From positions 198,723-262,722 of the forward strand of contig PSMU01000001.1 in NCBI GenBank assembly GCA_040290255.1: a DNA stretch of 64,000 nt, read 5' to 3'. The translations under genes and the position numbers were made by a program. The notes beneath the pieces are model-generated. The model was not told the origin of the DNA. It ran no database searches and saw only the letters and a program-made list of their open reading frames with translations. Source of the DNA: Nitrososphaerota archaeon (GTDB lineage: Archaea; Thermoproteota; Nitrososphaeria; PSMU01). Of the stretch, positions 1 to 64,000 are shown piece after piece (positions within the stretch are counted from its first letter, which is position 1; every line of letters starts with the position of its first letter).

Positions 1-609
1 CGCGCTGCCCAGCGCGCTCCTCTTGGCATGTCTGCCGAGGCCCCCCTTGAACCTCTCCTCCAGCCATACGTTTCCCCTCTCATGATAGCCGTAGGCCTCC
101 CAGTAGCCATCCCTATATGCCTCCATGAACTCGATCCTCGTAAGCCACTTGGCGCTCTTCCAGCCATAGAGGCTGGGTATGAAGGGCCTGGCCGGGAAGC
201 CCTGCTCCGGGGCCAGGGGCCTGCCGTTCATGCGCAGCGCGATGATGGCCTCCTCGCCCAGGGCATCCTCTATCGGCACGGGCGCGCTATAGCCATCCAG
301 GCAGTGGAACATGACCCATGTGGCCCTGGGGCTCACGCCCGCCTCCTGCGCCAGCTGCCTGATGGGCACGCCCTCCCAGGCCACATCCCTTATGCTCCAC
401 TTCGTGACGCAGTGAAAGGAGGCGACATAGCGCTTCAGCTCCCTAGCGAGCAGCTGCCCATAGGTGAGCTCGAGCGGCCTCTCCACCAGGCCTTCTACCC
501 TTAGCCTCCAGGATTGTATGTCGACGCGCGGCACGCCCAGCGCCGCGTAGATGATGAACCTCCTTCCCCAGACCTGGCCCGGAGGGAGGGACTGAGCCTT
601 TGGCTCCAT
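1..609 (-). CDS. molybdopterin-dependent oxidoreductase, sulfite-oxidase family (partial; C-terminus runs off window start)
   Basis: Manual minus-strand translation: MEPKAQSLPPGQVWGRRFIIYAALGVPRVDIQSWRLRVEGLVERPLELTYGQLL...FHCVTKWSIRDVAWEGVPI...LRMNGRPLAPEQGFPARPFIPSLYGWKSAKWLTRIEF, typical Moco-domain motifs; no stop before position 1; alternative in-frame ATG at 684. Not in ORF track because it has no stop in window. Confidence 0.6.
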   Translation of the reverse strand, partial: MEPKAQSLPPGQVWGRRFIIYAALGVPRVDIQSWRLRVEGLVERPLELTYGQLLARELKRYVASFHCVTKWSIRDVAWEGVPIRQLAQEAGVSPRATWVMFHCLDGYSAPVPIEDALGEEAIIALRMNGRPLAPEQGFPARPFIPSLYGWKSAKWLTRIEFMEAYRDGYWEAYGYHERGNVWLEERFKGGLGRHAKRSALGSA

Positions 610-718
610 GCGCGAGCATGCGGGGGCAGGAAGATAAGCCTTGATGCCTCGCGCTATGGTGAAAGGGGGGCAAGCATGGCCATGAAAAGGCTTTTAGTGG
701 CGGAGAGGAGGCGGGGCG

Positions 719-910
719 ATGGCGGCCCTCATCCTCGGCTTTGAGCCCTTTCAGGAGTACGATGAGAACCCCTCCCAGCTCGTGGCGGAGCGCCTGGGCG
801 GGAGGAGCATGGCAGGGGAGAGGGTGGTGGGGCGCGTGCTGCGCCTAGGGCTCGGGGTACATTGCTCCTCCTCCGGGGGTCTCCAAGATGACTTCATCGC
901 CCGGCTCTAG
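719..910 (+). pseudogene. N-terminal remnant of pyrrolidone-carboxylate (pyroglutamyl) peptidase-like gene
   Basis: 63 aa ORF; first ~40 aa MAALILGFEPFQEYDENPSQLVAERL...GERVVG match the Pcp N-terminus pattern (GFEPFgg..NPSwe); rest of the Pcp body absent; overlaps 3' end of convergent hyuB. Confidence 0.35.
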
Positions 911-2410
911 CTCGAGCGTGCACTTGCTGGGCAGCGCCAATTCTTGGCCCTTAGCTCTCCTGACGTGGGCGGCGCCCGGCCTTCCGGCTTCACCTCCCCA
1001 GAGCCCCCAGGGAGGGTTCCTGAACCTATCGGCCAGCAGCGAGAGCCTGCAGCGCTCCAGCACCCTGAAGGCCCTCACTATGCCATCCCCCCCTCTATAC
1101 CTGCCGCGGCCGCCGCTGCCCTCCCTTATCCTGTAGGCGGTGAAGAGCAGCGGATAGGCCCTCTCGGCCACCTCGATGGGCGTGTTGAGCGTATTGGTCA
1201 TGTTCACCTGCACGGCCGATACGCCGTGCCGGCCGGGCCTTGCGCCGGTGCCGCCTCCTATCGTCTCATAGTAGGCCCAGGGGCCCGCTGGCCCCACGCC
1301 CCCCAGGAGCACGTTCATCATCGTGCCGGAGCCCGCCGCGGGTATCCTGTGGGGCAGCGCTTGCGCCAAGGCCCTGAAGGCCACGTCCGCCACCCTCTGG
1401 CTCGTCTCGAGGTTACCGCCCGCCACGGGCGCAGGGCGGTGGGGGTTAACCAGGCTCCCAAGGGGCGCCCGCACCTCTATGAGCGCGTAGAAGCCCTCGT
1501 TCGTGGGCACCTCTCGCTCCAGCGCGCACCTCACCGCGAAGGCGGTGGCCGAATAGGTGACGCCGTAGACGGCGTTGAGCGGCGCCTCCACCTCCTGATC
1601 CGTGCCCGTGAAGTCCGCCCTTATGCCTCGCTCGCCTATCTGCAGCCTCAGCCTTATCCTGAGGTCCCGCTCGCCCAGCTCCAAATAATCCTCGGCCTCA
1701 TAGGTGCCCGCCCGCCAGGAGCCCATCTGGCGCAACGCCAGCTCGCGCCCGTGGGCCAGCGCCCTCTCCCATGCCTCCCTCAGGGCCTCGAGGCCCCTGC
1801 GCTCCAGCAGCTCCTGCAGCATCCTTATCCCCCTGAGGTTGGCGGCCAGCTGCGCGCCCAGGTCGCCCCTGCTCACGTGCGCCGCCTTCACGTTGGCCTC
1901 TATCAGGCCCAGCAGCCCCTCATCGAGATGCCCGGCCCTGACGAGCCTTACGGGCGGTATGATGAGGCCCTCCTCGTAGAGGGTCCTGGCCTGGGGGTTT
2001 ATGCTGCCGGGCACGGGCCCGCCTATGTCCACGTGGTGGGCCTTGTTCACCACATAGGCCACCACCTCTCCCCTATAATACACCGGGGCCAGCAGCATGA
2101 CGTCGTTGAGGTGTGTGCCCGAGATGTAGGGGTCGTTGAGCGCCAGCATATCCCCCTCGCCCAGCTCGAGGCCCTCCTTCTCGAGCCAGGAGAGCGCGTT
2201 GGAGAGGCCTACCCTGAAGGAGCCCAGGTGCACGGGTATGTGCTCGGCCTGGGCCACGATCCTTCCGCGCTCATCGGCTAGGGCGCAGCTGTGGTCCAGC
2301 CTCTCCCTTATGTTGGGCGAGAGCGCGGACCTCTTGAGGGCCACGCCCATCTCCTCGGCTATGAAGGCGGAGGCCCTGTACAGCACCTCCCAGGAAGGAG
2401 GGGACATCAT
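845..2410 (-). CDS. hyuB: hydantoinase B / 5-oxoprolinase subunit B family protein
   Basis: Track ORF 845..2584 trimmed to ATG at 2410 (MMSPPSWEVLYRASAFIAEEMG), which overlaps the hyuA stop; HyuB-family body; ends 5 aa after the GGG motif (TPGGGAMYPEP). Confidence 0.8.
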   Translation of the reverse strand: MMSPPSWEVLYRASAFIAEEMGVALKRSALSPNIRERLDHSCALADERGRIVAQAEHIPVHLGSFRVGLSNALSWLEKEGLELGEGDMLALNDPYISGTHLNDVMLLAPVYYRGEVVAYVVNKAHHVDIGGPVPGSINPQARTLYEEGLIIPPVRLVRAGHLDEGLLGLIEANVKAAHVSRGDLGAQLAANLRGIRMLQELLERRGLEALREAWERALAHGRELALRQMGSWRAGTYEAEDYLELGERDLRIRLRLQIGERGIRADFTGTDQEVEAPLNAVYGVTYSATAFAVRCALEREVPTNEGFYALIEVRAPLGSLVNPHRPAPVAGGNLETSQRVADVAFRALAQALPHRIPAAGSGTMMNVLLGGVGPAGPWAYYETIGGGTGARPGRHGVSAVQVNMTNTLNTPIEVAERAYPLLFTAYRIREGSGGRGRYRGGDGIVRAFRVLERCRLSLLADRFRNPPWGLWGGEAGRPGAAHVRRAKGQELALPSKCTLELEPGDEVILETPGGGAMYPEP

Positions 2411-4365
2411 GCCCTGCGCAGCCTCAGCTCCCCCAGCGGGCCCACATGAAAGGCCCAGCCTCCGGGCACCACGGTGCAGGAGCCGTACTCCTCCACGAGC
2501 GCGGGCCCCCCATACAGGGCCCCGGGCTTCAGGGCCTCCCTTCGGTAGACCGTTGAAAGGTGCCATTCGCCCCCCGCCAGGCACCTCCTCCGCCCGCTCA
2601 CGGCCTCGCCCTTGGGAGACGGGGGCATGAGCCTGGGCCTGGGCCGGCGAAGGATGCCGTGGACCCTGATGGTGACCACTTCTATGCGATGCTTTAGCGT
2701 GAAGCCGAAGGTGGCCAGGTGCTTCTGCTCAAAGCTCTCCTGCACCTGCCGCTCCGAGCAGGGCCTGGGCACGGGCAGCGTGAGCTCCCAGCCCTGCCCC
2801 TCATACCTTACGTCGGCATACCTGACAAAATAATCCACGCGGCCCAGCCTGGAGCTGAGCCGGGCCTCGAGCTCGGCATACGCGCTCTCCAGGGCCCTGG
2901 GGAAGGAGGCCCTTGCCTCGAACCTCCAATCGGCGAGCAGCAGGCCCAGCGCGCTGAAGGCGCCAGGGTGAGGCGGTATGATGACCTGGCGAATGCCCAG
3001 CTCCTGGGCCAGCTCGGCGGCATGCTGGGGCCCCGCGCCCCCGAAGGCGATGAGCGAAAACCTCCCCGGCTCCAGCCCCCTCTCCACCGTGACGAGCCTT
3101 ATCGCCCTGGCCATCTCCACGTTGATCAGCTCTATCGCGCTCCTGGCCACCTCGAGCGGCTCGCCCAGCCCGGAGAGCGCCCTGAGCGCTGCCGCGACGT
3201 CGAGCCTGAGCTCCCCTCCCAGCAGGCATTCGCCTATCCTGCCCAGGGCCAGGTTTGCGTCGGTGATGGTGGGCTGGGCGCCGCCCCTTCCATAACATGC
3301 GGGGCCCGGCTCCGCCCCCGCGCTCAAGGGCCCGACCCTCTGCGCGCCCGCTTCATCCCTCCAGATGATGGTCCCCCCTCCCGCGGAGACCTCGGCCACG
3401 TCCACGAAGGGGAACCGGACGGGATAGCCCGAGCCCTTCACGAGCCTGCCGTGGTGTGCCTCGCCGCCCACCTCATACTCGCCGGTGACCTGCACCTCTC
3501 CCTCCACGATGGTGCCGGCCTTGGCCGTGGTGCCGCCCATATCCAGGCTGATGGCCTGGCCCTCGTTCATCATCCTGGCCAGCTCCGCGGCCGCCACCAC
3601 ACCCGCCGCGGGCCCGCTCTCGATCAGCTGCACGGGCCTCGCCGCCGCCTCCTCGGGGTCCACGAGCCCCCCTGAGCTCGACATGATGTGCAGCGCGCTC
3701 GACCTTAATGCGCCGCGCAGCCGTCCGAGGTAGCCGGAGATGAGCGGCATGAGGGCGGCGTTCACCACGGCCGTGGACGTCCTTTCGTACTCCCTGGGCT
3801 CAGGGGCCACGTCATGGGAGAGCGTGATGTGCTTTACCGCCCCGCGCAGCGCTTCTCCGGCCCTGAGCTCGTGCCGGGGGTTGGCGTAGGAGTGCAGGAA
3901 GCCGATGGCCAAGGCCTCGACGCCCCTGGCCCTGAGCTGCTCCTTAACCTGCTCCAGCTCCTCCTCGTTGAGCGGCAACAGCACATTGCCCTGCGCGGTA
4001 ACCCTCTCGCCCACCTCGAACCTGAGCTCCTTCGGGACCAGGGGCCTGGGCCGCTCAAAGAAGGGGTCGTACAGCTTGGGCCTGTTCTGCCTCCCTATCT
4101 CTATTATATCCCCGAAGCCCTTCGTGGTGAGGAGCGCGACCCTGGGCAGCTCGAGCCCAATCTGCCCCCTGAGCGCGTTCGTGGCCACCGTGGAGGCATG
4201 CAGCACCTCGCCGACGGGGCCCACCCTCTCCAGCCCCTCGAGCACCACGCCCTCCGGCTCCCGCGGGCGCGTCAGGGCCTTGAAGGAGCGCAGCTCCCCT
4301 CCTTCATCGACGTACACGAAGTCCGTGAAGGTTCCTCCCACGTCGACGGCCACGGCGAGGGGCAT
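2407..4365 (-). CDS. hyuA: hydantoinase A / 5-oxoprolinase subunit A family protein (ATP-dependent)
   Basis: 652 aa; N-terminus MPLAVAVDVGGTFTDFVYVD is the typical HyuA/ASKHA ATPase start; stop overlaps hyuB start (ATGA). Confidence 0.85.
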   Translation of the reverse strand: MPLAVAVDVGGTFTDFVYVDEGGELRSFKALTRPREPEGVVLEGLERVGPVGEVLHASTVATNALRGQIGLELPRVALLTTKGFGDIIEIGRQNRPKLYDPFFERPRPLVPKELRFEVGERVTAQGNVLLPLNEEELEQVKEQLRARGVEALAIGFLHSYANPRHELRAGEALRGAVKHITLSHDVAPEPREYERTSTAVVNAALMPLISGYLGRLRGALRSSALHIMSSSGGLVDPEEAAARPVQLIESGPAAGVVAAAELARMMNEGQAISLDMGGTTAKAGTIVEGEVQVTGEYEVGGEAHHGRLVKGSGYPVRFPFVDVAEVSAGGGTIIWRDEAGAQRVGPLSAGAEPGPACYGRGGAQPTITDANLALGRIGECLLGGELRLDVAAALRALSGLGEPLEVARSAIELINVEMARAIRLVTVERGLEPGRFSLIAFGGAGPQHAAELAQELGIRQVIIPPHPGAFSALGLLLADWRFEARASFPRALESAYAELEARLSSRLGRVDYFVRYADVRYEGQGWELTLPVPRPCSERQVQESFEQKHLATFGFTLKHRIEVVTIRVHGILRRPRPRLMPPSPKGEAVSGRRRCLAGGEWHLSTVYRREALKPGALYGGPALVEEYGSCTVVPGGWAFHVGPLGELRLRRA

Positions 4366-4521
4366 AGGGCTCTGACCACGGCCCGCGCGGCGGCGCGATT
4401 TTAAGGGTGCCCCAAGCGCCCGCCCATCGCCCTGGCGGGGCTGCAGGCTCGCATATCGCGCCAGGCCAAGCGGCCCCTAAGATGGCCAAATCCATGCGGC
4501 CCTCTATGTTCTCAAGGAGAC

Positions 4522-5979
4522 CTAGGGCCCTGCTGGCTCCTCCCTGGGGCCCGCCGCGGCCAGGTTCTGCAGGATGATGGCGAAGGAGGCCTCCATGCTC
4601 AGCAGCCCGCCGGTGGGCCCCCCTTCGGCCACCACCAGGTACTCGTTGGGCGAGTGCGCCAGCCCGCCATGGCCCAGCCCTCCTTCCACGAAGGGGAGGC
4701 CCAGAGGAGGGGCGGCGAAGAGCGAGAAGGGCGCGCTGCCCGCGAGCGTGGGCCAGACCTCCACCTCCTTCCCCAGGGCCCTATAGGCCTCGCGCACCGC
4801 CTTGGCATACTTGTGGCCGTAGGGCATGCGGGCCGGGGGATAGCCCACATCGAGGGGCCGGAGCTCCACCTCCGGAAAGCCCCTCCTGTTCAGGTGGTCC
4901 CTGATCATGGGCAGCACCCTCTCCACCTTCATATTCGGCACGAGCCTTACGTCCATCTTCACGGTGATCTTATGGGGCAGGAGGGTCTTTGAGCCCGGCC
5001 CTATATAGCCTCCCCAGATGCCATCTATGTTCAGCGTGGGGCTGAAGAGGTAGAGCTTCAGCGCCTCCTCGCCGCTGGCATCGCCTATGAACTTGCTCAC
5101 CCTCAGCTGCTCCTTCATGGCGGCCTCATCGAAGACCTTGGCCAGCTCCCTCACGAGCCTCAGGTCCTCCTGCGTGGGCACGGCCACATCATCGTAGAAG
5201 CCCTCGATGAGCACCCTGTTGCCATCGGGCGAGGTCATGGTCGCGAGCGCCTGTATCATCCTCCAGGCGGGGCTGTCCACCCAGGCCTTGTTGCTGCCAT
5301 GTATGCCGAACTCCAGGGGCCCCCTTCCCCACTTCGCTCCATCGAGCTCGAGCTCAAAGTACACGATCCCCTTCACGCCAAGGTGCTGGACGGCCCTTCC
5401 CCTCCTGTTCTCGGAGGGGATGGGGAAGAAGAGCAGGTCGGCCTTGGAGAGCTCGCCCTTCATGGCCTCAATGAACTCCGGCAGGTGCCTGCTGCCCAGC
5501 TCCTCCTCGCCCTCTATCGCGAAGATGAGGTTCACGGGCAGCTCCCCGCTCACCTCCCTTATCGCCTCGCAGGCGTTGAGGAAGCCGGCCAGCGCGCCCT
5601 TCGTGTTATAGGCGCCCCTGGCTACAAGGCAGGCGCCAAAGGGCTCGAGCTCGATGACCCTGCCCTCAAAGGGGGGCACCCTCCACGAGGGCTCATCGGC
5701 GGGCTGTGTATCATACATGCCGTAGAGCAGCACCGTCAGGGGGGCGCCCGCATCATAGGTTCCGAAGACGACGGGGTTTCCCGAGGTCTCCACCAGCCTG
5801 GCATCCTCGCAGCCCAGCTCCTTTAGGTAGCGCCTCACGAGCTCGGCGCACTCCCTTATCCCCCTATCCTCGGGGCTCACTGAGGGCTGCCTCACGAGCT
5901 CCTGGAGCCTCCTCAGATGCCGCTCATAGCGGCCCTTCAGGTAAGCGATGAGCCTTCCCTGATCGAGGGCCTTGGGCAC
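4522..5979 (-). CDS. M20-family metallo-amidohydrolase (possibly N-carbamoyl-amino-acid amidohydrolase-like)
   Basis: 485 aa; M20 motifs (GAYNTKGALAGF, IEGEEELGS); directly upstream of hyuAB on the same strand. Confidence 0.75.
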   Translation of the reverse strand: MPKALDQGRLIAYLKGRYERHLRRLQELVRQPSVSPEDRGIRECAELVRRYLKELGCEDARLVETSGNPVVFGTYDAGAPLTVLLYGMYDTQPADEPSWRVPPFEGRVIELEPFGACLVARGAYNTKGALAGFLNACEAIREVSGELPVNLIFAIEGEEELGSRHLPEFIEAMKGELSKADLLFFPIPSENRRGRAVQHLGVKGIVYFELELDGAKWGRGPLEFGIHGSNKAWVDSPAWRMIQALATMTSPDGNRVLIEGFYDDVAVPTQEDLRLVRELAKVFDEAAMKEQLRVSKFIGDASGEEALKLYLFSPTLNIDGIWGGYIGPGSKTLLPHKITVKMDVRLVPNMKVERVLPMIRDHLNRRGFPEVELRPLDVGYPPARMPYGHKYAKAVREAYRALGKEVEVWPTLAGSAPFSLFAAPPLGLPFVEGGLGHGGLAHSPNEYLVVAEGGPTGGLLSMEASFAIILQNLAAAGPREEPAGP

Positions 5980-6002
5980 AGGGGAGCCTGGGGGCGCGGT
6001 AG

Positions 6003-9000
6003 TTAAGCCCTGCCCTCTGTCCCCCGCCTTGCCTTGGCCCTCCTGAGCGCATAGGCGGCTAGGGCGGACAGGGCCGCGAGGCCCCCGGCCATGGCCGCGA
6101 GGGCGGGGATGTTGTACGAGAAGGCGGCGCCCAGGGCCTGGGGCGAGCTGACGACGAGCGAGATGGAGGAGGAGGTGGCGTTGACCGCGCCCGACCAGCC
6201 CCTAAAGGCATACAGGAAGCTCGAGGGCCTGGCGCGGAGCTCTATGGCGCTTCCCGGGGGCACGTAGAGCGTCTGCGCGCCCGTTATGGTCCCCGAGCCG
6301 GCGCCGTAGCTATAGTCCACGTATCCCGGCCCGGTGATGGAGATGGCCAGGCCCGGATAGAAGAGCGCGGTCTCGTTCAGCGGCGCGCTCACGCGCACCA
6401 GCGCGGAGCTGGAGGGGCCCGAGAAGGCGCCGGGGCCCTCGCCCCGCCATCCCTGGAACCGCCATCCCTGCTGGGCGCTCGCCGAGAGCTGAAGCGCTTG
6501 AGAGGCGTTATACCAGCCGCTTTGGGGGCTCACCTGGCCTCCCGCCTCGGGCTCGGCGCGCACGAAGACATAGTACTGATGATAATATGCGGGCGCTATG
6601 GTGCCGGGCATCGTTATCTGGCCCTGGGGCTGTGGGGCATACCACCGCTCGCGGCCGGCGCTGCCCGGCAGCAGCTGAGGATATGAGTAGGTGGACCCCG
6701 CATCGGCCCAGGCGGGGACAGGGCCCGAGGAGCTCAGCGGGAGTTGCAGCGGCCTGCCAAGGCTGAAGAGGCTGACCGTGGGCGGCGAAGAGCCGCTGTG
6801 CCCTCCAATGATGACATAGCCGAAGGAGACGAGGTACTGATGGTGGTATGTTATGGCCAGCTCCAGCGGCCCCGCGAGCAGGCCCATATTTGCGGCATTG
6901 GCCTGCCACCTCTCATTCTGGGTCAAAGCCTGCAGCGTGGCCGGAAAGGAGTAGGGCGAGCCGGCATCGGCCCAGACCTGGGCTGGCCGTTCTGAAAGCG
7001 TGAGCGTGGAGCTCAGGCCCAGCGATATATAGCTCAAGGAGGGAGGCGGAGGCGCGCCGCCCCCGCTGACCGAATACGATATGGTGAGCAGGTACTGGTG
7101 GTAGTAGAGCGCCTTATAAAGAAGGGGCCCCGTGATGTAGCCCGAGGCGTTGGGCGCATACCACCTTTCGCCCTGCCCCCCGGCCATGACGGCCTCAAAG
7201 CTGTAGCCGGAGCGCGCGTCGGCCCAGGCCATCACGCCGCCGGCGGAGGAGGGCATGGAGCTGGCCAGGCCAAAGCTGGAGAAGGTAACTAGGGGCGGGC
7301 CAAAGGCGGAGCCATCGCTGGAGGCGTGCGCGAAGGTCACCAGATACTGATGATAGAAGGAAAAGGCCATGGTCAGGGGCTGCAGCGCGGTGCCGTTGGC
7401 GGGCTGATGGGTGGCCCACCTCTCGAGGCCGCCGGGCGAATAGAGGCTCGGCGTCACGCTCCAGGGCGTGCCATAGTCCGCCCGGTAGGTGGTGGGGACC
7501 CGGCTCAGGGGGGCCTTGATGGTCATGCCATCGGATACATATGTGAGCAGCGGCGGGCTAGGGGGCTCAGGGCCGTTAGGCACTATGTAGCTGAGCGTGA
7601 GGCTCACCTTCGGTATGACCATGCTCGCCCTGCTGATGAAGGTGGCCCAGCCCTGCGGCGTTCCGTATTCGCCAGCAAGCCAGACCGAGGAGGGGTCCGA
7701 TGGATCATCGCTGGCCCCAAAGTAATCGCCGTAGCGGCAGACGTTGGGTGGCACGAGGAAGCCGCAGACCGTCTGCTCGGGCCCGCTGCCCTGTCTTATG
7801 GCGCTCAAGGAGGCGAGGAGCGAGCTGGGGTCCTCGAAGGGGGCAAGGCCCGCGGCCCCCAGGCTGGGGTAGGAGGAGCTGGAGGAGTAGCCGAAGGCCA
7901 TGTAGAGGTTCGAGCGACCATCCAAGGCCAGGGCGGGGTAAAAGAGATAGAGGCCAGGGCCCGCGTGCACAGTAAAGTCGATGGGGGCCACGAGCGCGCT
8001 CAGGTCGGCCTTCACGAGCCTGAAGCAGGACCTGGGCTGGACATCGCCAGGAGGGGTACAGGCCTCGTTAAAGGTGAGCCAGAGCGCGTTGCCCGAAAGT
8101 ATGGCCGCCTGGGGCCTGAAATCTCCCGTATGCAGCAGCTTATCCGTGCCCCGCTGGGGCGCATCAGGAGGCGCTTGGGCGCTGCGTATGCCCACGTCGA
8201 GCCTGGCCAGCGAGACGGGCGCGGGCGGCACGCCCTGCACCCTGAACAGGGCCAAGGTGCCGCCGCAGTACATTACGCAGGCCATGTAGGCGAAGGTCGA
8301 GGGGCCCCTGGGGCGGGTCGGATGCAGCGAAAAGAACTCGGCATAGGGGCCCAAGGCAGCATAGCGCACGCTCGTTCCGGAGAGCAGGTCGGCCTTATTC
8401 AGCACCCACACGTAGGCGCCCAGGAAGGAGCTGAGGCTTGGCAGCGAGAAGAGGTTGGCCGAGAGCACCACCTGGCCATCGCTGAACCCCAGCATGGGCT
8501 GGTCTGGCGCCGTGCCGGGCGGGGCGGGCAGCGCATATACCCGCCAGGCAGAGGTGGGGTCCGAGGACGAGGAGATGGCGAAGAGCACCGCGCTGGAGGT
8601 GAAGTCAAATGCGGAGGCATACCACCTCCCGGCGCCCGCATCGAAAGCGAGCTGGGGGTCGCCGATATGGTGCCATCTTGGCGCGCCGAAGAAGGAGTAG
8701 AGATCCCTGGCCATGAGGGGCGTGCCGTCCTTCAGCCAGACGCTGAGCTGCAGGTTCACCATCTCCGCTACATGCAGCGGCCCGACGGCCAGCTGCACGT
8801 CCGGCGGCGCGGTCTTAAGGAGGCTTGAGGCATAGCTTATGCCCTCGAAGGCCTGCGCGAAGTGCAGGTTTGCCTGGCTCGGGGCGGGCGCCTGCGTAGC
8901 GGCCGGCCCTGGGCCCTCGGCGCCCCTTGAAGCCAGCGCTGGCGCGGAACCTGGAGGGCCCTGGGCGAGCGCGGCGGGCAGGAGCAGGAGGAGCGCCAGC

Positions 9001-9035
9001 AGGGGCAGGAGCCCCCTCACAGGGCCAAATGGCAA
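6003..9035 (-). CDS. large secreted, C-terminally membrane-anchored surface protein with tandem repeat domains
   Basis: 1010 aa; N-terminal signal peptide (LLPLLALLLLLPAALAQG); at least four ~75 aa repeats with recurring YHHQYL / WADAGS.YS / ERW.A motifs; C-terminal hydrophobic helix followed by RRAKARR. Confidence 0.7.
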   Translation of the reverse strand: MPFGPVRGLLPLLALLLLLPAALAQGPPGSAPALASRGAEGPGPAATQAPAPSQANLHFAQAFEGISYASSLLKTAPPDVQLAVGPLHVAEMVNLQLSVWLKDGTPLMARDLYSFFGAPRWHHIGDPQLAFDAGAGRWYASAFDFTSSAVLFAISSSSDPTSAWRVYALPAPPGTAPDQPMLGFSDGQVVLSANLFSLPSLSSFLGAYVWVLNKADLLSGTSVRYAALGPYAEFFSLHPTRPRGPSTFAYMACVMYCGGTLALFRVQGVPPAPVSLARLDVGIRSAQAPPDAPQRGTDKLLHTGDFRPQAAILSGNALWLTFNEACTPPGDVQPRSCFRLVKADLSALVAPIDFTVHAGPGLYLFYPALALDGRSNLYMAFGYSSSSSYPSLGAAGLAPFEDPSSLLASLSAIRQGSGPEQTVCGFLVPPNVCRYGDYFGASDDPSDPSSVWLAGEYGTPQGWATFISRASMVIPKVSLTLSYIVPNGPEPPSPPLLTYVSDGMTIKAPLSRVPTTYRADYGTPWSVTPSLYSPGGLERWATHQPANGTALQPLTMAFSFYHQYLVTFAHASSDGSAFGPPLVTFSSFGLASSMPSSAGGVMAWADARSGYSFEAVMAGGQGERWYAPNASGYITGPLLYKALYYHQYLLTISYSVSGGGAPPPPSLSYISLGLSSTLTLSERPAQVWADAGSPYSFPATLQALTQNERWQANAANMGLLAGPLELAITYHHQYLVSFGYVIIGGHSGSSPPTVSLFSLGRPLQLPLSSSGPVPAWADAGSTYSYPQLLPGSAGRERWYAPQPQGQITMPGTIAPAYYHQYYVFVRAEPEAGGQVSPQSGWYNASQALQLSASAQQGWRFQGWRGEGPGAFSGPSSSALVRVSAPLNETALFYPGLAISITGPGYVDYSYGAGSGTITGAQTLYVPPGSAIELRARPSSFLYAFRGWSGAVNATSSSISLVVSSPQALGAAFSYNIPALAAMAGGLAALSALAAYALRRAKARRGTEGRA

Positions 9036-9754
9036 GGGGGATTTAAAAGCCTAGTCCCTACAGCTTGCGCCTGGGCCCCCTCCTTCCTCAGGAGGCTCAA
9101 GAAGGCGCGTGCGGGCCTGACCATGTTCAGGTAGTGAAAGGAGAAGTAGGCCTCCCTTGGGCTCAGCGCGCGCAGCCTTGCCCTGAGCTCCTGGAGCGCC
9201 TCCTGCCGCACGCCGAACCCGAAGAGGCGGGCATAGAGCAGCTCATGGGCATAAGAGGGCAGCTCCCTGAGCAGGTCCACGGCATGCACGATGCCCAGTT
9301 CGCGCAGCACCTCTATGGCCTGCGCGGCCAGCGGCCTCATGGTCCTTCCTCCGGGGTCTAGGGCGAGCGCCACCTTACGCCCTACCGTCGATGCCAGCTC
9401 CCTGAGCCCCGAAAGCGCCGGCCCATCGAGCGGAAGGGAGGAAGGCGTCTGAAGCAGCAGCGCGCGGGCCCTGAGCTCCCCGCAGACCTCCAGCATGCGC
9501 TCCAGGCATGCCAGGGCCCGCGCGCTCGGCCTGAGCCGCTCCTCATGTGTTATGATCCTATTGCACTTGACCGTGAAGGCGAAGGAGGGCGGCACGCTCC
9601 TCCTCCAGGCCTTAACCCTCTCCAGCGGGGGCAGCGCGTAGAAGGTGGAGTTGACCTCGGCGAAGTTGAAAAGCCTGGAGTAGCGGGCCAGCATATGGTA
9701 GGGCGGTTCGTTGGAGGCCCACCCGCCCGTGCCCACGTACACCTTGGTCTCCAT
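9017..9754 (-). CDS. DUF72 family protein
   Basis: METKVYVGTGGWASNEPPYHMLARYSRLFNFAEVNSTFYALPP matches the DUF72 (YecE-like) N-terminus; start taken at the internal ATG. Confidence 0.65.
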   Translation of the reverse strand: METKVYVGTGGWASNEPPYHMLARYSRLFNFAEVNSTFYALPPLERVKAWRRSVPPSFAFTVKCNRIITHEERLRPSARALACLERMLEVCGELRARALLLQTPSSLPLDGPALSGLRELASTVGRKVALALDPGGRTMRPLAAQAIEVLRELGIVHAVDLLRELPSYAHELLYARLFGFGVRQEALQELRARLRALSPREAYFSFHYLNMVRPARAFLSLLRKEGAQAQAVGTRLLNPPCHLAL

Positions 9755-9839
9755 CCGTGGCCCCGTGGAAGGCCGTAGCGACATGAGGTTATAGCCTTGC
9801 CGGCTCCTTGGCCATAGCCCTGGGCTTCCCTGTCGCAGG

Positions 9840-10454
9840 CTAATCCTTAGGGCTCGCCGCTATGTAGCTCACCGATTCGCCGATATACTTCGCGTGGTCC
9901 GCTATCCTCTCCAGGTAGCGAAGCATCAGCGAGCCGGAGAGGATGCACCTCACATCTGCATCCCTTGAGGCCAGGGCCCTCTTCAGGTGCTCCAGGTAGA
10001 TCTTGTCTATCTCATCGTCCATGGCCTCCAGCCTCTTGGCCATCGTGGCGTCCCTCTCGGCAAAGGCCTGCGCGCTCAGCCTTATCATCTCCTTCACGCG
10101 CTCGGCCGCGGCCCGCGCATCGGCCTTGTCGCAGGAGGAGATGTCGCCGCAGAGGTCCAGGGCCACCATGATATCGTAGGCATACCTGCTCATGCGCCAG
10201 AAGCCGTAGGCGATCTCCATGCAGGACTTTATGAACCTCAGGTCCGAGGCGACGGGCTGAAACCTGGCGATGAGCTCGACGGCCACTTCGCTCGCCTCCT
10301 CCTGAAGGTGCCTGAGCCTCTGGGCCACGCTCAGCGCCTCATCGGGCTTCCCCCTACCCCTCATGTAGGCCTCTATCGCCGTGTCCACGCTCCTCTCCGA
10401 GAGCTGGGCCATCTCCAGTATGAGCGCCCTGAGCCGCTCCAGGCCTATGTCCAT
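9840..10454 (-). CDS. phoU: phosphate transport system regulator PhoU
   Basis: Two PhoU repeats; last gene of the pst operon; start trimmed to ATG at 10454 (MDIGLERLRALILEMAQ). Confidence 0.8.
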   Translation of the reverse strand: MDIGLERLRALILEMAQLSERSVDTAIEAYMRGRGKPDEALSVAQRLRHLQEEASEVAVELIARFQPVASDLRFIKSCMEIAYGFWRMSRYAYDIMVALDLCGDISSCDKADARAAAERVKEMIRLSAQAFAERDATMAKRLEAMDDEIDKIYLEHLKRALASRDADVRCILSGSLMLRYLERIADHAKYIGESVSYIAASPKD

Positions 10455-10467
10455 GAGCCTCGACAAG

Positions 10468-11247
10468 CTAGCCCACCCTCCCCGTGACGTACAGCTCCGT
10501 GAGCCTATGCCTGGGGCTGGTGAAGAGCTGCGCCGCCTCGCCCACCTCCACCACCTCACCTCCGTACAGGAAGGCTATAAAGTCCGAGACCCTGGCGGCC
10601 TGCTGGGGCACATGCGTCACTAGGATCACGGTGTACTCCTGCTTGAGCTCGCGCATGAGCGCCTCTATCTTGCTCGTGGCCACGGGGTCTACGGCCGAGG
10701 TCGGCTCGTCCATCATTATTACTTCTGGGTTCAGCGCCAGGGCCCTGGCGATGCAGAGCCTCTGCTGCTGTCCGCCCGAGAGCCTGGAGGCCTTCTTGCC
10801 CAGCTCCTCCTTCACCTCATCCCAGAGCGCGGCCTTCCTCAGCGCCTCCTCCACGCGCCTGCGCAGCTCCTCTCCCCTCGCGATGCCGTTGACCCTCAGC
10901 GCAAAGGCCACGTTATCATAGATGCTCATGTGGGGGAAGGGGTTGGGTATCTGGAAGATGAGGCCCACCCTCCTCCTGAGCTCCAGGGGGCTCATGGAGA
11001 AGACGTCCGCCCCATCGAGGAGGATGCTGCCCTCCACCCTGGCATCGTGCTGAAGCTCGATCAGGCGGTTGATGCAGCGCAGCAGCGTGCTCTTGCCCGA
11101 GCCCGAGGGGCCCATGATCGTGAAGACGCAGCGCTTCGGCACCTCCAGGCTCACCTGCTTGAGCACCTGCTTGGGGCCCAGCCACACGCTCAGGCGCTGT
11201 ATCTGCAGCGCGGGCGCTTCTCCCTGGCTCATCTCGAGCCCAGCCAC
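10468..11247 (-). CDS. pstB: phosphate ABC transporter ATP-binding protein PstB
   Basis: Walker A GPSGSGKST, ABC signature LSGGQQQRL, PstB-type sequence. Confidence 0.9.
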   Translation of the reverse strand: MAGLEMSQGEAPALQIQRLSVWLGPKQVLKQVSLEVPKRCVFTIMGPSGSGKSTLLRCINRLIELQHDARVEGSILLDGADVFSMSPLELRRRVGLIFQIPNPFPHMSIYDNVAFALRVNGIARGEELRRRVEEALRKAALWDEVKEELGKKASRLSGGQQQRLCIARALALNPEVIMMDEPTSAVDPVATSKIEALMRELKQEYTVILVTHVPQQAARVSDFIAFLYGGEVVEVGEAAQLFTSPRHRLTELYVTGRVG

Positions 11248-12065
11248 CTGGCGGCCCTGGTGCCCATGAATATAAGCAGAACGAGCAGCGCCAAAACGAG
11301 GGAGCCGCCCCAGGCGACCTGGTGCCAGTTATCGTAGGGGCTCAGCGCGAAGAAGAAGATGAGCACGGGCAATCCCGACGTGGGCGAGAGCGGCGAGGTG
11401 AGGTAGAGGTTGAAGGAGGTGGCCGTGGTGAAGAGCAGGGGCGCCGTCTCCCCCATGGCCTTGGCAAGGCCTATCAGGAAGGCCGTGAGCACGCCGCCCG
11501 CCGCGGCGCCCAGGAGCACCCTGACGGTGTGCCTCAGCCGAAGGCCCAGCGCCTCCGCCGCCTCGAGCAGCGACTGCCTGGGGGCCCTGAGCGCCTCGCT
11601 CACCTGCACCACCACGTAGGGCAGCATGACGAGCGAGAGCGCCACCGCCCCCGCCAGCGCGGAGAAGGTGCGCGTGGGCACCACGAGCAGGAGGTAGACC
11701 ACGATGCCTATGACGATGGTGGGGAACTCGACCATGGCCTCAGCGAGCGCCCTGCTGAGGCGGGAGAGGCGTGAGTTAGGGTAAAGCGCAACATAGACCC
11801 CCGTGGCCAGGCCCAGGCCGCCCGCGAGGGCCAGCGCCAGGCCTGACATGAAGAGCGTGCCCTGAAGCGAGGGCCCCACTCCGCCCAGGCCCTGGCCTGG
11901 AAGCGGGGGGAGCGCGGCCAGGAAGCGGGGGCCCACCTGCAGGAGCACGGGGAGCCCCTGCCGCACGACATCGCCCAGCATCCAGAGGAAGGGGAGGAGC
12001 GCGAGCAATGTGCCCGCGGCGCTGAGCAGCAGGGCCAGGGCGTCCTTAGCCCGCACCTCCCCCAC
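11229..12065 (-). CDS. pstA: phosphate ABC transporter permease PstA
   Basis: Polytopic membrane protein between pstC and pstB; overlapping stop/start with neighbours. Confidence 0.85.
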   Translation of the reverse strand: MGEVRAKDALALLLSAAGTLLALLPFLWMLGDVVRQGLPVLLQVGPRFLAALPPLPGQGLGGVGPSLQGTLFMSGLALALAGGLGLATGVYVALYPNSRLSRLSRALAEAMVEFPTIVIGIVVYLLLVVPTRTFSALAGAVALSLVMLPYVVVQVSEALRAPRQSLLEAAEALGLRLRHTVRVLLGAAAGGVLTAFLIGLAKAMGETAPLLFTTATSFNLYLTSPLSPTSGLPVLIFFFALSPYDNWHQVAWGGSLVLALLVLLIFMGTRAARWLGSR

Positions 12066-12942
12066 CCCCTAGGATGCGCTTGAAGAGCGTCAGGAGCCCC
12101 AGGCCCAGCAGGAAGAGCAGGAGCGCGAGAGAGAAGAGCGCGGAGGCCTGCAGCGAGGGGTAGTAAGAGGAGCCGAACTGGTTTACGATCAGGGCCGGTA
12201 TCGTCAGGCCCGGGGCCAGGAGGCTCGCGGAGACGTTGAAGGCCCCGCCCACCGTCATGGCCACGGCCACGGTTTCGCCCATCGCCCTTCCCAGGGCAAG
12301 GGCCAGGCCCCCAAGGACCTGCGCCCTCGTGTAGGCGAGCGTGACCCTGATCGCCTCCCACTTCCCCAGGCCCAGCGCATAGACGCCCTCCACCATCGCC
12401 CTGGGGGCCTGGGCATAGGCCTCCCTGATGAGCGAGGAGGCGAAGGGCGTGATCATGATGGCCAGGACGAGGCTCGCCAGCAGGTAGCTGGGCCCGTAGG
12501 GCCTGGTGGAGAAGAGCGGGATCCAGCCCAGCTGGCCGTAGAGCCAGCTGAAGAGCGTGCCCTTGAGCAGGGGGGCCAGGGAGAGGAGCCCCCAGAGGCC
12601 GAAGAGCACGGCCGGAAAGGAGGCGATCAGGTCGCCCACGTTCACGAGCACCGGCCTCAGCCAACGCGGCGAGAACTCGTTCGAGAAGACCGCCATGGAG
12701 AGGGCCAGGGGCATGGCCAGGCCCACCGCGATGGCGGTCACCACCAGGCTCCCGTAAATGGCCGCAAACCCCCCGTAAACGTCCTCATACGGGCTCCAGC
12801 GGTTGCCCAGGTAGACGCCCAGCCCCAACTTTGAGAAGGCCTCCAGCGAGGCGAGCAGGAGCGCGAGCACGATTAGCGCGATGATGGAAATTAGGAGAAG
12901 GGGAGGAAGCGCCAGCGCGTTGAAGCGGGCCCTTGCCTCCAT
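12046..12942 (-). CDS. pstC: phosphate ABC transporter permease PstC
   Basis: Polytopic permease immediately downstream of pstS. Confidence 0.85.
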   Translation of the reverse strand: MEARARFNALALPPLLLISIIALIVLALLLASLEAFSKLGLGVYLGNRWSPYEDVYGGFAAIYGSLVVTAIAVGLAMPLALSMAVFSNEFSPRWLRPVLVNVGDLIASFPAVLFGLWGLLSLAPLLKGTLFSWLYGQLGWIPLFSTRPYGPSYLLASLVLAIMITPFASSLIREAYAQAPRAMVEGVYALGLGKWEAIRVTLAYTRAQVLGGLALALGRAMGETVAVAMTVGGAFNVSASLLAPGLTIPALIVNQFGSSYYPSLQASALFSLALLLFLLGLGLLTLFKRILGGGGGAG

Positions 12943-12976
12943 CCCGCCGCCGGCCCGATGCTCATGCCTTTCTGCC

Positions 12977-14182
12977 TTACGGCCAGAGCAGGAGATCCCT
13001 GACCGGCCTACCCTGGTAGCTCAGCGCGGCGTTCACCTGCTCTAGGAGCCTGCTGGCCAATGGGCTTGGCAGCGGGATATAGCCCTGCAGCACGATGCTA
13101 TCGCTCTGGCCCGCGGTGAGGAGATACCGAAGCCAGAGGTATACGGCCGCGGCCTCCATGATGTTCGAGTAATGAGCCTTGCAGATGAGATAGCTGAAGG
13201 TGACAATGGGATAAGAGGAGTGGCCCGGCAGGTTCATGAAGAACGAAGTATAGTTGGACCAATCGGCGGTGATGCTGGGCAGGCGGCTCAGGTTCGCGCC
13301 GTTGAGGGCAGCGGCGACCGTTTCGCGGCTGGCGAAGACGGGCAGCCCGTCATGGTTGATGAGCTGTGCCGAGGGGAGGCTGCTGGCCGCGGCGTACTGA
13401 TATTCCACATATCCTATCGAGAAGGGCGTCTGCTGCACCAGCGCGGCGACGCCTTCATTCCCCTTCCCGCCCAGGCCCGTGCCCAGCGCATCGACGGGCC
13501 AGCGCACTGTGAAGCCCGTGCCCACGCCGCTCCCCCTCCACTCCTCGGAGACCCCGTATAGGTACGTGGTGAAGGCGGCCGTAGTGCCGCTGCCGTCGCT
13601 CCTGTGGACCGCTATTATGCTCTCATGGGGCAGCGCGGTGCCCGGGTTGAGCTGCTTTATCCTCGGGTCATCCCAGAAGGAGATCCTGCCCAGGTAGATG
13701 GCCGCGAGCGCCTCGCCATTGAGGATAAGGGGGCTTGAGAGGCCCGGAAGGTTGTAGATGACCGCTATGCTCCCCACGATGACGGGGACCGTGATTATGG
13801 AGCCGTAAAGCCTCACGGCCTCCTGGTACTTCTCCTTGGTCAGGGGGACATCGGAGGCGCCGCAGGTGTAGGTTCCTTGGAGAAAGCCGGAGACGCCGGC
13901 CCCGCTGCCCACCGAGCTGTAGGAGACAGGGATGCCCGCATAGTTCCAGCGGCTCACCCAAACTTGCATCTGCGGGTTAATGAAGCTCGCGCCGCCCATG
14001 ACGAGGTTATACGAAACCTTGGAGGGGGCTATCCTGTCGGAGGGCGCGGGGCTCGATCTTGCCAAAAGTGAGTAAGAGACCGCCGCGGCCGCGGTAAGGA
14101 TGAGCACGACGGCCACCAGAGCTAGCCTGGAGATTCCCTTCACGGCCAGCCTCCCGGCCCCCCTGATATAAGCAAGTCGCAT
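12977..14182 (-). CDS. pstS: phosphate-binding protein PstS (membrane-anchored)
   Basis: 401 aa with N-terminal hydrophobic anchor and PstS-like binding domain (SVGSGAGVSGFLQGTYTCGASD); first gene of pstSCAB-phoU. Confidence 0.85.
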   Translation of the reverse strand: MRLAYIRGAGRLAVKGISRLALVAVVLILTAAAAVSYSLLARSSPAPSDRIAPSKVSYNLVMGGASFINPQMQVWVSRWNYAGIPVSYSSVGSGAGVSGFLQGTYTCGASDVPLTKEKYQEAVRLYGSIITVPVIVGSIAVIYNLPGLSSPLILNGEALAAIYLGRISFWDDPRIKQLNPGTALPHESIIAVHRSDGSGTTAAFTTYLYGVSEEWRGSGVGTGFTVRWPVDALGTGLGGKGNEGVAALVQQTPFSIGYVEYQYAAASSLPSAQLINHDGLPVFASRETVAAALNGANLSRLPSITADWSNYTSFFMNLPGHSSYPIVTFSYLICKAHYSNIMEAAAVYLWLRYLLTAGQSDSIVLQGYIPLPSPLASRLLEQVNAALSYQGRPVRDLLLWP

Positions 14183-14242
14183 GTGAAACTAGTAAATTCA
14201 TTTCTGAATATATTTATTAGGCGCTGATATATACCAAGGCTC
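14183..14242. promoter_or_regulatory. AT-rich divergent promoter region between pstS and the AbrB-PhoU regulator
   Basis: 60 bp island of low GC (aaattcatttctgaatatatttattaggcgctgatatata) with TATA-like elements in an otherwise GC-rich context. Confidence 0.4.
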
Positions 14243-15313
14243 ATGAGCGAGGAGGGGGAGCTCAGGAGGCTGCAGCGCTCGGGCAGGTCTTCGTACATCT
14301 TGGTCCTGCCCAAGAGATGGGTGGAGGAGGCTCGGCTGAAGGAGGGCAAGAGCGTATATGTGGCCAAGCAGGCCGATGGCTCGCTGCTGATATCGCCCTA
14401 TGGGCCCCTCTCGAAGCCCTCGATGGGCGAGGCGCAGATAGAGCTTAGGCAGGGCGACGACGCCAACGCCATCATCAGGAAGATCATTTCGGCGTATCTG
14501 CACGGCTACAGCGCCTTCTACGTCAGGGCCAAGGGGGCGAGGCTAGGGCTCGCGCAGCGGATGACCGTGAAGGAGACGATCCGAAGGTACCTGATAGGGG
14601 CCGAGGTCGTCTCGGAGTCGGCCGAGGGCGTGGTGGCGCAGGTGCTGGTCAGCTACCCGGAGCTGGACGTGGAGGGGGCGCTGCGAAGGATGGCCCTCAT
14701 AGCGCGGAATATGCACAAGGATGCCCTCGATGCGCTGAGGAGGCTCGACAGGGAGCTGGCCGAGGCCGTCATAAGGGCGGATGATGAGGTGGATAGGTTC
14801 GCGCATTACGTGGACAGGCAGCTGAACTTGGCCGTACAGCTCCACGGCCTGCTGAGGGAGCTGGGCCTCAGGTCGCCGAAGGACTGCCTCAGCTACAAGC
14901 TGATAGCGAAGAGCGTGGAGAGGGTCGCGGACCACGCTTCACAGCTGGCCTCCATAGGGCTGAGCCTAAGGGAGGGGCTGAGCCCGAAGCTGCTCGAGGC
15001 CCTCGGGCAGCTGAGCGAGGGCTCGCTGGAGGTCTTCGGCGGGGCGATGGAGGCCCTGTACAAGAGGAGCTATGAGGCGGCGGAAAGCATCGTGGGCGCC
15101 GCGAAGAGCGTCGCGCGCCAGGGCGAGCAGGCCATTGCGGAGCTCAGCCTGGGCGAAACGGACCTGCGCTGGGCCCGCGTTATACTGGAGCATATAAGGC
15201 GCACGGCCGAGTATGCGAGCGATATAGCCGAAGCGGTGCTGAACCTGACGGCCGAGGGCATCGTCGTGAAGGCGCTCGGGCCGAGGGAGCAGGCCCTAGC
15301 GCGGGGCCCCTAG
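14243..15313 (+). CDS. phosphate uptake regulator, AbrB/SpoVT-type DNA-binding domain fused to PhoU domains
   Basis: N-terminus SYILVLPKRWVEEARLKEGKSVYV (swapped-hairpin AbrB-like) followed by two PhoU-like helical repeats; divergent from pstS. Confidence 0.75.
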   Translation: MSEEGELRRLQRSGRSSYILVLPKRWVEEARLKEGKSVYVAKQADGSLLISPYGPLSKPSMGEAQIELRQGDDANAIIRKIISAYLHGYSAFYVRAKGARLGLAQRMTVKETIRRYLIGAEVVSESAEGVVAQVLVSYPELDVEGALRRMALIARNMHKDALDALRRLDRELAEAVIRADDEVDRFAHYVDRQLNLAVQLHGLLRELGLRSPKDCLSYKLIAKSVERVADHASQLASIGLSLREGLSPKLLEALGQLSEGSLEVFGGAMEALYKRSYEAAESIVGAAKSVARQGEQAIAELSLGETDLRWARVILEHIRRTAEYASDIAEAVLNLTAEGIVVKALGPREQALARGP

Positions 15314-15429
15314 GCCCTCTCTTTGGCGCCAGCGCAGGGTCACCATGGCGAAAGCTCAGCCAACCATGGCCGCCAGGGTCCTAAAGGAGAGCCCACAGCT
15401 AATTAACCCGCGAGGTAGGCCTTGGCGGC

Positions 15430-16221
15430 TTGGTGCTGGTATCGCCCCAGCTGGTAAAGGAGAAGGTAAAGGGGAACACGAAGCTGGAGAGGGCGCTGCA
15501 GTTCCTGGAGCAGGACGAGGAGGTGCAGGCCTACCTCAACCTCTGCAACGACATGGTCGTGAAGCGGCTCTTCTATAATGACCACGGGCCCGTGCACTCG
15601 CGGATCGTAGCTGGCGCGGCGCTGGAGATCCTGGAGCTGCTGAACGGGGCGGGCATAAGGCCCTCTATCATGGTGGAGGGCGGCTACGGGCTAGAGGATG
15701 CCCAGCTGGTCGTCCTGCTCGGCGCCTACCTGCACGATATTGGCAACATGATACACAGGGACTTTCACCACGTGACGGGCACCTACCTGGCCCTGGGCCT
15801 GCTGGGCCGCTGCCTGCCCCAGCTCTACGAGGATAGGAGGAGGATGTACAAGGTGCAGCAGGAGGTGCTGCACTGCATCCTTGCCCATGACGAGTCGCTG
15901 AGGGCGCTCACCGTGGAGGCGGGCGTGGTGAAACTCGCGGACGGCACGGATATGGCCGAGGGCAGGGCTAGGATACCCTACAGGGCGGGCAAGTCGGACA
16001 TTCACTCGGTCTCCGCCCTGGCCATCAGGCGGGTGGACATAGTCAGGGGCGAGGAGAGGCCGATAGAGGTGGTGGTGAACATGGACAACGAAGCGGGCCT
16101 CTTTCAGGTGGAGGAGGTCTACGGCAAGAAGATCGCCACCTCGGGCCTGGCCCAGTACATCCTGGTCAGGATGATGAAGGAAGGGAGGCTCTTCAAGGTC
16201 TTCAGGCTGGACAGACATTAG
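15430..16221 (+). CDS. HD-domain metal-dependent phosphohydrolase
   Basis: H...HD motif (GAYLHDIGN) and downstream His/Asp residues (LHCILAHDESL). Confidence 0.7.
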   Translation: MVLVSPQLVKEKVKGNTKLERALQFLEQDEEVQAYLNLCNDMVVKRLFYNDHGPVHSRIVAGAALEILELLNGAGIRPSIMVEGGYGLEDAQLVVLLGAYLHDIGNMIHRDFHHVTGTYLALGLLGRCLPQLYEDRRRMYKVQQEVLHCILAHDESLRALTVEAGVVKLADGTDMAEGRARIPYRAGKSDIHSVSALAIRRVDIVRGEERPIEVVVNMDNEAGLFQVEEVYGKKIATSGLAQYILVRMMKEGRLFKVFRLDRH

Positions 16222-16251
16222 GGATAAAAGGGCGCCTCCGCCAAAACGCCC

Positions 16252-16986
16252 GTGCAGGCGGCCGAGGTGTCGGTGGTGATCTCCGAGCGCAGCTTCTCGC
16301 CGCGAAGGCCCTATCTTGTGGTGGGGGTGCCCGAGGCGGGGCTGGTGGGCTCCATAGCCGCCTCCTACATGGCCCAGAGGCTGGCGCTGCCCGAGGTGGG
16401 CTACCTGGACTCCGACCTCTTCCCTCCTATCGTCGTAGTTCACGACGGCGAGCCCCGTTCCCCCTTCAGGATCTTCGGCAGGGAGGACCTAGTAATCGTG
16501 AACGCGGAGGTGCCGGCCTCGCCCGAGCTCTACTCGCCCATCGCCCAGGCGCTCACCGCATGGGGGCGGGACCTTCAGAGCCCGCTGATGATAGGCATGA
16601 CGGGCCTACCCTCCAGGCAGCGGCTCGAGGTGGAGAGGCCCAGGGTCTTCGCGCTCAGCAGTTCGCCCGAGGTGAGGGAGAGCTTCAGGAGGGCGGGGAG
16701 CGAGGCCTTCCAGGAGGGCTTCTTGGTGGGCTTCTACGCGCAGCTGATGAGGGCCTGCCTTAAGGCCGGCCAGCCTAACCTCACGCTCCTGGCCGAATCC
16801 CATCTGCAGTTCCCCGACCCGGGGGCGGCGGCGGGCATCGTGGCCCAGCTGAGCGCCTACCTCTCGCTGGGCCTGGACGTGAGCCCCCTCATCGAGGAGT
16901 CGGAGCAGATAAGGCTTCGCACGAGGGAGCTGATGAACAAGACACTGGAGAGCATGTCGAAGGTCGCCTCCGGACTGTACGCATAG
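16252..16986 (+). CDS. PAC2-family proteasome assembly chaperone (PbaA/PbaB-like)
   Basis: LVVGVPEAGLVGSIAASYMAQRL N-terminal PAC2 pattern; C-terminus ends LYA, a HbYX-type tail. Confidence 0.6.
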   Translation: MQAAEVSVVISERSFSPRRPYLVVGVPEAGLVGSIAASYMAQRLALPEVGYLDSDLFPPIVVVHDGEPRSPFRIFGREDLVIVNAEVPASPELYSPIAQALTAWGRDLQSPLMIGMTGLPSRQRLEVERPRVFALSSSPEVRESFRRAGSEAFQEGFLVGFYAQLMRACLKAGQPNLTLLAESHLQFPDPGAAAGIVAQLSAYLSLGLDVSPLIEESEQIRLRTRELMNKTLESMSKVASGLYA

Positions 16987-16990
16987 AGGC

Positions 16991-17404
16991 ATGAGCCAGG
17001 AAGAAGGAGCCCCTAGGAGGGTGGAGAGGATGATGGAGGAAGCATATGGGGGCATCAGCTCGGACCTCTGCGAGCCTTCGGAGGGCTGCCTAAAGCCGCT
17101 GTACAGGATAGAGGTCGATGAGAACTACGTCACCGTGACCTTCGATATGCCGGGCGCGAAGAAGGATGAGATAAGGGTGAGCGCGACCGAGGAGATGCTG
17201 GCCGTGGAGGCCAGGCTCGTCGAGCCCGTGGCGCTGATGATGGGCGGTCCGCTTCAGAGAAAGGTGAGCTTCACGAAATACATGAGGAGGATAAGGCTGC
17301 CGGCGAAGGTCGACCCGGAGAGGGCCTCCGCCACCTACAGCAAGGGCCTGCTGTCGATAAGGTTCCCCTTAGAACGAGGGGGCAAGGCCATCAGCATCGA
17401 GTAG
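16991..17404 (+). CDS. small heat-shock protein, Hsp20/alpha-crystallin family
   Basis: Alpha-crystallin domain pattern (VTVTFDMPGAKKDEIRV ... LPAKVDPERASATYSKGLLSIRFP). Confidence 0.85.
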   Translation: MSQEEGAPRRVERMMEEAYGGISSDLCEPSEGCLKPLYRIEVDENYVTVTFDMPGAKKDEIRVSATEEMLAVEARLVEPVALMMGGPLQRKVSFTKYMRRIRLPAKVDPERASATYSKGLLSIRFPLERGGKAISIE

Positions 17405-17433
17405 CTGGCTTAACGGGAGGCGGGGCGGGGGCA

Positions 17434-17545
17434 ATAGCGGGGGTTCTCCCCTGCGGCTACAGGTGTGGATTTGAATTCGGCGCCCTAGGCTCCACCGACC
17501 TCCGGGTTATGAGCCCGGCGGGGTAACCTGGCTCCCCTACCCCGC
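17434..17545 (-). tRNA. initiator-type tRNA-Met (CAT) with two putative introns (about 16 nt and 21 nt) in the T-arm region
   Basis: Minus strand: acceptor AGCGGGG / CCCCGCT (A1:U72), D-arm GGGG-AGCCAGGTTA-CCCC, anticodon arm CCGGG-CTCATAA-CCCGG with three G:C pairs, T-loop TTCAAAT; 112 nt span needs about 37 nt of insertion to give a 75 nt tRNA. Confidence 0.55.
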
Positions 17546-17586
17546 TGGCGCCCAAGCGGGCCCCCTCTAATATAGGCCTTTCGGTG

Positions 17587-18066
17587 CTACTCGCTTATCA
17601 GGCGCACCCTCCCGTGGTCCATCTCATACCTCAGCAGCAGCGCATACCTGCCCCATTCGACGATCCAGAGGAAGAGCCTCTCGGGGTCCACGTCGGGCAT
17701 CTCCCGCCTGAGCAGGGCCAGGAGCAGCTCCTTCTGGACCTCGCCATCCTTCTTGGAGATATAGCCCAGGACCTGCTTGAAGGGAGGCAGCGCGGCCAGG
17801 ATCCTGTTGAGGAGCCTCTTCCTGCCCCTCGAGTCACAGGAGAGCAGTTTCTTGCCCTTATCGGTGAGCTCCAGGTCCCCGTCGCTCACCTTCAGCAGGC
17901 CCAGGAACTCGGCCGCGTTCACGACGGGCAGGAGGCTGTCGACGGACATCACCAGGTCGTTGGAGACGAGCGCCATGTCCACCCTGCCGCCGTAATCCTC
18001 GAGCACCTCAAGTAGCCCTATGACCTGGCCGATATGCACGGAGGAGATCGAGGGGATGTCGGCCAT
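17587..18066 (-). CDS. small cytosolic accessory protein of the ABC transporter (tentatively a stand-alone AAA-associated C-terminal domain)
   Basis: 159 aa, last gene of the permease-ATPase operon; functional assignment by recollection only. Confidence 0.45.
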   Translation of the reverse strand: MADIPSISSVHIGQVIGLLEVLEDYGGRVDMALVSNDLVMSVDSLLPVVNAAEFLGLLKVSDGDLELTDKGKKLLSCDSRGRKRLLNRILAALPPFKQVLGYISKKDGEVQKELLLALLRREMPDVDPERLFLWIVEWGRYALLLRYEMDHGRVRLISE

Positions 18067-18131
18067 CTTGCTGGTTCTTCCTGATGCTTCGCTTCAGCGC
18101 TTAATTAACTTTAACCGTGGCGCGCCCATAG

Positions 18132-18911
18132 CTATACGGGTCCCAGCGCGGGCCCTCCCGCGAGCAGGGAGGTGACCTCATCGGCGATCGCGTACAGCTC
18201 CTGGCTCTTCGGGTCCCTGGGCCTCTTGAGCGGCACGGGCACCTCCTTGAGGATCGTGCCGGGCCTGGGCGTCATGACCAGGATGCGGTCGGCCATGTAC
18301 ACGGCCTCCATGATGTTATGTGTCACCATCAGTATGCTGCTGGGGGGCCTGCTCCTATCCTCCCAGAGGTCCAGCACCTCCTCCCTCAGGTGAGAGGCGG
18401 TGAGCACGTCGAGGCTGGAGAAGGGCTCATCCATCAGCAGGACCTCGGGGTCCGAGACGAGCGCCCTAGCCAAGCCCACCCTCTGCTTCATGCCCCCCGA
18501 CAGCTCGCGCGGGTAGGCCTCCTCAAACCCCTCAAGGCCCACGAGCCTTATAGCCCTGAGGGCCCTCTCCCTCCTCTCCTCCTTGGAGAGGGGCTTGCCC
18601 TCCAGGCCCAGCTGCACATTCTCATACACGGTGAGCCAGGGAAAGAGGGCGAAGTTCTGAAAGACGAAGGCCATCTCGCCGCAGACGCCCTGCACGGGCC
18701 TGCCCTTATAGTACACCGCCCCCTCGCTGGGCTGCACCAGCCCTATGATGATCCTGAGCAGCGTGGACTTGCCGCAGCCCGAGGGCCCTATGATGCAGAC
18801 GAACTCGTTCTCCTGCACGGCCATGTTCACATGCTCGAGCACCACCAGCGGGGGCTGGCCGGGCCTATAGTAGGCCTTCGTGACGTTCTCCACCAGCACC
18901 AGGGGCGCCAA
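18132..18911 (-). CDS. ABC transporter ATP-binding protein, NitT/TauT (nitrate/sulfonate/bicarbonate) type
   Basis: Walker A GPSGCGKST, signature LSGGMKQRV, Walker B LLMDEPFSSLD. Confidence 0.9.
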   Translation of the reverse strand: MAPLVLVENVTKAYYRPGQPPLVVLEHVNMAVQENEFVCIIGPSGCGKSTLLRIIIGLVQPSEGAVYYKGRPVQGVCGEMAFVFQNFALFPWLTVYENVQLGLEGKPLSKEERRERALRAIRLVGLEGFEEAYPRELSGGMKQRVGLARALVSDPEVLLMDEPFSSLDVLTASHLREEVLDLWEDRSRPPSSILMVTHNIMEAVYMADRILVMTPRPGTILKEVPVPLKRPRDPKSQELYAIADEVTSLLAGGPALGPV

Positions 18912-18921
18912 GGGCGCTCAC

Positions 18922-20568
18922 CTACGCCTCGAGCTTGTAGCGGGCCAGCGCGAACCTATATATCCGCTTCCATGCCAGCCTATTCAGCGCCAGCACGGTG
19001 AGCACCATGGCCCCAAGGCCGGCGAGCAGCAGGCCGTTGTTGCCCATCTCCAGCGCGGCCGTGCTCAGGAGCGAGCCTATGCCCGGCAGGCTCACGACGC
19101 CCCTGCCCGTGACGATGTACTCCGATACGATCAGCGTGTTCCATCCTCCTCCCCACGCCGTTATGCTGCCCGTGACCAGCGAGGGCAGCGAGGCGGGGAG
19201 GATGAGCCTGGTCCAGAGCCTGAGCCCCCTGAGCCCATAGACGCTGGAGGCCTCGCGCAGCTCGTTGGGTATGGAGCTGATGCCGCCCAGCAGGTTGAAC
19301 AGGATGTACCACTGCATGCCCGTCATCGTCAGCAGCACGGAGACGAGCCAGTAGCCGCCGGGCAGGTAGGGCGCGACCAGCGTGAACAGCGGAAAGAAGG
19401 CCGTGGCGGGGATCGAGGCCAGGACCTCCGCCGTCACGCTGAGCGCGTAGAGTCCCCCGCTGCCCCTTTGGCTCAGCCAGGCCACGAGCGGGAAGGACCA
19501 GGCCAGGCTGAGCGCAAAGGCCGCCGCGAGCCGGGCGAGCGAGTAGAGGATGTAGAGCGGCATCTGGCGCAGCAGGGCCGAGGCCCTAGGGTCCGCCAGC
19601 TGGGCCGCCAGCAGCGAGAGCTGAAGCTTCAGTTGCAGGAGGAGCTGCGGGGCCAGGGCTATGACGAGCGCGGGGAGGGTTACCGTGGCCCCCAGCGCCA
19701 GCGCCCTGAGCAGCCTTACTTGGGGCTGGAGGCGCCCCCAGGAGGGCCTGATCGCCCTCCTGAGCAGCGCCGCGCGCGGCGGCCCATGCCTCCAGGAGAG
19801 GGAGGAGAGGACCCTGAGCCTTGCATGCCTCCTCAGCCAGGCGAAGGCCGAGATGTGGAAGAGGTAATAGCCCGAGGCCCTTTCGTGGGCCACGGCCTCC
19901 TGCACGAACCTTTCCGCATACGCGCGGAGCGGCAGCCAGAAGAGCAGCTCCACGAGGGCCAAGATGAGGAGCAGGGCGGCGAGCCCCAGCAGGTACCCGC
20001 CGAAGTCGCCCGCGAAGGTGGCCTGGGCCAGGTAGCTGCCCAGGCCGGGCAGCCTATAGCTGGTGGAACCGAGCGTGATGTATTCGGCGGCGATGAGGAA
20101 GAACCATCCGCCGGCCCATGACATAGTGCCGTTGTAGACGAGTTTGGGCACGGCGGCGGGGATGAAGAGCCGGCGCAGCTTCTGCAGGAGGGAGAGGCGG
20201 TAGACCTTTGCGGCATCCTCGAGCTCGGAGGGCAGTGCGCTGACGCCCTCATATACGGCGAAGGCCAGGTTCCAGGCCATGGAGGTGAAGATCAGGAAGA
20301 TGGCCGCCAGCTCGAGCGCCAGGCGCGCGCCCTGAAAGGCGCTGATGAGGAAGAGGATGGCCACGGGAAAGAAGCCCAGGATGGGCACCGACTGGAGCAC
20401 GTCCAAGATGGGCAGCAGCACCCTCTCGGCCGCCTTGCTCCTCGCCGCGAGGACGCCGTAGGGGATGGCGAAGGCATACGAAAGCGCCAGGCCCGCGAAC
20501 ATCCTGAACAGCGAAAGGGCGGCATAGGCCAGCACGGCGCCCAGCGCCTCCAGCAACTCTAGGGACAA
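18922..20568 (-). CDS. ABC transporter permease with duplicated transmembrane domain
   Basis: 548 aa, two tandem binding-protein-dependent permease modules; no substrate-binding protein gene adjacent. Confidence 0.85.
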   Translation of the reverse strand: MSLELLEALGAVLAYAALSLFRMFAGLALSYAFAIPYGVLAARSKAAERVLLPILDVLQSVPILGFFPVAILFLISAFQGARLALELAAIFLIFTSMAWNLAFAVYEGVSALPSELEDAAKVYRLSLLQKLRRLFIPAAVPKLVYNGTMSWAGGWFFLIAAEYITLGSTSYRLPGLGSYLAQATFAGDFGGYLLGLAALLLILALVELLFWLPLRAYAERFVQEAVAHERASGYYLFHISAFAWLRRHARLRVLSSLSWRHGPPRAALLRRAIRPSWGRLQPQVRLLRALALGATVTLPALVIALAPQLLLQLKLQLSLLAAQLADPRASALLRQMPLYILYSLARLAAAFALSLAWSFPLVAWLSQRGSGGLYALSVTAEVLASIPATAFFPLFTLVAPYLPGGYWLVSVLLTMTGMQWYILFNLLGGISSIPNELREASSVYGLRGLRLWTRLILPASLPSLVTGSITAWGGGWNTLIVSEYIVTGRGVVSLPGIGSLLSTAALEMGNNGLLLAGLGAMVLTVLALNRLAWKRIYRFALARYKLEA

Positions 20569-20624
20569 GCCGCTCGCTGCCCGCGGTTTGCGCCGGGCTT
20601 TATACGCCTACCGCGCCCGTGAGG

Positions 20625-21149
20625 CTAGGCGCGGGGCCTCAGCTTTAACTCCTTCTCGATCTCGGCGATCCTGGCGCCCAGCGCCCTTACCATCTCGCTG
20701 TTGTCGACCTGCTGCAGCACGTTGCCGCAGGTGGGGCAGGTGTAGAAGGAGTCGATCGCCTCCTCCTCCTCGAGCACGGGGTGGCCCTTGGCGCCGCAGT
20801 GGTAAAACCTATGCTCGCTCTCATACCTGAGCCTCTCCCTCAGCCTCATCAGGATCTTATGCTTCTGGCCCTCGATATAGCTCTCGACCTGATCCCTGTC
20901 GGCCTTCCACCTATAGATCGTCCACCCCTTCTTGGGGTCCTTGGTCCTGATGCCCTTTATCAGCGTGCGGCCGTGCAGGTCGTAAAGGATCCTCCTGACC
21001 GCGTTGATCTTAAGGCCCGTAGAGCTGGCGACCTCCTCGTCCGTGACGCCCTCCGTGGAGAGCAGCGCGCGGGCCACCTTCACATACTCATCGCCCCCCA
21101 GGATGCTGCAGAGCTTCACGAAGCTGTCCTCGAACTCTACCTTCGACAA
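20625..21149 (-). CDS. tfe: transcription factor E (TFE-alpha)
   Basis: N-terminal winged helix plus zinc ribbon (YHCGAKGH ... YTCPTCGN); 174 aa. Confidence 0.75.
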   Translation of the reverse strand: MSKVEFEDSFVKLCSILGGDEYVKVARALLSTEGVTDEEVASSTGLKINAVRRILYDLHGRTLIKGIRTKDPKKGWTIYRWKADRDQVESYIEGQKHKILMRLRERLRYESEHRFYHCGAKGHPVLEEEEAIDSFYTCPTCGNVLQQVDNSEMVRALGARIAEIEKELKLRPRA

Positions 21150-21174
21150 GGCCGTTTACTCGCCTCCTGTTCGT

Positions 21175-21606
21175 TTAAGCTTTGCGCTTCTCCTTGAGCA
21201 GGCCCTCGAGATAGGAGCCGTAGCCCCGCGCGTCGAGCAGCTGGGTTAGCTCGGCCTCAAAGCCCTCCCGCAGCTCCAGGGCCGCGATCCACCCCTGCTC
21301 ATAGGGCGAGGCGTTGATGAGCTCGGGCCTGCTCGTGAGGGCCTGGTTCACCTCGAGCACGATGCCCGAGAGCGGGGCATAGACCTCCCCCACGGCCTTC
21401 ACGGACTCCAGCGTGGCGACCACATCGCCCTGCTTCACCCTGTCGCCGGGCCTGGGCAGCGAGACATAGACGATGTCCGTGAGCTCCTTCGCGGCGTAGT
21501 CCGTGATGCCCAGGTACGCCCTGCGCCCCTCCACCCTCGTCCACTCATGTTGCTTTGTGTAGAGAAGGCCCTCCCTTATTCTGTAGCCCTTCACGAGGCG
21601 CTCCAA
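21175..21606 (-). CDS. gcvH: glycine cleavage system H protein
   Basis: Lipoyl-lysine motif ESVKAV and HEW start region; overlaps gcvT stop. Confidence 0.85.
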   Translation of the reverse strand: MERLVKGYRIREGLLYTKQHEWTRVEGRRAYLGITDYAAKELTDIVYVSLPRPGDRVKQGDVVATLESVKAVGEVYAPLSGIVLEVNQALTSRPELINASPYEQGWIAALELREGFEAELTQLLDARGYGSYLEGLLKEKRKA

Positions 21607-22727
21607 GCCTGCCCTCTCTCCCGGGCTCCCCTCCTATAGCCATAAAGGCTTTGGTCGTAGAAGGGAGGCCTCCTTATGAGCGCCCTCCTGCTCCTGCCCT
21701 CGGCCACCACGAGGAGCTCGAGGTTCTCCTGGGCCAGCTCGGGCGCCACGTAGCCCAGCGCGATGCCCCTCCTGAGGATGGGCGAGTAGCCGCCGCTGGT
21801 GATGCGGCCCACGATGGCGGAGTCCCGGGCCAGCTGCTGCCCCGCCCTGGGCACGCCGGGCTCGAGCAGCAGCAGGCCCACCCTCTTCTCCCTGATCTTG
21901 GCCGAGGAAAGGGCAGCCCTTCCCACGAACTCCCCCTTCTCCAGGTTCACGAGCCGCTCCAGGCCCGCCTCCAGCGGGTTTGTATCCTCGTTTATGTCCT
22001 GGCCATAAAGGCAATAGCCCGCCTCGAGGCGAAGGCTGTCCCTGGCCCCGAGGCCGCAGGGCCTGGCGCCCAGCTCCAGCAGCCTCTGCCAGAGCGCGAG
22101 CGCCGGGTCGGGCCTATGGAGCATCACGTCTAGGAGCACCACCTCAAAGCCGTCCTCGCCCGTATAGCCCGTCCTGGAGATGATGGCGACCTGCCCCTCG
22201 AAGCGGGCCTGAAGCAGGCCGAACCTCCTGAGGCCTGGGGCGGAGGGGAAGAGCTGGGCCAGGAGCCCCGCCGCCAGGGGCCCCTGCAGCGCCACCATGG
22301 CGCTGGCCTCGGTTATATCGGCCACGCTCACGCGCGCGGCGCCTCGGCGGGCCCTCAGCCAGCTCGCATCCTTCTCCCTGTTCACCGCGTTGCCCACCAG
22401 CAGGTAGCGCTCCTCCTCCAGCCTCATGATGATGACGTCATCCAGGATGCCCGCCGCCTCGTTGAGCAGGAGGGTATATGCCGCCCTCCCCGGCTGCAGG
22501 CTAGAGAGGTCGCTCGGCACGAGCCCATCGAGGAAGCTGGCCGCATCGGGGCCCTCGATCAGGAAGCGGGCCATATGGGAGACGTCGAAGAGCCCGCAGC
22601 GCTCCCTCACCGCCATATGCTCCGCGAGGATGGACTCGTAGTAGAGCGGCATCAGGTAGCCGGCGAACTCCGTGAGCTTGGCGTGCGCGGCATGATAGCT
22701 GTACAGGGGCGTGAGCCTTAAGGGCAC
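21591..22727 (-). CDS. gcvT: glycine cleavage system T protein (aminomethyltransferase)
   Basis: 378 aa with GcvT pattern (GLFDVSHMARF, GYTGEDGFEV); GTG start. Confidence 0.9.
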   Translation of the reverse strand: MPLRLTPLYSYHAAHAKLTEFAGYLMPLYYESILAEHMAVRERCGLFDVSHMARFLIEGPDAASFLDGLVPSDLSSLQPGRAAYTLLLNEAAGILDDVIIMRLEEERYLLVGNAVNREKDASWLRARRGAARVSVADITEASAMVALQGPLAAGLLAQLFPSAPGLRRFGLLQARFEGQVAIISRTGYTGEDGFEVVLLDVMLHRPDPALALWQRLLELGARPCGLGARDSLRLEAGYCLYGQDINEDTNPLEAGLERLVNLEKGEFVGRAALSSAKIREKRVGLLLLEPGVPRAGQQLARDSAIVGRITSGGYSPILRRGIALGYVAPELAQENLELLVVAEGRSRRALIRRPPFYDQSLYGYRRGARERGQAWSAS

Positions 22728-22811
22728 GCCCTGGCCTCGCGCTCGGCCGTTTAAACGCTTGGGCAGGTTTAAATGCCGGCCCTTCGGCCGCTGGCCATTG
22801 TCCTACTCCGG
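22728..22811. promoter_or_regulatory. divergent promoter region with two TTTAAA-type TATA boxes
   Basis: gtttaaacgcttgggcaggtttaaatg between gcvT and the CofE-like gene; the track ATG at 22773 lies inside the second box, so the CDS more likely starts at ATG 22812. Confidence 0.35.
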
Positions 22812-23687
22812 GCAATGGCGCTAAAGGGGGAGGCTTCAGGACGCGCCCTGCTCGAGGCGCCGCGGGACGCGCTGCGCGACGGGGATATCCTGGTCGTATC
22901 GAGCAAGTATGTGGCCAAGCTGCAGGGGAGGGTGCTGAGGTATACCGGGGTGAGGCCCAGGGCGAGGGCGAGGAGGCTGGCGAGGGCCTTTGGCCTGCAG
23001 CCAAAGGAGGCCGAGGTCATCCTGAGGGAGGCGGAGGAGGTCTACGGGGGGATTCGCGGCGTGCTGCTCACCGCCAAGCTGGGCACGCTGGCCCCCAACG
23101 CGGGCATCGACCACTCGAACGTCAGAAGGGGCCTGGTCGTGCTACAGCCCCTTCGACCTTGGGAGGAGGCGCGCAAGCTGTGGGACAGGTTCTTCCTGTA
23201 CCGCAACGCGAGGCTCGGGATCATCATAGCGGACAGCCGGCTGACGCCTCTGAGGCGAGGCACCACGGGCGTGGCGCTGGCCAGCTGTGGCGTGCCGGGC
23301 GTGCTGGATGAGAGGGGCAGGGAGGACCTTTATGGCAGGAGGCTTCGCGTCACCTTCAGGGCGCTGGCGGATGCGCTGGCCTCGGCGGCGGAGGCGCTGA
23401 TGGGCGAGGCGGGCGAGGCCACGCCCCTGGTGCTGATCAGGGGCTATAGGGCCAGGGGAAGGGATGCCGGCGCGCTCAGCGTGAGCCCGCGCATCTGCCT
23501 CTTTATGAGGGGCCTAAAAGGAGGGGCTGAGCTCCAGCTTGAACCTGTCGAGGGAGAGCAGCCGGCCGCAGCTCCTGCAGCGGTTGGAGTAGATCTTCAG
23601 CGCATCCCTGGGCGACCTGAGCTCGGAGCCCGAGTAGATGACCGCCCCGCAGGCGCCGCACCTGATCTCGAAGACCACCCCTCCTAG
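22773..23687 (+). CDS. CofE-like (F420-0:gamma-glutamyl ligase family) protein
   Basis: DILVVSSKYVAKLQGRV and LGIIIADSRLTPLRRGTTGVALASCGV match CofE-family motifs; alternative start 22812; C-terminal ~55 aa are low-complexity and overlap an antisense small ORF. Confidence 0.65.
   Translation: MPALRPLAIVLLRAMALKGEASGRALLEAPRDALRDGDILVVSSKYVAKLQGRVLRYTGVRPRARARRLARAFGLQPKEAEVILREAEEVYGGIRGVLLTAKLGTLAPNAGIDHSNVRRGLVVLQPLRPWEEARKLWDRFFLYRNARLGIIIADSRLTPLRRGTTGVALASCGVPGVLDERGREDLYGRRLRVTFRALADALASAAEALMGEAGEATPLVLIRGYRARGRDAGALSVSPRICLFMRGLKGGAELQLEPVEGEQPAAAPAAVGVDLQRIPGRPELGARVDDRPAGAAPDLEDHPS
23514..23678 (-). CDS. small zinc-ribbon protein (CxxC-x23-CxxC), 54 aa
   Basis: Manual translation VVFEIRCGACGAVIYSGSELRSPRDALKIYSNRCRSCGRLLSLDRFKLELSPSF; GTG start preceded by GGAGGG; below the track length cutoff; antisense to the CofE-like tail. 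Confidence 0.35.
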   Translation of the reverse strand: MVFEIRCGACGAVIYSGSELRSPRDALKIYSNRCRSCGRLLSLDRFKLELSPSF

Positions 23688-23740
23688 GCCGCGAGGGGGG
23701 CCTATAAACTTAAAGCCTGGGGCCTGCGACCCGCGCCAGC

Positions 23741-24130
23741 TTGGGGGCCCGGGCCTTTCTCTCCCGCTTCATGGAGAGGCTGAGGAGCAGGCCTAGGGGA
23801 CATGGCGCCGCGGCCCTACTCCCGCTGCTGCTCTATCTGGCGGCGCTGGCCCTCTTCAGCGCGGGGCTGCTCAACGTCCTGCTCGAGGGAGCGACGCTGC
23901 CGAGGGATGTGATCATCTACGGCGGGCGAGAGCGGCAGACCATCTACGAGCTCTTCATGCTCATGGGCGTCTACATAGTAGGCGCCACGGGCCTCTACGC
24001 CTGGGTGCTCGCGGGGAGAAGGGGGATGCAGGAGAGGATCGCGAGGATGTACTTTATGGTCGGCCTGCTGGGCCTCCTGCTGGCCTTCGCGATGGGCTAC
24101 TATATCCTGGTGCGCAAGGGCTACTTCTAG
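23741..24130 (+). CDS. small integral membrane protein (three predicted TM helices)
   Basis: 129 aa with three hydrophobic segments; no family recognised. Confidence 0.5.
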   Translation: MGARAFLSRFMERLRSRPRGHGAAALLPLLLYLAALALFSAGLLNVLLEGATLPRDVIIYGGRERQTIYELFMLMGVYIVGATGLYAWVLAGRRGMQERIARMYFMVGLLGLLLAFAMGYYILVRKGYF

Positions 24131-24132
24131 GC

Positions 24133-24624
24133 CTAGAGCTCTATGACGTGCACGCCCAGCCTCTTGAGGGCCAGCTGATTTATCAGCCACCTGCCGTAGG
24201 CGCCCAGCTCGTATTCGCAGAGCAGCACGGGCGCCTTCAGCTGCAGGGCCAGCTCGGAGAGGAGCACGAGGTAGAAGAGCGTGAAGAGCGGCACCTCCCT
24301 GAGCATGAGGCCCCTGGCCATCGAGAGCACGGGGGCGCGCAGGCTGTCGGAGATGACGCAGGAGGGCGTCGAGAAGAGGGGGGGCAGCGGGGGGAGGCCC
24401 AGCTGCGCGCAGAAGGCCAGGCCATCCACCGCCCTCACCCTGCGCGTGAGGGGTGCGGCGAGCCGGCGCAGCACGTGAGGCCAAGAGCCGCAGAAGTCGT
24501 AGTAGAGCGCCCATCCGCCCTGGGCATAGCGCTTCAGCGAGGCCGCGAGGAAGTCCAAGGCATCGGCCGGGTCGCCGTAGATGGCCAGGTTCACGCTGTC
24601 GCCGCGGAGCTCGGGCGCGGCCAA
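24133..24624 (-). CDS. hypothetical protein
   Basis: 163 aa ORF, protein-like composition unlike the overlapping Arg/Pro-rich frames; TTG start; no family recognised. Confidence 0.45.
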   Translation of the reverse strand: MAAPELRGDSVNLAIYGDPADALDFLAASLKRYAQGGWALYYDFCGSWPHVLRRLAAPLTRRVRAVDGLAFCAQLGLPPLPPLFSTPSCVISDSLRAPVLSMARGLMLREVPLFTLFYLVLLSELALQLKAPVLLCEYELGAYGRWLINQLALKRLGVHVIEL

Positions 24625-24748
24625 GCCCTAGCCCCTGGCCCACTTGGGGTGGTCGGACTTCTTGTTCTCTTCACAAATCGGTGAGACAGGTCCTCCGCAT
24701 CCCACCCTGATGAAGAAGGGACGCCCGGGGTTATAAGAGTTTGCGCGC

Positions 24749-24949
24749 CTAGGGCAGCAGCCGCCCCGCCACCCTCCTGGCGCGCCGCTCGAAGGCGGCC
24801 TCCTCGACCAGCTCCTGGGCGGCATACTCATGCATGTGGCCCATGGGGCAGGCCAGCACGTATCTTTCCTGGCCCTTAACCATGCCCTGCTCGGGGAGCC
24901 CGCTGTTGAAGTAGAGCCCGCAGCTCCTGCAGCGCACATATAGGGCCAT
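24749..24949 (-). CDS. small zinc-binding protein (Cys/His cluster)
   Basis: 66 aa, YVRCRSCGLYF ... ACPMGHMHEY; divergent from thiDN. Confidence 0.5.
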   Translation of the reverse strand: MALYVRCRSCGLYFNSGLPEQGMVKGQERYVLACPMGHMHEYAAQELVEEAAFERRARRVAGRLLP

Positions 24950-25034
24950 GGGCGCCCGGGGCGCCGGTCGCTTATATGGTTGGTCTTAACCGGGTTATAG
25001 CAATCGTTAAATCGGCTGCGCCTTTCGCTTTCCC

Positions 25035-26405
25035 GTGAAGGTCCCCGTCGCGCTCACCATCGCGGGCTCGGACTCAGGGGGAGGGGCAGGGATCCAGGCG
25101 GACCTTAAGACCTTCGCCGCCCTAGGCGTGCACGGCGCCTGCGCGATCACGGCCATAACCGCCCAAAACACGCGGGAGGTGACGGGGGTTGCGCGCGTGG
25201 AGATCCCCCTGCTGAGGGCGCAGATCAGGGCCGTGGCCGAGGACCTGGGCGTGGATGCGGCCAAGACGGGCATGCTCTACGATGAGGAGGTCATCAGGGC
25301 CGTGGCCGAGGAGTGGAGGTCGGTGCGAAGCCCGCTCGTGGTGGACCCCGTGATGGTGGCCAAGAGCGGCGCGCGGCTGCTGAAGGAGGAGGCCGTACGG
25401 GCGCTCATCGAAGAGCTCCTGCCCCTGGCCACGGTGGCCACGCCCAACATCCCCGAGGCGGAGGTCCTGAGCGGGCGGCGCATCGACGGCCTGGAGGCCA
25501 TGGAGGAGGCGGCCCGCAGCATCGCGGGGCTCGGGCCCAGGGCGGTGGTGGTCAAGGGCGGGCATAGGCCCACGGGCTCTAAGGTCGTGAACGTGCTGTA
25601 CTGGGAGGGGAGGTTCTGGAGGCAGGAGCTCCCCTATCACGAGACTAGCACCACGCACGGCGCCGGCTGCTGCTTCTCCGCGGCCATCGCGGCCGAGCTG
25701 GCGAAGGGGGCCAGCATCGAGCGGGCCGTCGAAGCGGCCGGACTTCTCGCCAATAGGGCCATACAGCACGGGCTGGCCCTGGGCGGGGGCCATGGCCCCG
25801 TCAACCCGCTCGTAGAGCTCTACTCGAGGGCCGATGAGCTAGCGACGCTGCAGGACGTGGAGAGGGCCGCGCGCCTGCTGGAGGAGGCGGGCTCGGGCGC
25901 GCTGCTGAGCCCCGAGTGCCAGATCAACGTGGCCATGGCGCTACAGTACGCGCGTGATGCGATGGATGTGGTGGCCATCCCCGGCCGCATCGTGAACGTG
26001 ATGGGCAGGCTCCGGGCCAGCGCGCCGCCCAGGAGGGGCGCTTCAAGGCACCTGGCCAGCTACCTGCTCGCGCTGAGGCCCCATGCCCCCGAGCTGAGGG
26101 GCGCCGTCAACATACGCTACTCGAAGGAGTTCATCGAAAGGGCCAGGGCGCTGGGGCTGCGCGTTTCAGGCTACGACCGCCGGGCCGAGCCGCCCGATGT
26201 GAAGGAGAGGGAGGGCGCCACGACGCGCTGGGGGGCCGAGCAGGCCCTGAAGGCCCTCGGCAGGGCGCCCGACGTGATCTACCATGAAGGGGACGTGGGA
26301 AAGGAGCCCATGATCGTGGTGCTGGGAGGGACGGCGACGGAGGCCGTCAGGCGGGCGCTGAGGATGGCGGGCCTGCCCGAGCCCTCGGGAGCAGGAACTT
26401 CCTGA
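25035..26405 (+). CDS. thiDN: bifunctional hydroxymethylpyrimidine kinase / thiamine-phosphate synthase (ThiD-ThiN fusion)
   Basis: N-terminal ThiD kinase domain ([21 protein letters not shown]) plus ~190 aa C-terminal ThiN-type domain. Confidence 0.85.
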
Positions 26406-26997
26406 TGAAATACCTGTGCAGCCTCGTATCGCCCGAAAGCTCGGGGTGAAAGGTCGTGGCCAGCACGCTGCCCTGCTCAAGGGCGACGATCGCGCCATCG
26501 GGCAGCTTGGCCAGCGGCGTGACGCCCTCGCCCACCTGCCTGATGATGGGCGAACGTATGAAGACCGCCCTGTAGGGCGGCGGGCCCAGCACGGGTATCT
26601 CTATCTCGGCCTCGAAGGACTCCCTCTGCCTGCCGAAGGCGTTGCGCTCCACGAGCACATCCAGCAGGCCGAGCAGGGGCTGTGAGGTCTGGCCCACCAC
26701 GCGATCATAGGCCCTCTTGGAGAGCAGGATGGCCCCCGCACAGGTGGCGAAGATGGGCAGCCCGCCCGCGATCTTCGCCTTCAGGGCCTCATGTAGGCGC
26801 GAGTAGAGCGCCAGCCAGCCCATCACCGTACTCTCGCCGCCCGGCATCAGGAGCGCGCTCACCCCCTCTAGGTCCTCGGCCCTCTTGACGTGCACGAAGC
26901 TGCTCTGAAGCCCCTCCTCCTCGAGCGCCCTCCTCATGGCTCCTTCGTGCTCCTCCAGGTCTCCCTGAAGCGCCAGGATGCCTATCTTCAGCTCCAT
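26347..26997 (-). CDS. pdxT: pyridoxal 5'-phosphate synthase glutaminase subunit PdxT
   Basis: MELKIGILALQGD ... PGGESTVM ... CAG ... VERNAFGRQ ... FHPE; start trimmed to ATG 26997; no pdxS adjacent. Confidence 0.85.
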   Translation of the reverse strand: MELKIGILALQGDLEEHEGAMRRALEEEGLQSSFVHVKRAEDLEGVSALLMPGGESTVMGWLALYSRLHEALKAKIAGGLPIFATCAGAILLSKRAYDRVVGQTSQPLLGLLDVLVERNAFGRQRESFEAEIEIPVLGPPPYRAVFIRSPIIRQVGEGVTPLAKLPDGAIVALEQGSVLATTFHPELSGDTRLHRYFIRKFLLPRARAGPPSSAPA

Positions 26998-27036
26998 GGT
27001 GGGGAACAAAGGCCGGTGCAATATAAGCTATCCGCG

Positions 27037-27879
27037 CTAGGCCCTGGCGGGCAGGCCCCTCAGGAGCTGCCCCTCATTTGCCAGCGCCTCGAGCGCCAAC
27101 TGCGCGGCCCTCTTGCCGCTCAGCAGCATGGCGCCGAAGGTCGGCCCGGGCCTGGGAAGGCCGAAGGTCTCGGCCACCGCCATGCCGGCCACGATGAGGC
27201 CCGGGTAGATCATGCGCGTATGCTCCACGATGGCCTCCTCCGACCTCTCCACCCACATGGCCCCCATGCCAGGGATCTTTATGATGCCCCTCTCATCGAG
27301 CCGCTTCACGCAGGCCGCGTCGTGGCCGCTGGCATCGATCACGACCTTCGCCTCCAGCGCGATGGGGTCCACGCAGGTGACGTTCCTGGGCAGGGCGGCC
27401 ACGGGGCTCCAGTTCACGACCACGCCCCTAACCCTCCCCTCGCGCAGGATCATGTCATCCAGCTGCGTGAGGTTCAGCACCTTGGCCCCCGCTTCGAGCG
27501 CGGCACAGGCGAGCTTGGCGGCGGCATAGGGGGCGCTGGCCACGAAGAGCCCATCGCCCCTGGGCTCATACCTGATGCCCAGCTCGTCCAGCACGCGCTC
27601 GGCCGGGTGCCTGAAGGTGGCTATGTTCATGAGGTAGCCGCCGACCCAGAACCCGCCGCCCAGGTAGTTGTTCTGCTCGATCAGCAGCGTCCTGTGCCCG
27701 GCCCTGGCGAGCTCCCTCGCCGCGATGAGGCCGGAGGGCCCGGCGCCCACGACGATGGCGTCGCTCTCCAGCAGCCCCCGGAGCTCCTCTGCGAAGCGGC
27801 TCACGATGGCCTCGCTCACATCCTTCTCCCTGGCCCTGCTGTCGAAGAGAGCCATGAGGTTCCGGCTTCCGGAGCGCAT
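27037..27879 (-). CDS. thi4: thiazole synthase Thi4 (archaeal type)
   Basis: FAD-binding VVGAGPSGL and Thi4-type sequence throughout. Confidence 0.85.
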   Translation of the reverse strand: MRSGSRNLMALFDSRAREKDVSEAIVSRFAEELRGLLESDAIVVGAGPSGLIAARELARAGHRTLLIEQNNYLGGGFWVGGYLMNIATFRHPAERVLDELGIRYEPRGDGLFVASAPYAAAKLACAALEAGAKVLNLTQLDDMILREGRVRGVVVNWSPVAALPRNVTCVDPIALEAKVVIDASGHDAACVKRLDERGIIKIPGMGAMWVERSEEAIVEHTRMIYPGLIVAGMAVAETFGLPRPGPTFGAMLLSGKRAAQLALEALANEGQLLRGLPARA

Positions 27880-27934
27880 ATAAGGTTGGCTATAAGCGAC
27901 TTATTCTTAATAACTGCGGGCGGGCGCCTGGCGC

Positions 27935-29500
27935 GTGGCAAGGGAGGACCTGCTCGACCGCCTCAAGGCGCTGGCCAGGATCGTGGAGGAGGGCATCGAC
28001 CCCTATCCTCACAGCTTCACGCCCACCCACGCCATAGCCGAGATAAGGAGGGCCAACCAGGGCGAGCTAAGGCTGAAGGGCCCGCTCGCGACCGCGGGGA
28101 GGGTGATGGCCATCAGGAGGCACGGGAAGGTGCTCTTCGCGGACCTGCTGGATGAAGGCGAGCGGCTTCAGATCTACCTCACCGCTGAGCGGCTGGGCGA
28201 CAGGTATTCCTGGTTCCTCAGGAACATCAACAGGGGCGACTTCCTGGGCGTAAGGGGCGAGCTCTTCTTCACGCAGAAGGGCGAGCTCACGCTGAATGTG
28301 GATGAGTACGTGCTGCTGGCCAAGTCCCTGCTCGAGCTGCCCAGCAAGTGGCATGGGCTCAGGGACGTGGAGGAGAGGTACAGGAAGAGGTACCTGGACC
28401 TACTGCTGAACGGCGAGGCCAGAAGGATCCTGCTGGTGCGCTTCTCGCTCATCAGGGAGCTCAGGAGGCAGCTGGAGGCCCGTGGGTTCATAGAGGTCGA
28501 GACGCCCATCCTCCAGCCCCTCTATGGAGGGGCCGCGGCCCGCCCCTTCAGGACGACGATAAGGGCCCTGGGCGAGGAGTGGTACCTGAGGATCTCGGAG
28601 GAGCTGCCGCTGAAGAAGCTGCTGGTGGCGGGCTTCGATAGGGTCTACGAGATAGGGAAGGTCTTCAGGAACGAAGACATAGACGTCATGCACAACCCCG
28701 AGTTCACGATGCTGGAGGCCTACCAGGCCTATGCGGACTACAACGACATGATGAGGCTCGCCGAGGAGGTGCTCTGCGCCGCCATCAGGGGCGTGCTGGG
28801 GGGCTATAGGGTGAGCTGGATGGGCAAGGAGCTGGACTTCACGCCGCCCTGGCGGCGCATAAGGCTCTACGAGGCCCTCGAGAAGTACGCCGGCGTGCGC
28901 GCCCAGGAGGCGGCGGAGGAGGAGCTGCGCTCGCTCCTCAGGCAGAAGGGGCTCGAGGCGCCCAGCGAGATGCCCCGGGGGCTCCTGCTGGAGAAGGTCT
29001 TCGACCTCTACTGCAGGCCTCAGCTGCTGAACCCCACCTTCGTGCTCGACTATCCTCGTGAGACGACGCCGCTCTGCAAGCCCCATAGGGCCCAGCCGGG
29101 GCTCGTGGAGCGCTTCGAGCTGTTCGCGGGCGGGCTCGAGCTGGCCAACGCCTACAGCGAGCTGAACAATCCGCTGCTGCAGCACAGGTTCTTCCTGGAG
29201 GAGCAGAGGATACATGCGGCGGAGGTGGAGATGGCCCACCGCTATGACGCGGACTTCGTGGAGGCGCTGATGTACGGCATGCCGCCCGCCGGCGGCATCG
29301 GAATAGGCATCGACAGGCTGGCCATGCTGCTGGCCGGGGCCCCGAGCATAAAGGAGGTGCTGCTGGCGCCCATCATGAAGAGGGTCCTCAATCCATCGCC
29401 CTTCGAGGGCGTAGAGGTGGAGGAGCTGACGCGCAAGTTCTTAAAGGAGGCGCCCCCGCTCAGGCCAGGGACGGGCCAGTGGTCTAGCCTGGTAGGATGA
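27935..29500 (+). CDS. lysS: lysyl-tRNA synthetase, class II
   Basis: Anticodon-binding OB domain plus class II motifs (KVFRNEDIDVMHNPEFTMLEAYQAY, GGIGIGIDRLAML); GTG start; last 28 nt overlap tRNA-Val. Confidence 0.9.
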   Translation: MAREDLLDRLKALARIVEEGIDPYPHSFTPTHAIAEIRRANQGELRLKGPLATAGRVMAIRRHGKVLFADLLDEGERLQIYLTAERLGDRYSWFLRNINRGDFLGVRGELFFTQKGELTLNVDEYVLLAKSLLELPSKWHGLRDVEERYRKRYLDLLLNGEARRILLVRFSLIRELRRQLEARGFIEVETPILQPLYGGAAARPFRTTIRALGEEWYLRISEELPLKKLLVAGFDRVYEIGKVFRNEDIDVMHNPEFTMLEAYQAYADYNDMMRLAEEVLCAAIRGVLGGYRVSWMGKELDFTPPWRRIRLYEALEKYAGVRAQEAAEEELRSLLRQKGLEAPSEMPRGLLLEKVFDLYCRPQLLNPTFVLDYPRETTPLCKPHRAQPGLVERFELFAGGLELANAYSELNNPLLQHRFFLEEQRIHAAEVEMAHRYDADFVEALMYGMPPAGGIGIGIDRLAMLLAGAPSIKEVLLAPIMKRVLNPSPFEGVEVEELTRKFLKEAPPLRPGTGQWSSLVG

Positions 29501-29546
29501 CGCCCTTACACGGCGTTGGTCGCCGGTTCAAATCCGGCCTGGCCCA
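29473..29546 (+). tRNA. tRNA-Val (TAC), intron-less
   Basis: Acceptor GGGCCAG / CTGGCCC, anticodon arm ACGCC-CTTACAC-GGCGT, T-arm GCCGG-TTCAAAT-CCGGC; 74 nt; CCA not encoded. Confidence 0.8.
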
Positions 29547-29551
29547 CCCGC

Positions 29552-29941
29552 CTATGGCTCCTCCGCAAGGACCTCGCGCAGCTCCTGGGCGCTGCCCCTC
29601 AGCACGAGCTCCAGGGCGTTCTCCTGGCCCGGGGTGAGGCGCCCCCTCAGCAGCTCATCCTTGCGCAGCCGCAGGACCAGCTCGGCCCTGCCGGCCTCGA
29701 CCTCCTGCCTGAGCGCCCGGCGCAGGTCCTGGGGCAGCGCCCTCAGCAGCCTCAGCGCCAGGGCCCTGGCCCCCTGGCCCCTCAGCTCGGCGGTGTAGTA
29801 GAGGATGGGGTTGCCGAAGTGTCCCTGAAGCCTTTGTAGCCGCAGCTCCTGCGGAGGGAGGCCCAGCCCGCTCCTGAGCGCGGCCAACACCCTCGGCTCG
29901 TCCTCGGTGGCGTGCAAGATGAGCGAAAGCCTTATCCTCAC
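29552..29941 (-). CDS. conserved hypothetical protein, ~129 aa (start unresolved)
   Basis: C-terminal 129 aa of track ORF 29552..30175 look protein-like (VRIRLSLILHATEDEPRVLAAL ...); upstream part is low-complexity and would overlap kae1; GTG at 29941 sits ~30 nt downstream of a TAATAAA box on the minus strand. Confidence 0.4.
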   Translation of the reverse strand: MRIRLSLILHATEDEPRVLAALRSGLGLPPQELRLQRLQGHFGNPILYYTAELRGQGARALALRLLRALPQDLRRALRQEVEAGRAELVLRLRKDELLRGRLTPGQENALELVLRGSAQELREVLAEEP

Positions 29942-30013
29942 AGCGCCGGCTCTGCCGCTTGGGGGCCCAGAGCCTTTATTAGCTTTGAGAGGGCCCGGGG
30001 GGAGAAGGCGAGG
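29942..30013. promoter_or_regulatory. bidirectional promoter region (AT-rich TATA-like element)
   Basis: cctttattagctttgagagg between the minus-strand hypothetical gene and kae1. Confidence 0.35.
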
Positions 30014-31030
30014 ATGGCCCTTATGCTTCTGGGCATCGAGTCGACCGCCCACACCTTTGGCGTGAGCGTCGTGGAGGCCGAGGGCAATGAGGGCCGCATC
30101 CTGAGCGACGTCAAGGAGGTCTACAAGGCCAAGCCCGGCTCGGGCATAGAGCCGGGGGAGGCGGCGCAGCACCATGCGGCCGTGGCCCCGGGGCTGCTCG
30201 CGCGGGCCCTTAGGGCGGCGGGGACCTCGGTGAAGGATCTTGCCGCCGTGGCCTACTCGGCCGGCCCCGGCCTGGGCCCCTGCCTAAGGGTGGGCGCCAC
30301 CGTGGCCAGGGCGCTGGGACTCTACTATCGTAAGCCGCTGGTGCCCGTGCACCACGCAATAGGGCACATCGAGCTGGGCTGCCTGCTCACGGGCGCGCGT
30401 AACCCCATCGTGCTGCTCGTGACCGGAGGGCACACGGCGATCCTGCTCTTCTCGTCCGGCAGGTGGAGGATCTTCGGCCAGACGCTCGACATAACGGTGG
30501 GCAAGCTCTTCGACCAGTTCGGCAGGGAGGTGGGCCTGAGCAGGCCGGAGCTCGCGGGCTTTGGGGGGCCCTCCATCGAGGCCCAGGCCGGGCGCTCCTC
30601 CGCGTACCATGAGCTGCCGTACAGCGTGAAGGGTAACGACGTGTCTTTTTCCGGCCTGCTCACGGAGGCCCTGAGGCTCTGGAGGGGCGGCGTGCCGCTG
30701 GAGGAGGTCTGCTTCTCCCTTCAGGAGACGGCCTTTGCGATGCTGGCCGAGGTGGTCGAGAGGGCGCTGGCCTTCACGGGGCTCAGGGAGCTGCTGCTCG
30801 TGGGCGGCGTGGCCGCGAACGAAAGGCTGAGGGCCATGATGCAGGGGGTGGCGAGGCGCTATTCGGCCTCCTGCTATGCGATCCCAGCGCAGTATGCGGG
30901 GGACTGCGGGGCCCAGATCGCCTGGGCGGGGGCCCTGGCGCTGGCCTCGGGCATGAAGGTGAAGCCCGAAGAGGCCTTCGTCCGGCAGGCCTGGAGGATC
31001 GACAGGGTGGCGGTCCCATGGAGAGGCTGA
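30014..31030 (+). CDS. kae1: tRNA N6-adenosine threonylcarbamoyltransferase Kae1
   Basis: MALMLLGIESTAHTFGVSVVE start, metal-binding HHAIGHIE; track start 29912 rejected as it reads through the promoter. Confidence 0.9.
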   Translation: MALMLLGIESTAHTFGVSVVEAEGNEGRILSDVKEVYKAKPGSGIEPGEAAQHHAAVAPGLLARALRAAGTSVKDLAAVAYSAGPGLGPCLRVGATVARALGLYYRKPLVPVHHAIGHIELGCLLTGARNPIVLLVTGGHTAILLFSSGRWRIFGQTLDITVGKLFDQFGREVGLSRPELAGFGGPSIEAQAGRSSAYHELPYSVKGNDVSFSGLLTEALRLWRGGVPLEEVCFSLQETAFAMLAEVVERALAFTGLRELLLVGGVAANERLRAMMQGVARRYSASCYAIPAQYAGDCGAQIAWAGALALASGMKVKPEEAFVRQAWRIDRVAVPWRG

Positions 31031-31650
31031 TGGCCAGGGGGGCGGAGGCGGACCTCTTCTTGGGCCGCTGGCTGGGCCACGAGGCGGTGGTGAAGGTGCG
31101 GCCGCCGAGGGGCTATAGGCATGAGCGGCTCGATGTGGCGCTACGTGCCAGGAGGACGCTGAGGGAGGCCGAGCTGCTGGTGGCGGCGAAGCTCGCAGGG
31201 GTGCCCACGCCGCAGCTCTTCTTCGTTGACGCGAAGGGCATGAAGCTGGTGATGGGCAGGGTGAAGGGGAGGCGCCTGAAGGAGCTGTTGGAGAGGAGCC
31301 CCTCCAGGGCCCTTCCGCTCTTCCAGCAGCTGGGCCGCCATGTGGCCCTTCTGCACAGGAGCGGCATAATGCACGGCGACCTGACCACGAGCAACGTCTT
31401 CGTGAGCGATGACGGCGTGCTCGTGCTCATCGACTTCGGCCTCTCCTACCGCTCACAGAGGGAGGAGGATATGGCCGTGGACATACACCTCTTAAAATCC
31501 GTGCTGGAGGGGGCCCACACGAGGAGCGCGCGGAGGGCCTTCTCGCTCTTCATGAAGGGCTATGCCGAGCTGCTGGGCGATGCGGCGCCGCGCATCCTAA
31601 AGCGCGTCTCCGAGATCGAGAGGAGGGGAAGGTATGCGAGGGAGGGATAG
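31018..31650 (+). CDS. bud32: KEOPS kinase Bud32
   Basis: Small atypical kinase (GAEADLF ... MHGDLTTSNVFV ... LIDFGLS); separate ORF overlapping kae1 by 13 nt. Confidence 0.85.
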   Translation: MERLMARGAEADLFLGRWLGHEAVVKVRPPRGYRHERLDVALRARRTLREAELLVAAKLAGVPTPQLFFVDAKGMKLVMGRVKGRRLKELLERSPSRALPLFQQLGRHVALLHRSGIMHGDLTTSNVFVSDDGVLVLIDFGLSYRSQREEDMAVDIHLLKSVLEGAHTRSARRAFSLFMKGYAELLGDAAPRILKRVSEIERRGRYAREG

Positions 31651-32218
31651 CGCCGGCCGCGCCGTGCTCTATCTATCGCGCAACGCCCACAAGTATGAGG
31701 AGGCCAGGGCGCTGCTGGGGCAGGCCGTGAAGCTCGCCTTCAGGCCGATGTCCTTCGTGGAGCCCCAGCTGCTCAGCGTGAGGGCGGTGGCGCTTCACAA
31801 GGCCAGGCAGGCCGCGGTCCGCATTAAGGGCCCCTTTTTGGTGGAGGACTCGGGCCTGTATGTAGCGGCGCTGCGCGGCTTTCCGGGCGCGCTCTCATCG
31901 CCCGTCTTCTCGCTGCTGGGCAACGAGGGGCTGCTGAGGCTGCTGAAGGGGGAGCGCGACAGGAGGGCCGTCTTCAGGGCCTGTGTGGTCTATGGCGAGG
32001 GGGGCAGGCCCGTGAGGCTCTTCTGCGGCAGCGTTACGGGCAAGATCGCCCAGGAGCCCCGGGGCTCGGGCGGCTTCGGCTTCGACCCCATCTTCGTGCC
32101 CAGGGGAAGCGCGAGCACCTTCGCGGAGATGCCTTTGGAGCTGAAGAACAGGCTCTCGCACCGCGCGAGGGCCCTGCGCCGCTTCGCGGCCTGGTTCGGG
32201 GCTAGGGAAAGTTTATGA
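31634..32218 (+). CDS. non-canonical purine NTP pyrophosphatase (HAM1/RdgB family)
   Basis: GFGFDPIFVP and the overall HAM1 pattern. Confidence 0.8.
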   Translation: MRGRDSAGRAVLYLSRNAHKYEEARALLGQAVKLAFRPMSFVEPQLLSVRAVALHKARQAAVRIKGPFLVEDSGLYVAALRGFPGALSSPVFSLLGNEGLLRLLKGERDRRAVFRACVVYGEGGRPVRLFCGSVTGKIAQEPRGSGGFGFDPIFVPRGSASTFAEMPLELKNRLSHRARALRRFAAWFGARESL

Positions 32219-32242
32219 ACTGAGCACACCCCCGTCGCCCAG

Positions 32243-32692
32243 ATGGCGCGAACTCACGCTCATAGGAGGGGGCAGTCCCACTCGAAGCGCCCGCCTTATC
32301 CAAAGGAACCCAGCTGGCTCACCTATAGCAAGGAGGAGGTGGTGGGCCTGATCCTCAAGCTGGCAAAGCAGGGCCTGGGCCCCAGCGAGATAGGGCGCAG
32401 GCTGCGCGATGAACACGGCATCCCGCTGGTCAAGCCCATCGTGGGCAAGACCGTGACCGAGGTGCTCAAAGAGGAGGGACTCGCGCCGCCGCTCCCGGAG
32501 GACCTGAGCAGCCTGATGCAGAAGGCCAACAGGATTCAGGAGCACCTGAGCAGGCATAGGGGGGACAGGAGGAGCGTGCACAACCTGGAGCTCGTGGAGG
32601 CCAGGATTCATCGCCTTGCCAAGTACTATAAGAGGGAGGGCATCCTGCCTCAGGACTGGAAGTTCAAGCCCACGATAGCCCAGCTGGAGTAA
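32243..32692 (+). CDS. rps15: 30S ribosomal protein S15 (uS15)
   Basis: MARTHAHRRGQSHSKRPPYPKEPSWLTYSKEEV ... HLSRHRGDRRSVHNLELVEARIHRLAKYY. Confidence 0.9.
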   Translation: MARTHAHRRGQSHSKRPPYPKEPSWLTYSKEEVVGLILKLAKQGLGPSEIGRRLRDEHGIPLVKPIVGKTVTEVLKEEGLAPPLPEDLSSLMQKANRIQEHLSRHRGDRRSVHNLELVEARIHRLAKYYKREGILPQDWKFKPTIAQLE

Positions 32693-32693
32693 G

Positions 32694-34127
32694 ATGGGCG
32701 ATCCCAAGGCCCTGGCCGAGGCCGCCGAGGAGGCCGCGGAGCTCCTCCTACGCCAGGTGAGGAGGGGCAGGCGGCTCATCATAGTCGGCCACCTCGATGC
32801 CGATGGGCTCACCAGCAGCAGCCTGCTCGCGAAGGCCATCTACGGCGAGGGGGGCCACTTTCACCTGACCATCGTCAGCGACCTCACGCCCCAGCTCGTG
32901 CGCACGCTGGCGAAGGATGAGAGGGGCTTCTACGTCTTCGTGGACCTGGGCGCGGGCCTGGCCAAGGACCTGCAGGAGAACTTCGGGGATAGGTGGCTGG
33001 TCATAGACCATCACGAGCCCCCCGAGGAGGAGCGCGCGCTGCCCTCCGTCTTCAACTGCTGGAAGTACGGCTATGATGGCGGGGAGGAGGCCTGCTCGGC
33101 CACGATGGCGTACTTGGTGGCCAAGGCCCTGAGGGCCAGGAACCAGGGCGAGGCATGGCTGCCTGTGCTGGGCGCGCTGGCGGACAGGCAGGATAGGGGC
33201 GAGGGGGGCTCGCTGATATCGCTGAACAGGGCCGCGCTGGAGGAGGCGCAGCAGTACAGGCCCGACGGCGCCACGCCCCTTCTTCACATGTCGAGGGACC
33301 TCCTGCTGCCCGGCAGGGAGACGAGGCCGGTGCATGAAGCGCTGGCCGCGCTCACGCTTCCCTACCTGCCCAACCTCTCGGGCAACAGGGATGCCTGCTA
33401 CTCGGCCCTAAAGGCGGCGGGCCTGAGGCTGAAGGAGGGCGAGAGGTGGCGCGTGCTGGCCGAGCTGACCGAGGACGAGAAGAAGCTGCTGCTGGATACT
33501 ATATTGGCCCACGTGCAGGTGGAGGGGAGCAAGGACTGGCTCCTGCAGGAGCTGGTGGGCGAGGTCTACACGCTGCTGTACGAGGATAGGTTCACGCCCC
33601 TAAGGGATGCGAGGGAGTTCTCCACGCTGCTGAACGCCTGCGGCAGGACGAGGCGCCACTCGCTGGGCGTGGCGCTCTGCATGGGCGACAGGGGGCCCGC
33701 CATGAACGAGGCCGTGAGGGCGCTGCGCGAGTACAGGCAGACGATCACGGGGACCGTGGCCCAGCTCACATCGCTTCCCGAGAAGGTCATCGAGAGGGGC
33801 CCCCTCGCGCAGGTCATAGGCGATGGCATCGTAACGGAGGAGATGACGGGCGTGATCGCCTCCGTGCTCAGCTCGCTGCCCCGCTTCGCCAGGAGCTTCC
33901 TGTTGCTCAGGAGCGCCACGGTGGACGGCGACATAAAGCTCTCGATAAGGGCGCCCTACCTCTCGCCGACCCGCGTGAACCTGGGCCAGGTGATGAGGGA
34001 GGCGGCGCAGAAGGTGGGCGGCATAGGCGGGGGCCATGCGAGGGCCGCGGGGGCCCGCATCCCCTTCTTCGCCTATGACAAGTTCGCGCGCGAGGTGGCC
34101 TCATGGCTGGAGGGCCATGCGCCATAG
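32694..34127 (+). CDS. DHH/DHHA1-family phosphoesterase (archaeal RecJ-like nuclease)
   Basis: DHH motif region (IVGHLDADGLTSSS, VIDHHEP) and C-terminal GGGHARAAG (DHHA1). Confidence 0.8.
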   Translation: MGDPKALAEAAEEAAELLLRQVRRGRRLIIVGHLDADGLTSSSLLAKAIYGEGGHFHLTIVSDLTPQLVRTLAKDERGFYVFVDLGAGLAKDLQENFGDRWLVIDHHEPPEEERALPSVFNCWKYGYDGGEEACSATMAYLVAKALRARNQGEAWLPVLGALADRQDRGEGGSLISLNRAALEEAQQYRPDGATPLLHMSRDLLLPGRETRPVHEALAALTLPYLPNLSGNRDACYSALKAAGLRLKEGERWRVLAELTEDEKKLLLDTILAHVQVEGSKDWLLQELVGEVYTLLYEDRFTPLRDAREFSTLLNACGRTRRHSLGVALCMGDRGPAMNEAVRALREYRQTITGTVAQLTSLPEKVIERGPLAQVIGDGIVTEEMTGVIASVLSSLPRFARSFLLLRSATVDGDIKLSIRAPYLSPTRVNLGQVMREAAQKVGGIGGGHARAAGARIPFFAYDKFAREVASWLEGHAP

Positions 34128-34374
34128 GGCCAGGCTCGAGGTCCTCCTGGGCGCCAGGGAGGCCCGCGCGGTGGTGGGCGCACTCAGGCCCTCGAATGTC
34201 CGCCTCCCGGAGGGCATGAGGATAGCGATGGGCGCGCGGAGGGGGCGGCTCGAGGTGCGCATAGGCATGAGGGATGGGCTCTTCACGCTTCTTTCCACGC
34301 TGAACGAGCTGCTGGCGGAGGCCGAAGCGGCCTGGCGGGCGCTGCTCGTGGCCAAGGAGGCCAAGCTTAAGTAA
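34117..34374 (+). CDS. pcc1: probable KEOPS subunit Pcc1 (85 aa)
   Basis: ARLEVLLGAREARAVVGALRPSNVRLPEGMRIAMGARRGRLEVRIGMRDGLFTLLSTLNELL fits the Pcc1 pattern as I recall it; ATG at 34117 within track ORF 34036..34374. Confidence 0.5.
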   Translation: MRHRARLEVLLGAREARAVVGALRPSNVRLPEGMRIAMGARRGRLEVRIGMRDGLFTLLSTLNELLAEAEAAWRALLVAKEAKLK

Positions 34375-34401
34375 AGGCGCCAGGTCGGGAGCGCGGTCGC
34401 T

Positions 34402-35052
34402 ATGGCCGCCTCACAGGCTAAGCGCATGAGGGAGAAGTGGAGGGAGAAGGTCTGGCTGTGGGTCAAGGCCCCTCCGGCCTTCGGCGAGAAGCCCATCGCC
34501 TACATCCCGGTCACGAGCGTGGAGCGCGCCGTGGGCCGCGTGATAGAGACCACGCTCTTCGACATCACGCAGGAGGACCCCCAGCACTACCAGCTGAAGC
34601 TCTACTTTCAGGTCACGAAGGTGGAGGACCACGTGGCCAGCACCATCTTCAAGGGCTACGAGTACGCGCGCGAGTACCTCAGGAGCCTGGTCAAGCGAGG
34701 ATCGTCGCTGGTGGACTTTATCCGCGACTATACCACGAGGGATGGCTACAGGGTACGGCTCTACTTCACGGCCTTCACGGAGCGGAGGGTCAACTCCTCT
34801 AAGAAGCGCGCCATCAGGAGGGCGGCCCACGGGGTGCTGAGCGAGCGCGTGCCCAACATGAGCTATGATCAGCTCGCCCAGGAGGTCGTGCTGGGCAAGC
34901 TCGCCTCGGACATCCTGAAGGAGGCTAAGAAGTTCGCGGCGCTGAGGCATGTGGGCATAAGGAAGTGTAAGCTGGTGGAGGCCCCCCAGCCCGCGCCCAT
35001 GGGCGAGGAGGTGCGCGCGGAGGCGCCGGCGGCTGAGGGCGCAAGCCCTTAA
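34402..35052 (+). CDS. rps3ae: 30S ribosomal protein S3Ae (eS1)
   Basis: KWREKVWLWVKAPPAFGEKPIAYIPV N-terminus and S3Ae-type body. Confidence 0.85.
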   Translation: MAASQAKRMREKWREKVWLWVKAPPAFGEKPIAYIPVTSVERAVGRVIETTLFDITQEDPQHYQLKLYFQVTKVEDHVASTIFKGYEYAREYLRSLVKRGSSLVDFIRDYTTRDGYRVRLYFTAFTERRVNSSKKRAIRRAAHGVLSERVPNMSYDQLAQEVVLGKLASDILKEAKKFAALRHVGIRKCKLVEAPQPAPMGEEVRAEAPAAEGASP

Positions 35053-35073
35053 ACGCCCGCCGCCAGGAAGCGC

Positions 35074-36342
35074 GTGTCCCGCGTGGCGGTCGTGGGGGGA
35101 GGGCTCGCGGGCGTCGCCGCGGCCCAGGCCCTGCTGCGGGCAGGGGAGGAGGTGGACCTATATGAAAGGGGCGGCCTAATAGGGGTTGACTGGTCGCTCC
35201 TGCCATATCTGCTGTACAGCGGCCAGGGCGCGCCCGAGGGCCCCTCGCTACAGGTTCCTGCCGCCCAAGAGCTGCCGCGCCGCCCCGAGGCCAGGCTGCT
35301 GCTGGGGCACAGCGTGATGGAGGTAAGGAGGAGCGGCAACGGGTACCTGCTCCGGCACTCCTCGCGCGGCGCCATGGGGGAGGCCTTCTACGAGAGGGTC
35401 ATCATCGCCACGGGCGCCCGGCCCAGGCAGAGGGCCGAACAGAGGAGGCACCTGTACCGCGCCGACGTGCCCGAGCACGTGGCGGAGTTCGTGAGGGAGA
35501 GGGAGGGCTTCGCGAGGGTGGCCGTGCGCGGCGACTCCCCTCCCTCGCTGGCCGCTGCCCTTGGTTTGCGCGAGAGGGGACTGGATGTGCTCTACATAGG
35601 CGCCAGGCCGCTGCTGCGCGGCCATGCCGATGCGGCGCTGGCCCCCCTGCTGGAGGAGGCCTGCAGGGCCGGCGGGCTCAGGGTGCTCACGCCGCGCCTC
35701 AGCTTTAGGGTACTGGGCAAGGGGCGCGTGGAGGCGGTGCAGGTGGATGCCGAGGTGGTGCCCTGCGACTGCGTGCTGGAGTTCCCCTCTTACTTGCCCG
35801 AGACGCAGCCGCTGGAGGGCCTGGACCTCCGGCTGGGCCCCTTCGGCATAACGGTGAGCGAGGCGATGGAGGCGGGCCCCGGCCTTTGGGCGGCGGGCAG
35901 GTGCATCTGCCTGGAGGATGGCACGCGCAGCCTCTACTCACCCTCCTTCAGCTACATCACGGGACACATAGCGGGCCTCCGCGCGGCCGGCCTGCGCCTT
36001 GCCGCCCCCTCCCTCGAGCCCGTGGAGGCCTGGAGGCTGGGCATGCTGGAGCTGGCCTTCGCGGGCTCCAGGCCCAAGGGACCCCCCCTCGCCAGAAAAT
36101 TCCTCACGATCAGGCCCTCCCTGGGCGAGGGGGGCGTCCGGGGCGTGGCCCTGCTGAAGGGGGGCCTGGTGAAGAGGGTTGAGCTGCTGGGCAGGGGGGC
36201 CCTCGCCTGGGCGCGCTGGTGCTCCCCGCTCATCTCCAGGGGGATAAGCTATGAGGAGCTGGCCCTCTGCGAATGGGGACACGTGCCCTACGAGAGCAGC
36301 CTCCCGTTATTATCCGCTTCCCTCAGCCCTGGCCGCCCTTAG
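35074..36342 (+). CDS. FAD/NAD(P)-binding oxidoreductase (pyridine nucleotide-disulfide oxidoreductase-like, divergent)
   Basis: Rossmann dinucleotide motif VAVVGGGLAGVAAAQALLRAGEEVDLYE and VIIATGARP; otherwise divergent; convergent with nuoC. Confidence 0.6.
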   Translation: MSRVAVVGGGLAGVAAAQALLRAGEEVDLYERGGLIGVDWSLLPYLLYSGQGAPEGPSLQVPAAQELPRRPEARLLLGHSVMEVRRSGNGYLLRHSSRGAMGEAFYERVIIATGARPRQRAEQRRHLYRADVPEHVAEFVREREGFARVAVRGDSPPSLAAALGLRERGLDVLYIGARPLLRGHADAALAPLLEEACRAGGLRVLTPRLSFRVLGKGRVEAVQVDAEVVPCDCVLEFPSYLPETQPLEGLDLRLGPFGITVSEAMEAGPGLWAAGRCICLEDGTRSLYSPSFSYITGHIAGLRAAGLRLAAPSLEPVEAWRLGMLELAFAGSRPKGPPLARKFLTIRPSLGEGGVRGVALLKGGLVKRVELLGRGALAWARWCSPLISRGISYEELALCEWGHVPYESSLPLLSASLSPGRP

Positions 36343-36868
36343 CTTCGCCCTCGCCCAGCGTGAGCCCGTGCTCGGCCCTCTCCTCTTCATGCCACTTCCT
36401 GAGCTGAAAGTCCTTGCGAAGCGGCGGCAGGTCGTTCCAGTCCTCCGGCAGGAGCAGGCGGCGCAGGTCCGGGTGGCCCTCGAAGGAGATGCCCAGCATC
36501 TCGAACTGCTCCCTCTCATGGTACTCCGCGCCCGGCCAGATCGCCACCAGGCTCGGCGCCCTGGGCTGCGCGCGGTTTAGCCTCGTGGCCAGCAGCACCA
36601 CGGCCCTTCTCCACTCATCGCTGGAGACCGTGCCCACGACGTACGTGAGCTCGATCTCGCCGGCCTTTGGGTAGTCGGTGCCGGTGATCATGTGCAGGTG
36701 GTCAAAGCCCAGCTCCTTGAGCAGGGCCGCCGCCTCCTTCAGGTGCTCCTGCTTAACCTCCACCTTGACCCTGTTACGATGCGGCGAGCTCACCCTTAGC
36801 GCCCGGGCCCCCAGCCTCTCCGCCAGCAGCTGGCCCAGCCGCGCCTCCAGCGCGCCCTGCTGGCTCAT
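36323..36868 (-). CDS. nuoC: complex I-like subunit C (NuoC, 30 kDa subunit)
   Basis: HEREQFEMLGISFEGHPDLRRLLLPEDW is the NuoC signature region. Confidence 0.85.
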   Translation of the reverse strand: MSQQGALEARLGQLLAERLGARALRVSSPHRNRVKVEVKQEHLKEAAALLKELGFDHLHMITGTDYPKAGEIELTYVVGTVSSDEWRRAVVLLATRLNRAQPRAPSLVAIWPGAEYHEREQFEMLGISFEGHPDLRRLLLPEDWNDLPPLRKDFQLRKWHEEERAEHGLTLGEGEAKGGQG

Positions 36869-37380
36869 CCCTCCCTTTCGTGCACCATCGAGCCCTGCCG
36901 CAGCTCCGGCTGCACGTAGGGGCTTGAGGGGGCCTTAGGGGGCACGGCCAGCTCATAGGGCGTGTAGTAGAGATGGCCCCTATCGAACTCCGAGAGCTCC
37001 TGGTCGGGCGTCATCTCGAGCGCGTAGAAGGGGCAGGCGTCGACGCAGAAGCCGCAGAAGACGCACCGCCCATAATCCACGGCCGGGTAGATGCCCTTCT
37101 TGTTCTGGGGCCTCCTCTCCTCGGGCAGGGGCACCATCTCTATGGCTTGGGCGATGTTCTCGCAGGCTATGTAGCAGAGCGAGCAGCCCGTGCACTTATC
37201 CAAGTAGAGCAGGTGCCTCCCCCTCCATCCGGGAAGGCCCGCGCCCCTCTTGGGGTCAAAGGCGTAGTTCGTGGCCAGGTTGGTGAGGAAGGCCTCGGGG
37301 TAGCGCACGGTCATCCGGGGGCGCACCAGGTGCCTTATCGCGCTGCCCAGCGCCCTCACATGCTTCGCCAGCGCGCTCAC
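36865..37380 (-). CDS. nuoI: complex I-like subunit I (NuoI, 2x[4Fe-4S] ferredoxin)
   Basis: Two CxxCxxCxxxCP motifs (CTGCSLCYIACE, CVFCGFCVDACP); start set to GTG 37380 preceded by GGAGG, directly after nuoB stop; upstream part of the track ORF is low-complexity. Confidence 0.85.
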   Translation of the reverse strand: MSALAKHVRALGSAIRHLVRPRMTVRYPEAFLTNLATNYAFDPKRGAGLPGWRGRHLLYLDKCTGCSLCYIACENIAQAIEMVPLPEERRPQNKKGIYPAVDYGRCVFCGFCVDACPFYALEMTPDQELSEFDRGHLYYTPYELAVPPKAPSSPYVQPELRQGSMVHEREG

Positions 37381-37961
37381 TCCTCCCTCCCCTCGACGTA
37401 CTGGCCCAGCGCGTTCGAGCGTCTTATCTTCTCCTGAAGCAGCACGATGCCCTCCAGGATCTGCTGCGCGGTGGGCGGGCAGCCGGGTATGTACACGTCC
37501 ACGGGTATGATCCTGTCCACGCCCTGCAGGACGTTGTAGCTGTCCACGTAGAGCCCCCCGCTGATGGCGCAGGCTCCTATCGCGATGCACCACTTGGGCT
37601 CGGGCATCTGGTCCCAGACGAGCTTAAGGCGGGGCGCCATCTTCCTTGTTACCGTGCCCAGCACGACGAGCAGGTCACACTGGCGCAGCGAGCCGAAGGC
37701 CTCGAGCACGCCGAACCTCTCCATATCCCAACGGGCCCCGGAGGCGGCCCCCCACTCCACGGAGCAGCAGGCCGTCTCCAGGTGCACGGGCCAGAGGCTG
37801 TAGAGTCGCCCCCAGTTCAGGAGATAGGCCAGCGGGTCCCTTACATTCTTCTCGAGGGCTTCCTGCAGCGCCTTAAAGACGAGCTTCGTCTGGCCCGCCA
37901 GGGCCACGAGCCCGGCCCCCGCGGCCGCCGCCGGCCTTATCTCCGCTATCTTCACGGGCAC
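37377..37961 (-). CDS. nuoB: complex I-like subunit B (NuoB, N2 cluster subunit)
   Basis: ETACCSVEW, IGACAISGG and PGCPP cysteine motifs. Confidence 0.9.
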   Translation of the reverse strand: MPVKIAEIRPAAAAGAGLVALAGQTKLVFKALQEALEKNVRDPLAYLLNWGRLYSLWPVHLETACCSVEWGAASGARWDMERFGVLEAFGSLRQCDLLVVLGTVTRKMAPRLKLVWDQMPEPKWCIAIGACAISGGLYVDSYNVLQGVDRIIPVDVYIPGCPPTAQQILEGIVLLQEKIRRSNALGQYVEGREE

Positions 37962-38045
37962 GATGGGCTTCGGCCGGGTCGCGGTCTAATAAAGCTTTAG
38001 AGGCCGTTAACTCATTTAAGGGGGCAGCGGAGGAGCCTGGCGGAG
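37962..38045. promoter_or_regulatory. divergent promoter region between nuoB and nuoA
   Basis: AT-rich tctaataaagctttagagg ... ctcatttaagg elements in a GC-rich context. Confidence 0.35.
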
Positions 38046-38402
38046 ATGGCGGGGCTCGGCACGTTACTGCTCACGGCGGGCTTTGTGGCCGCGGCGCTGG
38101 CGCCGCTGTACATCATCTACCTGCTCTTCGCGCCCCGGCGGCCCAACCCGGTGAAGAACGAGACCTTTGAATGCGGCCAGCCGCCCTCGGGCAGCGCGCG
38201 GGTGCACCTCTTCATGCAGTACTACCCCTTCCTGCTGATGTACCTAGTGCTGGATGTAACCACGCTCTTCCTCTATGCCTGGTCGCTCAGCGGTGCGCCC
38301 TACAGCCCCTCGAGCCTGCTGCTGATCTACGCCTTCTTGGGCGCGCTGCTGCTCCCGATAGCCTATACGCTTAAGCTCTCATACAAGAGGGAGCTGTGGT
38401 AG
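38046..38402 (+). CDS. nuoA: complex I-like subunit A (NuoA)
   Basis: 118 aa membrane protein with NETFECGQ and the NuoA-type C-terminal helix. Confidence 0.8.
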   Translation: MAGLGTLLLTAGFVAAALAPLYIIYLLFAPRRPNPVKNETFECGQPPSGSARVHLFMQYYPFLLMYLVLDVTTLFLYAWSLSGAPYSPSSLLLIYAFLGALLLPIAYTLKLSYKRELW

Positions 38403-39527
38403 ATGGCCGAGCGGGGGCTCCTGCAGCTGCTGAGGGGGCTGCTGCACCTCATCTTCTGGGCATTGATCTTCCTTCCCATCTTCGTGCTTCCCGTCTATTA
38501 TATGCTCGAGCAGCCGCTGCTGAGGCCCTTCATCTCCTCGCTGATGAGCGAGCTCACGAACCCCGCCAGCTTCGCCTTCCGGCTGATCGTCTACCCCGGC
38601 TTCACCTTCGTGGTGCTCTACGCGACCTTCCTGGTGCTGATAGAGAGGAAGCTGGCGGCTAAGGTGCAGCTGCGCGTGGGGCCGCAGTACGCGGGCAGGT
38701 TCGAGGGCATCCTGCAGAGCTTCGCGGACCTGCTGAAGATGTTGGGCAAGGAGATGATCGTGCCCGCGGGCGCGGACAAGCCGCTCTTCTTGGCGGCGCC
38801 CTTCCTGGCCACGGTGCTGGCCGGCTCGCTGATCGCGCTCGTGCCCGTATCGCCCACCTCGGCCATCGCGAACCTCAGCTATGGGCTGCTGGCCTTCTTC
38901 GCGATCCTTTCGCTCTACCCCATCATCGTCCTGCTCGCGGCGTGGTCGAGCAACAACAAGTTCACGCTCGTGGGCGGCCTCAGGGCCCTGCACCAGCTCA
39001 TCGCCTATGAGGTGCCCATGCTCGTCGCCGCGCTCACGCCGGCCCTGCTGGCCCGCTCGATAAACCCCCTCGACATAGCCGGCGCGCAGGTTATGCGAGG
39101 TATCCCCTTCCTCATGCTCGCCCCCCTCTCGGCCTTCGTCTTCTTCTGCTGCATGGTGGCCGAGCTTGAAAGGATCCCCTTCGATATACCCGAGGCGGAC
39201 AGCGAGATCGTGGCCGGCTGGCTGACGGAGTACTCCAGCGTGAGCTACCTGCTTCTTTACGGCGCCGCGCCCTACATAAAGATGTATGCCTTCGCGGGCC
39301 TCTTCACGGGGCTCTTCCTAGGAGGCTGGGCGGGCCCCTCCTTCCTGCCGCCCGACCTCTGGTTTCAGCTCAAGGCGTTCGCGGTCATCCTGCTGGTGCA
39401 GCTGCTGAGGGCCGTGTACCCCCGCTATAGGATGGATCAGCTGCTCGCCCTGGGCTGGGGGAGGCTCTTTGTGCTGGCCCTGGTGAACCTGGTGCCCGCG
39501 CCCTTTATAGCAGCGTACTTGGCCTAG
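38403..39527 (+). CDS. nuoH: complex I-like subunit H (NuoH)
   Basis: 374 aa polytopic protein with NuoH pattern (RVGPQYAG ... YEVPMLV ... ELERIPFDIPEADSEIV). Confidence 0.9.
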   Translation: MAERGLLQLLRGLLHLIFWALIFLPIFVLPVYYMLEQPLLRPFISSLMSELTNPASFAFRLIVYPGFTFVVLYATFLVLIERKLAAKVQLRVGPQYAGRFEGILQSFADLLKMLGKEMIVPAGADKPLFLAAPFLATVLAGSLIALVPVSPTSAIANLSYGLLAFFAILSLYPIIVLLAAWSSNNKFTLVGGLRALHQLIAYEVPMLVAALTPALLARSINPLDIAGAQVMRGIPFLMLAPLSAFVFFCCMVAELERIPFDIPEADSEIVAGWLTEYSSVSYLLLYGAAPYIKMYAFAGLFTGLFLGGWAGPSFLPPDLWFQLKAFAVILLVQLLRAVYPRYRMDQLLALGWGRLFVLALVNLVPAPFIAAYLA

Positions 39528-39535
39528 GGCGCGGC

Positions 39536-40021
39536 ATGGTCGATCTAGCCTTCATCGCGCTCGCCTCGCTCACGGTGGGGGCCGCGGTGCTCTCGCTCGA
39601 GGCGAGGCAGCTGGTCTACGGCGCGGTGAGCCTCGCGCTCTTCTTCCTCTTCGTGGGCGGCCTCTTCGCGCTCCTGGGCGCGCCCTTTCTGGCCATGTTT
39701 CAGATCTTCATAAACGTGGGGGCCGTGGCCGTGCTGATCATCTTCACGGTCATGCTGGTCAGCCCGCAGCGGTGGCAGGAGCGGCGGCCAAGGGAGGCCC
39801 GGCTGGGGCTCGTGGGGCTGCTCATCACGCTCTTCGGGCTCGTGCCCCTGCTCTATCCCCTTGTGCAGGGGGTGGGGCTCTTGAGCTCGCCGCCCACGCT
39901 CGGCGGGGAGCTGGGCTCGCTGCTGCTGGAGCGCTACGGCCTGGCGCTGGTGCTGCTGGCCTTTCTATTGGCCGCGGCCATAGCGGCCTCCGTCACGCTG
40001 GCGAAGGAGGAGAAGGGCTGA
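39536..40021 (+). CDS. nuoJ: complex I-like subunit J (NuoJ)
   Basis: 161 aa membrane protein, NuoJ-like; stop overlaps nuoK ATG. Confidence 0.8.
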   Translation: MVDLAFIALASLTVGAAVLSLEARQLVYGAVSLALFFLFVGGLFALLGAPFLAMFQIFINVGAVAVLIIFTVMLVSPQRWQERRPREARLGLVGLLITLFGLVPLLYPLVQGVGLLSSPPTLGGELGSLLLERYGLALVLLAFLLAAAIAASVTLAKEEKG

Positions 40022-40329
40022 TGGCCGCCCTGGGCGATTACCTGCTGCTTTCGCTGCTGCTGCTGGCCGTGGGCATCTATGGCCTGGTCTCGAAGAGGGA
40101 TGCCATAAGGCTTCTCTTCGCGCTGGAGATCATCCTGAACGCCGCCCTGCTCAACGCCGTGCTCTTCACGCGCACGCCGGCGGCCCTGGCGCCCGCGGGC
40201 CAGGTGCTGGCGCTCTTCATCATCTCGATAGGGGCCTGTGAGGTGGCCGTGGGCCTGGCCATAATAATCCTGCTCTACAGGCGCACGGGCGACGTGGACG
40301 TTTTGGAGCTGAGGAAGGTCAGGGATTAG
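40021..40329 (+). CDS. nuoK: complex I-like subunit K (NuoK)
   Basis: MAALGDYLLLSLLLLAVGIYGL ... GACEVAVGLAIII; internal ATG of track ORF 39772..40329, overlapping nuoJ stop (TGATG). Confidence 0.85.
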   Translation: MAALGDYLLLSLLLLAVGIYGLVSKRDAIRLLFALEIILNAALLNAVLFTRTPAALAPAGQVLALFIISIGACEVAVGLAIIILLYRRTGDVDVLELRKVRD

Positions 40330-40379
40330 CGCCCAACTCCTTAAATAAAGGGCCCTAGGGCCCCGTGCAGCCGTGAGGC

Positions 40380-41978
40380 TTGAGTCCAGGGCCCCCCTTC
40401 ACGGGGGCAAGAGCTCCAGGCCTCTGGCCTTGGTCGGCGGCGCAGGGCCCTTGGCAGGGGGGTGATGGCTTGCCCATCCCCTACTCGCTCACCCAGGCGA
40501 CGTTCCTCCCCCTCGCCGGGGCCGTGCTCGCCTATTTCCTGGGCGGGAGGCTCCTGAGGAGGATCGGCTGGCTGGCCTTCGCGCTGCTCTCCTACTCGAG
40601 CCTGCTGCTGGGCCTGAGCTACCTAGAGCCGGCAGGGGGGTTCCCCTTGCTCGAGCGCTTCGGCTGGACCTCGGTGCCTGGCCTGAGCTTCGGGCTCCTG
40701 GGCGATGGCCTCAGCCTGCCCGTGGCGTTAGTGATGAACGTGGCCGCCGCCGCGGTGGCCGTCTATTCGATGCCCTACATGGCCAGGAGGATGGCGGCGC
40801 TTTACGGCGAGGAGAGGGGCTCGTTCTGGGGGCTCTACTACGCCAACTACCTGCTCTTCGCCGCGGGGCTCACGGGCGTGGCGCTGGCCACGAACCTGAT
40901 CGAGCTGTACATCTTCGTCGAGCTCATCCTCATCCCCGCATACCTGCTCCTGGGCCTCTTCGGCCAGGTTGACCGGCAGCGCATTGCGCTCATGTACTTC
41001 ATCTGGAACCAGCTGGGCGCCTTCATCTTCCTTGCCGGCATCCTCGTGGCCTGGTTTGGAACGAGGAGCTTTGACATCGCCGCCCTTGGCGCGCTAGGGG
41101 GCCCCTTGGCGCTCCTGGTCACGGGGCTCATGCTACTGGGCTGGCTGATCAAGATGGCCACCTTCGGCTTCCACGTATGGCTCCCCTTCGCGTATGGCGA
41201 ATTCCCCAGCTCCGTCGCGGCCATCAGCGCCATCACGGGACTGGGAAGCTACGTGCTCACCAGGCTGCTGGTCCTTAACCTCTACTCCTCATTCCAACAG
41301 CTGGCCCATCTTATCATCCTGCTGGCCGTCGTGACGCTGCTGTACGGCGGCGCGCTGGCCCTCGCGCAGGAGGACATCAACCGGCTTTATGCATGGTCCA
41401 CGGTCAGCCAGACGGCCTACCTGCTGCTGGGCCTGGCCAGCCTGAGCGCGCTGGGCATCGCGGGCAGCATCTTCCTCTTCCTGGCCCAGGTGCTGGGCAA
41501 GGCGGTGCTCTTCTGCGTGGCGGGCATCCTGGTGACGCAAACGGGCCTGAGGCAGATGGGCAGGATGGGCGGCTATGCCGCGAGGATGCCCCTCACCGCG
41601 CTCCTGGCGCTGGGCGCTTCACTCATCATCTCCGCCGTGCCGCCGACGCTGGGCTTTCAGGGCGAATGGTTGCTCTTTACGGGGCTTCTGGGCTCGGCCC
41701 TGTACGGGCCCCCCTTCTCGCTGGCGCTGGGCTTCGCCGCCCTGCTGGGCACGATGCTCACCGTGGCCTACACGCTCTGGGCCGTTAAGCGCATCTTCTT
41801 CGGCCCGCTGAGCGGGGAGGCCGGGGAGCTGAGCGAGGCGCCCAAGAGCATGACGCTGCCCCTGCTCGCGCTCCTGGCCCTCGCGCTGCTACTGGGCATC
41901 TACCCCGAGCCCCTGCTGGGCCCGCTCTACAGGTACCTGGCTTCAGCGCTGCCCTCGGGCCTGCCGCTGGGAGGATGA
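40380..41978 (+). CDS. antiporter-like membrane subunit (NuoM/N-related, degenerate; fourth antiporter-like subunit)
   Basis: Polytopic, NuoM/N-like, but the conserved W-L-P-D-A motif reads FHVWLPFAYGEFPSS; N-terminal ~30 aa of the track ORF are probably not translated (possible TTG start at 40470). Confidence 0.75.
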   Translation: MSPGPPFTGARAPGLWPWSAAQGPWQGGDGLPIPYSLTQATFLPLAGAVLAYFLGGRLLRRIGWLAFALLSYSSLLLGLSYLEPAGGFPLLERFGWTSVPGLSFGLLGDGLSLPVALVMNVAAAAVAVYSMPYMARRMAALYGEERGSFWGLYYANYLLFAAGLTGVALATNLIELYIFVELILIPAYLLLGLFGQVDRQRIALMYFIWNQLGAFIFLAGILVAWFGTRSFDIAALGALGGPLALLVTGLMLLGWLIKMATFGFHVWLPFAYGEFPSSVAAISAITGLGSYVLTRLLVLNLYSSFQQLAHLIILLAVVTLLYGGALALAQEDINRLYAWSTVSQTAYLLLGLASLSALGIAGSIFLFLAQVLGKAVLFCVAGILVTQTGLRQMGRMGGYAARMPLTALLALGASLIISAVPPTLGFQGEWLLFTGLLGSALYGPPFSLALGFAALLGTMLTVAYTLWAVKRIFFGPLSGEAGELSEAPKSMTLPLLALLALALLLGIYPEPLLGPLYRYLASALPSGLPLGG

Positions 41979-41979
41979 T

Positions 41980-44118
41980 ATGTCGGTCCCCTCCTACGCC
42001 CTTTGGGCCATCTTCCTGGTGCCCTACGCCGGCGCCCTGCTCTCCTTGGCGCTCTGGAGGCTTCCGCGGCTCAGGGACGGCGTGGCGCTCTCGGCCTCGC
42101 TCGGCAGCGCGCTGTTTTCGCTCTGGCCCCTGGCCTCCCTCCTCTCGGGCGGCCTGACCGTTTACGACTCCGTCATCCCCGCCCGCATCCCCTGGATCCC
42201 CTCCCTTGGCATCACGGCCGGCGTGCTGAGCGACCCGCTCACCATCATTCTGGCCAGCTTGGTGGCCTGGATCAGCTTTGCCGTCATGGTCTACAGTCTG
42301 GGCTACATGAGGGGCGACCCGGGCCTCACGCGCTACTGGTTCTTCATGAACTTCTTCATAGGCAACATGGAGCTGCTGGTGCTCTCGGATAACTTCCTTC
42401 AGCTCTTCTTCGGGTGGGAGGGCGTGGGGCTCTGCAGCTATGCGCTCATAGGCCACTGGTACAGCGATGAGGAGGATAAGTGGGTGGGCACCAGGGGGCA
42501 CGTCGTATGGGGCGAGGAGCAGGCCTACCCTCCCTCGCATGCCGGGCTGAAGGCCTTCCTCATGACGCGCTTCGGCGACGTCTTCTTCCTGGCCGGCCTC
42601 TTCCTGCTCTACAACTTCGCGCACACCTTCAACTATGACGAGCTGGCGAGGTCGGCGCTGGGGGCCGGAGGCTGGGCCGAGGCCCTGCGGGCCAGGGGCC
42701 TGCTCGTGCCCGTAGCCCTGCTCATCTTCGGCGGCGCCGTGGGCAAGTCCGCGCAGTTCCCGCTGCATGAGTGGCTGCCCGATGCCATGGCCGGGCCGAC
42801 TACGGTTTCGGCGTTGATACATGCGGCGACGATGGTCAACGCGGGCGTGGTGCTCGTGGCCAGGGCAGCACCGCTCTTTTATGCGCCCTTCTCGGCCTCC
42901 CCCGAGGCCGTGCAGGGCTTCTTTCAGGCCGTGGCCTGGATAGGCGGCTTCACGGCCTTCTTGGCGGCCACGCAGGCCTGCGTGGGCTTTGAGCTGAAGA
43001 AGATCCTGGCCTACTCCACCTTCTCCCAGATAGGGTACATGATTCTGGCCCTGGGCGTGGCGGGGCTCTCCTCGTTGCCCGTGGGTCTCTCCGCCGGCAC
43101 CTACCACTTGATGAGCCACGCCATCTTCAAGGCAACGCTCTTCTTGGCCGCGGGGGCGCTGATACATGCCTGCGAGTCAAAGTATGTGAGCGATATGGGA
43201 GGCCTGGCCGGGAGGATGAGGGTTACGCTGGCCGCCTTCCTCATCTCCGCCGCCTCCCTCGCGGGCCTCCCTCCCTTTAGCGGCTTCTGGAGCAAGGAGT
43301 CGGTGCTGCTCGCCTGCTGGCAGGCGGGCCAGTACGGCCTCTTCGCGCTGGCCGCGGCCTCTTCCGCGCTTACGGCATTTTACTCCTTCAGGCTGCTGGG
43401 CCTCATCTTCTATGGCGGCGAAAGCGAGAGGCTCAGGCAGCTCTTGGGCAGGGGGCATGAAGTTAAGGAGGCGCCGCCCGTGCTGCTTCTGCCCTACGTA
43501 GCCCTTTCGCTGTTTACGGTGCTGCTGGGCCTCTTGGCGCCGCTCGTGGGCCTGGAGGCGCGGCTGGAGGAGGCCTCCACGGCATACCTGGCCTCTCTGT
43601 TTCCAGGGCTGGCCACGGGCGGCCTGGGCGGCTTCGCGTTGGCCCCCTCCATGATCGGCCTGGGCCTCTCCTCGCTGGGCGCCGTCGTGGGCTGGGCGGC
43701 CTACATTTCGCCGCGGGCCGGCATTAGGGCCTTGGGGGCCACGGGCCTGGCAAGGGCCCTCTACTCCTTCTTCGAGGCGCGCTGGTACATCAACGCCTTC
43801 TACTATAAGGCCTTCATGAGGGCGCCGCTTCGGCTCTTTAATCTCGCCCAGGAGCGGCTCGAGCTCCCGCTGCTGGCCAAGCTGAGCGATGTGGGCGCGC
43901 TGGCGGGGGTGGGCCTCTCCTCCTTGGCCAACTGGTTCGACGCCAACGTGGTGGACAGGATGGGCGCCGCGCTCGCGGCCGTGAGCAGCTCGCTCTCTAG
44001 GGTAGCCAGGCGGCTGCAGAGCGGCGTGGTCGAGCAGTACCTCTTCGTCGTCGCCGTGGGCGCGGTGCTCGTGGTGCTGCTGCTCCTCTTCCTGCTGGGG
44101 AGGGTGGCGCCGGCATGA
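41980..44118 (+). CDS. nuoL: complex I-like subunit L (NuoL)
   Basis: 712 aa with FPLHEWLPDAMAGPTTVSALIHAATMVNAG and a long C-terminal extension. Confidence 0.9.
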   Translation: MSVPSYALWAIFLVPYAGALLSLALWRLPRLRDGVALSASLGSALFSLWPLASLLSGGLTVYDSVIPARIPWIPSLGITAGVLSDPLTIILASLVAWISFAVMVYSLGYMRGDPGLTRYWFFMNFFIGNMELLVLSDNFLQLFFGWEGVGLCSYALIGHWYSDEEDKWVGTRGHVVWGEEQAYPPSHAGLKAFLMTRFGDVFFLAGLFLLYNFAHTFNYDELARSALGAGGWAEALRARGLLVPVALLIFGGAVGKSAQFPLHEWLPDAMAGPTTVSALIHAATMVNAGVVLVARAAPLFYAPFSASPEAVQGFFQAVAWIGGFTAFLAATQACVGFELKKILAYSTFSQIGYMILALGVAGLSSLPVGLSAGTYHLMSHAIFKATLFLAAGALIHACESKYVSDMGGLAGRMRVTLAAFLISAASLAGLPPFSGFWSKESVLLACWQAGQYGLFALAAASSALTAFYSFRLLGLIFYGGESERLRQLLGRGHEVKEAPPVLLLPYVALSLFTVLLGLLAPLVGLEARLEEASTAYLASLFPGLATGGLGGFALAPSMIGLGLSSLGAVVGWAAYISPRAGIRALGATGLARALYSFFEARWYINAFYYKAFMRAPLRLFNLAQERLELPLLAKLSDVGALAGVGLSSLANWFDANVVDRMGAALAAVSSSLSRVARRLQSGVVEQYLFVVAVGAVLVVLLLLFLLGRVAPA

Positions 44119-45587
44119 TGCCGATCCTCTCCGCGCTGATCCTGCTGCCGCTGCTGGGGGCCCCGATAGGCTATGCGCTCTTCAGGCTTAACAGGCGCGC
44201 CGGCCTTGCCTTCTGCCTCTCGGTCACGGCCGCCACGCTGGCGCTCTCGCTGGCAGCCTATGCCCTGGTGGCCCTGCGCCCCTCCCCTCCCGGAGCCTAT
44301 GCGCTGGTGGAGCGCTACAGCTGGGTCTCCCTGCCCGACTTCTCATTCGATCTGCTGCTCGGTCTGGATGGGCTGGGCGCGGTCCTGCTGGTGCTCTCCT
44401 CCCTCCTTACGCTTCTGGCGATGGCCGGCTCCCCCGCGCTCATCAGAGAAAGGGAGGGCGAGTACTACTCGCTGATGCTGCTCTTCGAGGGGGCGATAAA
44501 CGGCGTGTTCAGTTCCCTGAACCTGATCTTCTTCTATATCTTCTGGGACCTGGTGCTGATCCCCATGTTCCTCTTCATAGGCATCTGGGGCGGGCCGCGG
44601 CGCAAGTATGCGGCCCTCAAGTTCCTGCTGTACACCTTCACGGGAAGCGTGGTCATGCTCACCGGCTTCCTGATCGCCTACTTTGGCTCGCCCGTGCGCT
44701 CCTTCAACCTGCCCGAGCTCATGGGCCACGTGCCGGCTACGCTGCAGCTGTATTCGTTGCTCGCGGCCTTCATAGGCTTCGGGATAAAGCTGCCCGTCTT
44801 CCCCTTCCACAGCTGGCTGCCCGATGCGCACGTGGAGGCGCCCGCGCCCATCAGCGTGCTCTTGGCTGGGGTGCTGCTCAAGATGGGCGGCTACGGCTTC
44901 ATAAGGATAGGCCTTCAGCTCTTTCCCGAGGCCTCAAGGCAGCTCGCCTGGCTCTTCATGGCCGTTGGGCTGGCCACGATGTTCTACGGGGCCATCGTGG
45001 CGCTCCTCTCATCGGACCTCAAGAGGATGATCGCGCTCACGAGCATCAACCACATGGGCTTCGTGCTCCTGGGCGCCTATGCCGCCATAGCCTCCGGCGC
45101 CGCCCTGGGCCTGCAGGGGGCCATCTTTCAGATGTTCAACCACGGCCTGGCCATAGGCTCCCTCTTCTTGCTCTCGGGCTATATACATGAGCAGGCGGGG
45201 ACTAGGGAGATCAGCCGGCTGGGCGGGCTAAGGTATGCCATGCCGCGCACCGCGGCGCTCCTGATGCTCAGCAGCCTGGCGGGCATGGGCTTCCCCCTCT
45301 TCTCGAGCTTCCTAAGCGAATTCATGGTCATCGCGGGTGCCGTGGCGGGCTACAGGGCCTACTCGGTGGCCGTGCTGGTGCCCGTCATCACGGGGGCCTA
45401 CTTTATGTGGATGCTGAGGCGCACGGTGCTCAGCGAAAGGAACGAAGCGCTGCCGGCGCACGACCTGCCGACGCGTGAGGCGCTGCTGCTCCTGGCCTTC
45501 CTGCTGCCCCTCACGCTGCTCCTCTTCATGCCCTCGCTCATCCTCTCGCCGCTGCAGCCCTTGGTGGAGAGCGTTATGGGGCCATGA
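44115..45587 (+). CDS. nuoM: complex I-like subunit M (NuoM)
   Basis: FHSWLPDAHVEAPAPISVLLAGVLLKMGGYG. Confidence 0.85.
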   Translation: MMPILSALILLPLLGAPIGYALFRLNRRAGLAFCLSVTAATLALSLAAYALVALRPSPPGAYALVERYSWVSLPDFSFDLLLGLDGLGAVLLVLSSLLTLLAMAGSPALIREREGEYYSLMLLFEGAINGVFSSLNLIFFYIFWDLVLIPMFLFIGIWGGPRRKYAALKFLLYTFTGSVVMLTGFLIAYFGSPVRSFNLPELMGHVPATLQLYSLLAAFIGFGIKLPVFPFHSWLPDAHVEAPAPISVLLAGVLLKMGGYGFIRIGLQLFPEASRQLAWLFMAVGLATMFYGAIVALLSSDLKRMIALTSINHMGFVLLGAYAAIASGAALGLQGAIFQMFNHGLAIGSLFLLSGYIHEQAGTREISRLGGLRYAMPRTAALLMLSSLAGMGFPLFSSFLSEFMVIAGAVAGYRAYSVAVLVPVITGAYFMWMLRRTVLSERNEALPAHDLPTREALLLLAFLLPLTLLLFMPSLILSPLQPLVESVMGP

Positions 45588-47035
45588 ACCCGCTCTACAT
45601 CATCGCGGTCCTGCTGGTGGCCTCGCTCGCTACCGTGCTGCTGCAACTGCTGGGCGCCGGGCGGCGGGGGGCGGCGGTGCCGCTGTTGGGCCTTACGTTC
45701 GCGGTGGGCGCAACGCTACAGGGCCTCTTGGGCGGGGGGAGCGGCGTGGGCCCCCTGGCCGCGGACGGGCTGGGCTTCTTCTTCGCGCTGGTGGGCAGCT
45801 TCGTGGGCCTCTCAGCGCTAGTCGCCAGCCTGGAATACCTGAGGGGGGATGAGAATGAGCTGCTCTTCTACAGCCTCCTGCTCGCCTCGGTGGGGGGCCT
45901 TGTCGCGCTCTCCTTCGCCAGGGACCTGCTGACGCTCTTCGTCTCATGGGAGCTGATGGGCATCCCCACCTTCGCGATGGCCGCCTTCAACAAGAAGAGC
46001 GAGGCCTCGCTGGAGGCGGGCCTGAAGTACTTCTTCGTGGGCGCCCTCTCGACCGGGCTGCTCGCCTATGGGATCTCGCTGGCCTATCTGCTCACGGGCT
46101 CACTGGACCTCGCCGGGGTGGCCGCGGGCTTCTCATCGCTCAGCGCCCAGCAGCTCCCCCTGGCGGCCGCGGCCGCGGGCCTCCTGGCGGCGGGCTTCGG
46201 GTTCAAGATGGCCTTCGTCCCCTTTCATATCTGGATCCCCGATGCCTATCAGGGCGCGCCCACGACGCTCTCGGCCTACCTTTCCGCGGCCACCAAGAAG
46301 GCCGGCTTCGTCGCCGCCATAAGGGTGCTGCTCATCTCCCTCGCCCTTCAGCCCCTGCTGAGGCTCGGCTGGGCCGAGCTCTTCGCCGCCCTCTCGCTGC
46401 TCACGATGACCTTCGCCAACCTGGCCGCCCTGACCCAGAGGAGCCTCACGAGGCTGCTCGCTTACTCCAGCATCGCCCAGGCGGGATATATACTGCTGGG
46501 CCTGGCCGTGACGGGGCCCGCCTCGGCCTTCGCGCTCAGCTCCGCTCTCTTTCACGTGCTGAACCACGCGATCCTCTCGGGCCTCTCCTTCATAGCCGCC
46601 GCCTCGTACCTGAAGGGCCTGGGCACGGACGACCTGGATGCCCTGGCGGGCAGCGGGGCAAGGACTCCCTGGACCTCGGTGAGCCTGGCCATCGCGCTGC
46701 TGGGCCTCGCGGGCCTGCCGCCCATTAACGGCTTCTGGAGCAAGCTCTTCATCTTCTCGGCCTCGGTGCAGGCGGGCGGCGTCTACTGGTGGGGCCCCTA
46801 CCTGGCCCTGGCCGGCTTCCTGAACAGCGCGCTGAGCCTGGGCTACTACGGCTGGGTGATTCGCAGGCTCTTCTTCGATGAGCCCGCCGGAGAGGGAGGA
46901 AACGAGCCCAGGCTGCTGGCCCTGCTCTGTGCCGCCCTGGCCGCGCTGGCGCTGCTGATAGGCCTCCTGCCGGGGCCCTTCGCGCGCCTGCTCTACGATG
47001 TAGCTTCCTCCTTCTTGGCCAGCGGCGGGACCTAG
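45584..47035 (+). CDS. nuoN: complex I-like subunit N (NuoN)
   Basis: FHIWIPDAYQGAPTTLSAYLSAATKKAG. Confidence 0.85.
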   Translation: MNPLYIIAVLLVASLATVLLQLLGAGRRGAAVPLLGLTFAVGATLQGLLGGGSGVGPLAADGLGFFFALVGSFVGLSALVASLEYLRGDENELLFYSLLLASVGGLVALSFARDLLTLFVSWELMGIPTFAMAAFNKKSEASLEAGLKYFFVGALSTGLLAYGISLAYLLTGSLDLAGVAAGFSSLSAQQLPLAAAAAGLLAAGFGFKMAFVPFHIWIPDAYQGAPTTLSAYLSAATKKAGFVAAIRVLLISLALQPLLRLGWAELFAALSLLTMTFANLAALTQRSLTRLLAYSSIAQAGYILLGLAVTGPASAFALSSALFHVLNHAILSGLSFIAAASYLKGLGTDDLDALAGSGARTPWTSVSLAIALLGLAGLPPINGFWSKLFIFSASVQAGGVYWWGPYLALAGFLNSALSLGYYGWVIRRLFFDEPAGEGGNEPRLLALLCAALAALALLIGLLPGPFARLLYDVASSFLASGGT

Positions 47036-47304
47036 AGCGGCAGGAGGAGCAGCGCCACCAGGGCCACCGAGAGGGCTGAGAGCAGCGAGAGGCCTATGAG
47101 CGCCCTCCAGAAGGCCGAGGGGCTGGGCACGCCGCCCTTAAGCAGGGCCCCGGGCAGGAAGATCAGGCCGAGCAGCATTATGTATAGCGAGAGCGCCTCC
47201 AGCCCCGCATATCTGTACATGCCTGGGTAGAAGAACATGAGCAAGAGGCCCGAAAAGCCCAGGAGGATCATGCCGACCGAGGCGTAAAGCAGCCCCTTGT
47301 CCAC
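47032..47304 (-). CDS. small hydrophobic membrane protein (~90 aa)
   Basis: C-terminal part of track ORF 47032..47493 has two or three TM segments; GTG 47304 or ATG 47271 lies downstream of TATAAG boxes; upstream part is Arg/Gly-rich. Confidence 0.3.
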   Translation of the reverse strand: MDKGLLYASVGMILLGFSGLLLMFFYPGMYRYAGLEALSLYIMLLGLIFLPGALLKGGVPSPSAFWRALIGLSLLSALSVALVALLLLPL

Positions 47305-47373
47305 GCCGCGCGCTCCTCCCCTCCTTGCTATAAGTCTATAAGAGAGCCGGCCCCGCGCAGGGCGAGGCCTGGG
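47305..47373. promoter_or_regulatory. divergent promoter with tandem TATAAG elements
   Basis: gctataagtctataagagagcc between the small membrane protein gene and ctaB. Confidence 0.35.
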
Positions 47374-48255
47374 ATGCTGGAGGGGAGCCAAGGGGGCGCG
47401 GCCAGGGCCTATGCCTCCCTCGCAAAGCCGGGCATCATCTCGCTCCTGGTCTTCACCGCCCTCGCGAGCAGCTTCGTGGCCTCCTGGCCCCACCTGAGCC
47501 CCCTCCCGCTCCTGGCCCTCGCCCTCGCGGGGGCCCTGAGCTCCGGGGGCTGCATGGCCATCAATGACTATGTGGACCGGGAAAGGGATAGGCGGGTGCC
47601 CTGGCTGCAGAAGAGGCGGCCGCTCCCGGCGGGCCTCCTGAAGCCCGACCGGGCGCTCTACTTTGGCCTCGCGCTGCTGGGCATGGGCCTAATCACGGCC
47701 TTCGCCCTCCTCCCGCTGCCCTCCGCGCTCTTCGTGCTGGCGGGGGCCGTGATCTACCTGCCGCTGTACACGCTTTACCTGAAGCCCAGGCACTGGTCGA
47801 ACATAGTGATAGGAGGCGCGGCGGGCAGCATGGCCTCGCTGGCCGGCTGGGCGCTCTCCTCGCCGCTGGATCTGCGCGCGCTTTCGCTCGCGCTGCTCGT
47901 CTTCCTCTGGACGCCCGGCCACTTCTGGAGCCTCTCGCTGGCCTTCAGGGGGGACTATGCGCGGGCCGGGATACCCATGCTAACGGACCTGCTTACGGAG
48001 AGGGGCGCGGCGCTGGTGGTCTTCGCCAACGTGGCGCTGACGGTGGCCGCCTCGCTCGCGCTCTTCTTCTGGTGGACCACGGCCGTATATCTGGTCCCGG
48101 CCGCCCTCTTCGGGGCCCTCGTGCTGCTCAGGGCCCGGGCGCTGCTCTCCGAGAACAGCAGGGCCGCGCGCCTCAGGGCCTTCAGGTATGCTACGCTTCA
48201 TCTTTACGTGCTCTGGTTCCTGCTCATCTTGGATAAGGTCGCGAACTTTATCTAG
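47374..48255 (+). CDS. ctaB: protoheme IX farnesyltransferase (heme O synthase), UbiA family
   Basis: NDYVDRERDRRVPWLQKRRPLPAG and RGDYARAGIPML motifs. Confidence 0.85.
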   Translation: MLEGSQGGAARAYASLAKPGIISLLVFTALASSFVASWPHLSPLPLLALALAGALSSGGCMAINDYVDRERDRRVPWLQKRRPLPAGLLKPDRALYFGLALLGMGLITAFALLPLPSALFVLAGAVIYLPLYTLYLKPRHWSNIVIGGAAGSMASLAGWALSSPLDLRALSLALLVFLWTPGHFWSLSLAFRGDYARAGIPMLTDLLTERGAALVVFANVALTVAASLALFFWWTTAVYLVPAALFGALVLLRARALLSENSRAARLRAFRYATLHLYVLWFLLILDKVANFI

Positions 48256-48276
48256 AGGAGGCGATGAGGCCGTGGC

Positions 48277-48756
48277 ATGGCCCTCCAAGAGGGAGACCTG
48301 GCCCCCGACTTCGAGCTGCCCGATGAGCGGGGGAGGCCCATAAGGCTCTCCTCCTTCAGGGGGAGGAAGGTCGTGCTCTACTTCTATCCCAAGGATGACA
48401 CGCCGGGGTGCACGAAGGAGGCCTGCGCCTTCAGGGACCGCCTGCCGCTCCTTGAGGCGAGGGGGGCCCTCGTGCTGGGCGTGAGCACGGATGATGAGGC
48501 ATCCCATGCCCGCTTCAAGGACAAGTACTCGCTGCCCTTTCCGCTGCTCGCCGACAAGGAGGCCAAGGTCTCGAGGCTCTATGGCGTTTACAAGCTCAGG
48601 AGCTTCGGGGGCAGGAGCTTCTGGGGCATAGAGCGCACGACCTTCATCATAGATGAGAACGGAAGGATAGCGAAGGTCTTCCCAAGGGTGAACGTGGACG
48701 GGCACGTGGAGGAGGTGCTGGCCGCGCTAGGGGCCACAAATGAGCAGCCCTTATGA
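48277..48756 (+). CDS. bcp: peroxiredoxin (Bcp-type thiol peroxidase)
   Basis: [11 protein letters not shown] ... [23 protein letters not shown]. Confidence 0.9.
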
Positions 48757-48925
48757 AGAGTATCTGGAGCGGAGGATAAAGGAAAGGGAGGCCCTGCTGG
48801 ACGGCCCCGAGAGCTCGGTGGGAAGGGCCAGAAGGCAGGAGCTGGAGAAGGAGCTGGCCTTCCTCAAGGCAGAGCTGGAGCGTTATAGGAAGGGCCTGAA
48901 GGCGCTGAGGAGGGAGGAGGGATAG
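48740..48925 (+). CDS. small predicted coiled-coil protein (61 aa)
   Basis: Charged heptad-like sequence ([15 protein letters not shown] ... [23 protein letters not shown]); could also be non-coding. Confidence 0.25.
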
Positions 48926-48928
48926 CCC

Positions 48929-49732
48929 GTGGCGCGGGCCGCGCCGTATACGCCCAGGACCTACTTCGTTTACCCGCCAGGGCCGCGGGGCCCGCTGCAC
49001 TGCACCATCCTGCCCAAGCTCTCTGAGCGGCAGCTCTCGGCGCTGCTGGTCTTATTGGAGAGCAGGGGGCTCAGGTGTGAGCGCCTGGGTCCCGATGTGG
49101 CGCGCGTGAGAAAGGAGGGGCTTTGGTTTAGGCTGGAGCGCTCGGGCATCATGACGGGGTCCGTGGACCCCCTGGAGGCCCTACCCGAGCTCTTCGCGCT
49201 GCTGGGGCGCCTGGCCAAGAGGTGGCGGCCCAGGCCCGAAGCGAAGGGCCCCTTTAGCTCTTGGCGCAACGCCTACCTAAGGCTTCTTCTCTCGGGCCCC
49301 AGGGGCAGGATCGTGCTGAGCCCAAGGCTAGAGGCCCCAGGGGCAGGCTGGAGCAAGAATAGGGAGCGCCACGCCTGCCTGCTGCTGCCCGATGAGCTGC
49401 TGGTGCTGGCCTTCGCCATCAGGGCGGCGAAGCCCAGGGGCGTTGAGCTGCTCAGCCACAGGCCCTTCGCCCGGGCCAGGCCCCTATCGCTCGCTGGCCG
49501 GCTCTACTTCCTCATTAGGTTGAGCGCGGGCCAGGCGCGCCGCTGGCTTGAGCGGCAGGCGCTACACTACCCTGAGGAGGCAAGGCCCCAGCTGCTCCTG
49601 GGCCCCGACCTCTCGCTCCTGCTCTTCTCGCCCAGGCCGTTTGCGCTGACGGGGCGGGGGCTGAGGGGGCTCTGGTACCTTCTGGGCCGCTGGTGCCTGG
49701 ATCCGCAGGCGCTTGCGGGCGAGCTCTCGTAG
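48929..49732 (+). CDS. hypothetical protein (Arg-rich, 267 aa)
   Basis: Longest ORF in an otherwise unassigned 0.8 kb; no family recognised; coding status uncertain in this GC-rich context. Confidence 0.35.
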   Translation: MARAAPYTPRTYFVYPPGPRGPLHCTILPKLSERQLSALLVLLESRGLRCERLGPDVARVRKEGLWFRLERSGIMTGSVDPLEALPELFALLGRLAKRWRPRPEAKGPFSSWRNAYLRLLLSGPRGRIVLSPRLEAPGAGWSKNRERHACLLLPDELLVLAFAIRAAKPRGVELLSHRPFARARPLSLAGRLYFLIRLSAGQARRWLERQALHYPEEARPQLLLGPDLSLLLFSPRPFALTGRGLRGLWYLLGRWCLDPQALAGELS

Positions 49733-49746
49733 CCATCAACAGGACG

Positions 49747-49839
49747 TGCTCCGGGCGGGAGTTCCATGGCGCGCCACTTTGAACCCGCGATCTGCGGCTC
49801 GAAAGGCCGCTATGCTTGACCGGGCTACACCACCGGAGC
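49747..49839 (-). tRNA. tRNA-Glu (TTC) with a ~17 nt insertion (putative intron) in the T-loop
   Basis: Minus strand: GCTCCGG-TG-GTGT-AGCCCGGTCAA-GCAT-A-GCGGC-CTTTCGA-GCCGC-AGATC-GCGGG-TTCAAA[gtggcgcgccatggaac]T-CCCGC-CCGGAGC-A; exons resemble archaeal tRNA-Glu. Confidence 0.6.
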
Positions 49840-49917
49840 GGTGGCACGGGCGTCGCGAGGGCTTAAAAGCGTTAAGGCCTGGCGCAAACGAAATAAGAGC
49901 CCCCGCCCACCAAGGGC

Positions 49918-50019
49918 GGGCCCGTAGCTCAGCCTGGCAGAGCGACCGGCTCATAGCCTGCTGGGAGACCGGTCGGTCGTGGGATCGAAAGGCCTAGCTC
50001 GAGGAGCCCACCGGGCCCA
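49918..50019 (+). tRNA. tRNA with CAT anticodon (elongator Met or Ile2), 12 nt canonical-position intron plus ~16 nt T-arm insertion
   Basis: GGGCCCG-TA-GCTC-AGCCTGGCA-GAGC-G-ACCGG-CTCATA[gcctgctgggag]A-CCGGT-CGGTC-GTGGG-(23 nt)-CCCAC-CGGGCCC-A; T-loop residue 54 would be A in any splice model; 3' end overlaps the stop region of the convergent CDS. Confidence 0.5.
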
Positions 50020-51661
50020 CCTTCTTGAGCTCCTCCTCCAGCGCCGCGAGCTGCCGCTCGCCCCGCCTTAGGCCCGCCTCGAGCTCCCTCCTGAAGGCCT
50101 CGCCCCTTATGAGGCCCTGGCCTCCCCTCCTGAGCAGGGAGATCAGGTCCCTGATGGCCTTCTCCTCCTGGCGCTCCTGGGCCAGCGCCGCCCTGTAGCC
50201 CTTTAGCTCCGGCATCGCCCCCAGGGCCTCCCTGAGCTCCTCGAGCCTCCTCAGCAGCGCCTCACGCCTGGGAGCCAGCTGGGAGTAGAGCTCCAGCAGC
50301 TCGGGGGCCGGGGCGCCCTTGGCCGAGGAGCTAGCCAGCGCGGTGAGGAGCCCACGGTCGAGCTTGGCGCGCTCCTTTAGCAGCGAGAGCAGGAGCTCGG
50401 CCCTTCTCAGGGGGCTCTCCTCCCTTATCACGCGGCCCAGGGCCAGGTGGATGCCCCAGAGGGCCACCAGGATGAGCGCCCAGAGCCCCTGCAGCTGAGA
50501 GGCGGGCGAGGCCAAGCCGGGCTGCAGGAGCAGCGGCGCCGTCTCCATAACGGCGAGCGGCGAGAGCCCCTGTAGCGAGAGGCCCGCGGAGCGCGAGGCC
50601 CAGGCCGGGGCTACGGCCAACGTGAAGTTATCGACGATGCCCTGCACGGGGCTAAAGGCCAGCCCCTTGGCGCTAAAGCCCCAGGGCGTGGGCGTGAAGA
50701 GCGAGGGCGAGTAATAGTGGAGGGTCAGCCGCTCGCTGCTGCCCGGCGCTATGCTTCTGCCCAGCGCTGCCAGGTCCAGCTCCCCCTGGGTGAGCGAGGC
50801 GGAGGCCGAGGAGCCGGGGATGGGGCCCGGGGGCGCCGGCAGGTAAAGCGTCGCCACGTCCGGCGGGAGGTTAAGAGGGAGGCTGGTGAGCGTGGTCCCG
50901 CCGAGGTTTTGGATCAGGATCACATCCTCGATGAAGGGCTGCGCGGTGCCGTTGAGCTGCACCTTCCTTATCACCTCAGGAAAGCGCAGCGCGCTCAGGC
51001 GCGCGCCGCTTCCCAGCTGCAGCGTAAGGTTGTAGAGCCTGGGCTCAAGGAGCCTCGCGGCCCCCGTTGAGTTCGAGTACACGCTGCCCGAGGGCAGCTG
51101 GCTCACCTTCGTGAAGTTGACGCCGAGCGCGCTCACGCCCTGGGGCAGGGCCAGGGAGAGCGTAAAGTTCCTCAGCTCCAGGCCCGGGGAGAGGGAGGGC
51201 AGCGGCAGCGCTAGGCTCATGTTCTGCCCGCCCAGGGGGCGCAGCAGCCCCCCTGCCCCCCTAAGGAAGAAGCTCAGGCTCACGGACTCATTGGCCGAGG
51301 GGGGGAGCAGCCCCGGCCCCGGCCGAAGCGCTATGGGGCCCCCCGCTTGGGCGCTCACGTTAACGGGCACGGGCCCTCGCACGCTGAACGACCAGCTCAG
51401 GGGGCCGGGCGGCAGGGCGGCGCTGAAGGCCTCAGGAAGGCGCAGCTCCAGCGAGGGAATGGGGGCGGACGCGTTCGAGGGGGCCAGAAAGGCCATCGTC
51501 ACGTTCAGGCGCACGAAGCCGGTGGGCAGCACCTGGTAGGCCAGGGTGAGCGAGACGCCGGGTTCGCCGCCCTGGGCGGAGGCGGGGGCCAGCAGCGCGA
51601 GGAGCAGCAGCAAGGAAAGGAGGGGAGAGCAGCGGGCCACGCCGCCCCTTTGCGCCCTCAT
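49994..51661 (-). CDS. membrane-anchored extracellular glycoprotein with cytoplasmic coiled-coil tail
   Basis: Signal peptide (LLSLLLLLALLAPASA), at least ten N-x-S/T sequons in a ~390 aa ectodomain, one TM helix (LWALILVALWGIHLAL), ~150 aa charged helical C-terminus. Confidence 0.65.
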   Translation of the reverse strand: MRAQRGGVARCSPLLSLLLLLALLAPASAQGGEPGVSLTLAYQVLPTGFVRLNVTMAFLAPSNASAPIPSLELRLPEAFSAALPPGPLSWSFSVRGPVPVNVSAQAGGPIALRPGPGLLPPSANESVSLSFFLRGAGGLLRPLGGQNMSLALPLPSLSPGLELRNFTLSLALPQGVSALGVNFTKVSQLPSGSVYSNSTGAARLLEPRLYNLTLQLGSGARLSALRFPEVIRKVQLNGTAQPFIEDVILIQNLGGTTLTSLPLNLPPDVATLYLPAPPGPIPGSSASASLTQGELDLAALGRSIAPGSSERLTLHYYSPSLFTPTPWGFSAKGLAFSPVQGIVDNFTLAVAPAWASRSAGLSLQGLSPLAVMETAPLLLQPGLASPASQLQGLWALILVALWGIHLALGRVIREESPLRRAELLLSLLKERAKLDRGLLTALASSSAKGAPAPELLELYSQLAPRREALLRRLEELREALGAMPELKGYRAALAQERQEEKAIRDLISLLRRGGQGLIRGEAFRRELEAGLRRGERQLAALEEELKKVGPVGSSS

Positions 51662-51668
51662 AATTAAG

Positions 51669-53180
51669 CTAGCCCTCCGCCTTGGGCTCGAGGGCCCTGA
51701 GCTGCCTCCAGGTGACGCAGAGCGTGAGCGGGTGCGAGGCCCTCACCTCATCCACCCTTTGGGCCGCGGCGTTATGAGGGGCCCTGCGAAGGGTTGAGGC
51801 CCTCTCCTTACAGGCGGCGATCAGGGCCTCCGCGAAGGCGTCCAGCTCCTCCTTTGTGGCCGACTCCGTGGGCTCTATCATGAGGGCCTCCTCCACGATC
51901 TGCGGGAAGTACACGGTGGGCGCGTGGTGGCCGTAGTCCAGCAGCCTCTTGGCCAGGTCCCAGGCCCTGACCCCCCTCTTCCTGAGCCTGGCGCTGGGCG
52001 CTATTACGAACTCGTGCTTCCTGTGCTTCTCGGGCCTGTAGGGAAGCTCGAAGTAGCCGGACCGAAGCAGCCTCCTGAGCAGGTAGTTGGAGTGCAGGAC
52101 CGAGAGCTCGGCGACCCTCCTTAGCCCCGCCGCGCCCAGCGATAGGATATACGCATAGGCCCTGACGAGCACGGGGATCTGGCCGTAAAAGGCCCTCGCC
52201 CTCCCTATGCTCAGCGGCCGATCGTAATCCAGGAAGTAGCGCCTCCCGTCGAAGGCTATCAGAGGCGCGGGCAGATAGGGCTCGAGCTGGGCGCTCACCC
52301 CTAGGGGCCCCGCGCCAGGCCCCCCTCCTCCATGAGGGGTCGAGAAGGTCTTGTGCAGGTTCACGTGCACGATATCGAAGCCCATGTCGGCCGGGCGGGC
52401 GATGCCCAGGAGGCTGTTAAGGTTCGCCCCATCGTAATAAAGCAGCCCGCCCGCCTCATGTATTATATCGGCTATCTCCGAGATCCTCCGCTCGAAGATC
52501 CCCAACGTGTTCGGGTTCGTGAGCATGAGCCCCGCCGTCCTGGGGCCCACGGCCGCCTTCAGGGCCTCCACGTCCACGCAGCCCTCCTCATCCGAGCGAA
52601 TGACCCTGACCCTGAACCCCGCGAGGCTCGCGCTCGCGAAGTTCGAGCCGTGCGCGCTATCGGGCACCAGGACCTCCTGCCTCTCCTCTCCCCTCCTCCT
52701 GAAGAAGGCCCTCATGATGCTCACGCCGCAGAACTCGCCGCTGGAGCCCGCGGGGGGCTGGAGCGAGAAGCGCGCCATGCCCGTGATCTCGCACAGCATC
52801 TGCTCCAGCTCATAAAGGAGCGCCAGCAGCCCCTGCACGCTCTCCTCCGCCTGATAGGGGTGAAGCTCCCGCAGCGCCTCCAGCGCTGCCAGCGCATCGT
52901 TCACCTTCGGGTTGTACTTCATCGTGCAGCTGCCGAGCGGGTAGAAGCCTAGGTCGACGCCGTAGCTCTGCTGGGAGAGGCGCGTGAAGTGGCGCACGAC
53001 CTCGTGCTGGCTCAGGGAGGGGAGAGGAAGCTCCTCCCGCCTCAGCCCCGAGAGCTCCCGCTCGACCCCCTTGAGCGCCTCGCGCTCCTGAGGCGTGAGC
53101 TCCGGCAGCAGGAGGCCTATCTTGCCCGTGCCGCTGCGCTCGATCAGCAGGGGCTCCTCCCAGCGGGCCTGCCTAAACAT
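51669..53180 (-). CDS. gcvPB: glycine dehydrogenase (decarboxylating) subunit 2
   Basis: GcvPB pattern; start trimmed to ATG 53180, which overlaps the gcvPA stop. Confidence 0.9.
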   Translation of the reverse strand: MFRQARWEEPLLIERSGTGKIGLLLPELTPQEREALKGVERELSGLRREELPLPSLSQHEVVRHFTRLSQQSYGVDLGFYPLGSCTMKYNPKVNDALAALEALRELHPYQAEESVQGLLALLYELEQMLCEITGMARFSLQPPAGSSGEFCGVSIMRAFFRRRGEERQEVLVPDSAHGSNFASASLAGFRVRVIRSDEEGCVDVEALKAAVGPRTAGLMLTNPNTLGIFERRISEIADIIHEAGGLLYYDGANLNSLLGIARPADMGFDIVHVNLHKTFSTPHGGGGPGAGPLGVSAQLEPYLPAPLIAFDGRRYFLDYDRPLSIGRARAFYGQIPVLVRAYAYILSLGAAGLRRVAELSVLHSNYLLRRLLRSGYFELPYRPEKHRKHEFVIAPSARLRKRGVRAWDLAKRLLDYGHHAPTVYFPQIVEEALMIEPTESATKEELDAFAEALIAACKERASTLRRAPHNAAAQRVDEVRASHPLTLCVTWRQLRALEPKAEG

Positions 53181-54555
53181 GGCGCAGCGCCCCCTCGAGG
53201 GCCTTGCAGAGCTCATCTATGTCCTGCACCTCATGCACCTCCGTGACGCAGAAGAGGCCGGCCTCGCCCAGCTCGGGGTACAGGTGCGCCAGCGGGAGCC
53301 CCGCCTCGAAGCCCGCCTCGTTCAGCGTACGCCTCACCCGCGCGGCGCTGCCGCGCTCATATCCCACAGCGAAGTCCTTGAAGTGGGGAGCGCGAAAGAG
53401 CGGCGCCCTGAGCCCCTCGATGCCGGCCATCCGGCCCAACGCATAGGAGGTCCTGGCGAGGATGAGCTCGGCTAACCTGCGCAGCCCCTCCCTTCCCAGC
53501 AGGGCCAGGTAGGCCGCGGCGGCTATGGCGTAGAGGGCCTGGTTGGTCGTGATGTTCGAGGTGGCCCTCTCGCGCCTAATGTGCTGCTCCCTGGCCTGCA
53601 GGACGAGCGTGAAGGCGCGCCGACCCCCTGCATCCAGCGTGGCGCCCACGATCCTGCCCGGCATCTGCCTGAGCAGCTCCTGGCCGCGGCAGGCCATAAG
53701 GCCGAGCAGCGCGCCGCCGTAGTACATGCCCAGCCCCAGGGGTTGCCCCTCGCCCACGGCGATGTCGGCCCCCAGCTCGCCGGGGGGCTTCAGCAGCGCC
53801 AGCGAGAGCGGCTCGAAGCCCATCACGTAAAGCGCCCCCCTGGCATGGGCGAGCTCGCCCACTTCGCGCGGGTTCCTCGCGATGAACCCCAGAAAGCTGG
53901 GGCTCTCCAGGTAGACGAAGGCCGTATCGGCATCGAGCTTAGAGGCCAGGTCCTCCAGGTCCGCGGCGCCATCGGCCCGCCATCCGTACTCGTGCACGCT
54001 CATGCCCAGGGGCTCCGCATAGAGCTCGAGCACCCGCCTCCTCTCGGGCCCCATATAGCGGGGCACGAGGGCCTTCCTGCGCCTGGTGTGCCTATAGGCC
54101 ATGCGCGCCGCCTCCCCCAGCGCGGAGGCCCAGTCGTACAGCGAGGAGTTAGCGTACTCCATGCCCGTGAGCTCGCAGATCAGGCTCTGGTACTCGAAGA
54201 GCGCCTGAAGCAGGCCCTGGCTCACCTCCGCCTGATAGGGCGTGTAGGAGGTGAGAAATTCGCCCCTGGCGATGATCTGCTCCACCACGGCGGGCACGTA
54301 GTGCGGCCAGCAGCCCGCGCCCAGGAAGAGCCTGCGCCCAAATGCCCTTGTCCCCTTTAATCGGTCCTCGACCCTTCTCCTAACCTCCAGCTCGCTCAGC
54401 GGGCCCGGCAGGGCCAGGGGCCTCCTGAGCCTGACGCGCTCCGGTATATCTTGGAAGAGCTGCTCGAGCGAGCGGAGCCCCAGCTCGCGTAGCATGAGCT
54501 CCACCAGCTTCGGGTCGGAGGTGGGGAGGTAGGGATGGAGGAACTCGCGCTCCAC
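53173..54555 (-). CDS. gcvPA: glycine dehydrogenase (decarboxylating) subunit 1
   Basis: MEREFLHPYLPTSDPKLVELMLRELGL ... FLTSYTPYQAEVSQG. Confidence 0.9.
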   Translation of the reverse strand: MEREFLHPYLPTSDPKLVELMLRELGLRSLEQLFQDIPERVRLRRPLALPGPLSELEVRRRVEDRLKGTRAFGRRLFLGAGCWPHYVPAVVEQIIARGEFLTSYTPYQAEVSQGLLQALFEYQSLICELTGMEYANSSLYDWASALGEAARMAYRHTRRRKALVPRYMGPERRRVLELYAEPLGMSVHEYGWRADGAADLEDLASKLDADTAFVYLESPSFLGFIARNPREVGELAHARGALYVMGFEPLSLALLKPPGELGADIAVGEGQPLGLGMYYGGALLGLMACRGQELLRQMPGRIVGATLDAGGRRAFTLVLQAREQHIRRERATSNITTNQALYAIAAAAYLALLGREGLRRLAELILARTSYALGRMAGIEGLRAPLFRAPHFKDFAVGYERGSAARVRRTLNEAGFEAGLPLAHLYPELGEAGLFCVTEVHEVQDIDELCKALEGALRHV

Positions 54556-54609
54556 GCGCCGCGTACCCCGCTGAACTTTAAAAGGTAGCCCACCCCGTCG
54601 GAAAGGGCC
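54556..54609. promoter_or_regulatory. divergent promoter region (TTTAAAA box) between gcvPA and mtaB
   Basis: gaactttaaaaggtagc. Confidence 0.3.
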
Positions 54610-55905
54610 TTGCCCAGGGTCTGGGTGGAGAGCTACGGGTGCAGCGCCAACTTGGCCGACGCCGAGATCATGATGGGCCTGCTGCGCGAAAGGGGCTATG
54701 AGCTGGCCTCGAGCCCCGCCGAGGCGGACCTGAACATGATCGTGACCTGCAGCGTGAAGAACGCCACCGCGAGCCGCATGATTACCCGCATCAACGAGCT
54801 CACACGCACCCGCCGGCCCCTGATCGTCGCCGGCTGCCTGGCCAAGGCGGAGCCCGAGCTCGTGGCCAGGCTCAATCCCAGGGCCTCGCTGCTCGGCCCC
54901 AGGACGGTGCAGCGCGTGGGCGAGGTGGCCGACCTCACGAGGGCGGGCTATAAGGTAGTGGCGCTCGAGGCGCTCGCCGAGCCCAAGGTCTGCCTGCCGA
55001 GGGTCAGGACCAACCCCGTCGTGGCCATCGTCGAGATCTTGAGCGGGTGCCTGAGCAGGTGCAGCTTCTGCCAGACCAAGCTGGCCCGGGGCGACCTCGT
55101 CAGCTACTCGCCCGAGCTGATCGTCAGGGAGGTGGAGATGGCCGTGAGGGAGGGATGCAGGGAGATCTGGCTGACCTCCCAGGATAACTCGTGCTATGGC
55201 AGGGACATCGGCACGAACCTAGCGGAGCTCCTCGAAAGGGTCTGCCGCGTGGAGGGCGACTTCATGGTGAGGGTAGGCATGATGAACCCCCTTCATCTGA
55301 GGCGCTTTCTGGGCGAGCTGATAGAGGCCTTTAAGCACGATAAGGTCTACAAGTTCCTACATCTCCCCGTGCAGACGGGCAGCGACCGCCTGCTCAGGCT
55401 CATGAGGAGGGGCTATACGGTCGATGAGTTTCGCGAGTATGTCAGGGCCTTTAGGAGGGAGATACCGCAGATCACGCTGGCCACCGACATCATCGCCGGC
55501 TTCCCCACCGAGGCCGAGGAGGACGTAGCGCTGACGGTCGAGCTGCTGGAGGAGGTGCAGCCCGACGTGGTCAACCTCTCCTCCTACTCGGCCAGGCCCC
55601 ACACGGACGCGGCGCTGCTGCCCCAGCTGCCCAGGGAGGAGGTGAAGAGGAGGACCCGGTTCCTGGCCGAGGTCGCGGGCCGCGTGATGCTGGAGAGAAA
55701 TAGGAGGTGGCTGGGATGGCGGGGCAGGGCGCTCGTGGAGGAGAGGGTTGAGGGGGCCTTCGTGGCGAGGAATTTTGCGTACAGGCCCATCATCGTCAAG
55801 GCGGAAGCTGCCCTGGGCCAAGAGGTGGAGGTGAGCATAGCGCGCGTCACGGCCCACTGCCTTTATGATGAAGGGGCCGCTTCGGGCACTGGTGAAATTA
55901 ATTAG
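54610..55905 (+). CDS. mtaB: tRNA methylthiotransferase (MiaB/MtaB family radical-SAM enzyme)
   Basis: N-terminal MTTase cysteines, radical-SAM CLSRCSFCQTK, C-terminal TRAM-like region. Confidence 0.85.
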   Translation: MPRVWVESYGCSANLADAEIMMGLLRERGYELASSPAEADLNMIVTCSVKNATASRMITRINELTRTRRPLIVAGCLAKAEPELVARLNPRASLLGPRTVQRVGEVADLTRAGYKVVALEALAEPKVCLPRVRTNPVVAIVEILSGCLSRCSFCQTKLARGDLVSYSPELIVREVEMAVREGCREIWLTSQDNSCYGRDIGTNLAELLERVCRVEGDFMVRVGMMNPLHLRRFLGELIEAFKHDKVYKFLHLPVQTGSDRLLRLMRRGYTVDEFREYVRAFRREIPQITLATDIIAGFPTEAEEDVALTVELLEEVQPDVVNLSSYSARPHTDAALLPQLPREEVKRRTRFLAEVAGRVMLERNRRWLGWRGRALVEERVEGAFVARNFAYRPIIVKAEAALGQEVEVSIARVTAHCLYDEGAASGTGEIN

Positions 55906-55973
55906 GTGAGGTGTGAGCGAAAAATTAAGCCCCACGCCTTATAAGCCTCCGCCCGGCCTGGCGGCCTTGCGAT

Positions 55974-56843
55974 ATGGCTGATGCTGAGCTTGGGCTGATG
56001 GCCGTCGGCGAGCTGGCGACCCGCGCGGCCGACCGGCTGGGAAGCGATTCATACCCGGTCATGAGGGGGCTGCCCCAGCTGAGCGCCTGGGGCCAAAGCC
56101 CGGCGCAGCTGCGCCGCGGGCTTCTTTCTAGGAGGGAGGAGATAGTCCGGGGCCTTTCCGAGTTCAGGAGGGTGGTGCTGCTGGCCGACCTGAGCTCCAC
56201 GCTGGGCGCCTCGCTCACGCCCTCGCTCGTGGGCCTGCTGGAGGGCAGGCTCAGGGGGGCGTGGGTGGTGCTGCCGGGGCCCCGGGAGGGGATGAGGACC
56301 TTCCTGGCCGGCACGGCCTTGGGCCGGCTGCTGGCCCAGGGCGCGCCCATCCTCGTGACGGAGAGGGCGAACCTGATGGACGGCTTCTGGTCCTCCCCGG
56401 CGGAGGTTGCCCTGGAGCACCTGACGGCCCGCATGGCACACATCGTCAAGGAGGTGTCGCTGCCCTACCTGATGGCCCAGCAGCGCGGCACCTTCCTGAT
56501 GGTAGTAGGCTCCTCCCAGGAGCCCGAGGAGGCCCTGGCGAACTTGGCGCTGAAGGTGCAGGGCTCGGCGAGCTCGGGCGCGGAGGGCATCGTGCTGGCC
56601 CCCGGCGATAAATCGCTGGCCGCGCTGGAGGCGCTCGTGCAGGAGGCCCAGGCGGTGCTTAGGGTTTCGCTGAGCTATAAGCTGGCCAAGCTCGAGGAGA
56701 CGATCGCGGTGCTCGTCTGTCCGCTGGAGGCCCAGGCGGTGCTTAGGACCTATGACCCCCTGAGCGGGCTGAAGCAGCTGGACGATGAGCCCAGCGTGGC
56801 GTTACCGGAGGAGGCGGAGCTGGGGCTCCCCTATGTTCCCTAG
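55974..56843 (+). CDS. hypothetical protein; possible highly degenerate FtsZ/tubulin-fold protein
   Basis: 289 aa; segment order resembles FtsZ by eye (LGLMAVGELATRAADRLG ... VVLLADLSSTLGASLTP ... GTFLMVVGSSQ) but the GGGTG(S/T)G GTP loop is absent; promoter ccttataagcc ~35 nt upstream. Confidence 0.5.
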   Translation: MADAELGLMAVGELATRAADRLGSDSYPVMRGLPQLSAWGQSPAQLRRGLLSRREEIVRGLSEFRRVVLLADLSSTLGASLTPSLVGLLEGRLRGAWVVLPGPREGMRTFLAGTALGRLLAQGAPILVTERANLMDGFWSSPAEVALEHLTARMAHIVKEVSLPYLMAQQRGTFLMVVGSSQEPEEALANLALKVQGSASSGAEGIVLAPGDKSLAALEALVQEAQAVLRVSLSYKLAKLEETIAVLVCPLEAQAVLRTYDPLSGLKQLDDEPSVALPEEAELGLPYVP

Positions 56844-58480
56844 CCCAGCTTGGCCTTAAGCCCCTCTATCTCGTCGCGCTCTATCCTTCTAAATAGCGGA
56901 TAGGCCTCGGCTATCCTGTGGCCCGGCGGGATAAGGGGCGAAGAGGCGCTCTCCCAGGGGCCCTTGCCCACTTCGCCTTTAAGCCCCAAGAGGCGCCAGA
57001 GCCGCTCGGCGGAGGAGGGAATGAAGGGATACAGCAGGATGGCCAGGCTCCTGAGCGTGTTCGCTCCCACCCACAGCGCGGCCCGGTAGCCCTCGCGCCT
57101 GGCCCAGGGCGCCTTGGCCTGCAGGTAGGCGTTGCAGAACCTCGAGAAGTCCATCGCCTCCCTGAGCGCGGCATCGAACCTCCCCTCCTGAAGCCTTTCG
57201 CCGCAGGCCCGGCACGCCTGCGCCATGCGCTTCAGCGCCCCCTCATCCTCCTGCGATAAGGTCCCGGGCTCGGGCACCCCGCCGCCCTCGCGGCGCAGCA
57301 GCGTCAGCACCCTATACGCGTAGTTGCCGAAGTTATCCACGAGTTCGGAATTTATCTTCTCCCTGAAGTCGTCCCAGTCGAAGTTCACGTCGGCCTGCGA
57401 GAGGGGCGTTATATAGGCCAGGTAAAAGCGCAGGTAGTCGGCCGGGAAGGCGGCCAAGAAGTCCCTGAGCGAAATATACCACCTCCTGCTCTTGGAGATC
57501 TTCTTGCCCTGAAGCAATAGGTGCCCCCTGGTGGGAATGTAATCGGGAAGCTTGAACCTCCCGTCGGCCAGCCTCATGGCGGGCAGGAAGAGATAATGAT
57601 GGTACACGATGTCCTTTCCTATAAAGTGGTAGATGGTGGCCTCGTTCCACTTCCTCTCCCCCTCATGCCCCAGCAGGAGGAGCGCGGCGCTGATGTAGCA
57701 GAGATGGTTGTCGAACCAGCCGTAGAGCACCTGCCCCTCCGCCTCTTCGAGCGGTATGGGCACGCCCCAGCTTATGTCCCTCGTTATGTCCCAATCGGCC
57801 AGCCCTTCCTCTATCCACCTCATGACGTAGTTAACCACGTCCTCCTGCAGGCGCCCGTTGCCCCTCAGCCACTCCCTTAACCGGTCCGAGAAGGCCGAGA
57901 GCCTGAAGAAATAGTGGGGCACGCTCCTGAGCGAGGGAGGACGCCCGCAGAGCGCGCAGGCCCTATCCCTGAGCTCCGAGGGCGAGTATGTGCGGCCGCA
58001 GACCTCACAATAATCTCCGTACTGGTCCCTTGCCCCGCAAAAGGGGCAGGTGCCCCTTAGGTAGCGGTCGGGCAGGAACTTCTTATCATGCTCGCAATAG
58101 TACTGCTGTACTTCCCTCCTGTAGATGTATCCTGCCCTATAGAGGCGCAGGAAGAACTCCTGGACGAACGCGACGTTCTCGGGGCTGCTGGTCTGGTGAA
58201 AGATATCGAACTTTATGCCCACGGCTTCAAAGTCCTCCAGGTCCCTCTTCCACCACCCGCGCACGAACTCCTGAGGGCTCTTGCCCTCGCGCTCCGCCTG
58301 GATGAGGATGGGCGTGCCGAAGTCATCGGTGGCACAGATGAAGTACGTCTCGACACCCTTGAGCCTCAGGAACCGGACGAAGATATCAGGGGGAAGGTAG
58401 GTGGAGGCCAGGTGGCCCAGGTGGATCTCGCCGTTGGCATAGGGAAGGGCCGCCGTAACGATGACCCTGCTGAGCGCGCA
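56840..58480 (-). CDS. metG: methionyl-tRNA synthetase (start codon unresolved)
   Basis: Track ORF starts at GTG 58264, but the frame is open 72 codons further upstream encoding VTAALPYANGEIHLGHL (HIGH motif) with no ATG/GTG/TTG in frame; a GGAGGTGATG site lies 1 nt out of frame at 58481. Confidence 0.8.
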   Translation of the reverse strand, partial: CALSRVIVTAALPYANGEIHLGHLASTYLPPDIFVRFLRLKGVETYFICATDDFGTPILIQAEREGKSPQEFVRGWWKRDLEDFEAVGIKFDIFHQTSSPENVAFVQEFFLRLYRAGYIYRREVQQYYCEHDKKFLPDRYLRGTCPFCGARDQYGDYCEVCGRTYSPSELRDRACALCGRPPSLRSVPHYFFRLSAFSDRLREWLRGNGRLQEDVVNYVMRWIEEGLADWDITRDISWGVPIPLEEAEGQVLYGWFDNHLCYISAALLLLGHEGERKWNEATIYHFIGKDIVYHHYLFLPAMRLADGRFKLPDYIPTRGHLLLQGKKISKSRRWYISLRDFLAAFPADYLRFYLAYITPLSQADVNFDWDDFREKINSELVDNFGNYAYRVLTLLRREGGGVPEPGTLSQEDEGALKRMAQACRACGERLQEGRFDAALREAMDFSRFCNAYLQAKAPWARREGYRAALWVGANTLRSLAILLYPFIPSSAERLWRLLGLKGEVGKGPWESASSPLIPPGHRIAEAYPLFRRIERDEIEGLKAKLG

Positions 58481-58489
58481 TCACCTCCC

Positions 58490-59728
58490 TCATAGGGCCC
58501 AGCTCTCCGCATATTTAACCTGCTCCTCGGTGAGCGCGTCGAGCGCTATGCCGTAGGCCCCGAGCGTGGCCCTGGCCACCTCCTCATCCACCTCCTGAGG
58601 CACGGGCACGAGCCTCTTCTCAAGCCTTGGCGCTTCGTTGGCCAAGTACAGCAGCGAGAGCAGCTGGTTGGAGAAGCTCATCATCATCACCTCGGGGGGA
58701 TGGCCCTCCGCGCAGACCAGGTTCACCACCCTTCCCTCGGCCAGGAGATACAGGCGCCGGCCGTCGGGCAACTCGTACTCCGTGACGTTGGGCCTGACTT
58801 CCCGGCTCGCCCTGGCCATCCTCTTCAGCGCCCCGACGTTCACCTCCACGTCGAAGTGGCCCGCGTTGGCCAGCACGGCGCCGTCCTTCATGTTCAGCAG
58901 GTGGGGCTCATCGATGACGTTGATCTGGCCAGTGCAGGTGATGAAGAGGTCTCCCAGGGGCGCCGCCTGGCGCATGCTCATGACCTCATAGCCCTGGAGG
59001 AGGGCCTCGAGGGCCCTGATCGGGTTCACCTCGGTGACCACCACGCGGGCCCCCAGGCCCCTCGCCCTCGCGGCAACGCCCCTGCCCACCCACCCATAGC
59101 CCGCCACGACGACGACCTTTCCGGCCAGCAGCAGGCTCGTGGCCCTTAGGATGCCGTCGAGCGTGCTCTGCCCCGTGCCATATCGGTTGTCGAAGAGGAA
59201 CTTGGTGCTCGCGTTGTTCACGGCTATGATGGGATAAGCGAGCCCCCGCTGCCTCTCAAGGGCCCTGAGCCGAAGCACGCCGGTGGTCGTCTCCTCGGTG
59301 CCCCCCTCGATCCTCGCAGCATACCCCTCGCTGTGGGCCATGACGTGCGCATCCGCGCCATCGTCCACCTGCAGGCTCGGCCCCGCCCTCAGCACATTTC
59401 TTATGCAGGCCTTATACTGCTCGGTACTCTGCCCCCTCCAGGCCCAGACCTCGACCCCCTCGCTCAGGAGGTAGGCGGCGATGTCGTCCTGGGTCGAGAG
59501 AGGGTTCGCGCCCGCCAGGTAGACTTCGGCGCCGAGCTGCTGCAGGCCCTTGACGAACACGGCCGTCTCCTTGGTCACGTGCAGGCAGACGCCCACCTTT
59601 TTTCCCTTGAGGGGGGCCTTGGGCCTCTGGTCCTCTATTATGCGCGTGAGCGTGGGCATGTGGCGCCAGGCCCAGCTGAAGTTAATGGCCCCCCTGGGCG
59701 CCAGCGACTCATCGGCTACCCTCTTCAA
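58490..59728 (-). CDS. ahcY: adenosylhomocysteinase
   Basis: AhcY pattern (NAD site VVVVAGYGWVGRGVA); likely TTG start at 59728 (LKRVADESLA), as the first 30 aa of the track ORF are Ser/Trp/Arg-rich and overlap mtaD. Confidence 0.9.
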   Translation of the reverse strand: MKRVADESLAPRGAINFSWAWRHMPTLTRIIEDQRPKAPLKGKKVGVCLHVTKETAVFVKGLQQLGAEVYLAGANPLSTQDDIAAYLLSEGVEVWAWRGQSTEQYKACIRNVLRAGPSLQVDDGADAHVMAHSEGYAARIEGGTEETTTGVLRLRALERQRGLAYPIIAVNNASTKFLFDNRYGTGQSTLDGILRATSLLLAGKVVVVAGYGWVGRGVAARARGLGARVVVTEVNPIRALEALLQGYEVMSMRQAAPLGDLFITCTGQINVIDEPHLLNMKDGAVLANAGHFDVEVNVGALKRMARASREVRPNVTEYELPDGRRLYLLAEGRVVNLVCAEGHPPEVMMMSFSNQLLSLLYLANEAPRLEKRLVPVPQEVDEEVARATLGAYGIALDALTEEQVKYAESWAL

Positions 59729-61076
59729 CGTTCGCGCCGGCCCGCTGCAGTAAATTAAGCTTAGCCTCCTCGACCTGGGCCAGGAGCTCCTCCAGGTCGA
59801 CCAAGACGGGCCTCCCATTCTCCACGACGAGTCTGCCCTGCACCCACACGTGGCTGACGTTGCTGGGCCTCGCGGAATAGACCAGCGCGTAGACGGGGTC
59901 GTAGACCGGGAAGGTGTTGTGCCTCCTCAGGTTAAAGAGCACGAGGTCGGCCAGGTAGCCCTTCGCTATCCTCCCGAGCCTCTCGCCCAGGCCCAGGGCC
60001 TTCGCCCCGTTCTCCGTGGCCAGCCTGAGCGAAGTATAGGCATCAAGCGCCGTCGGGTCGCCCGAGGCCACCTTCTGAAGCAGCGAAGCGACCTTGACCG
60101 TCTCCAGCATGTCCAGCGTGTTGTTCGAGGCGGGGCCGTCGGTGCCCAGCCCCACGTTGACGCCTTTCCTGAGGAACATGGCCAGCGGCGCAATGCCCAT
60201 CGCGAGCTTCATGTTGGCGATGGGATTTGAGGCTATCGAGGCCGAGGCCCGGGCGAAGTGCTCGGCGTCCTGCTCGCTGATATGAATGCAGTGGGCCGCG
60301 ATCAGGTCGGGGCCCAGCAGGCCGGCGGCCCTTAGGTACTGCGCGAAGCCGCCGCTCAGGTCCACGCCGTACTTCTTCCGCACCTCCTCCGCCTCCCTGG
60401 GCTCCTCGGCCAGGTGAATGCTCAGCTTCACGGGCCCCCTTTCGCCATACCTCTCCTTCAGCTCGGCGTGCAGCTCCGCGCTTCTCCTGAGCAGCCGAGG
60501 GGAGACGCTATAGGGCGCATGGGGACCCACGCAGGCGAAGATCCTGCCCTCCCTCCCATGCCAGCTCGAGAAGAGGCGCTCCGTCTTGCGGAGCCCCTCC
60601 TGCTCGGTCCAGTCAAAGTAGCCGTGAGCTATGAAGGCCCTCAGCCCGGCCTGAAAGCAGGCGGCGGCTTCGTTGAGCTCCTCGCTCTCATAGAAGTACA
60701 TGCTGAGCGCGCAGGTCGTGCCCGAAAGCAGGGCCTCGACGGCCGCCAGCTTTGCGCCCAGATAGATATCCCTGGGCGTGAGCTTTGCTTCGAGCGGCCA
60801 GACCCTCTTCTGCAGCCAATCCATCAGGGGCAGGTCCTCGGCGTAGCCCCTCAACAGGGCCATGGCCAGGTGCGTGTGAAGATTTATGAAGCCGGGCAGG
60901 AGGAGCCCGCCCCTTCCTTCTAGGCGCTCATAACGAGGATACCTGGGGCCCAGTTCATCGTAGGGCCCCACGTCCGCTATCTCGCCCCCCTCGACCACGA
61001 CCGCGCCGTCCCTGAGCACGCGGCCCGTGAAGACATAATCGGCCCTGATGAGGTAGGCCTGCTCGCCCCGCGCCAT
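59709..61076 (-). CDS. mtaD: 5'-methylthioadenosine/S-adenosylhomocysteine deaminase (amidohydrolase family)
   Basis: Amidohydrolase metal-binding motifs (GFINLHTHLAMALLRG, HCIH, GLGTDG); start ATG 61076. Confidence 0.85.
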   Translation of the reverse strand: MARGEQAYLIRADYVFTGRVLRDGAVVVEGGEIADVGPYDELGPRYPRYERLEGRGGLLLPGFINLHTHLAMALLRGYAEDLPLMDWLQKRVWPLEAKLTPRDIYLGAKLAAVEALLSGTTCALSMYFYESEELNEAAACFQAGLRAFIAHGYFDWTEQEGLRKTERLFSSWHGREGRIFACVGPHAPYSVSPRLLRRSAELHAELKERYGERGPVKLSIHLAEEPREAEEVRKKYGVDLSGGFAQYLRAAGLLGPDLIAAHCIHISEQDAEHFARASASIASNPIANMKLAMGIAPLAMFLRKGVNVGLGTDGPASNNTLDMLETVKVASLLQKVASGDPTALDAYTSLRLATENGAKALGLGERLGRIAKGYLADLVLFNLRRHNTFPVYDPVYALVYSARPSNVSHVWVQGRLVVENGRPVLVDLEELLAQVEEAKLNLLQRAGANVEEGSR

Positions 61077-61129
61077 GGCGCGAAGGGGCAATGTTAAATA
61101 ATAATGTTATTCGCCCGCAGCCCAAGGGC
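61077..61129. promoter_or_regulatory. bidirectional promoter with repeated AATGTTA elements
   Basis: caatgttaaataataatgttattcg between mtaD and aIF2-beta; the track ATG at 61091 lies inside it. Confidence 0.35.
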
Positions 61130-61543
61130 ATGGAGCTTACGTACGAGGCGCTGCTCGACCGCCTCTATGGCCGACTCGAGAAGCTGGGGATCAAGCCCGT
61201 CAAGAGCCGCCTGGAGGCGCCGCCGCCGCAGGTGATCAATATGGGCAACAGGACGGTGCTGCGGAACTTCCTTGAATACGCCAGGCTCTTCAGGAGGGAG
61301 CCGGCCGAGCTGCTGGGCTACCTCAGCAGGGCCCTGGCCACCTCGGCGCACCTAGATGGGGAGAGGGCCATCTTCAAGGGCAACAAGGATGCGGCCGCCG
61401 TGCAGGCCGCGATCGCCAAGTATCAGAGGGAGTATGTGAACTGCCCGGTCTGCGGCTCGCCGGATACCAGGCTGGAGAAGGTGAAGAAGGTGCTCTACCT
61501 GGTCTGCGAGGCCTGCGGCGCCAGGTCGCCGCGAGGGGCATGA
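61130..61543 (+). CDS. eif2b: translation initiation factor 2 subunit beta (aIF2-beta)
   Basis: C-terminal zinc ribbon VNCPVCGSPDTRL ... LVCEACGA and aIF2-beta helical domain. Confidence 0.85.
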   Translation: MELTYEALLDRLYGRLEKLGIKPVKSRLEAPPPQVINMGNRTVLRNFLEYARLFRREPAELLGYLSRALATSAHLDGERAIFKGNKDAAAVQAAIAKYQREYVNCPVCGSPDTRLEKVKKVLYLVCEACGARSPRGA

Positions 61544-61848
61544 GCGGGGACAGGCGCTTCGCGAGCAGGGCCCTCAGGGCCCAGGGCAGGTTCTTGGTGA
61601 GCATCTGCGATGCCGAGCTGCTGGGCACCACGCTCAGGGGAGATGGCGTGGAGATAAGGATAGACCAGGCCCGGTACGGCGGGGGGCTCATCGATGAGCG
61701 ATACGCGCTGCAGCTGGTCAGGAGCGGCGACATAATCGACCTGGTGGGGCGCCGCATCGTGCAGCTGGCGCTCGACAACGGCCTCGGCCATCCCGATGGC
61801 GTAAAGCTCGTGGGCGATGTGCCCTTCCTCTTCATCTACAGGCTTTAG
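61540..61848 (+). CDS. DUF424-like conserved archaeal protein
   Basis: VSICDAELLGTTLRGDGVEIRID ... LVGDVPFLFIY fits the DUF424 pattern as I recall it. Confidence 0.5.
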   Translation: MSGDRRFASRALRAQGRFLVSICDAELLGTTLRGDGVEIRIDQARYGGGLIDERYALQLVRSGDIIDLVGRRIVQLALDNGLGHPDGVKLVGDVPFLFIYRL

Positions 61849-61889
61849 GCTCCGGTAGGTTTATCTAAGGCTTAGCGAAATTCAGTCGC

Positions 61890-62198
61890 ATGGGAAAGCG
61901 AAAGGTGCTGAGCGAGGAGGAGCTAAAGGAGCTCGTGCTCCCCGGGCAGGGGGAGATGCTGGGGAGGGTGATCAGGCTGCTGGGAGGGGATAATATACTG
62001 GTGCGGTGCGTGGACGGGAAGGAGAGGCTGGCCAGGATCAGGGGCAAGCTGAAGAAGAGGATATGGGTGCGGGACGGCGACGTGGTGCTGGTGGCGCCTT
62101 GGGACTTCAAGGACGATAGGGCGGACGTGCTGTGGCGCTATACGGTGGCCCAGGTGGACTGGCTCCGGGCCAACGGCTACCTGCCCCCCGACCTGTAG
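61890..62198 (+). CDS. eif1a: translation initiation factor 1A (aIF1A)
   Basis: S1-like OB fold sequence (GEMLGRVIRLLGGDNILVRCVDGKERLARIRGKLKKRIWVRDGDVVLV). Confidence 0.9.
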   Translation: MGKRKVLSEEELKELVLPGQGEMLGRVIRLLGGDNILVRCVDGKERLARIRGKLKKRIWVRDGDVVLVAPWDFKDDRADVLWRYTVAQVDWLRANGYLPPDL

Positions 62199-62200
62199 GC

Positions 62201-62995
62201 TTGCCCGGCCGAGAAGAGGAGTTCGACGAGGCCAGGCTGAAAAAGGCACTGGAGGCGCTGCGCAGGCTCGAGTACAGGGATAGGTTCAGGATAAAGGGGG
62301 AGGAGCAGAGGGAGGTCTTGGAGCAGGTCTTCGATGAGAGGACGTTGATGACGCTTTATGAGCTGGCGAACAGGGGGGCCTTCAGCGTGCTGGACGGGGC
62401 CATCAGCTCGGGCAAGGAGGCCCGTGTTTACTGGGCCCGCCGGGGCGATGGCGGCGAGCTGGCCGTGAAGATCTTCGCGTATGCCGCGCTGCGCTTCAAG
62501 CACAGGCTCCCCTACATACAGGGTGACCCTCGCTTCTCTCGCTTCCCGAGGCGCTCCCACAAGTTCATAGATGTCTGGGCGAGGAAGGAGTTCGCGAACC
62601 TCAGCCAGGCCTACCAGGCGGGCGTGGCGGTGCCCAGGCCCTATGCGATAAGGCGCAACGTGCTCGTGATGCAATTCGTCGGCAGGGACGGCGTGCCCGC
62701 GCCCCGCTTTGTGGATGCCAAGCAGGAGCTCAGGGCCGCGCACTACGATGCGCTGCTGGGCGAGGTGGCAAAGCTCTACAGGAAGGCGCGGCTCGTGCAC
62801 GCCGACCTCTCGGAGTACAACGTCTTCTACTGGGAGGATGGGCCCGTGCTCTTTGACTTCGGCTCGGCCGTGGATACATCGCACCCGTCGGCGCAGGCCT
62901 TCCTGGCCAGGGACCTTATCAACGTCAACCGCTTCTTCTCCGAGCTGGGCGTGCCCGTGCTGCCGCTGGAGGAGCTGCTGAAGAGGGTGATGTAG
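62201..62995 (+). CDS. rio1: RIO-type serine/threonine kinase (Rio1-like)
   Basis: ATP-binding Lys region (GKEARVYWA ... LAVKIF), catalytic LVHADLSEYN, DFGSAV; start set to TTG 62201 just after the aIF1A stop. Confidence 0.85.
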   Translation: MPGREEEFDEARLKKALEALRRLEYRDRFRIKGEEQREVLEQVFDERTLMTLYELANRGAFSVLDGAISSGKEARVYWARRGDGGELAVKIFAYAALRFKHRLPYIQGDPRFSRFPRRSHKFIDVWARKEFANLSQAYQAGVAVPRPYAIRRNVLVMQFVGRDGVPAPRFVDAKQELRAAHYDALLGEVAKLYRKARLVHADLSEYNVFYWEDGPVLFDFGSAVDTSHPSAQAFLARDLINVNRFFSELGVPVLPLEELLKRVM

Positions 62996-63011
62996 GCTGC
63001 CGGCGCACTTC

Positions 63012-63575
63012 GTGAAGAACCTGAAGGTGCCCCTGGAGCGGGTGGGCGTGCTGATAGGAAGGGCGGGGGAGGTGAAGAGGAGGATAGAGGAGGCCTGCCG
63101 CGTCAAGCTGGAGGTGAACGGGGCGACGGGCGATGTCACGATAACGCTGGCGGACGATCCGGGCGAGGCGGCCCCGCTGAAGGCGGCCGAGATCGTCATG
63201 GCCATCGGCCGCGGCTTCTCCCCCGACAGGGCCTTTTCGCTGCTGGAGGAGGGCTGGGAGCTGAGGGTCGTGGACCTAATGGAGTACGCGCGCTCGAGGG
63301 AGGACCTGCCCAGGGTAAGGGCCCGCCTGATCGGCAGCCAGGGCAAGGCCAGGAGGACGATCGAGGAGCTGACGGGCACCTACGTTTCCATTTACGGCGA
63401 CACGGCCTGCGTGGTCGGCCAGCACGAGCATGCCGCCATCGCGGAGGAGGCGATAAGGAAGCTCGCCTCGGGCTCGCCCCATGCGGCCGTCTACTCCTTT
63501 CTGCAGAGGATGAGGAGGACGCTAAAGCTGGAGGAGCTGGGCCTCTGGGAAGGGAAGGTGCTTGGCCAGGGCTAG
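63012..63575 (+). CDS. KH-domain RNA-binding protein (Dim2/Pno1-like)
   Basis: Two KH-like modules (VGVLIGRAGEVKRRIEE ... LIGSQGKARRTIEELTG). Confidence 0.8.
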   Translation: MKNLKVPLERVGVLIGRAGEVKRRIEEACRVKLEVNGATGDVTITLADDPGEAAPLKAAEIVMAIGRGFSPDRAFSLLEEGWELRVVDLMEYARSREDLPRVRARLIGSQGKARRTIEELTGTYVSIYGDTACVVGQHEHAAIAEEAIRKLASGSPHAAVYSFLQRMRRTLKLEELGLWEGKVLGQG

Positions 63576-64000
63576 CCGCCAGGAGTTCAAGGAGATAAGC
63601 CCCTCCGAATTCTTCTACAGGAATAGGGAGCTCGCCGGCTTCTCCAACCCCAGCCGCTCGCTCTACTCCGCCGTCAGGGAGTTGGTCGAAAACTCCTTGG
63701 ATGCCTGCGAGCTGAACGGCATCCTGCCCAGCGTGCAGATAAGGATCGCCAGCGCGGAGCAGGACCGACTTGACCCCAGGCTTTACACGCTCACGGTCGA
63801 GGATAATGGGCCCGGCATAAGGGCCGAGCAGCTGCCCAGCGCCTTCGGCAAGGTCTTTTATGGCTCGAAGTTCGTCCTAAGGCAGAGCAGGGGCCTCTTT
63901 GGGCTGGGCGGGACGATGGCCATCCTCTATGCCCAGATCACGAGCAGCCAGCCGGCCCTCATCGCCTCCTGCACGGACGGGGAAACGGGCATTAGGGTCA
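63562..64000 (+). CDS. top6B: DNA topoisomerase VI subunit B (partial; continues past window end)
   Basis: Manual translation QEFKEISPSEFFYRNRELAGFSNPSRSLYSAVRELVENSLDACE ... EDNGPGI ... QSRGLFGLGGTMAILYAQ (GHKL ATPase Bergerat fold); probable TTG start at 63562; not in ORF track because there is no stop in window. Confidence 0.85.
   Translation, partial: MARASRQEFKEISPSEFFYRNRELAGFSNPSRSLYSAVRELVENSLDACELNGILPSVQIRIASAEQDRLDPRLYTLTVEDNGPGIRAEQLPSAFGKVFYGSKFVLRQSRGLFGLGGTMAILYAQITSSQPALIASCTDGETGIRV

What the first reader, a model, noticed from the sequence alone, without database searches (positions are those of the whole stretch)
49918..50019. CAT-anticodon tRNA with a canonical intron plus a T-arm insertion, overlapping a CDS 3' end
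The 5' half is a textbook tRNA with a 12 nt intron between positions 37 and 38. The 3' half has perfectly complementary T-stem and acceptor strands, but 23 nt lie between the T-stem strands, and any splice choice leaves A rather than T at position 54. Its last 26 nt are antisense to the final 8 codons of the glycoprotein gene. Identity (elongator Met versus Ile2) cannot be decided from sequence.
Basis: partly seen in the sequence, partly recalled or inferred. Interest (0 to 1): 0.5.

Follow-up and report, generated by a model that had tools for sequence, protein, structure and literature searches.

The report
Archaeal tRNA gene with two introns
This is a genuine archaeal tRNA gene (anticodon CAU, most likely the isoleucine tRNA that reads AUA) interrupted by two short enzyme-spliced introns, one next to the anticodon and one in the T-loop; that arrangement is ordinary for this group of archaea, and the only unusual points are an A instead of U at T-loop position 54 and a conserved tail-to-tail overlap with a protein gene.

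Summary
Window 49918-50019 (+) is a 102-nt pre-tRNA(CAU). It has a 12-nt intron at 37/38 (49956-49967) and a 16-nt insertion in the T-loop.

The insertion is a second bulge-helix-bulge intron at 59/60 (49990-50005), a documented non-canonical position.
- A sister species (56% identical neighbouring protein) carries the same gene with 0/74 exon changes and 8/28 intron changes.
- Only a 59/60 splice gives the same mature T-loop, ATCGAAG, in both species.
- Four loci from AT-rich Nitrososphaerota (three distinct genes) encode exactly ATCGAAG with no T-loop intron.
- The divergent neighbour, tRNA-Glu(UUC) at 49747-49839 (-), has a 17-nt 59/60 intron.

A54 is therefore real and conserved. It comes with A58 and G60, the combination reported for eukaryotic initiator tRNA and metazoan tRNA-Ala(AGC).

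The tRNA is not an initiator. Its stem determinants match the isoleucine set rather than the methionine set, so tRNA-Ile2 is favoured (about 0.75) over elongator Met.

The 26-nt antisense overlap with the 555-aa glycoprotein-like ORF is conserved, with the ORF's stop codon inside the T-loop intron.

The source is probably Ca. Australarchaeum erebusense (Mt Erebus). Verdict: a new member of a known kind; modest interest.

The parts
49918..50019 (+). pre-tRNA(CAU) gene, 102 nt (74-nt mature body; CCA not encoded)
   Evidence: 100% identical in 5 metagenome contigs; orthologue in L067
49918..49955 (+). exon 1 (positions 1-37): acceptor 5' strand, D-arm, anticodon stem 5' strand, loop CTCATA; anticodon CAT at 49952-49954
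   Evidence: identical 38-nt 5' half in 58 genome loci
49956..49967 (+). intron 1, 12 nt, canonical 37/38 (GCCTGCTGGGAG). Central helix C32-U33-C34-A35 pairs with UGGG. The 3-nt bulges are U36-A37-G and A-G-A38. There is no inner helix, so this is a relaxed hBH/loop form.
   Evidence: direct reading. Sister species L067 differs only at intron nt 2-5, which form the loop. Orthologous introns end in CTG(G/A)GAG.
49968..49989 (+). exon 2 (positions 38-59): A38, anticodon stem 3' strand, variable loop CGGTC, T-stem 5' strand GTGGG, T-loop A54 U55 C56 G57 A58 A59
49990..50005 (+). intron 2, 16 nt, non-canonical 59/60 (AGGCCTAGCTCGAGGA). Central helix U55-A, C56-G, G57-C plus an A54.G mismatch. Bulges are A58-A59-A and G-A-G60. 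Inner hairpin GGC/CUA/GCU.
   Evidence: All 4 T-loop-region substitutions against L067 fall inside it. Only 59/60 gives the same product in both species. That product, ATCGAAG, equals the intron-less orthologue T-loop.
50006..50019 (+). exon 3 (positions 60-73): G60, T-stem 3' strand CCCAC, acceptor 3' strand CGGGCCC, discriminator A73
49994..51661 (-). 555-aa ORF with a signal peptide, many N-x-S/T sequons, one TM helix and a coiled-coil tail; no Pfam hit on record. Its last 8 codons plus the stop overlap the tRNA antisense, and the stop codon (49994-49996) lies in the hairpin loop of intron 2.
   Evidence: The homologue P0002 has the same length, and its stop is at the same place in L067.
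49747..49839 (-). divergent partner: pre-tRNA-Glu(UUC), 93 nt, with a 17-nt intron at 59/60 (49761-49777); anticodon at 49801-49803
   Evidence: Intron-less orthologues in L006, L064 and L066 have the T-loop TTCAAAT. Sister species L068 keeps a 19-nt intron with identical exons.
49891..49897 (+). AAATAAG, a TATA-like box about 24-27 nt upstream of the tRNA(CAU) start. A mirror element, CTTAAAAGC at 49862-49870, lies about 23-31 nt upstream of tRNA-Glu.
   Evidence: direct reading; promoter function is inferred and not tested

Best explanation
Window 49918-50019 is a functional archaeal tRNA gene, transcribed as a 102-nt precursor with two protein-spliced (bulge-helix-bulge) introns.

Inferred pathway:
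1. The archaeal splicing endonuclease cuts in the 3-nt bulges flanking a 4-bp helix. It does this once at 37/38 (12-nt intron) and once at 59/60 in the T-loop (16-nt intron).
2. The exons are ligated, in archaea normally by RtcB, and CCA is added.
3. The product is a 74-nt tRNA: GGGCCCGUAGCUCAGCCUGGCAGAGCGACCGGCUCAUAACCGGUCGGUCGUGGGAUCGAAGCCCACCGGGCCCA.
4. Its T-loop, AUCGAAG, would close with an A54-A58 purine-purine pair and a purine at position 60, in place of the usual U54-A58 with a pyrimidine at 60.

The tRNA is most likely tRNA-Ile2. In that case C34 would be converted to agmatidine by TiaS, so that the tRNA is charged by IleRS and reads AUA.

Shown here: the gene, the cloverleaf, exon conservation against intron divergence, the position of the 59/60 splice, and conservation of A54.
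Inferred: splicing itself, the modification, and the amino-acid identity.

Probabilities: real two-intron tRNA about 0.95; Ile2 rather than elongator Met about 0.75.
For: Gene and cloverleaf:
- In-silico spliced forms are called tRNA(cat).
- The mature form folds as a cloverleaf with z = -3.3.

Exons conserved, introns free to vary:
- Against the orthologue in L067 there are 0/74 exon and 8/28 intron differences (Fisher p = 1.4e-5). The adjacent protein is only 56% identical.
- Of the splice choices that leave a 7-nt loop, only 59/60 gives one product, ATCGAAG, in both species.
- Registers that would give a 9-nt loop lose a pair in L067, while the 59/60 register gains G-C from G.U.
- Intron-less orthologues encode ATCGAAG directly in L006/L043, L064 and L065/L066, in loci of 34-45% GC.
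- T-stem pairs covary in 4 of 5 positions across 14 orthologues.

Context:
- The neighbouring tRNA-Glu has a 59/60 intron with a textbook hBHBh' motif, conserved in the sister species L068.
- 59/60 introns and multi-intron tRNAs are documented in Crenarchaeota, Thaumarchaeota and Caldiarchaeum, together with alpha2beta2 endonucleases.

Identity:
- Not an initiator: G1-C72, C11-G24 and C29-G41.
- The Ile determinant set A73, C4-G69, U12-A23, C29-G41, A37, A38 is all present. The Met set C3-G70, U4-A69, A5-U68 is absent.
- G3-C70, C4-G69 and C5-G68 are the pairs used by bacterial TilS enzymes.
- The best E. coli hits are CAT-anticodon genes annotated tRNA-Ile. Identity is 72-77% to Ile2, 71% to Ile-GAU and 65% to Met.
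- ATA makes up 27 of 85 Ile codons in seven nearby ORFs, so an AUA decoder is needed.
Against: - There is no RNA-level evidence of transcription or splicing.
- The T-loop BHB is imperfect: A54.G replaces the first pair of the 4-bp helix. The BHB folds are not the thermodynamic minima.
- Intron 1 lacks an inner helix.
- The identity determinants used were defined in E. coli; archaeal Ile and Met sets are blank in the review table.
- TiaS, EndA and RtcB could not be looked for, because only a 64-kb window was available.
- The other CAU tRNAs of this genome were not seen, so Ile2 against Met is not settled by exclusion.
- Only one intron-bearing orthologue was found.
Confidence: 0.78

Rival explanations
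1. Same two-intron gene, but it is the elongator tRNA-Met rather than tRNA-Ile2. C34 would stay unmodified or receive ac4C/Cm, the tRNA would be charged by MetRS, and it would read AUG.
For: The anticodon is CAT, and A73 is shared by Met and Ile. The archaeal identity rules are not experimentally defined. ARAGORN labels it Met from the anticodon alone.
Against: The acceptor stem has C4-G69 and C5-G68, not the U4-A69 and A5-U68 of the Met set. C29-G41 and U12-A23 match the Ile set. It is nearer to annotated Ile2 and Ile-GAU than to Met in E. coli, even though it shares Met's anticodon.
Confidence: 0.18
2. A decaying tRNA pseudogene: the 16-nt T-loop insertion and A54 are lesions, the RNA is not spliced there, and a functional copy lies elsewhere.
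For: A54 departs from the near-universal U54. The T-loop BHB has an A.G mismatch. Rfam scores the unspliced gene below threshold.
Against: All 74 exon positions are identical in a species whose flanking protein is 56% identical, while the introns differ at 8 of 28 positions. The T-loop ATCGAAG is kept in distant loci of 34-45% GC. The same intron type is present and conserved in the adjacent tRNA-Glu.
Confidence: 0.03
3. The T-loop intron is cut in another register (central helix UCGA/UCGA, intron GGCCUAGCUCGAGG), leaving a 9-nt T-loop AUCGAAAAG.
For: In the window sequence this register has four Watson-Crick pairs between two 3-nt bulges. On paper that is a cleaner BHB than the 59/60 register (direct reading).
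Against: In L067 the fourth pair, A-U, becomes A.C. The resulting loops would differ between the species (AUCGAAAAG against AUCGAAGCG). Intron-less orthologues have a 7-nt ATCGAAG.
Confidence: 0.03
4. No tRNA at all: the region is only the 3' end and 3' UTR of the convergent glycoprotein mRNA, and the tRNA-like fold is chance in GC-rich DNA.
For: GC-rich sequence gives many chance stem matches.
Against: A custom scan found full cloverleaves at only three places in the window. The 38-nt 5' half is identical to tRNA(CAT) genes in 58 genome loci. Exon-specific conservation cannot be explained by the CDS, which overlaps only 26 nt.
Confidence: 0.01

Closest known systems
Multi-intron tRNA genes with non-canonical BHB introns in Thermoproteales, Thaumarchaeota and Ca. 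Caldiarchaeum subterraneum (Sugahara et al. 2008; Nunoura et al. 2011, PMC3082918; review PMC4090602; tRNAscan-SE 2.0, PMC8450103)
   Same: Short introns bounded by bulge-helix-bulge motifs. One lies at 37/38 and one at a listed non-canonical site (59/60, T-arm). The host lineage is Nitrososphaeria, where alpha2beta2 endonucleases with relaxed specificity are reported. Generic tRNA finders miss such genes.
   Different: No difference in kind. In detail, the central helix of the T-loop BHB starts with an A.G mismatch because position 54 is A. The intron's hairpin loop also carries the stop codon of an antisense protein gene.
Archaeal tRNA-Ile2 (CAU anticodon, agmatidine at C34 made by TiaS; Haloarcula marismortui, Archaeoglobus fulgidus)
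   Same: CAU anticodon on an elongator-type body with an Ile-like acceptor stem (GGGCCC...), C29-G41, U12-A23, A37, A38 and A73. The genome uses ATA codons.
   Different: Membership was inferred, not tested: there is no TiaS, modification or charging data. The T-loop has A54/G60 in place of U54/Y60.
A54-A58 T-loops of eukaryotic initiator tRNA-Met (AUCGAAA) and metazoan tRNA-Ala(AGC) (PMC7912444, PMC7566577)
   Same: A54 with A58 and a purine at 60. The loop AUCGAAG is 6/7 identical to the eukaryotic initiator loop (AUCGAAA quoted from my own knowledge; A54-A58 and the purine at 60).
   Different: This is an archaeal, elongator-type tRNA. [quoted passage not shown] The resemblance is structural, not evidence of common descent or of an initiator role.

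Membership tests
Archaeal BHB-intron (multi-intron) tRNA gene | A canonical cloverleaf tRNA results after excision of the proposed introns | tested here: met
   ARAGORN calls tRNA(cat) on the spliced sequence. The MFE fold is a cloverleaf at -41.7 kcal/mol, z = -3.3. G18, G19, U55, C56 and A58 are present.
Archaeal BHB-intron (multi-intron) tRNA gene | Bulge-helix-bulge (or relaxed hBH/HBh') motif at each exon-intron junction, with cuts in two 3-nt bulges 4 bp apart | tested here: inconclusive
   Intron 1: helix CUCA/UGGG with bulges UA|G and AG|A, but no inner helix. Intron 2: helix (A.G)UCG/CGA with bulges AA|A and GA|G and an inner 3-bp hairpin. Both are relaxed forms assessed by eye. They are not the MFE folds, and no BHB covariance model could be run. 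The adjacent tRNA-Glu intron has the full hBHBh' motif.
Archaeal BHB-intron (multi-intron) tRNA gene | Exons under selection and introns free to vary except at the BHB; intron-less orthologues match the predicted splice product | tested here: met
   0/74 exon against 8/28 intron differences from L067, p = 1.4e-5. Intron-less orthologues have the T-loop ATCGAAG.
Archaeal BHB-intron (multi-intron) tRNA gene | Intron position among those known (37/38, 59/60 and others) | tested here: met
   37/38 and 59/60 are both listed in PMC4090602.
Archaeal BHB-intron (multi-intron) tRNA gene | Host encodes a splicing endonuclease of broad specificity and an RNA ligase; spliced RNA is observed | not testable with these tools
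   Only a 64-kb window was available and there are no RNA data. The literature says Thaumarchaeota have alpha2beta2 enzymes.
tRNA-Ile2 (CAU, agmatidine) | CAU anticodon on an elongator body that lacks initiator marks (A1-U72, G29-31/C39-41, R11-Y24) | tested here: met
   G1-C72, C29-G41 and C11-G24.
tRNA-Ile2 (CAU, agmatidine) | Body carries isoleucine rather than methionine identity elements | tested here: met
   A73, C4-G69, U12-A23, C29-G41, A37 and A38 are present; G16 is absent. The Met elements C3-G70, U4-A69 and A5-U68 are absent. Caveat: these sets were defined in E. coli, although the Ile set is reported as conserved in the reconstructed archaeal ancestor.
tRNA-Ile2 (CAU, agmatidine) | Closer to annotated Ile/Ile2 genes than to Met genes | tested here: met
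   The best E. coli matches are CAT-anticodon genes annotated tRNA-Ile. Identity is 72-77% to Ile2, 71% to Ile-GAU and 65% to Met. This is a cross-domain comparison, so the weight is weak.
tRNA-Ile2 (CAU, agmatidine) | TiaS encoded in the genome; agm2C34 present; charged with Ile | not testable with these tools
   No genome-wide access and no biochemical data.
Elongator tRNA-Met | Met acceptor-stem determinants (G2-C71, C3-G70, U4-A69, A5-U68 in bacteria) | tested here: not met
   Only G2-C71 is present. Archaeal rules are unknown, so this lowers the reading but does not exclude it.
Initiator tRNA-Met | A1-U72 (archaea/eukarya) and three consecutive G-C pairs closing the anticodon stem | tested here: not met
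   G1-C72; anticodon stem ACCGG/CCGGU. A54 alone does not make it an initiator.
A54-A58 / purine-60 T-loop class | A54, A58 and a purine at position 60 occurring together | tested here: met
   The loop AUCGAAG has A54, A58 and G60. Orthologues with U54 have U60 (TTCAAGT/TTCAAAT), so 54 and 60 change together.
A54-A58 / purine-60 T-loop class | Co-occurring R15/A48 pair (tRNA-Ala AGC type) | tested here: not met
   G15 and C48 are the standard pair.

The most novel reading that the evidence does not exclude
The A54-A58/G60 T-loop is a conserved, clade-wide architecture of the AUA-decoding tRNA in part of the Nitrososphaeria. The papers I could search report this architecture only for eukaryotic initiator tRNA and metazoan tRNA-Ala(AGC). 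Here it would act as a functional mark: for example it could exclude U54 modification, or help TiaS, IleRS and MetRS tell tRNA-Ile2 from tRNA-Met. It would be an archaeal elongator counterpart of the 'initiator-type' T-loop. A secondary novelty is a conserved antisense overlap in which a protein gene's last codons are dictated by the tRNA and its stop codon sits in the loop of the tRNA's intron.
Probability: 0.15. Interest if true: 0.55.

Novelty: new member of a known kind. Interest (0 to 1): 0.3.

Why it matters
For annotation: this lineage is a deep-branching, probably new order of Nitrososphaeria from Mt Erebus. It hides at least two of its tRNAs from generic finders, because ARAGORN and Rfam both miss them. 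tRNA counts and completeness estimates need an intron-aware search, and the AUA decoder would otherwise appear to be missing.

For tRNA biology: the gene adds a conserved archaeal example of an A54/A58/R60 T-loop. Reviews treat U54 as universal outside eukaryotic initiators. The pre-tRNA also shows that a BHB with an A.G mismatch has been kept over evolutionary time.

The conserved overlap with a CDS is a neat case of a tRNA constraining a protein's C-terminus. None of this changes current understanding of archaeal tRNA splicing.

Tried and rejected
- ARAGORN at default and with intron options, and Rfam at gathering threshold: these found only tRNA-Val. Lowering ARAGORN's threshold gave 45 mostly spurious calls. 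The '-i' tRNA-Phe at 23640-23894 is a false positive.
- Thermodynamic folding of the intron-bearing arms: this does not return BHB motifs, so it cannot place the splice sites. Comparison with other species was used instead.
- Alternative T-loop splice registers: the UCGA/UCGA register (9-nt loop) and the MFE register U55-A/C56-G were rejected, because L067 breaks their pairs and intron-less orthologues have 7-nt loops.
- Metagenome scan for A54-type T-arms with 0-30 nt inserts: it found only three intron-less loci. The same scan in viral contigs, and a scan there for Ile-GAT with this acceptor stem, found nothing.
- Protein searches with the two flanking lineage-specific ORFs: each gave only one non-identical relative. 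The sister-species contigs end at or inside the tRNA pair, so only one orthologue of each intron could be compared.
- TiaS recognition rules and archaeal Ile2 reference sequences: the papers held gave no usable detail. Mandal 2010 and Marck & Grosjean 2002 are not held. The supplements of the Erebus and ancestral-tRNA papers are not held.
- The other CAU tRNAs of this genome could not be enumerated, and I could not look for TiaS, EndA or RtcB.

Full report
**1. Observation**

The sequence at 49918-50019 (+) reads as follows:

GGGCCCG-TA-GCTC-AGCCTGGCA-GAGC-G-ACCGG-CTCATA-[GCCTGCTGGGAG]-A-CCGGT-CGGTC-GTGGG-ATCGAAAGGCCTAGCTCGAGGAG-CCCAC-CGGGCCC-A

- All four stems are perfectly complementary.
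- The anticodon CAT is at 49952-49954.
- 12 nt separate positions 37 and 38, and 23 nt separate the two T-stem strands.
- ORF 49994-51661 (-) is 555 aa, with a signal peptide, many N-x-S/T sequons, one TM helix and a coiled-coil tail.
- The ORF ends with TAG at 49994-49996. The last 26 nt of the tRNA are therefore antisense to its stop codon and to the codons for (V)GPVGSSS.

Standard tools miss the gene. ARAGORN (default and with intron options) and Rfam at gathering score report only tRNA-Val at 29473-29548. Rfam in E-value mode gives a 15.2-bit partial tRNA match here, and a 21.1-bit match on the minus strand just upstream; the threshold is 29.

**2. A second example next door**

The minus-strand match is a 93-nt pre-tRNA-Glu(UUC) at 49747-49839. 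It carries 17 extra nt in the T-loop: TTCAAA[GTGGCGCGCCATGGAAC]T, at 49761-49777.

That insertion forms a textbook hBHBh' motif at 59/60:
- The central helix is UUCA/UGGA.
- The bulges are AA|G and AC|U.
- The inner helix is UGGC/GCCA.

A custom scan for T-arm plus acceptor combinations, with or without T-loop inserts, found full cloverleaves only for Val, Glu and the CAU tRNA. T-loop insertions are therefore a property of this genome's tRNAs, not a lesion of one gene.

**3. Where the splice sites are**

Removing the 12-nt intron and any 16 nt from the T-loop gives a sequence that ARAGORN calls tRNA(cat) for 6 of 8 choices. Folding energy therefore cannot place the T-loop splice site, and the BHB folds are not the MFE structures. 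Comparison with other species settles it.

The five metagenome contigs that carry the identical glycoprotein are 100% identical over this region, so they say nothing. The glycoprotein has one more distant relative, P0002, at 56% identity and the same length. Its contig, L067, carries the orthologous 102-nt gene.

Comparison of the window gene with L067:

| Region | Differences | Where |
|---|---|---|
| Exons | 0 of 74 | none |
| Introns | 8 of 28 | see below |
| Fisher test | p = 1.4e-5 | |

- In intron 1 the four changes lie at nt 2-5, which form the loop. The 3' part, UGGGAG, is unchanged; it pairs with C32-A35 and forms the 3' bulge.
- In the T-loop region the four changes all fall within 49990-50005.
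- Of the splice choices that leave a 7-nt loop, only a 59/60 splice yields the same T-loop, AUCGAAG, in both species.
- One of the changes turns the G.U pair of the inner hairpin into G-C.
- The same changes break one pair in each of two rival registers. The first is UCGA/UCGA, which would leave a 9-nt loop. The second is the MFE register U55-A/C56-G.

Independent confirmation came from two scans:
- A scan of 185,579 species genomes with the 5'-half pattern returned 58 loci.
- A metagenome scan returned 3 more loci.
- L006/L043 (a Nitrososphaerales MAG), L064 and L065/L066 encode ...(A)TGGG-ATCGAAG-CCCA(T)... with no T-loop intron. That is exactly the predicted product.

Across 14 distinct orthologues the T-stem shows compensatory changes in 4 of 5 pairs. 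The other stems were fixed by the search pattern, so they are uninformative.

The intron-less tRNA-Glu genes next to the A54-type genes in L006, L064 and L066 have the T-loop TTCAAAT, which is the predicted Glu splice product. The sister species' Glu gene (L068) keeps a 19-nt intron with identical exons. Its inner helix is conserved and its loop differs, GC against CUUC.

**4. Mechanism**

Shown here:
- The gene is real and under purifying selection on the exons only.
- Its two insertions have the geometry of archaeal BHB introns: the cuts fall after the second nucleotide of two 3-nt bulges that lie 4 bp apart.
- The introns lie at 37/38 and 59/60.

Inferred from established knowledge:
- Both positions are listed for archaeal tRNA introns.
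- Multi-intron tRNAs, and alpha2beta2 endonucleases that accept relaxed BHB forms, are reported for Crenarchaeota, Thaumarchaeota and Ca. Caldiarchaeum (PMC4090602; PMC3082918; PMC8450103).
- The precursor would be cut by the splicing endonuclease and ligated, and CCA would be added. The gene encodes only CC-T after A73.

Both motifs are relaxed forms. Intron 1 has no inner helix. In intron 2 the first pair of the central helix is A54.G.

TATA-like boxes lie about 25 nt upstream of each of the two divergent tRNAs: AAATAAG at 49891-49897 and the complement of CTTAAAAGC at 49862-49870. These were read directly from the sequence, and promoter function was not tested.

**5. A54**

- The A at position 54 is genuine and conserved. 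It is present in the window, in the sister species, and in three distinct AT-rich relatives whose loci are 34-45% GC.
- It always occurs with G57, A58 and G60. Orthologues with U54 have U60 (TTCAAGT or TTCAAAT).
- Reviews describe U54 as universal apart from eukaryotic initiator tRNA, where A54-A58 forms a longer purine-purine pair (PMC7912444).
- A54/A58 in metazoan tRNA-Ala(AGC) likewise comes with a purine at 60, and that study did not see these pairs in bacterial or archaeal tRNAs (PMC7566577).
- I found no description of an archaeal elongator tRNA with this loop in the held library. That is not proof that none exists.
- The resemblance to the eukaryotic initiator loop AUCGAAA (quoted from my own knowledge) is structural only.

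**6. Identity**

The tRNA is not an initiator: it has G1-C72, C11-G24 and an anticodon stem ACCGG/CCGGU.

| Evidence | Result |
|---|---|
| E. coli Ile determinant set (A73, C4-G69, U12-A23, C29-G41, A37, A38) | All present; of the D-loop elements G16 is absent (C16) |
| The same Ile set in the reconstructed archaeal ancestral tRNA-Ile | Reported as conserved |
| Met acceptor set (C3-G70, U4-A69, A5-U68) | Absent |
| Pairs used by bacterial TilS enzymes (3:70, 4:69, 5:68) | G3-C70, C4-G69 and C5-G68 all present |
| Best matches among 5,426 E. coli genomes | CAT-anticodon genes annotated tRNA-Ile |
| Global identity to E. coli tRNAs | Ile2 72-77%, Ile-GAU 71%, Met 65% |
| ATA share of Ile codons in seven nearby ORFs | 27 of 85, so an AUA decoder is required |

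All of this evidence is indirect and partly cross-domain. I put Ile2 at about 0.75 and elongator Met at about 0.2.

**7. Overlap with the CDS**

- In both species the glycoprotein ORF is 555 aa. Its stop codon (CTA on the + strand) sits in the 3-nt loop of the intron-2 hairpin.
- The C-terminal VGPVG is the antisense of the T-stem and acceptor 3' strands.
- The intron-encoded residues differ between the species, SSS against ASG.
- The overlap is therefore conserved, and the tRNA dictates the protein's tail. It is a curiosity, not a mechanism.

**8. Source**

- The identical contigs come from SRR6519254 and SRR6519256 and from JGI 'ERB' assemblies. These are Tramway Ridge, Mt Erebus, metagenomes (PMC11657696).
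- An identical flanking protein is deposited at NCBI as 'Nitrososphaerota archaeon'.
- That study reports two archaeal MAGs: Ca. Australarchaeum erebusense (a new order of Nitrososphaeria, 63.6% GC) and a Nitrososphaera (56.6% GC).
- The window is 66.4% GC, so it is probably Ca. Australarchaeum erebusense. This is an inference.

**9. Verdict**

This is a real two-intron archaeal tRNA gene, probably tRNA-Ile2: a new member of a well-described kind. The T-arm 'anomaly' is an ordinary 59/60 intron. Two things remain mildly unusual: the conserved A54/G60 T-loop, with its A.G mismatch in the BHB, and the conserved antisense overlap with a CDS.

Noticed in passing
window 49747-49839 (-): A second hidden tRNA: pre-tRNA-Glu(UUC) with a 17-nt BHB intron at 59/60 (49761-49777), divergent from the CAU tRNA and 78 nt away. 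ARAGORN and Rfam miss it at default thresholds. The Glu/CAU divergent pair is also found in L006, L064 and L066, and the intron is conserved in the sister species L068.
   Followed up: yes
window 49902-49920 and 49885-49900: Inverted repeat CCCGCCC/GGGCGGG, the second arm of which includes the first 3 nt of the tRNA. On the minus strand it is followed by the T-rich CTCTTATTTCGTTT. This looks like a terminator for the convergent glycoprotein mRNA, whose 3' UTR would then be antisense to the whole tRNA gene. The same AT-rich element is the TATA-like box of the tRNA. Rfam gave weak chance-level hits here.
   Followed up: no
window 23640-23894 (-): ARAGORN with -i reports a tRNA-Phe with a 159-nt intron. 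The sequence has no tRNA features and is a false positive.
   Followed up: partly
window 45584-54555 (seven ORFs): ATA makes up 27 of 85 isoleucine codons and ATT only 6, in a 66% GC genome. This is an unusually heavy reliance on the AUA decoder.
   Followed up: partly
L065 about 36-153; L066 about 7121-7238: The orthologous A54-type tRNA(CAU) in an AT-rich relative has an additional 17-nt intron in the D-arm as well as the 37/38 intron, but none in the T-loop. Intron positions therefore differ between lineages for the same tRNA. In several Nitrososphaerales loci (L024, L048, L063) ARAGORN calls a tRNA-Asn(GTT) with a long insertion on the same locus. L065 and L066 have GTT-containing genes with insertions just downstream of the tRNA(CAU), which ARAGORN mislabels Trp and SeC. 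None of these intron assignments was checked.
   Followed up: partly
L009, L012, L014, L016 and 19 other bacterial loci: tRNA(CAT) genes of Chloroflexota and Acidobacteriota share the same 5' half as the archaeal gene (acceptor strand, D-stem, anticodon stem and CUCAUA loop, differing only in the D-loop), a striking cross-domain conservation of this tRNA body.
   Followed up: no
L067 (end of contig) and L068 (end of contig): Both sister-species contigs stop exactly at the 5' end of the tRNA(CAU) or inside the tRNA-Glu. This suggests an assembly break at the tRNA pair.
   Followed up: no
window about 56840-58264 (-) and about 54625-55905 (+), mapped from L001: A methionyl-tRNA synthetase-like gene (tRNA-synt_1g) and a MiaB-like radical-SAM methylthiotransferase (UPF0004 plus Radical_SAM) lie within 8 kb of the tRNA pair, according to precomputed Pfam hits. 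No link to the tRNA was examined.
   Followed up: no
window 49994-51661 (-): The 555-aa glycoprotein-like ORF has no NCBI member with an identical sequence, although its neighbours do. The deposited annotation may therefore have treated this gene differently, perhaps because of the tRNA overlap.
   Followed up: no

What the first reader, a model, noticed from the sequence alone, without database searches (positions are those of the whole stretch)
55974..56843. Possible degenerate FtsZ/tubulin-fold protein lacking the GTP-binding glycine loop
By eye the 289 aa protein follows the FtsZ segment order, but where FtsZ has GGGTG(S/T)G it reads ADLSSTLGASLTP. A catalytically dead FtsZ-like protein would be notable in a lineage whose division machinery is poorly defined (Thermoproteales lack FtsZ and Cdv; established knowledge). 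The similarity is weak and judged without a search.
Basis: inference. Interest (0 to 1): 0.5.

Follow-up and report, generated by a model that had tools for sequence, protein, structure and literature searches.

The report
Degenerate thaumarchaeal-type FtsZ without GTP loops
The gene encodes a real but extremely diverged copy of the cell-division protein FtsZ that keeps the fold but has lost the GTP-binding and GTP-hydrolysing loops; it belongs to the "dead FtsZ" already known from ammonia-oxidising archaea (Nitrososphaerota), not to a Thermoproteales novelty.

The parts
55974..56843 (+). FtsZ-like ORF, 289 aa, two-domain FtsZ/tubulin fold, annotated 'hypothetical protein' (NCBI MER3601392.1)
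55995..56027 (+). Remnant of the T1 loop (residues 8-18, LMAVGELATRA). Canonical FtsZ has GIGGGGSNA and thaumarchaeal FtsZ has GLGGVGS/GIGGAG. Only G12 is kept.
56184..56222 (+). Remnant of the T4 tubulin signature loop (residues 71-83, ADLSSTLGASLTP, opposite AGLGGGTGTGAAP). L73, G78 and P83 are invariant in 88 family members.
56271..56291 (+). Remnant of the T5 loop (residues 100-106, LPGPREG, opposite RPFxFEG). P101 and E105 are invariant. The family-wide Phe (85 of 88) is replaced by Gly.
56358..56396 (+). T6 region (residues 129-141, TERANLMDGFWSS). The family's DND (canonical N-D/E) is replaced by ERA. The segment NLMDGFWSS is identical in the 54% orthologue and, in the alignment, carries a 4-residue insertion (DGFW) relative to the rest of the family.
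56400..56492 (+). Core helix H7 (residues 143-167), joined by a 5-residue link to the next strand (173-181). The T7 synergy loop (NxDFAD) and helix H8 of FtsZ are absent.
56742..56843 (+). C-terminal family motif: LRTYDPLSGLKQLDDEP (residues 257-273) plus a low-confidence tail to residue 289. Y260-D261-P262-L263 and D270 are (near) invariant in the family.
55906..55973 (+). Intergenic region with a TTATAA box at 55939-55944 (30-35 nt before the ATG). 55 of the last 65 nt are identical in the sister lineage although synonymous sites are saturated. It is inferred to be the gene's own archaeal promoter.
54610..55905 (+). Upstream, co-oriented gene for tRNA t6A37 methylthiotransferase (TIGR01578 MiaB-like-B, 432 bits). 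It is the conserved neighbour of the FtsZ-like gene across the whole family.
56840..58462 (-). Convergent methionyl-tRNA synthetase gene. Its stop overlaps the FtsZ-like stop by 4 nt, and the overlap is conserved in the sister lineage.

Best explanation
The ORF encodes a highly diverged orthologue of the non-canonical FtsZ of Nitrososphaerota (the Nmar_1262 type). It keeps the FtsZ two-domain fold: an N-terminal nucleotide-binding-type domain, helix H7 and a C-terminal domain. Every element FtsZ uses to bind and hydrolyse GTP is lost or rewritten. T1 GxGGxG is now VGELAT. T3 is absent. T4 GGGTGTG is now LSSTLGA. T5 PFxFEG is now PGPREG. T6 N(D/E) is now ERA. The T7 loop and H8, which supply the catalytic acidic residues to the next subunit in a filament, are deleted. 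Shown here: the homology, fold, orthology, motif loss, purifying selection and conserved upstream region. Inferred: the protein no longer binds GTP and cannot form GTP-driven, treadmilling filaments, so it is not the cytokinetic ring. It acts instead as a nucleotide-free pseudo-GTPase, a static scaffold or adaptor. The most conserved surfaces would be the working parts. One is the former pocket face (LLADLSS, EGMRTFLAGTAL, NLMDGFWSS). The other is the short disordered C-terminal peptide YDPL...LDD, which resembles the acidic LDDxxD C-terminal peptide through which archaeal FtsZ docks onto SepF. The fixed position behind the ms2t6A methylthiotransferase gene points to co-regulation or a functional link that is not yet understood.
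Against: No binding or polymerisation experiment exists for this protein. Loss of GTP binding is inferred from motifs only. The window protein alone hits no Pfam, NCBIfam or PDB sequence. Its thin profile is not significant against two canonical FtsZ directly (3.5%, E 0.012), so the link is transitive, backed by structure and synteny. The AF2 alignment contained PF00091-positive relatives, so the model is not fully independent of the homology inference. The former pocket loops are the most conserved parts within the subfamily, which could mean that some ligand is still bound. SepF was not found in the 64 kb window and could not be searched for in the rest of the genome. In this copy the third Asp of the LDDxxD pattern is Ser. 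dN/dS is two to three times that of the neighbouring genes, so constraint is relaxed.
Confidence: 0.6

Rival explanations
1. It is still a working cytoskeletal or division protein. It would polymerise without nucleotide, or with a nucleotide bound in a remodelled pocket, and take part directly in cytokinesis or cell shape.
For: The full two-domain fold is kept. The loops of the former pocket and upper longitudinal face are the best conserved stretches between the two lineages. The gene is under purifying selection.
Against: T1, T3, T4 and T6 are unrecognisable, and T7/H8, half of the longitudinal interface, is deleted. The better-preserved thaumarchaeal orthologue does not polymerise in yeast and is diffuse in cells that divide with CdvABC (PMC3684127; PMC5840170).
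Confidence: 0.1
2. It works with the neighbouring ms2t6A tRNA methylthiotransferase, or with translation more generally. It could be an accessory, chaperone or regulatory subunit, which would be a non-cytoskeletal job for an FtsZ descendant.
For: The gene pair, same strand with a median gap of 93 nt, is kept in 68 to 70 of 71 loci across Nitrosopumilaceae, Nitrososphaera, an unplaced AT-rich lineage, signature-intact members and this lineage, while the FtsZ-like proteins have drifted to about 20% identity. The upstream gene is TIGR01578 at 432 bits.
Against: There is no direct evidence for an interaction. The FtsZ-like gene seems to have its own conserved TATA-like promoter. Conserved adjacency can persist without a shared function. 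No such partnership is described in the papers searched.
Confidence: 0.15
3. It is an evolutionary relic, a former FtsZ drifting towards loss after Cdv took over division, with no remaining function.
For: It evolves two to three times faster than its neighbours (dN/dS 0.35 against 0.12-0.20; 55% against 73-80% identity). All catalytic motifs are gone.
Against: The reading frame, length and 12 family-invariant residues are intact in two lineages whose synonymous sites are saturated. The upstream region is conserved. The family is retained in more than 130 Nitrososphaeria genomes.
Confidence: 0.1
4. It is not an FtsZ homologue at all, but an unrelated Rossmann-like protein that resembles FtsZ by chance.
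Confidence: 0.02

Closest known systems
Non-canonical FtsZ of Nitrososphaeria/Thaumarchaeota (N. maritimus Nmar_1262 type)
   Same: Degenerate T4 signature with a single retained Gly followed by xAxxP. No T3 loop and no T7/H8. About 290-320 aa with almost no C-terminal linker. C-terminal YDPL...LD(D/W) motif. The gene lies directly downstream of the ms2t6A methylthiotransferase gene. All family-invariant residues are shared.
   Different: Only about 20% identity. The thaumarchaeal proteins keep T1 (GxGGxG), MPFxFE and DND, whereas this one has VGELAT, LPGPRE and ERA, plus the subfamily-specific segment NLMDGFWSS (a 4-residue DGFW insertion in the alignment). It is not recognised by Pfam or NCBIfam and is annotated as hypothetical.
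Signature-intact FtsZ-like relatives of the same family (P0004, P0008, P0009; unplaced archaeal metagenome contigs)
   Same: Same C-terminal YDPL...DD motif. Same neighbourhood (GcvP, ThiS, methylthiotransferase, FtsZ-like). No T3. No acidic T7 residues.
   Different: They keep G(V/I)GxAG and AGLGGxxGxG and pass Pfam PF00091, so they may still bind nucleotide. They retain a T7/H8-length segment.
Canonical FtsZ (bacterial FtsZ, archaeal FtsZ1/FtsZ2; TIGR00065)
   Same: Overall two-domain fold and order of secondary-structure elements. The remnant motifs are in the right register. An acidic C-terminal peptide is reminiscent of the archaeal SepF-binding peptide.
   Different: No GTP-binding or catalytic motifs. 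No long C-terminal linker. No hit to TIGR00065. Its better-preserved relative does not polymerise and is not at the division site.
CetZ and other non-division tubulin-superfamily proteins (tubulin, TubZ, PhuZ)
   Different: By sequence the family profile is much closer to FtsZ (E 6e-25) than to CetZ (1.6e-11) or gamma-tubulin (3e-4). All of those families are active GTPases.
Non-canonical FtsZ-like sequences reported in Korarchaeia and Bathyarchaeia (PMC9723716)
   Same: They are described as TACK-lineage FtsZ-like proteins of undetermined role. The signature-intact relatives found here may belong to them.
   Different: Not tested here.

Membership tests
FtsZ/tubulin superfamily (fold level) | Two-domain fold: Rossmann-like N-terminal domain, core helix H7, C-terminal domain | tested here: met
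FtsZ/tubulin superfamily (fold level) | Statistically significant sequence homology to family members | tested here: met
   Transitive only. hhalign gives 97.2% and 97.7% to groups whose members pass PF00091. Direct searches give no hit. The sister protein hits PF00091 at E 0.08 in the right register. The direct profile against canonical FtsZ is not significant.
FtsZ/tubulin superfamily (active GTPases) | Tubulin signature motif (G/A)GGTG(S/T)G in loop T4 | tested here: not met
   LSSTLGA lies opposite GGGTGTG; one Gly of five is kept.
FtsZ/tubulin superfamily (active GTPases) | T1 glycine loop GxGxxG and T3 loop (GxGAGxxP) | tested here: not met
   T1 reads AVGELAT. The T3 segment is absent in the whole family.
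FtsZ/tubulin superfamily (active GTPases) | T7 synergy loop with catalytic acidic residues (NxDxxD/E) | tested here: not met
   About 18 alignment columns covering T7/H8 are deleted. H7 (143-167) runs almost directly into strand 173-181.
Canonical FtsZ (NCBIfam TIGR00065 equivalog) | Score above the curated cut-off (295 bits) | tested here: not met
   No hit at E up to 10. Distant relatives score 28-119 bits.
Nitrososphaerota non-canonical FtsZ (Nmar_1262 type) | Family-invariant residues (R47, L73, G78, P83, P101, E105, F110, Y260, D261, P262, L263, D270 in window numbering) | tested here: met
   All 12 are present; each is conserved in 86-88 of 88 aligned members.
Nitrososphaerota non-canonical FtsZ (Nmar_1262 type) | C-terminal (F/Y)DxYDPL ... 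LD(D/W) motif directly after the last strand | tested here: met
   LRTYDPLSGLKQLDDEP.
Nitrososphaerota non-canonical FtsZ (Nmar_1262 type) | Gene immediately downstream of, and co-oriented with, the TIGR01578 methylthiotransferase gene | tested here: met
   The gap in the window is 68 nt. 68 of 71 informative loci have the same arrangement.
Nitrososphaerota non-canonical FtsZ (Nmar_1262 type) | Retained T1 GxGGxG, MPFxFE and DND loops (typical of thaumarchaeal members) | tested here: not met
   VGELAT, LPGPRE and ERA. This is what makes the protein an extreme variant.
Nitrososphaerota non-canonical FtsZ (Nmar_1262 type) | Source organism in Nitrososphaerota | tested here: met
   NCBI record name 'MAG: hypothetical protein C4339_01590 [Nitrososphaerota archaeon]'. 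This is the submitter's label, not checked independently by phylogeny.
Nitrososphaerota non-canonical FtsZ (Nmar_1262 type) | No GTP binding, no polymerisation, not at the division site | not testable with these tools
   Known only for Nmar_1262 (PMC3684127, PMC5840170).
CetZ | Closer to CetZ than to FtsZ by sequence | tested here: not met
   The family profile scores FtsZ at E 6e-25 to 7e-17 and CetZ at 1.6e-11 and 1.7e-10.

The most novel reading that the evidence does not exclude
The whole family of FtsZ-derived pseudo-GTPases, with this protein as its most stripped-down member, has left the cytoskeleton. On this reading it works with the CDKAL1-type ms2t6A tRNA methylthiotransferase encoded directly upstream in almost every genome, for example as a scaffold or regulator that links tRNA modification or translation to the cell cycle. 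That would be a new function for the tubulin/FtsZ fold.
Probability: 0.1. Interest if true: 0.7.

Novelty: new member of a known kind. Interest (0 to 1): 0.35.

Why it matters
It shows how far an FtsZ can erode and still be kept under selection. This lineage retains the fold, a dozen invariant residues, a C-terminal docking-type peptide and a fixed genomic position after losing every nucleotide-handling loop. The result assigns a family to a protein that public records call hypothetical. It corrects the lineage assumption: Nitrososphaerota, where Cdv divides the cell, not Thermoproteales. It also yields two testable leads on the unknown role of the 'dead' FtsZ of ammonia-oxidising archaea and their thermophilic relatives. 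One is the SepF-like acidic C-terminal peptide. The other is the near-universal pairing with the ms2t6A methylthiotransferase gene, which no paper found in a full-text search mentions.

Tried and rejected
- Single-sequence Pfam, NCBIfam and PDB-sequence searches gave no hits, even at E 10.
- The PDB search with the 3-sequence profile gave only a chance hit, a tellurite-resistance protein at E 0.28.
- The first AF2 run with 3 sequences was unusable (pLDDT 42). It was replaced by a 19-sequence run.
- A genome-contig scan with the 3-sequence alignment found nothing.
- The word-index search with the 14-sequence alignment added few members.
- Direct hhalign against two canonical FtsZ was not significant, so the case rests on intermediates, structure and synteny.
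- The afdb50 fold library was not available.
- Busiek & Margolin 2011 and Makarova et al. 2010 are not held.
- About 30 window ORFs were scanned for SepF, CdvA/B/C or a canonical FtsZ. None was found. The rest of the genome could not be searched.
- The Thermoproteales context was considered and rejected.
- CetZ or tubulin membership was rejected.
- A pseudogene was rejected.
- A resemblance of YDPL to the eukaryotic YPxL late-domain motif was noted and set aside as untestable here.

Full report
**1. The observation**

- The ORF is there as described: ATG at 55974, stop ending at 56843, + strand, 289 aa. ADLSSTLGASLTP is at residues 71-83.
- It looks like a real gene. GC by codon position is 0.72/0.47/0.90, like the confirmed genes of this 66% GC window and unlike the spurious overlapping ORFs.
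- The identical protein is encoded on 11 contigs from several metagenomes.
- Among 5.8 billion clustered proteins there are only two close relatives: a 98% variant and a 54% orthologue (P0002).
- The orthologue lies in the same order of genes: glycine dehydrogenase subunits, a radical-SAM gene, this gene, MetRS, SAH hydrolase.

**2. Is it FtsZ-like?**

Alone, the sequence hits nothing in Pfam, NCBIfam or the PDB sequences, even at E 10. The evidence comes from three other directions.

Profile searches:
- A profile of the three sequences was searched against 1.8 billion representative proteins. It finds eight further relevant proteins at E 3e-7 to 8e-4.
- Seven of those eight pass the Pfam gathering score for PF00091 (Tubulin/FtsZ). 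All eight hit TIGR00065 ftsZ below its cut-off.
- The 54% orthologue itself touches PF00091 at E 0.08 in the right register.
- Against a group with an intact signature, hhalign gives 97.2% probability, E 4.5e-11, over 273 columns (residues 8-282), which is the full length.
- Against a second group, hhalign gives 97.7%, E 1.5e-12.
- A family profile that includes the window protein hits M. jannaschii FtsZ1 at E 6e-25. The next 48 hits are also FtsZ, then CetZ (1.6e-11), then gamma-tubulin (3e-4).

Limit of the sequence evidence:
- The thin 3-sequence profile compared directly with two canonical FtsZ is not significant (3.5%, E 0.012).

Structure:
- AlphaFold2 with three sequences failed (pLDDT 42).
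- With 19 family sequences and no canonical FtsZ in the alignment, it gave pLDDT 80.8 and pTM 0.82.
- The Foldseek top 50 PDB hits are all FtsZ or CetZ (E 2e-11, about 300 columns, TM 0.5-0.63).
- The fold assignment is therefore solid.

**3. Which FtsZ-like family, and which organism?**

- A scan of 185,579 species genomes with the second group (A4) found 132 relatives. The 80 kept carry Nitrosopumilus, Nitrosotenuis, Cenarchaeum, Nitrososphaera or other thaumarchaeal/Nitrososphaeria titles, apart from a few generically titled MAGs.
- A Nitrosopumilus copy reads SNLAGKAGSAMAP. This is the AGKAGSA variant motif published for N. maritimus Nmar_1262.
- Nmar_1262 also lacks the T7 loop. It does not polymerise in yeast even after GGGTGTG is restored (PMC3684127).
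- It is diffuse in cells that divide with CdvABC (PMC5840170).
- NCBI names the window protein 'MAG: hypothetical protein C4339_01590 [Nitrososphaerota archaeon]'.
- The lineage is therefore not Thermoproteales, and the 'no FtsZ, no Cdv' context does not apply.

**4. Orthology**

Three independent features tie the window protein to this family.

1. Invariant residues. It keeps all 12 positions that are invariant or nearly so in an 88-member alignment: R47, L73, G78, P83, P101, E105, F110, Y260, D261, P262, L263 and D270.
2. C-terminal motif. It has the family's motif (F/Y)DxYDPL...LD(D/W), here LRTYDPLSGLKQLDDEP.
3. Synteny.
   - The upstream co-oriented gene (54610..55905) is the TIGR01578 tRNA t6A37 methylthiotransferase (432 bits, cut-off 315).
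   - A homologue of it (45-53% identity) lies directly upstream on the same strand in 68 of 71 loci that have enough upstream DNA. The median gap is 93 nt.
   - Two more loci have it at 560-670 nt, and one lacks it.
   - The same pairing holds in an unplaced AT-rich lineage.
   - It also holds in two signature-intact members, one of which also has the GcvP genes nearby, as in the window.

**5. Anatomy of the degeneration**

| Element | Canonical FtsZ | Signature-intact relatives | Thaumarchaeal | Window |
|---|---|---|---|---|
| T1 | GIGGGGSNA | G(V/I)GxAG | GLGGVGS | AVGELATRA |
| T3 | GLGAGGNP | absent | absent | absent |
| T4 | AGLGGGTGTGAAP | AGLGGSVGTGIAP | SNLAGKAGSAMAP | ADLSSTLGASLTP |
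| T5 | RPFxFEG | MPFxFE | MPFxFE | LPGPREG |
| T6 | IPNxRL | IDNDxL | IDNDxL | TERANL |
| T7/H8 | GLINLDFADV... | segment kept, acidic residues lost | deleted | deleted |

- In the window protein, T6 is followed by NLMDGFWSS. This segment is identical in the 54% orthologue. In the alignment it carries a 4-residue insertion (DGFW) relative to the rest of the family.
- In the model, H7 (143-167) connects through five residues to the next strand.
- This copy is the most eroded stage of a graded series.

**6. Is it still functional?**

- Against the 54% orthologue, dN/dS is 0.35 (dN 0.38, dS 1.08, near saturation). The four neighbouring genes give 0.12-0.20. Constraint is relaxed but clearly purifying.
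- The 65 nt before the ATG are identical at 55 positions between the two lineages. They include a TTATAA box 30-35 nt upstream of the start.
- I read this as the gene's own archaeal promoter with a very short leader. That reading is inference.
- The stop overlaps the convergent MetRS stop by 4 nt in both lineages.

**7. How it most likely works**

- Shown: fold, family, motif loss, selection.
- Inferred: without T1, T3, T4 and T6 the protein cannot hold GTP as FtsZ does. Without T7/H8 it cannot complete the active site of a neighbouring subunit. It is therefore not a dynamic filament former or the division ring. The behaviour of Nmar_1262 agrees with this.
- I propose a nucleotide-free pseudo-GTPase that serves as a static scaffold or adaptor.
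- Two surfaces stand out. The first is the former pocket face, the best conserved part within the subfamily: LLADLSS, EGMRTFLAGTAL, NLMDGFWSS. The second is the low-confidence C-terminal tail (pLDDT 45-59).
- The tail carries an acidic peptide. Signature-intact relatives read LDDALD, IDDVPD or VDDEMD, and the window reads LDDEPS.
- This resembles the archaeal FtsZ C-terminal peptide NEDQLDDFIDGIF, whose three Asp bind SepF (PMC8178401).
- Thaumarchaea are reported to encode SepF alongside their FtsZ while dividing with ESCRT (PMC11188069).
- SepF is thus a candidate partner. I could not check its presence in this genome, and in this copy the third Asp is lost.
- The near-universal pairing with the methylthiotransferase gene is unexplained. 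It may reflect co-regulation or a functional link.

**8. Comparison with what is known, and novelty**

- GTP-motif-less FtsZ in Thaumarchaeota has been known since 2011-2013.
- Non-canonical FtsZ-like proteins of undetermined role are also noted in Korarchaeia, Bathyarchaeia and Nitrososphaeria (PMC9723716).
- This protein is a new and extreme member of that kind. It is unrecognised by the HMM libraries and annotated as hypothetical.
- The conserved methylthiotransferase pairing and the family-wide YDPL...LDD motif did not appear in the papers I could search. The library is incomplete, so I claim no priority.
- Interest is moderate (0.35).

Noticed in passing
window 58264-58492 (minus strand); L001 12480-12550: The MetRS N-terminus carrying the HIGH motif (VTAALPYANGEIHLGH) lies upstream of the first ATG/GTG/TTG. 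Between the in-frame stop and this motif there is no canonical start codon, in either the window or the 54%-diverged sister lineage. NCBI starts the 540-aa protein at ATC (58462-58460). An out-of-frame ATG with a GGAGGTGA box, directly after the SAH-hydrolase stop, is conserved in both lineages. This suggests a rare start codon or possibly a +1 frameshift.
   Followed up: partly
window 55906-55973; L001 9939-10000: The intergenic region upstream of the FtsZ-like gene is about 85% identical between two lineages whose synonymous sites are saturated. It contains a TTATAA box and an AAAA(A/G)TTAAG element, so it is probably a conserved archaeal promoter or regulatory site.
   Followed up: partly
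loci L008-L091 (e.g. L050 4662-6942, L090 4611-7062): The ms2t6A methylthiotransferase gene (TIGR01578) and the FtsZ-like gene form a near-universal co-oriented pair across Nitrososphaeria and related unplaced lineages. In signature-intact members a ThiS-like gene, and in one of them an FeS_assembly_P gene, precede the pair.
   Followed up: partly
window 29912-31650: Kae1 and Bud32 (KEOPS, t6A37 synthesis) are encoded as separate, overlapping genes about 24 kb from the gene of the enzyme that methylthiolates t6A37.
   Followed up: no
window 48929-49732 (+) and 49994-51661 (-): Two ORFs with genuine coding-type GC3 (0.87, 0.91) have no Pfam or NCBIfam match. The 555-aa one starts with a signal-peptide-like hydrophobic stretch. 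A gene occupies the corresponding place in the sister contig L001.
   Followed up: no
window 6003-9035 (-): A 1010-aa protein with a signal-like N-terminus and divergent InlB B-repeat domains, possibly a surface or S-layer-associated protein.
   Followed up: no
window 36323-47035: A long NADH:quinone oxidoreductase (complex I-like) gene cluster with strongly negative AT skew over 38-46 kb, followed by UbiA and a peroxiredoxin. The same order is seen in L001.
   Followed up: no
P0011: One of the weak profile hits (E 8.6e-4) is a 299-aa internally repetitive protein. It matches only a 30-residue stretch (EAQAILR...EETISVL), in three copies. It was judged a chance or low-complexity match and excluded from the alignments.
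   Followed up: partly

What the first reader, a model, noticed from the sequence alone, without database searches (positions are those of the whole stretch)
58264..58492. metG has no in-frame start codon upstream of its essential HIGH motif
The MetRS frame is open from the stop at 58481-58483 through VTAALPYANGEIHLGHL to the first in-frame GTG at 58264, yet those 72 codons contain no ATG, GTG or TTG. Starting at 58264 would delete the HIGH motif and make an inactive enzyme. A strong Shine-Dalgarno-like GGAGGTGATG places an ATG (58481..58479) one nucleotide out of frame, and that frame terminates after 31 codons. Possible explanations are a 1 nt assembly indel, a programmed +1 frameshift, or non-canonical initiation (seen in sequence; the mechanism is inference).
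Basis: partly seen in the sequence, partly recalled or inferred. Interest (0 to 1): 0.6.

Follow-up and report, generated by a model that had tools for sequence, protein, structure and literature searches.

The report
Essential archaeal metG lacking in-frame start
The gene for the essential enzyme methionyl-tRNA synthetase in this uncultured archaeon has no normal start codon in its reading frame, a state kept under selection in two species, so it must be translated by an unusual, still unproven route.

Summary
On the minus strand the MetRS frame is open from TGA 58483-58481, yet its first ATG/GTG/TTG is GTG 58264, beyond the HIGH motif. The only nearby start codons, GTG-ATG (58484-58479) inside GGAGGTGATG, lie one base out of frame.

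It is not an assembly error. Four independent assemblies give identical junction DNA, and a sister species (76% protein identity, dS about 1) has the same layout. The start-less 67 codons are under strong purifying selection (omega 0.07).

NCBI annotates ATC 58462 as the start (MVTAALPY...). That N-terminus would be shorter than in all 128 relatives with a normal start.

A distant second lineage (L162/L125/L133) has the same "GGAGG-NTG + one extra base" layout. Its canonical neighbours use that NTG in frame.

Best reading (about 45%): ribosomes start at AUG 58481, skip C58478 and continue at GCG 58477, giving M-ALSR-VIVT. No slippery or hungry codon supports this, so the mechanism is inference. 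Direct initiation at a non-standard in-frame codon is the main rival. N-terminal proteomics or ribosome profiling would decide.

The parts
56840..58480 (-). MetRS reading frame, open from the codon after TGA 58483-81 to stop TAG 56842-56840. It encodes a complete short-type MetRS.
   Evidence: Translation. Pfam PF09334 E=1.8e-134 plus anticodon-binding domains. Match to P. abyssi MetRS 1RQG, E=1e-141.
58479..58481 (-). ATG, the only canonical start codon near the N-terminus apart from the adjacent GTG. MetRS is in the +1 frame relative to it. Proposed actual initiation codon.
   Evidence: GGTGATG is 7/7 identical in the sister species while the next 13 nt differ at 4 sites.
58482..58484 (-). 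GTG in the same frame as the ATG. It corresponds to the GTG of GGAGGTG that is the in-frame start in canonical relatives.
   Evidence: Canonical relatives have 15 nt between this GTG and codon -3; the window has 16.
58480..58488 (-). GGAGGTGAT, complementary to the consensus archaeal 16S 3' end (consensus recalled, not tested for this organism). It abuts and overlaps the start codons. The sister species has GGGGGTGAT.
   Evidence: Spacers of plausible SD-led starts in the window are 7-13 nt; here the spacer is 2 nt.
58478..58478 (-). The extra base (C; A in the sister species) between ATG and the first MetRS-frame sense codon. Proposed to be skipped.
   Evidence: This base differs between the species. 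In the sister it completes a TGA in the MetRS frame, so that frame cannot be read upstream of GCT.
58466..58477 (-). GCG CTC AGC AGG = A L S R (positions -7 to -4 before the first beta-strand). Proposed first translated MetRS-frame codons.
   Evidence: The sister has GCT CTC AAG AGG = A L K R. Three of the 4 substitutions after the ATG fall on third positions of this frame. R at -4 aligns with R3 of 1RQG. K/R/S dominate position -4 in the family.
58460..58462 (-). ATC, the start codon chosen in the NCBI annotation (MER3601393.1, 540 aa, MVTAALPY...). This is the rival start.
58412..58423 (-). HIGH signature (H-L-G-H).
57488..57502 (-). KMSKS signature (K-I-S-K-S).
58262..58264 (-). First in-frame canonical start (GTG), used by automatic gene callers to give a 474-aa product that lacks HIGH.
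58386..58481 (-). ORF in the ATG frame (31 codons + TGA), overlapping the metG 5' end. Its length is not conserved: 99 codons in the sister species.
58490..59728 (-). Upstream gene ahcY (S-adenosylhomocysteine hydrolase), stop TGA 58492-58490. Its start is called at three different places by different pipelines.
58511..58518 (-). TTAAATAT, a TATA-box-like octamer in the K-Y codons of ahcY, 22 nt before GGAGG. Candidate metG promoter giving a very short leader.
   Evidence: Seen in sequence. The sister has TTAAGTAT at the same distance and the second lineage has CTTAAGTA(T/C). Promoter function is inferred, not tested.

Best explanation
metG is a functional, single-frame MetRS gene whose ancestral start site has acquired one extra nucleotide. 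Ribosomes are still recruited to the conserved GG(A/G)GGUGAUG site, the same site where canonical relatives start. Initiator tRNA pairs with AUG 58481-58479. The reading frame then moves forward by one base before or at the first elongation step: C58478 is skipped and the next codon read is GCG 58477-58475. The product is M-A-L-S-R-V-I-V-T-A-A-L-P-Y... (M-A-L-K-R-V-I-V-T... in the sister species).

The purine-rich, anti-SD-complementary stretch directly against the start codon, together with the empty E site at the first cycle, is the proposed stimulator. This is by analogy with the short SD-to-P-codon spacing that drives +1 frameshifting in prfB.

Shown: the gene is real, translated in the MetRS frame through its N-terminal domain, and kept in this state in two species; an analogous layout exists in a second lineage.

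Inferred: the site of initiation, the place of the frame change and its cause.
For: 1. The sequence is real. It is identical in 4 independent assemblies, and the sister species has the same +1 offset.
2. The start-less N-terminal 67 codons have dS 0.955, dN 0.069, omega 0.073; the rest of the gene has omega 0.19.
3. GGTGATG is 7/7 conserved across dS of about 1. Of the 4 substitutions in the next 13 nt, 3 fall on third positions of the MetRS frame (one is the skipped base itself, one is the synonymous GCG/GCT). Only 1 falls on a third position of the ATG frame.
4. In 128 of 138 unique relatives with a canonical start, the start is never closer than 5 codons to the T of VIVT. Positions -3 and -4 are therefore always translated, and the window keeps the consensus V and R there.
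5. Canonical relatives (L061, L062, L094, L110, L111, L160...) start at the GTG of GGAGGTG/GGGGGTG, with 15 nt to codon -3. The window has 16 nt.
6. An independent lineage (L162/L125/L133, far away in the NJ tree) has TGG AGG TGC ACN GCG CTC GAN AAA ATC, i.e. GTG + 1 nt + frame. Its only variable sites are third positions, although pairwise pS is 0.63-0.82. L162 has no in-frame start of any kind upstream.
7. In some sister-species strains a 480- or 1024-bp element separates ahcY from metG, leaving only about 35 nt of native upstream sequence. Expression therefore does not depend on coupling to ahcY.
8. Short SD-to-P-codon spacing is an established promoter of +1 shifts (PMC10798248, citing Devaraj & Fredrick 2010).
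Against: - There is no slippery codon. Initiator tRNA cannot re-pair on UGC or UGA.
- There is no stop or demonstrably hungry codon in the A site. The next codon in the ATG frame is CGC in the window and AGC in the sister.
- No stimulatory RNA structure was found (z-scores +1.85 to -0.26) and there is no Rfam hit.
- The ORF in the ATG frame is not cut short (31 vs 99 codons).
- No +1 frameshift in a cellular archaeal gene has been proven (PMC8211752).
- Canonical relatives have the same abutting GGAG-GTG and must be read in frame, so the context alone cannot force a shift.
- The substitution statistics rest on 4 sites (P about 0.1).
- NCBI's pipeline resolved the gene with an ATC start instead.
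- The 16S rRNA 3' end of this organism was not seen.
Confidence: 0.45

Rival explanations
1. Non-canonical initiation directly in the MetRS frame at ATC 58462-58460, as in the NCBI annotation. This gives a 540-aa protein, MVTAALPY.... GGAGGTGATG and the following 18 nt would then be 5' UTR.
For: - ATC is a near-cognate codon allowed as a start in translation table 11 (established knowledge).
- It is conserved in both species and chosen by NCBI for MER3601393.1.
- It needs no recoding.
- Non-standard starts do recur in this gene family. In-frame CTG replaces the start in L112/L137/L138/L144 and in L045/L159.
- One database relative (P0011) is called from an ATG only one codon further upstream.
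Against: - Met would sit at position -2. None of 128 unique canonical relatives starts closer than -5, and the solved P. abyssi enzyme starts at -6.
- The start would clip the first position of the Pfam domain.
- GGAGG lies 21 nt upstream. The alternative AGG(G) is only 3 nt upstream, whereas plausible SD-led starts in the window have 7-13 nt spacers.
- It does not explain why AGG GTC (R, V; family consensus) and GGTGATG stay identical across dS of about 1.
- It does not explain why the analogous 5' block in L162/L125/L133 varies only at third codon positions.
Confidence: 0.25
2. Initiation at AUG 58481, translation of 4-5 codons in the ATG frame, then a Ty3-like +1 shift. Two sites are possible: CAG-GGU-C, where the very rare GGU is in the A site and GUC is read instead, giving MRAQQ-VIVT; or CAG-C-AGG, giving MRAQ-RVIVT.
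For: - GGT is very rare in this genome (1.3 per 1000 codons), and it is followed by CAT and CGT (5.3 and 1.0 per 1000).
- (C/G)AG-G can partly re-pair on AGG.
- AGGGTCATCGT is identical in both species.
- The product has the modal N-terminal length.
Against: - The rare codons are a by-product of hydrophobic codons in the MetRS frame, and GGU shares its tRNA with GGC.
- Shifting at GGU gives Q or E at position -4, where the family has K/S/R (Q 0 and E 1 of 123).
- ATG-frame codons 2-5 change non-synonymously at 3 of 4 sites.
- In the analogous L162 lineage there is no room for a late shift, because the third-position variation starts at the first codon after GTG+C.
Confidence: 0.1
3. Sequencing or assembly indel, or an inactive gene copy compensated by another metG elsewhere in the genome.
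For: One extra base is the commonest assembly artefact. Gene callers truncate the gene (474 aa in Logan/ENA, 530 aa in JGI).
Against: - The junction is identical in four independent assemblies, and NCBI and JGI entries for the gene also exist.
- The sister species has the same frame offset despite dS of about 1.
- The ORF is intact over 545 codons, with omega 0.18 overall and 0.07 in the N-terminal part.
- A second copy could not be searched for, because only this window was available.
Confidence: 0.03

Closest known systems
prfB (release factor 2) programmed +1 frameshift of bacteria
   Same: An essential translation-apparatus gene needs a +1 frame change near its 5' end. An SD-like GGAGG/AGGGGG stretch sits very close (2-3 nt) upstream of the P-site codon. 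The state is conserved between species.
   Different: prfB has a slippery CUU-U that re-pairs, and an in-frame UGA that senses RF2; here there is neither. Here the shift would involve the initiator tRNA at codon 1. This is an archaeon, and no regulatory logic is evident.
infC (IF3) AUU start and other near-cognate start codons (AUU/AUC/AUA/CUG)
   Same: A translation-factor gene lacks AUG/GUG/UUG. The NCBI annotation treats the gene this way (ATC). In-frame CTG starts occur in relatives.
   Different: In infC the odd codon sits at the normal distance from the SD and at the normal N-terminus. Here ATC is 21 nt from GGAGG and would give an N-terminus shorter than in any relative.
fucA1 of Saccharolobus solfataricus (the only proven archaeal programmed frameshift; PMC1616953, PMC8211752)
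   Same: An archaeal cellular gene split over two frames yet expressed as one functional protein.
   Different: fucA1 uses a -1 shift on an A-AAA-AAT heptamer with flanking rare codons and a stem-loop, in mid-gene, in a non-essential enzyme. Here the change is +1, at the start, has no heptamer or structure, and the gene is essential.
Ty3 / hungry-codon +1 frameshifting without tRNA re-pairing
   Same: A +1 change in which the P-site tRNA cannot re-pair and the incoming tRNA reads the +1 codon.
   Different: Ty3 depends on a slowly decoded A-site codon and a special P-site tRNA. No conserved slow codon follows the AUG here.

Membership tests
Methionyl-tRNA synthetase (class I aaRS, Pfam tRNA-synt_1g) | Full-length match to the MetRS catalytic-domain profile | tested here: met
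   PF09334 E=1.8e-134, profile positions 2-391 of 391. 1RQG E=1e-141.
Methionyl-tRNA synthetase (class I aaRS, Pfam tRNA-synt_1g) | HIGH and KMSKS signature motifs | tested here: met
   HLGH at 58423-58412 and KISKS at 57502-57488.
Methionyl-tRNA synthetase (class I aaRS, Pfam tRNA-synt_1g) | Anticodon-binding helical domain | tested here: met
   PF08264 and PF19303.
Methionyl-tRNA synthetase (class I aaRS, Pfam tRNA-synt_1g) | Under purifying selection (a functional gene) | tested here: met
   omega 0.18 overall, 0.07 in the N-terminal 67 codons.
prfB-type programmed +1 ribosomal frameshift | Slippery P-site codon that can re-pair in the +1 frame | tested here: not met
   AUG to UGC/UGA cannot re-pair. 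Only (C/G)AG-G to AGG pairs partly.
prfB-type programmed +1 ribosomal frameshift | Stop or slowly decoded codon in the 0-frame A site | tested here: not met
   The codon after AUG is CGC in the window and AGC in the sister. The ATG-frame stop comes only after 31 or 99 codons.
prfB-type programmed +1 ribosomal frameshift | SD-like element about 3 nt upstream of the shift codon | tested here: inconclusive
   GGAGG lies 2 nt before AUG and is conserved. The organism's 16S 3' end is unknown, and canonical relatives have the same element.
prfB-type programmed +1 ribosomal frameshift | Frame offset conserved among species | tested here: met
   Two species at dS of about 1. An analogous layout occurs in an independent lineage.
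prfB-type programmed +1 ribosomal frameshift | Trans-frame protein product demonstrated | not testable with these tools
   Needs proteomics or a reporter assay.
Near-cognate (non-AUG/GUG/UUG) start codon genes | In-frame near-cognate codon upstream of the essential domain | tested here: inconclusive
   ATC 58462 is in frame and conserved, but lies inside the first beta-strand at Pfam profile position 2.
Near-cognate (non-AUG/GUG/UUG) start codon genes | Ribosome-binding signal at working distance from that codon | tested here: not met
   GGAGG is 21 nt upstream and AGG(G) 3 nt upstream. The window's plausible SD-led starts have 7-13 nt spacers.
Near-cognate (non-AUG/GUG/UUG) start codon genes | Resulting N-terminus comparable with homologues | tested here: not met
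   0 of 128 unique canonical relatives start closer than -5; ATC is at -2.

The most novel reading that the evidence does not exclude
Archaeal ribosomes can start at an NUG codon pressed against a GGAGG stretch and take a four-nucleotide first step. This would be an obligatory +1 shift at initiation with no slippery or hungry codon. The solution would have arisen at least twice in metG (this Nitrososphaerota clade and a distant second lineage) and been kept for long periods. It would be the first +1 recoding event in a cellular archaeal gene and a new class of recoding site.
Probability: 0.4. Interest if true: 0.85.

Novelty: new variant of a known kind. Interest (0 to 1): 0.65.

Why it matters
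MetRS is indispensable, because it charges both initiator and elongator tRNA-Met. How it is made without an in-frame start codon is therefore a real question about archaeal translation.

If the frame is corrected at the start codon, this would be the first +1 recoding event in an archaeal cellular gene, and a recoding site without the usual signals. If a buried ATC is used instead, it shows that an essential archaeal gene can be driven from a near-cognate codon far from any ribosome-binding signal.

There are also practical consequences:
- Gene callers give three different wrong or unverified models of this gene (474, 530 and 540 aa).
- About 7% of the MetRS 5' ends surveyed lack a canonical start, so metG may be systematically mis-annotated in these archaea, which could affect MAG annotation.

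Tried and rejected
- RNA structure or riboswitch. Folds of 81- and 131-nt segments of both species were no more stable than shuffles (z +1.85 to -0.26). Rfam gave only chance snoRNA hits (E>2). A small GUGAU/GUCAU hairpin appears in the window's folds but is weak.
- Bulge-helix-bulge mini-intron removing 3n+1 nt. No such motif was seen by eye, and the folds show none.
- Read-through from ahcY. ahcY is in the MetRS frame in the window, but two UGAs intervene. In the sister species ahcY is in another frame and the MetRS frame has TGA TGA.
- Termination-reinitiation coupling with ahcY. The ATGA overlap at 58493-58490 is absent in the sister species, and some strains carry a 0.5-1 kb insertion between the genes.
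- Transcriptional slippage. There is no homopolymer longer than GGG between the ATG and VIVT.
- A genome-wide habit of odd starts. metG is the only such gene in the window.
- Searches for more clade members. The GTDB genome scan gave at best 62% identity. The metagenome pattern scan gave 0 hits and the metagenome protein scan at best 61%. The protein database holds only two clusters.
- Literature searches found no report on a metG start-codon anomaly.
- An unusual tRNA. Only tRNA-Val(TAC) lies in the window.
Full report
**1. What is in the sequence**

The gene is on the minus strand. From the ahcY stop the DNA reads CTA TGA GGG AGG TGA TGC GCG CTC AGC AGG GTC ATC GTT ACG GCG GCC CTT CCC TAT GCC AAC GGC GAG ATC CAC CTG GGC CAC.

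- The MetRS frame is closed by TGA 58483-58481. It then runs uninterrupted for 545 codons to TAG 56842-56840.
- Its first ATG/GTG/TTG is GTG 58264, 72 codons in.
- The translation is a complete short-type MetRS: PF09334 E=1.8e-134 covering the whole profile, HLGH, KISKS and both anticodon-binding domains, with E=1e-141 to the Pyrococcus abyssi enzyme 1RQG.
- GTG 58484-82 and ATG 58481-79 lie in another frame. MetRS is +1 relative to them, and their frame stops after 31 codons.
- ATG+GTG+TTG make up 6.6% of codons in this window's genes, so 72 codons without one has P=0.007.
- metG is the only real gene among 56 long high-GC3 ORFs of the window with a long, coding-looking (GC3 0.86) stretch before its first start codon.

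**2. Not an artefact and not a dying gene**

The truncated 474-aa product is on record from nine contigs. I compared four independent assemblies: three Logan assemblies of different runs and one ENA assembly. Their 321 nt around the junction are 100% identical to the window. The protein database also holds an NCBI MAG entry and a JGI entry for the gene.

The only other member of the clade in 5.8 billion proteins is P0002. BLAST gives it 75% identity and a codon-based alignment gives 76%. It occurs on four JGI contigs. It has the same arrangement...CTG TAA GGGGGTGATG A GCT CTC AAG AGG GTC ATC GTA ACC..., again with the ATG in the -1 register. There the MetRS frame is closed by TGA TGA immediately before GCT.

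Between the two species:
- the whole gene has dS 1.09, dN 0.198, omega 0.18;
- the 67 codons from VIVT to the first canonical start have dS 0.955, dN 0.069, omega 0.073.

The segment without a start codon is thus the most strongly conserved part of the protein. The frame offset is older than a synonymous divergence of about one substitution per site. Assembly error and pseudogene are effectively excluded.

**3. Context**

The organism is an uncultured, GC-rich (66%) archaeon that NCBI labels Nitrososphaerota. No close genome exists among GTDB species representatives; the best MetRS match there is 62%.

ahcY lies directly upstream of metG in the window, in the sister species and in the two nearest canonical relatives:
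- L009 has an ATG overlapping the ahcY 3' end, giving MRSRGRFVVT.
- L089 has GGAGG + 14 nt + ATG, giving MGEVERVIVT.

The K-Y codons of ahcY form a TATA-like octamer: TTAAATAT at 58518-58511 in the window and TTAAGTAT in the sister species, 22 nt before GGAGG in both. The second lineage described below has CTTAAGTA(T/C). If this octamer is a promoter, the metG mRNA starts at about 58488 and has a leader of only a few bases. That is inference.

In two strains of the sister species an element with perfect 12-nt terminal inverted repeats (ATTTTAAAAAAG) is inserted exactly there. It is 480 bp in one strain and 1024 bp in the other. It truncates ahcY and supplies its own TTTTAAAATTAATAT. metG expression therefore cannot depend on read-through from, or termination-reinitiation after, ahcY.

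**4. What the family says about the N-terminus**

I collected 160 related MetRS loci from genomes and metagenomes, which gave 138 unique 5' ends. Positions are numbered from the T of V-I-V-T as 0.

- In the 128 ends with an in-frame ATG/GTG/TTG, the start is never closer than -5. The commonest positions are -8 to -11.
- Position -3 is I/A/V and position -4 is K/S/R in almost all.
- The P. abyssi structure starts at -6, and its R3 aligns with the window's R at -4.
- The window and its sister keep V(-3), R(-4), L(-6) and A(-7).

NCBI's annotation of this very gene (MER3601393.1, 540 aa, MVTAALPY...) uses ATC 58462-60, which is position -2. That N-terminus would be shorter than in any canonical relative, and it would clip the first position of the Pfam domain.

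**5. A second, independent case**

About ten unique 5' ends lack a canonical start:
- Some have an in-frame CTG exactly where relatives have ATG/GTG (L112/L137/L138/L144; L045/L159).
- One group has GCG there (L054/L155/L165).
- One case (L051) is unresolved.
- Most instructive are L162, L125 and L133: TGG AGG TGC ACN GCG CTC GAN AAA ATC.

In that last group the GTG of GGAGGTG is one base out of frame (GTG + C + ACN). Their closest canonical relative, L061, and more distant ones (L062, L094, L110, L111, L160) use that same GTG in frame. Canonical genes have 15 nt between this GTG and codon -3. Both the L162 group and the window have 16.

The three L162-type sequences are saturated at synonymous sites (pS 0.63-0.82). 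Yet the 18 nt after GGAGG vary at only two sites, and both are third codon positions (ACT/ACG/ACC; GAC/GAA). L162 has no in-frame start of any type upstream. So in that lineage the codons immediately after "GTG + 1 nt" look translated.

A neighbour-joining tree puts this lineage far from the window's clade, with many canonical lineages in between. The "NTG plus one base" state therefore arose at least twice. Within the second lineage the CTG subgroup nests beside L133. This suggests that the shifted state was ancestral there and was later resolved into an in-frame CTG.

**6. Mechanism**

The signals that recruit ribosomes in canonical relatives are retained and conserved in the anomalous genes. 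They consist of a purine-rich GGAGG-like stretch pressed against the start codon. In the window this is GGTGATG, 7/7 identical across dS of about 1.

Of the four substitutions in the 13 nt after the ATG, three fall on third positions of the MetRS frame. One is the extra base itself (C vs A), and one is the synonymous GCG/GCT. Only one falls on a third position of the ATG frame.

The simplest reading is that initiation still takes place at AUG 58481. The frame then advances by one base at once, so that GCG 58477 is the second codon, giving MALSRVIVT....

A physical rationale exists:
- GGAGG is 2 nt from the AUG, whereas plausible SD-led starts in this window have 7-13 nt spacers.
- Short SD-to-P-codon spacing is known to destabilise P-site pairing and to drive the +1 shift in prfB (PMC10798248, citing Devaraj & Fredrick 2010).
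- At the first cycle the E site is empty (established knowledge).

The weaknesses are serious:
- There is no slippery codon.
- There is no stop or conserved slow codon after the AUG.
- There is no structure.
- The ATG-frame ORF is not kept short (31 vs 99 codons).
- Canonical relatives with the same GGAG-GTG context are read in frame.
- No +1 frameshift in an archaeal cellular gene has been proven (PMC8211752).

I therefore give this explanation 0.45. The steps "initiates at AUG" and "skips C58478" are inference.

**7. Rivals**

- Direct initiation at ATC 58462, the NCBI model, needs no recoding. It fits the family's evident tolerance of odd start codons. But it lies 21 nt from GGAGG, gives an unprecedentedly short N-terminus, and leaves the conservation of the upstream block unexplained (confidence 0.25).
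- A later, Ty3-like shift at the very rare GGU codon (1.3 per 1000) is possible. It puts Q or E at position -4 and is not possible in the L162 lineage (0.10).
- Error or pseudogene: 0.03.
- The remainder is unassigned, for example position-defined initiation on a non-cognate triplet, or RNA-level events.

**8. Novelty and verdict**

Gene callers disagree on this gene: 474 aa from GTG 58264, 530 aa from a TTG inside HIGH in the sister species, and 540 aa from ATC at NCBI. No paper on this anomaly was found.

It is a real, conserved and recurrent departure from normal start-codon use in an essential translation gene. Whichever mechanism holds, it is a new variant of a known kind (recoding or non-canonical initiation). 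If the four-base first step is real, it would be a new type of recoding site.

Interest 0.65.

Noticed in passing
L005:3426-3905 and L007:2882-3905 (sister species; equivalent to window about 58510): A small mobile-element-like insertion of 480 or 1024 bp with perfect 12-nt terminal inverted repeats ATTTTAAAAAAG/CTTTTTTAAAAT. It carries a 116-aa ORF with no Pfam match. It sits in the last codons of ahcY in two of four strains, changing the AhcY C-terminus and replacing the TATA-like box before metG with its own TTTTAAAATTAATAT.
   Followed up: partly
L112, L137, L138, L144; L045, L159; L054, L155, L165; L051: Other archaeal MetRS genes lack ATG/GTG/TTG before the HIGH motif. An in-frame CTG sits at the position of the normal start in two lineages, GCG sits at that position in a third, and L051 is unresolved. 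About 10 of 138 unique 5' ends are affected, which seems high for a single gene family.
   Followed up: partly
window 58511-58518 (-); L006 about 3901-3908; L162/L112 about 35 nt upstream of TGGAGG: A TTAA(A/G)TA(T/C) octamer encoded by the K-Y codons at the end of the upstream gene is present in front of metG in distant lineages. It may serve both as coding sequence and as the metG promoter TATA box.
   Followed up: no
window 58490-59926 (-): The start of ahcY is uncertain. Different pipelines (TTG 59728) or 442 aa (ATG 59818) for the same DNA, and the 412-aa form overlaps the upstream amidohydrolase gene.
   Followed up: no
P0012, L013, L029 (relatives with VVTCALPY): A conserved peptide-like stretch (F)TEGLALDT(S)S lies 20-30 codons upstream of the MetRS core. 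It could be either a real N-terminal extension or a conserved leader RNA read as protein.
   Followed up: no
window 55974-56843 (+): A 289-aa ORF with no Pfam match, convergent with metG and overlapping its stop by 4 nt. It is conserved in position in the sister species (292 aa) but not in L089.
   Followed up: no
window 29473-29548 (+): tRNA-Val(TAC) is the only tRNA gene in the window.
   Followed up: no
P0123 and P0126: Two unrelated 51-aa sequences are listed as members of the two MetRS clusters. This is probably a clustering artefact of the database.
   Followed up: no
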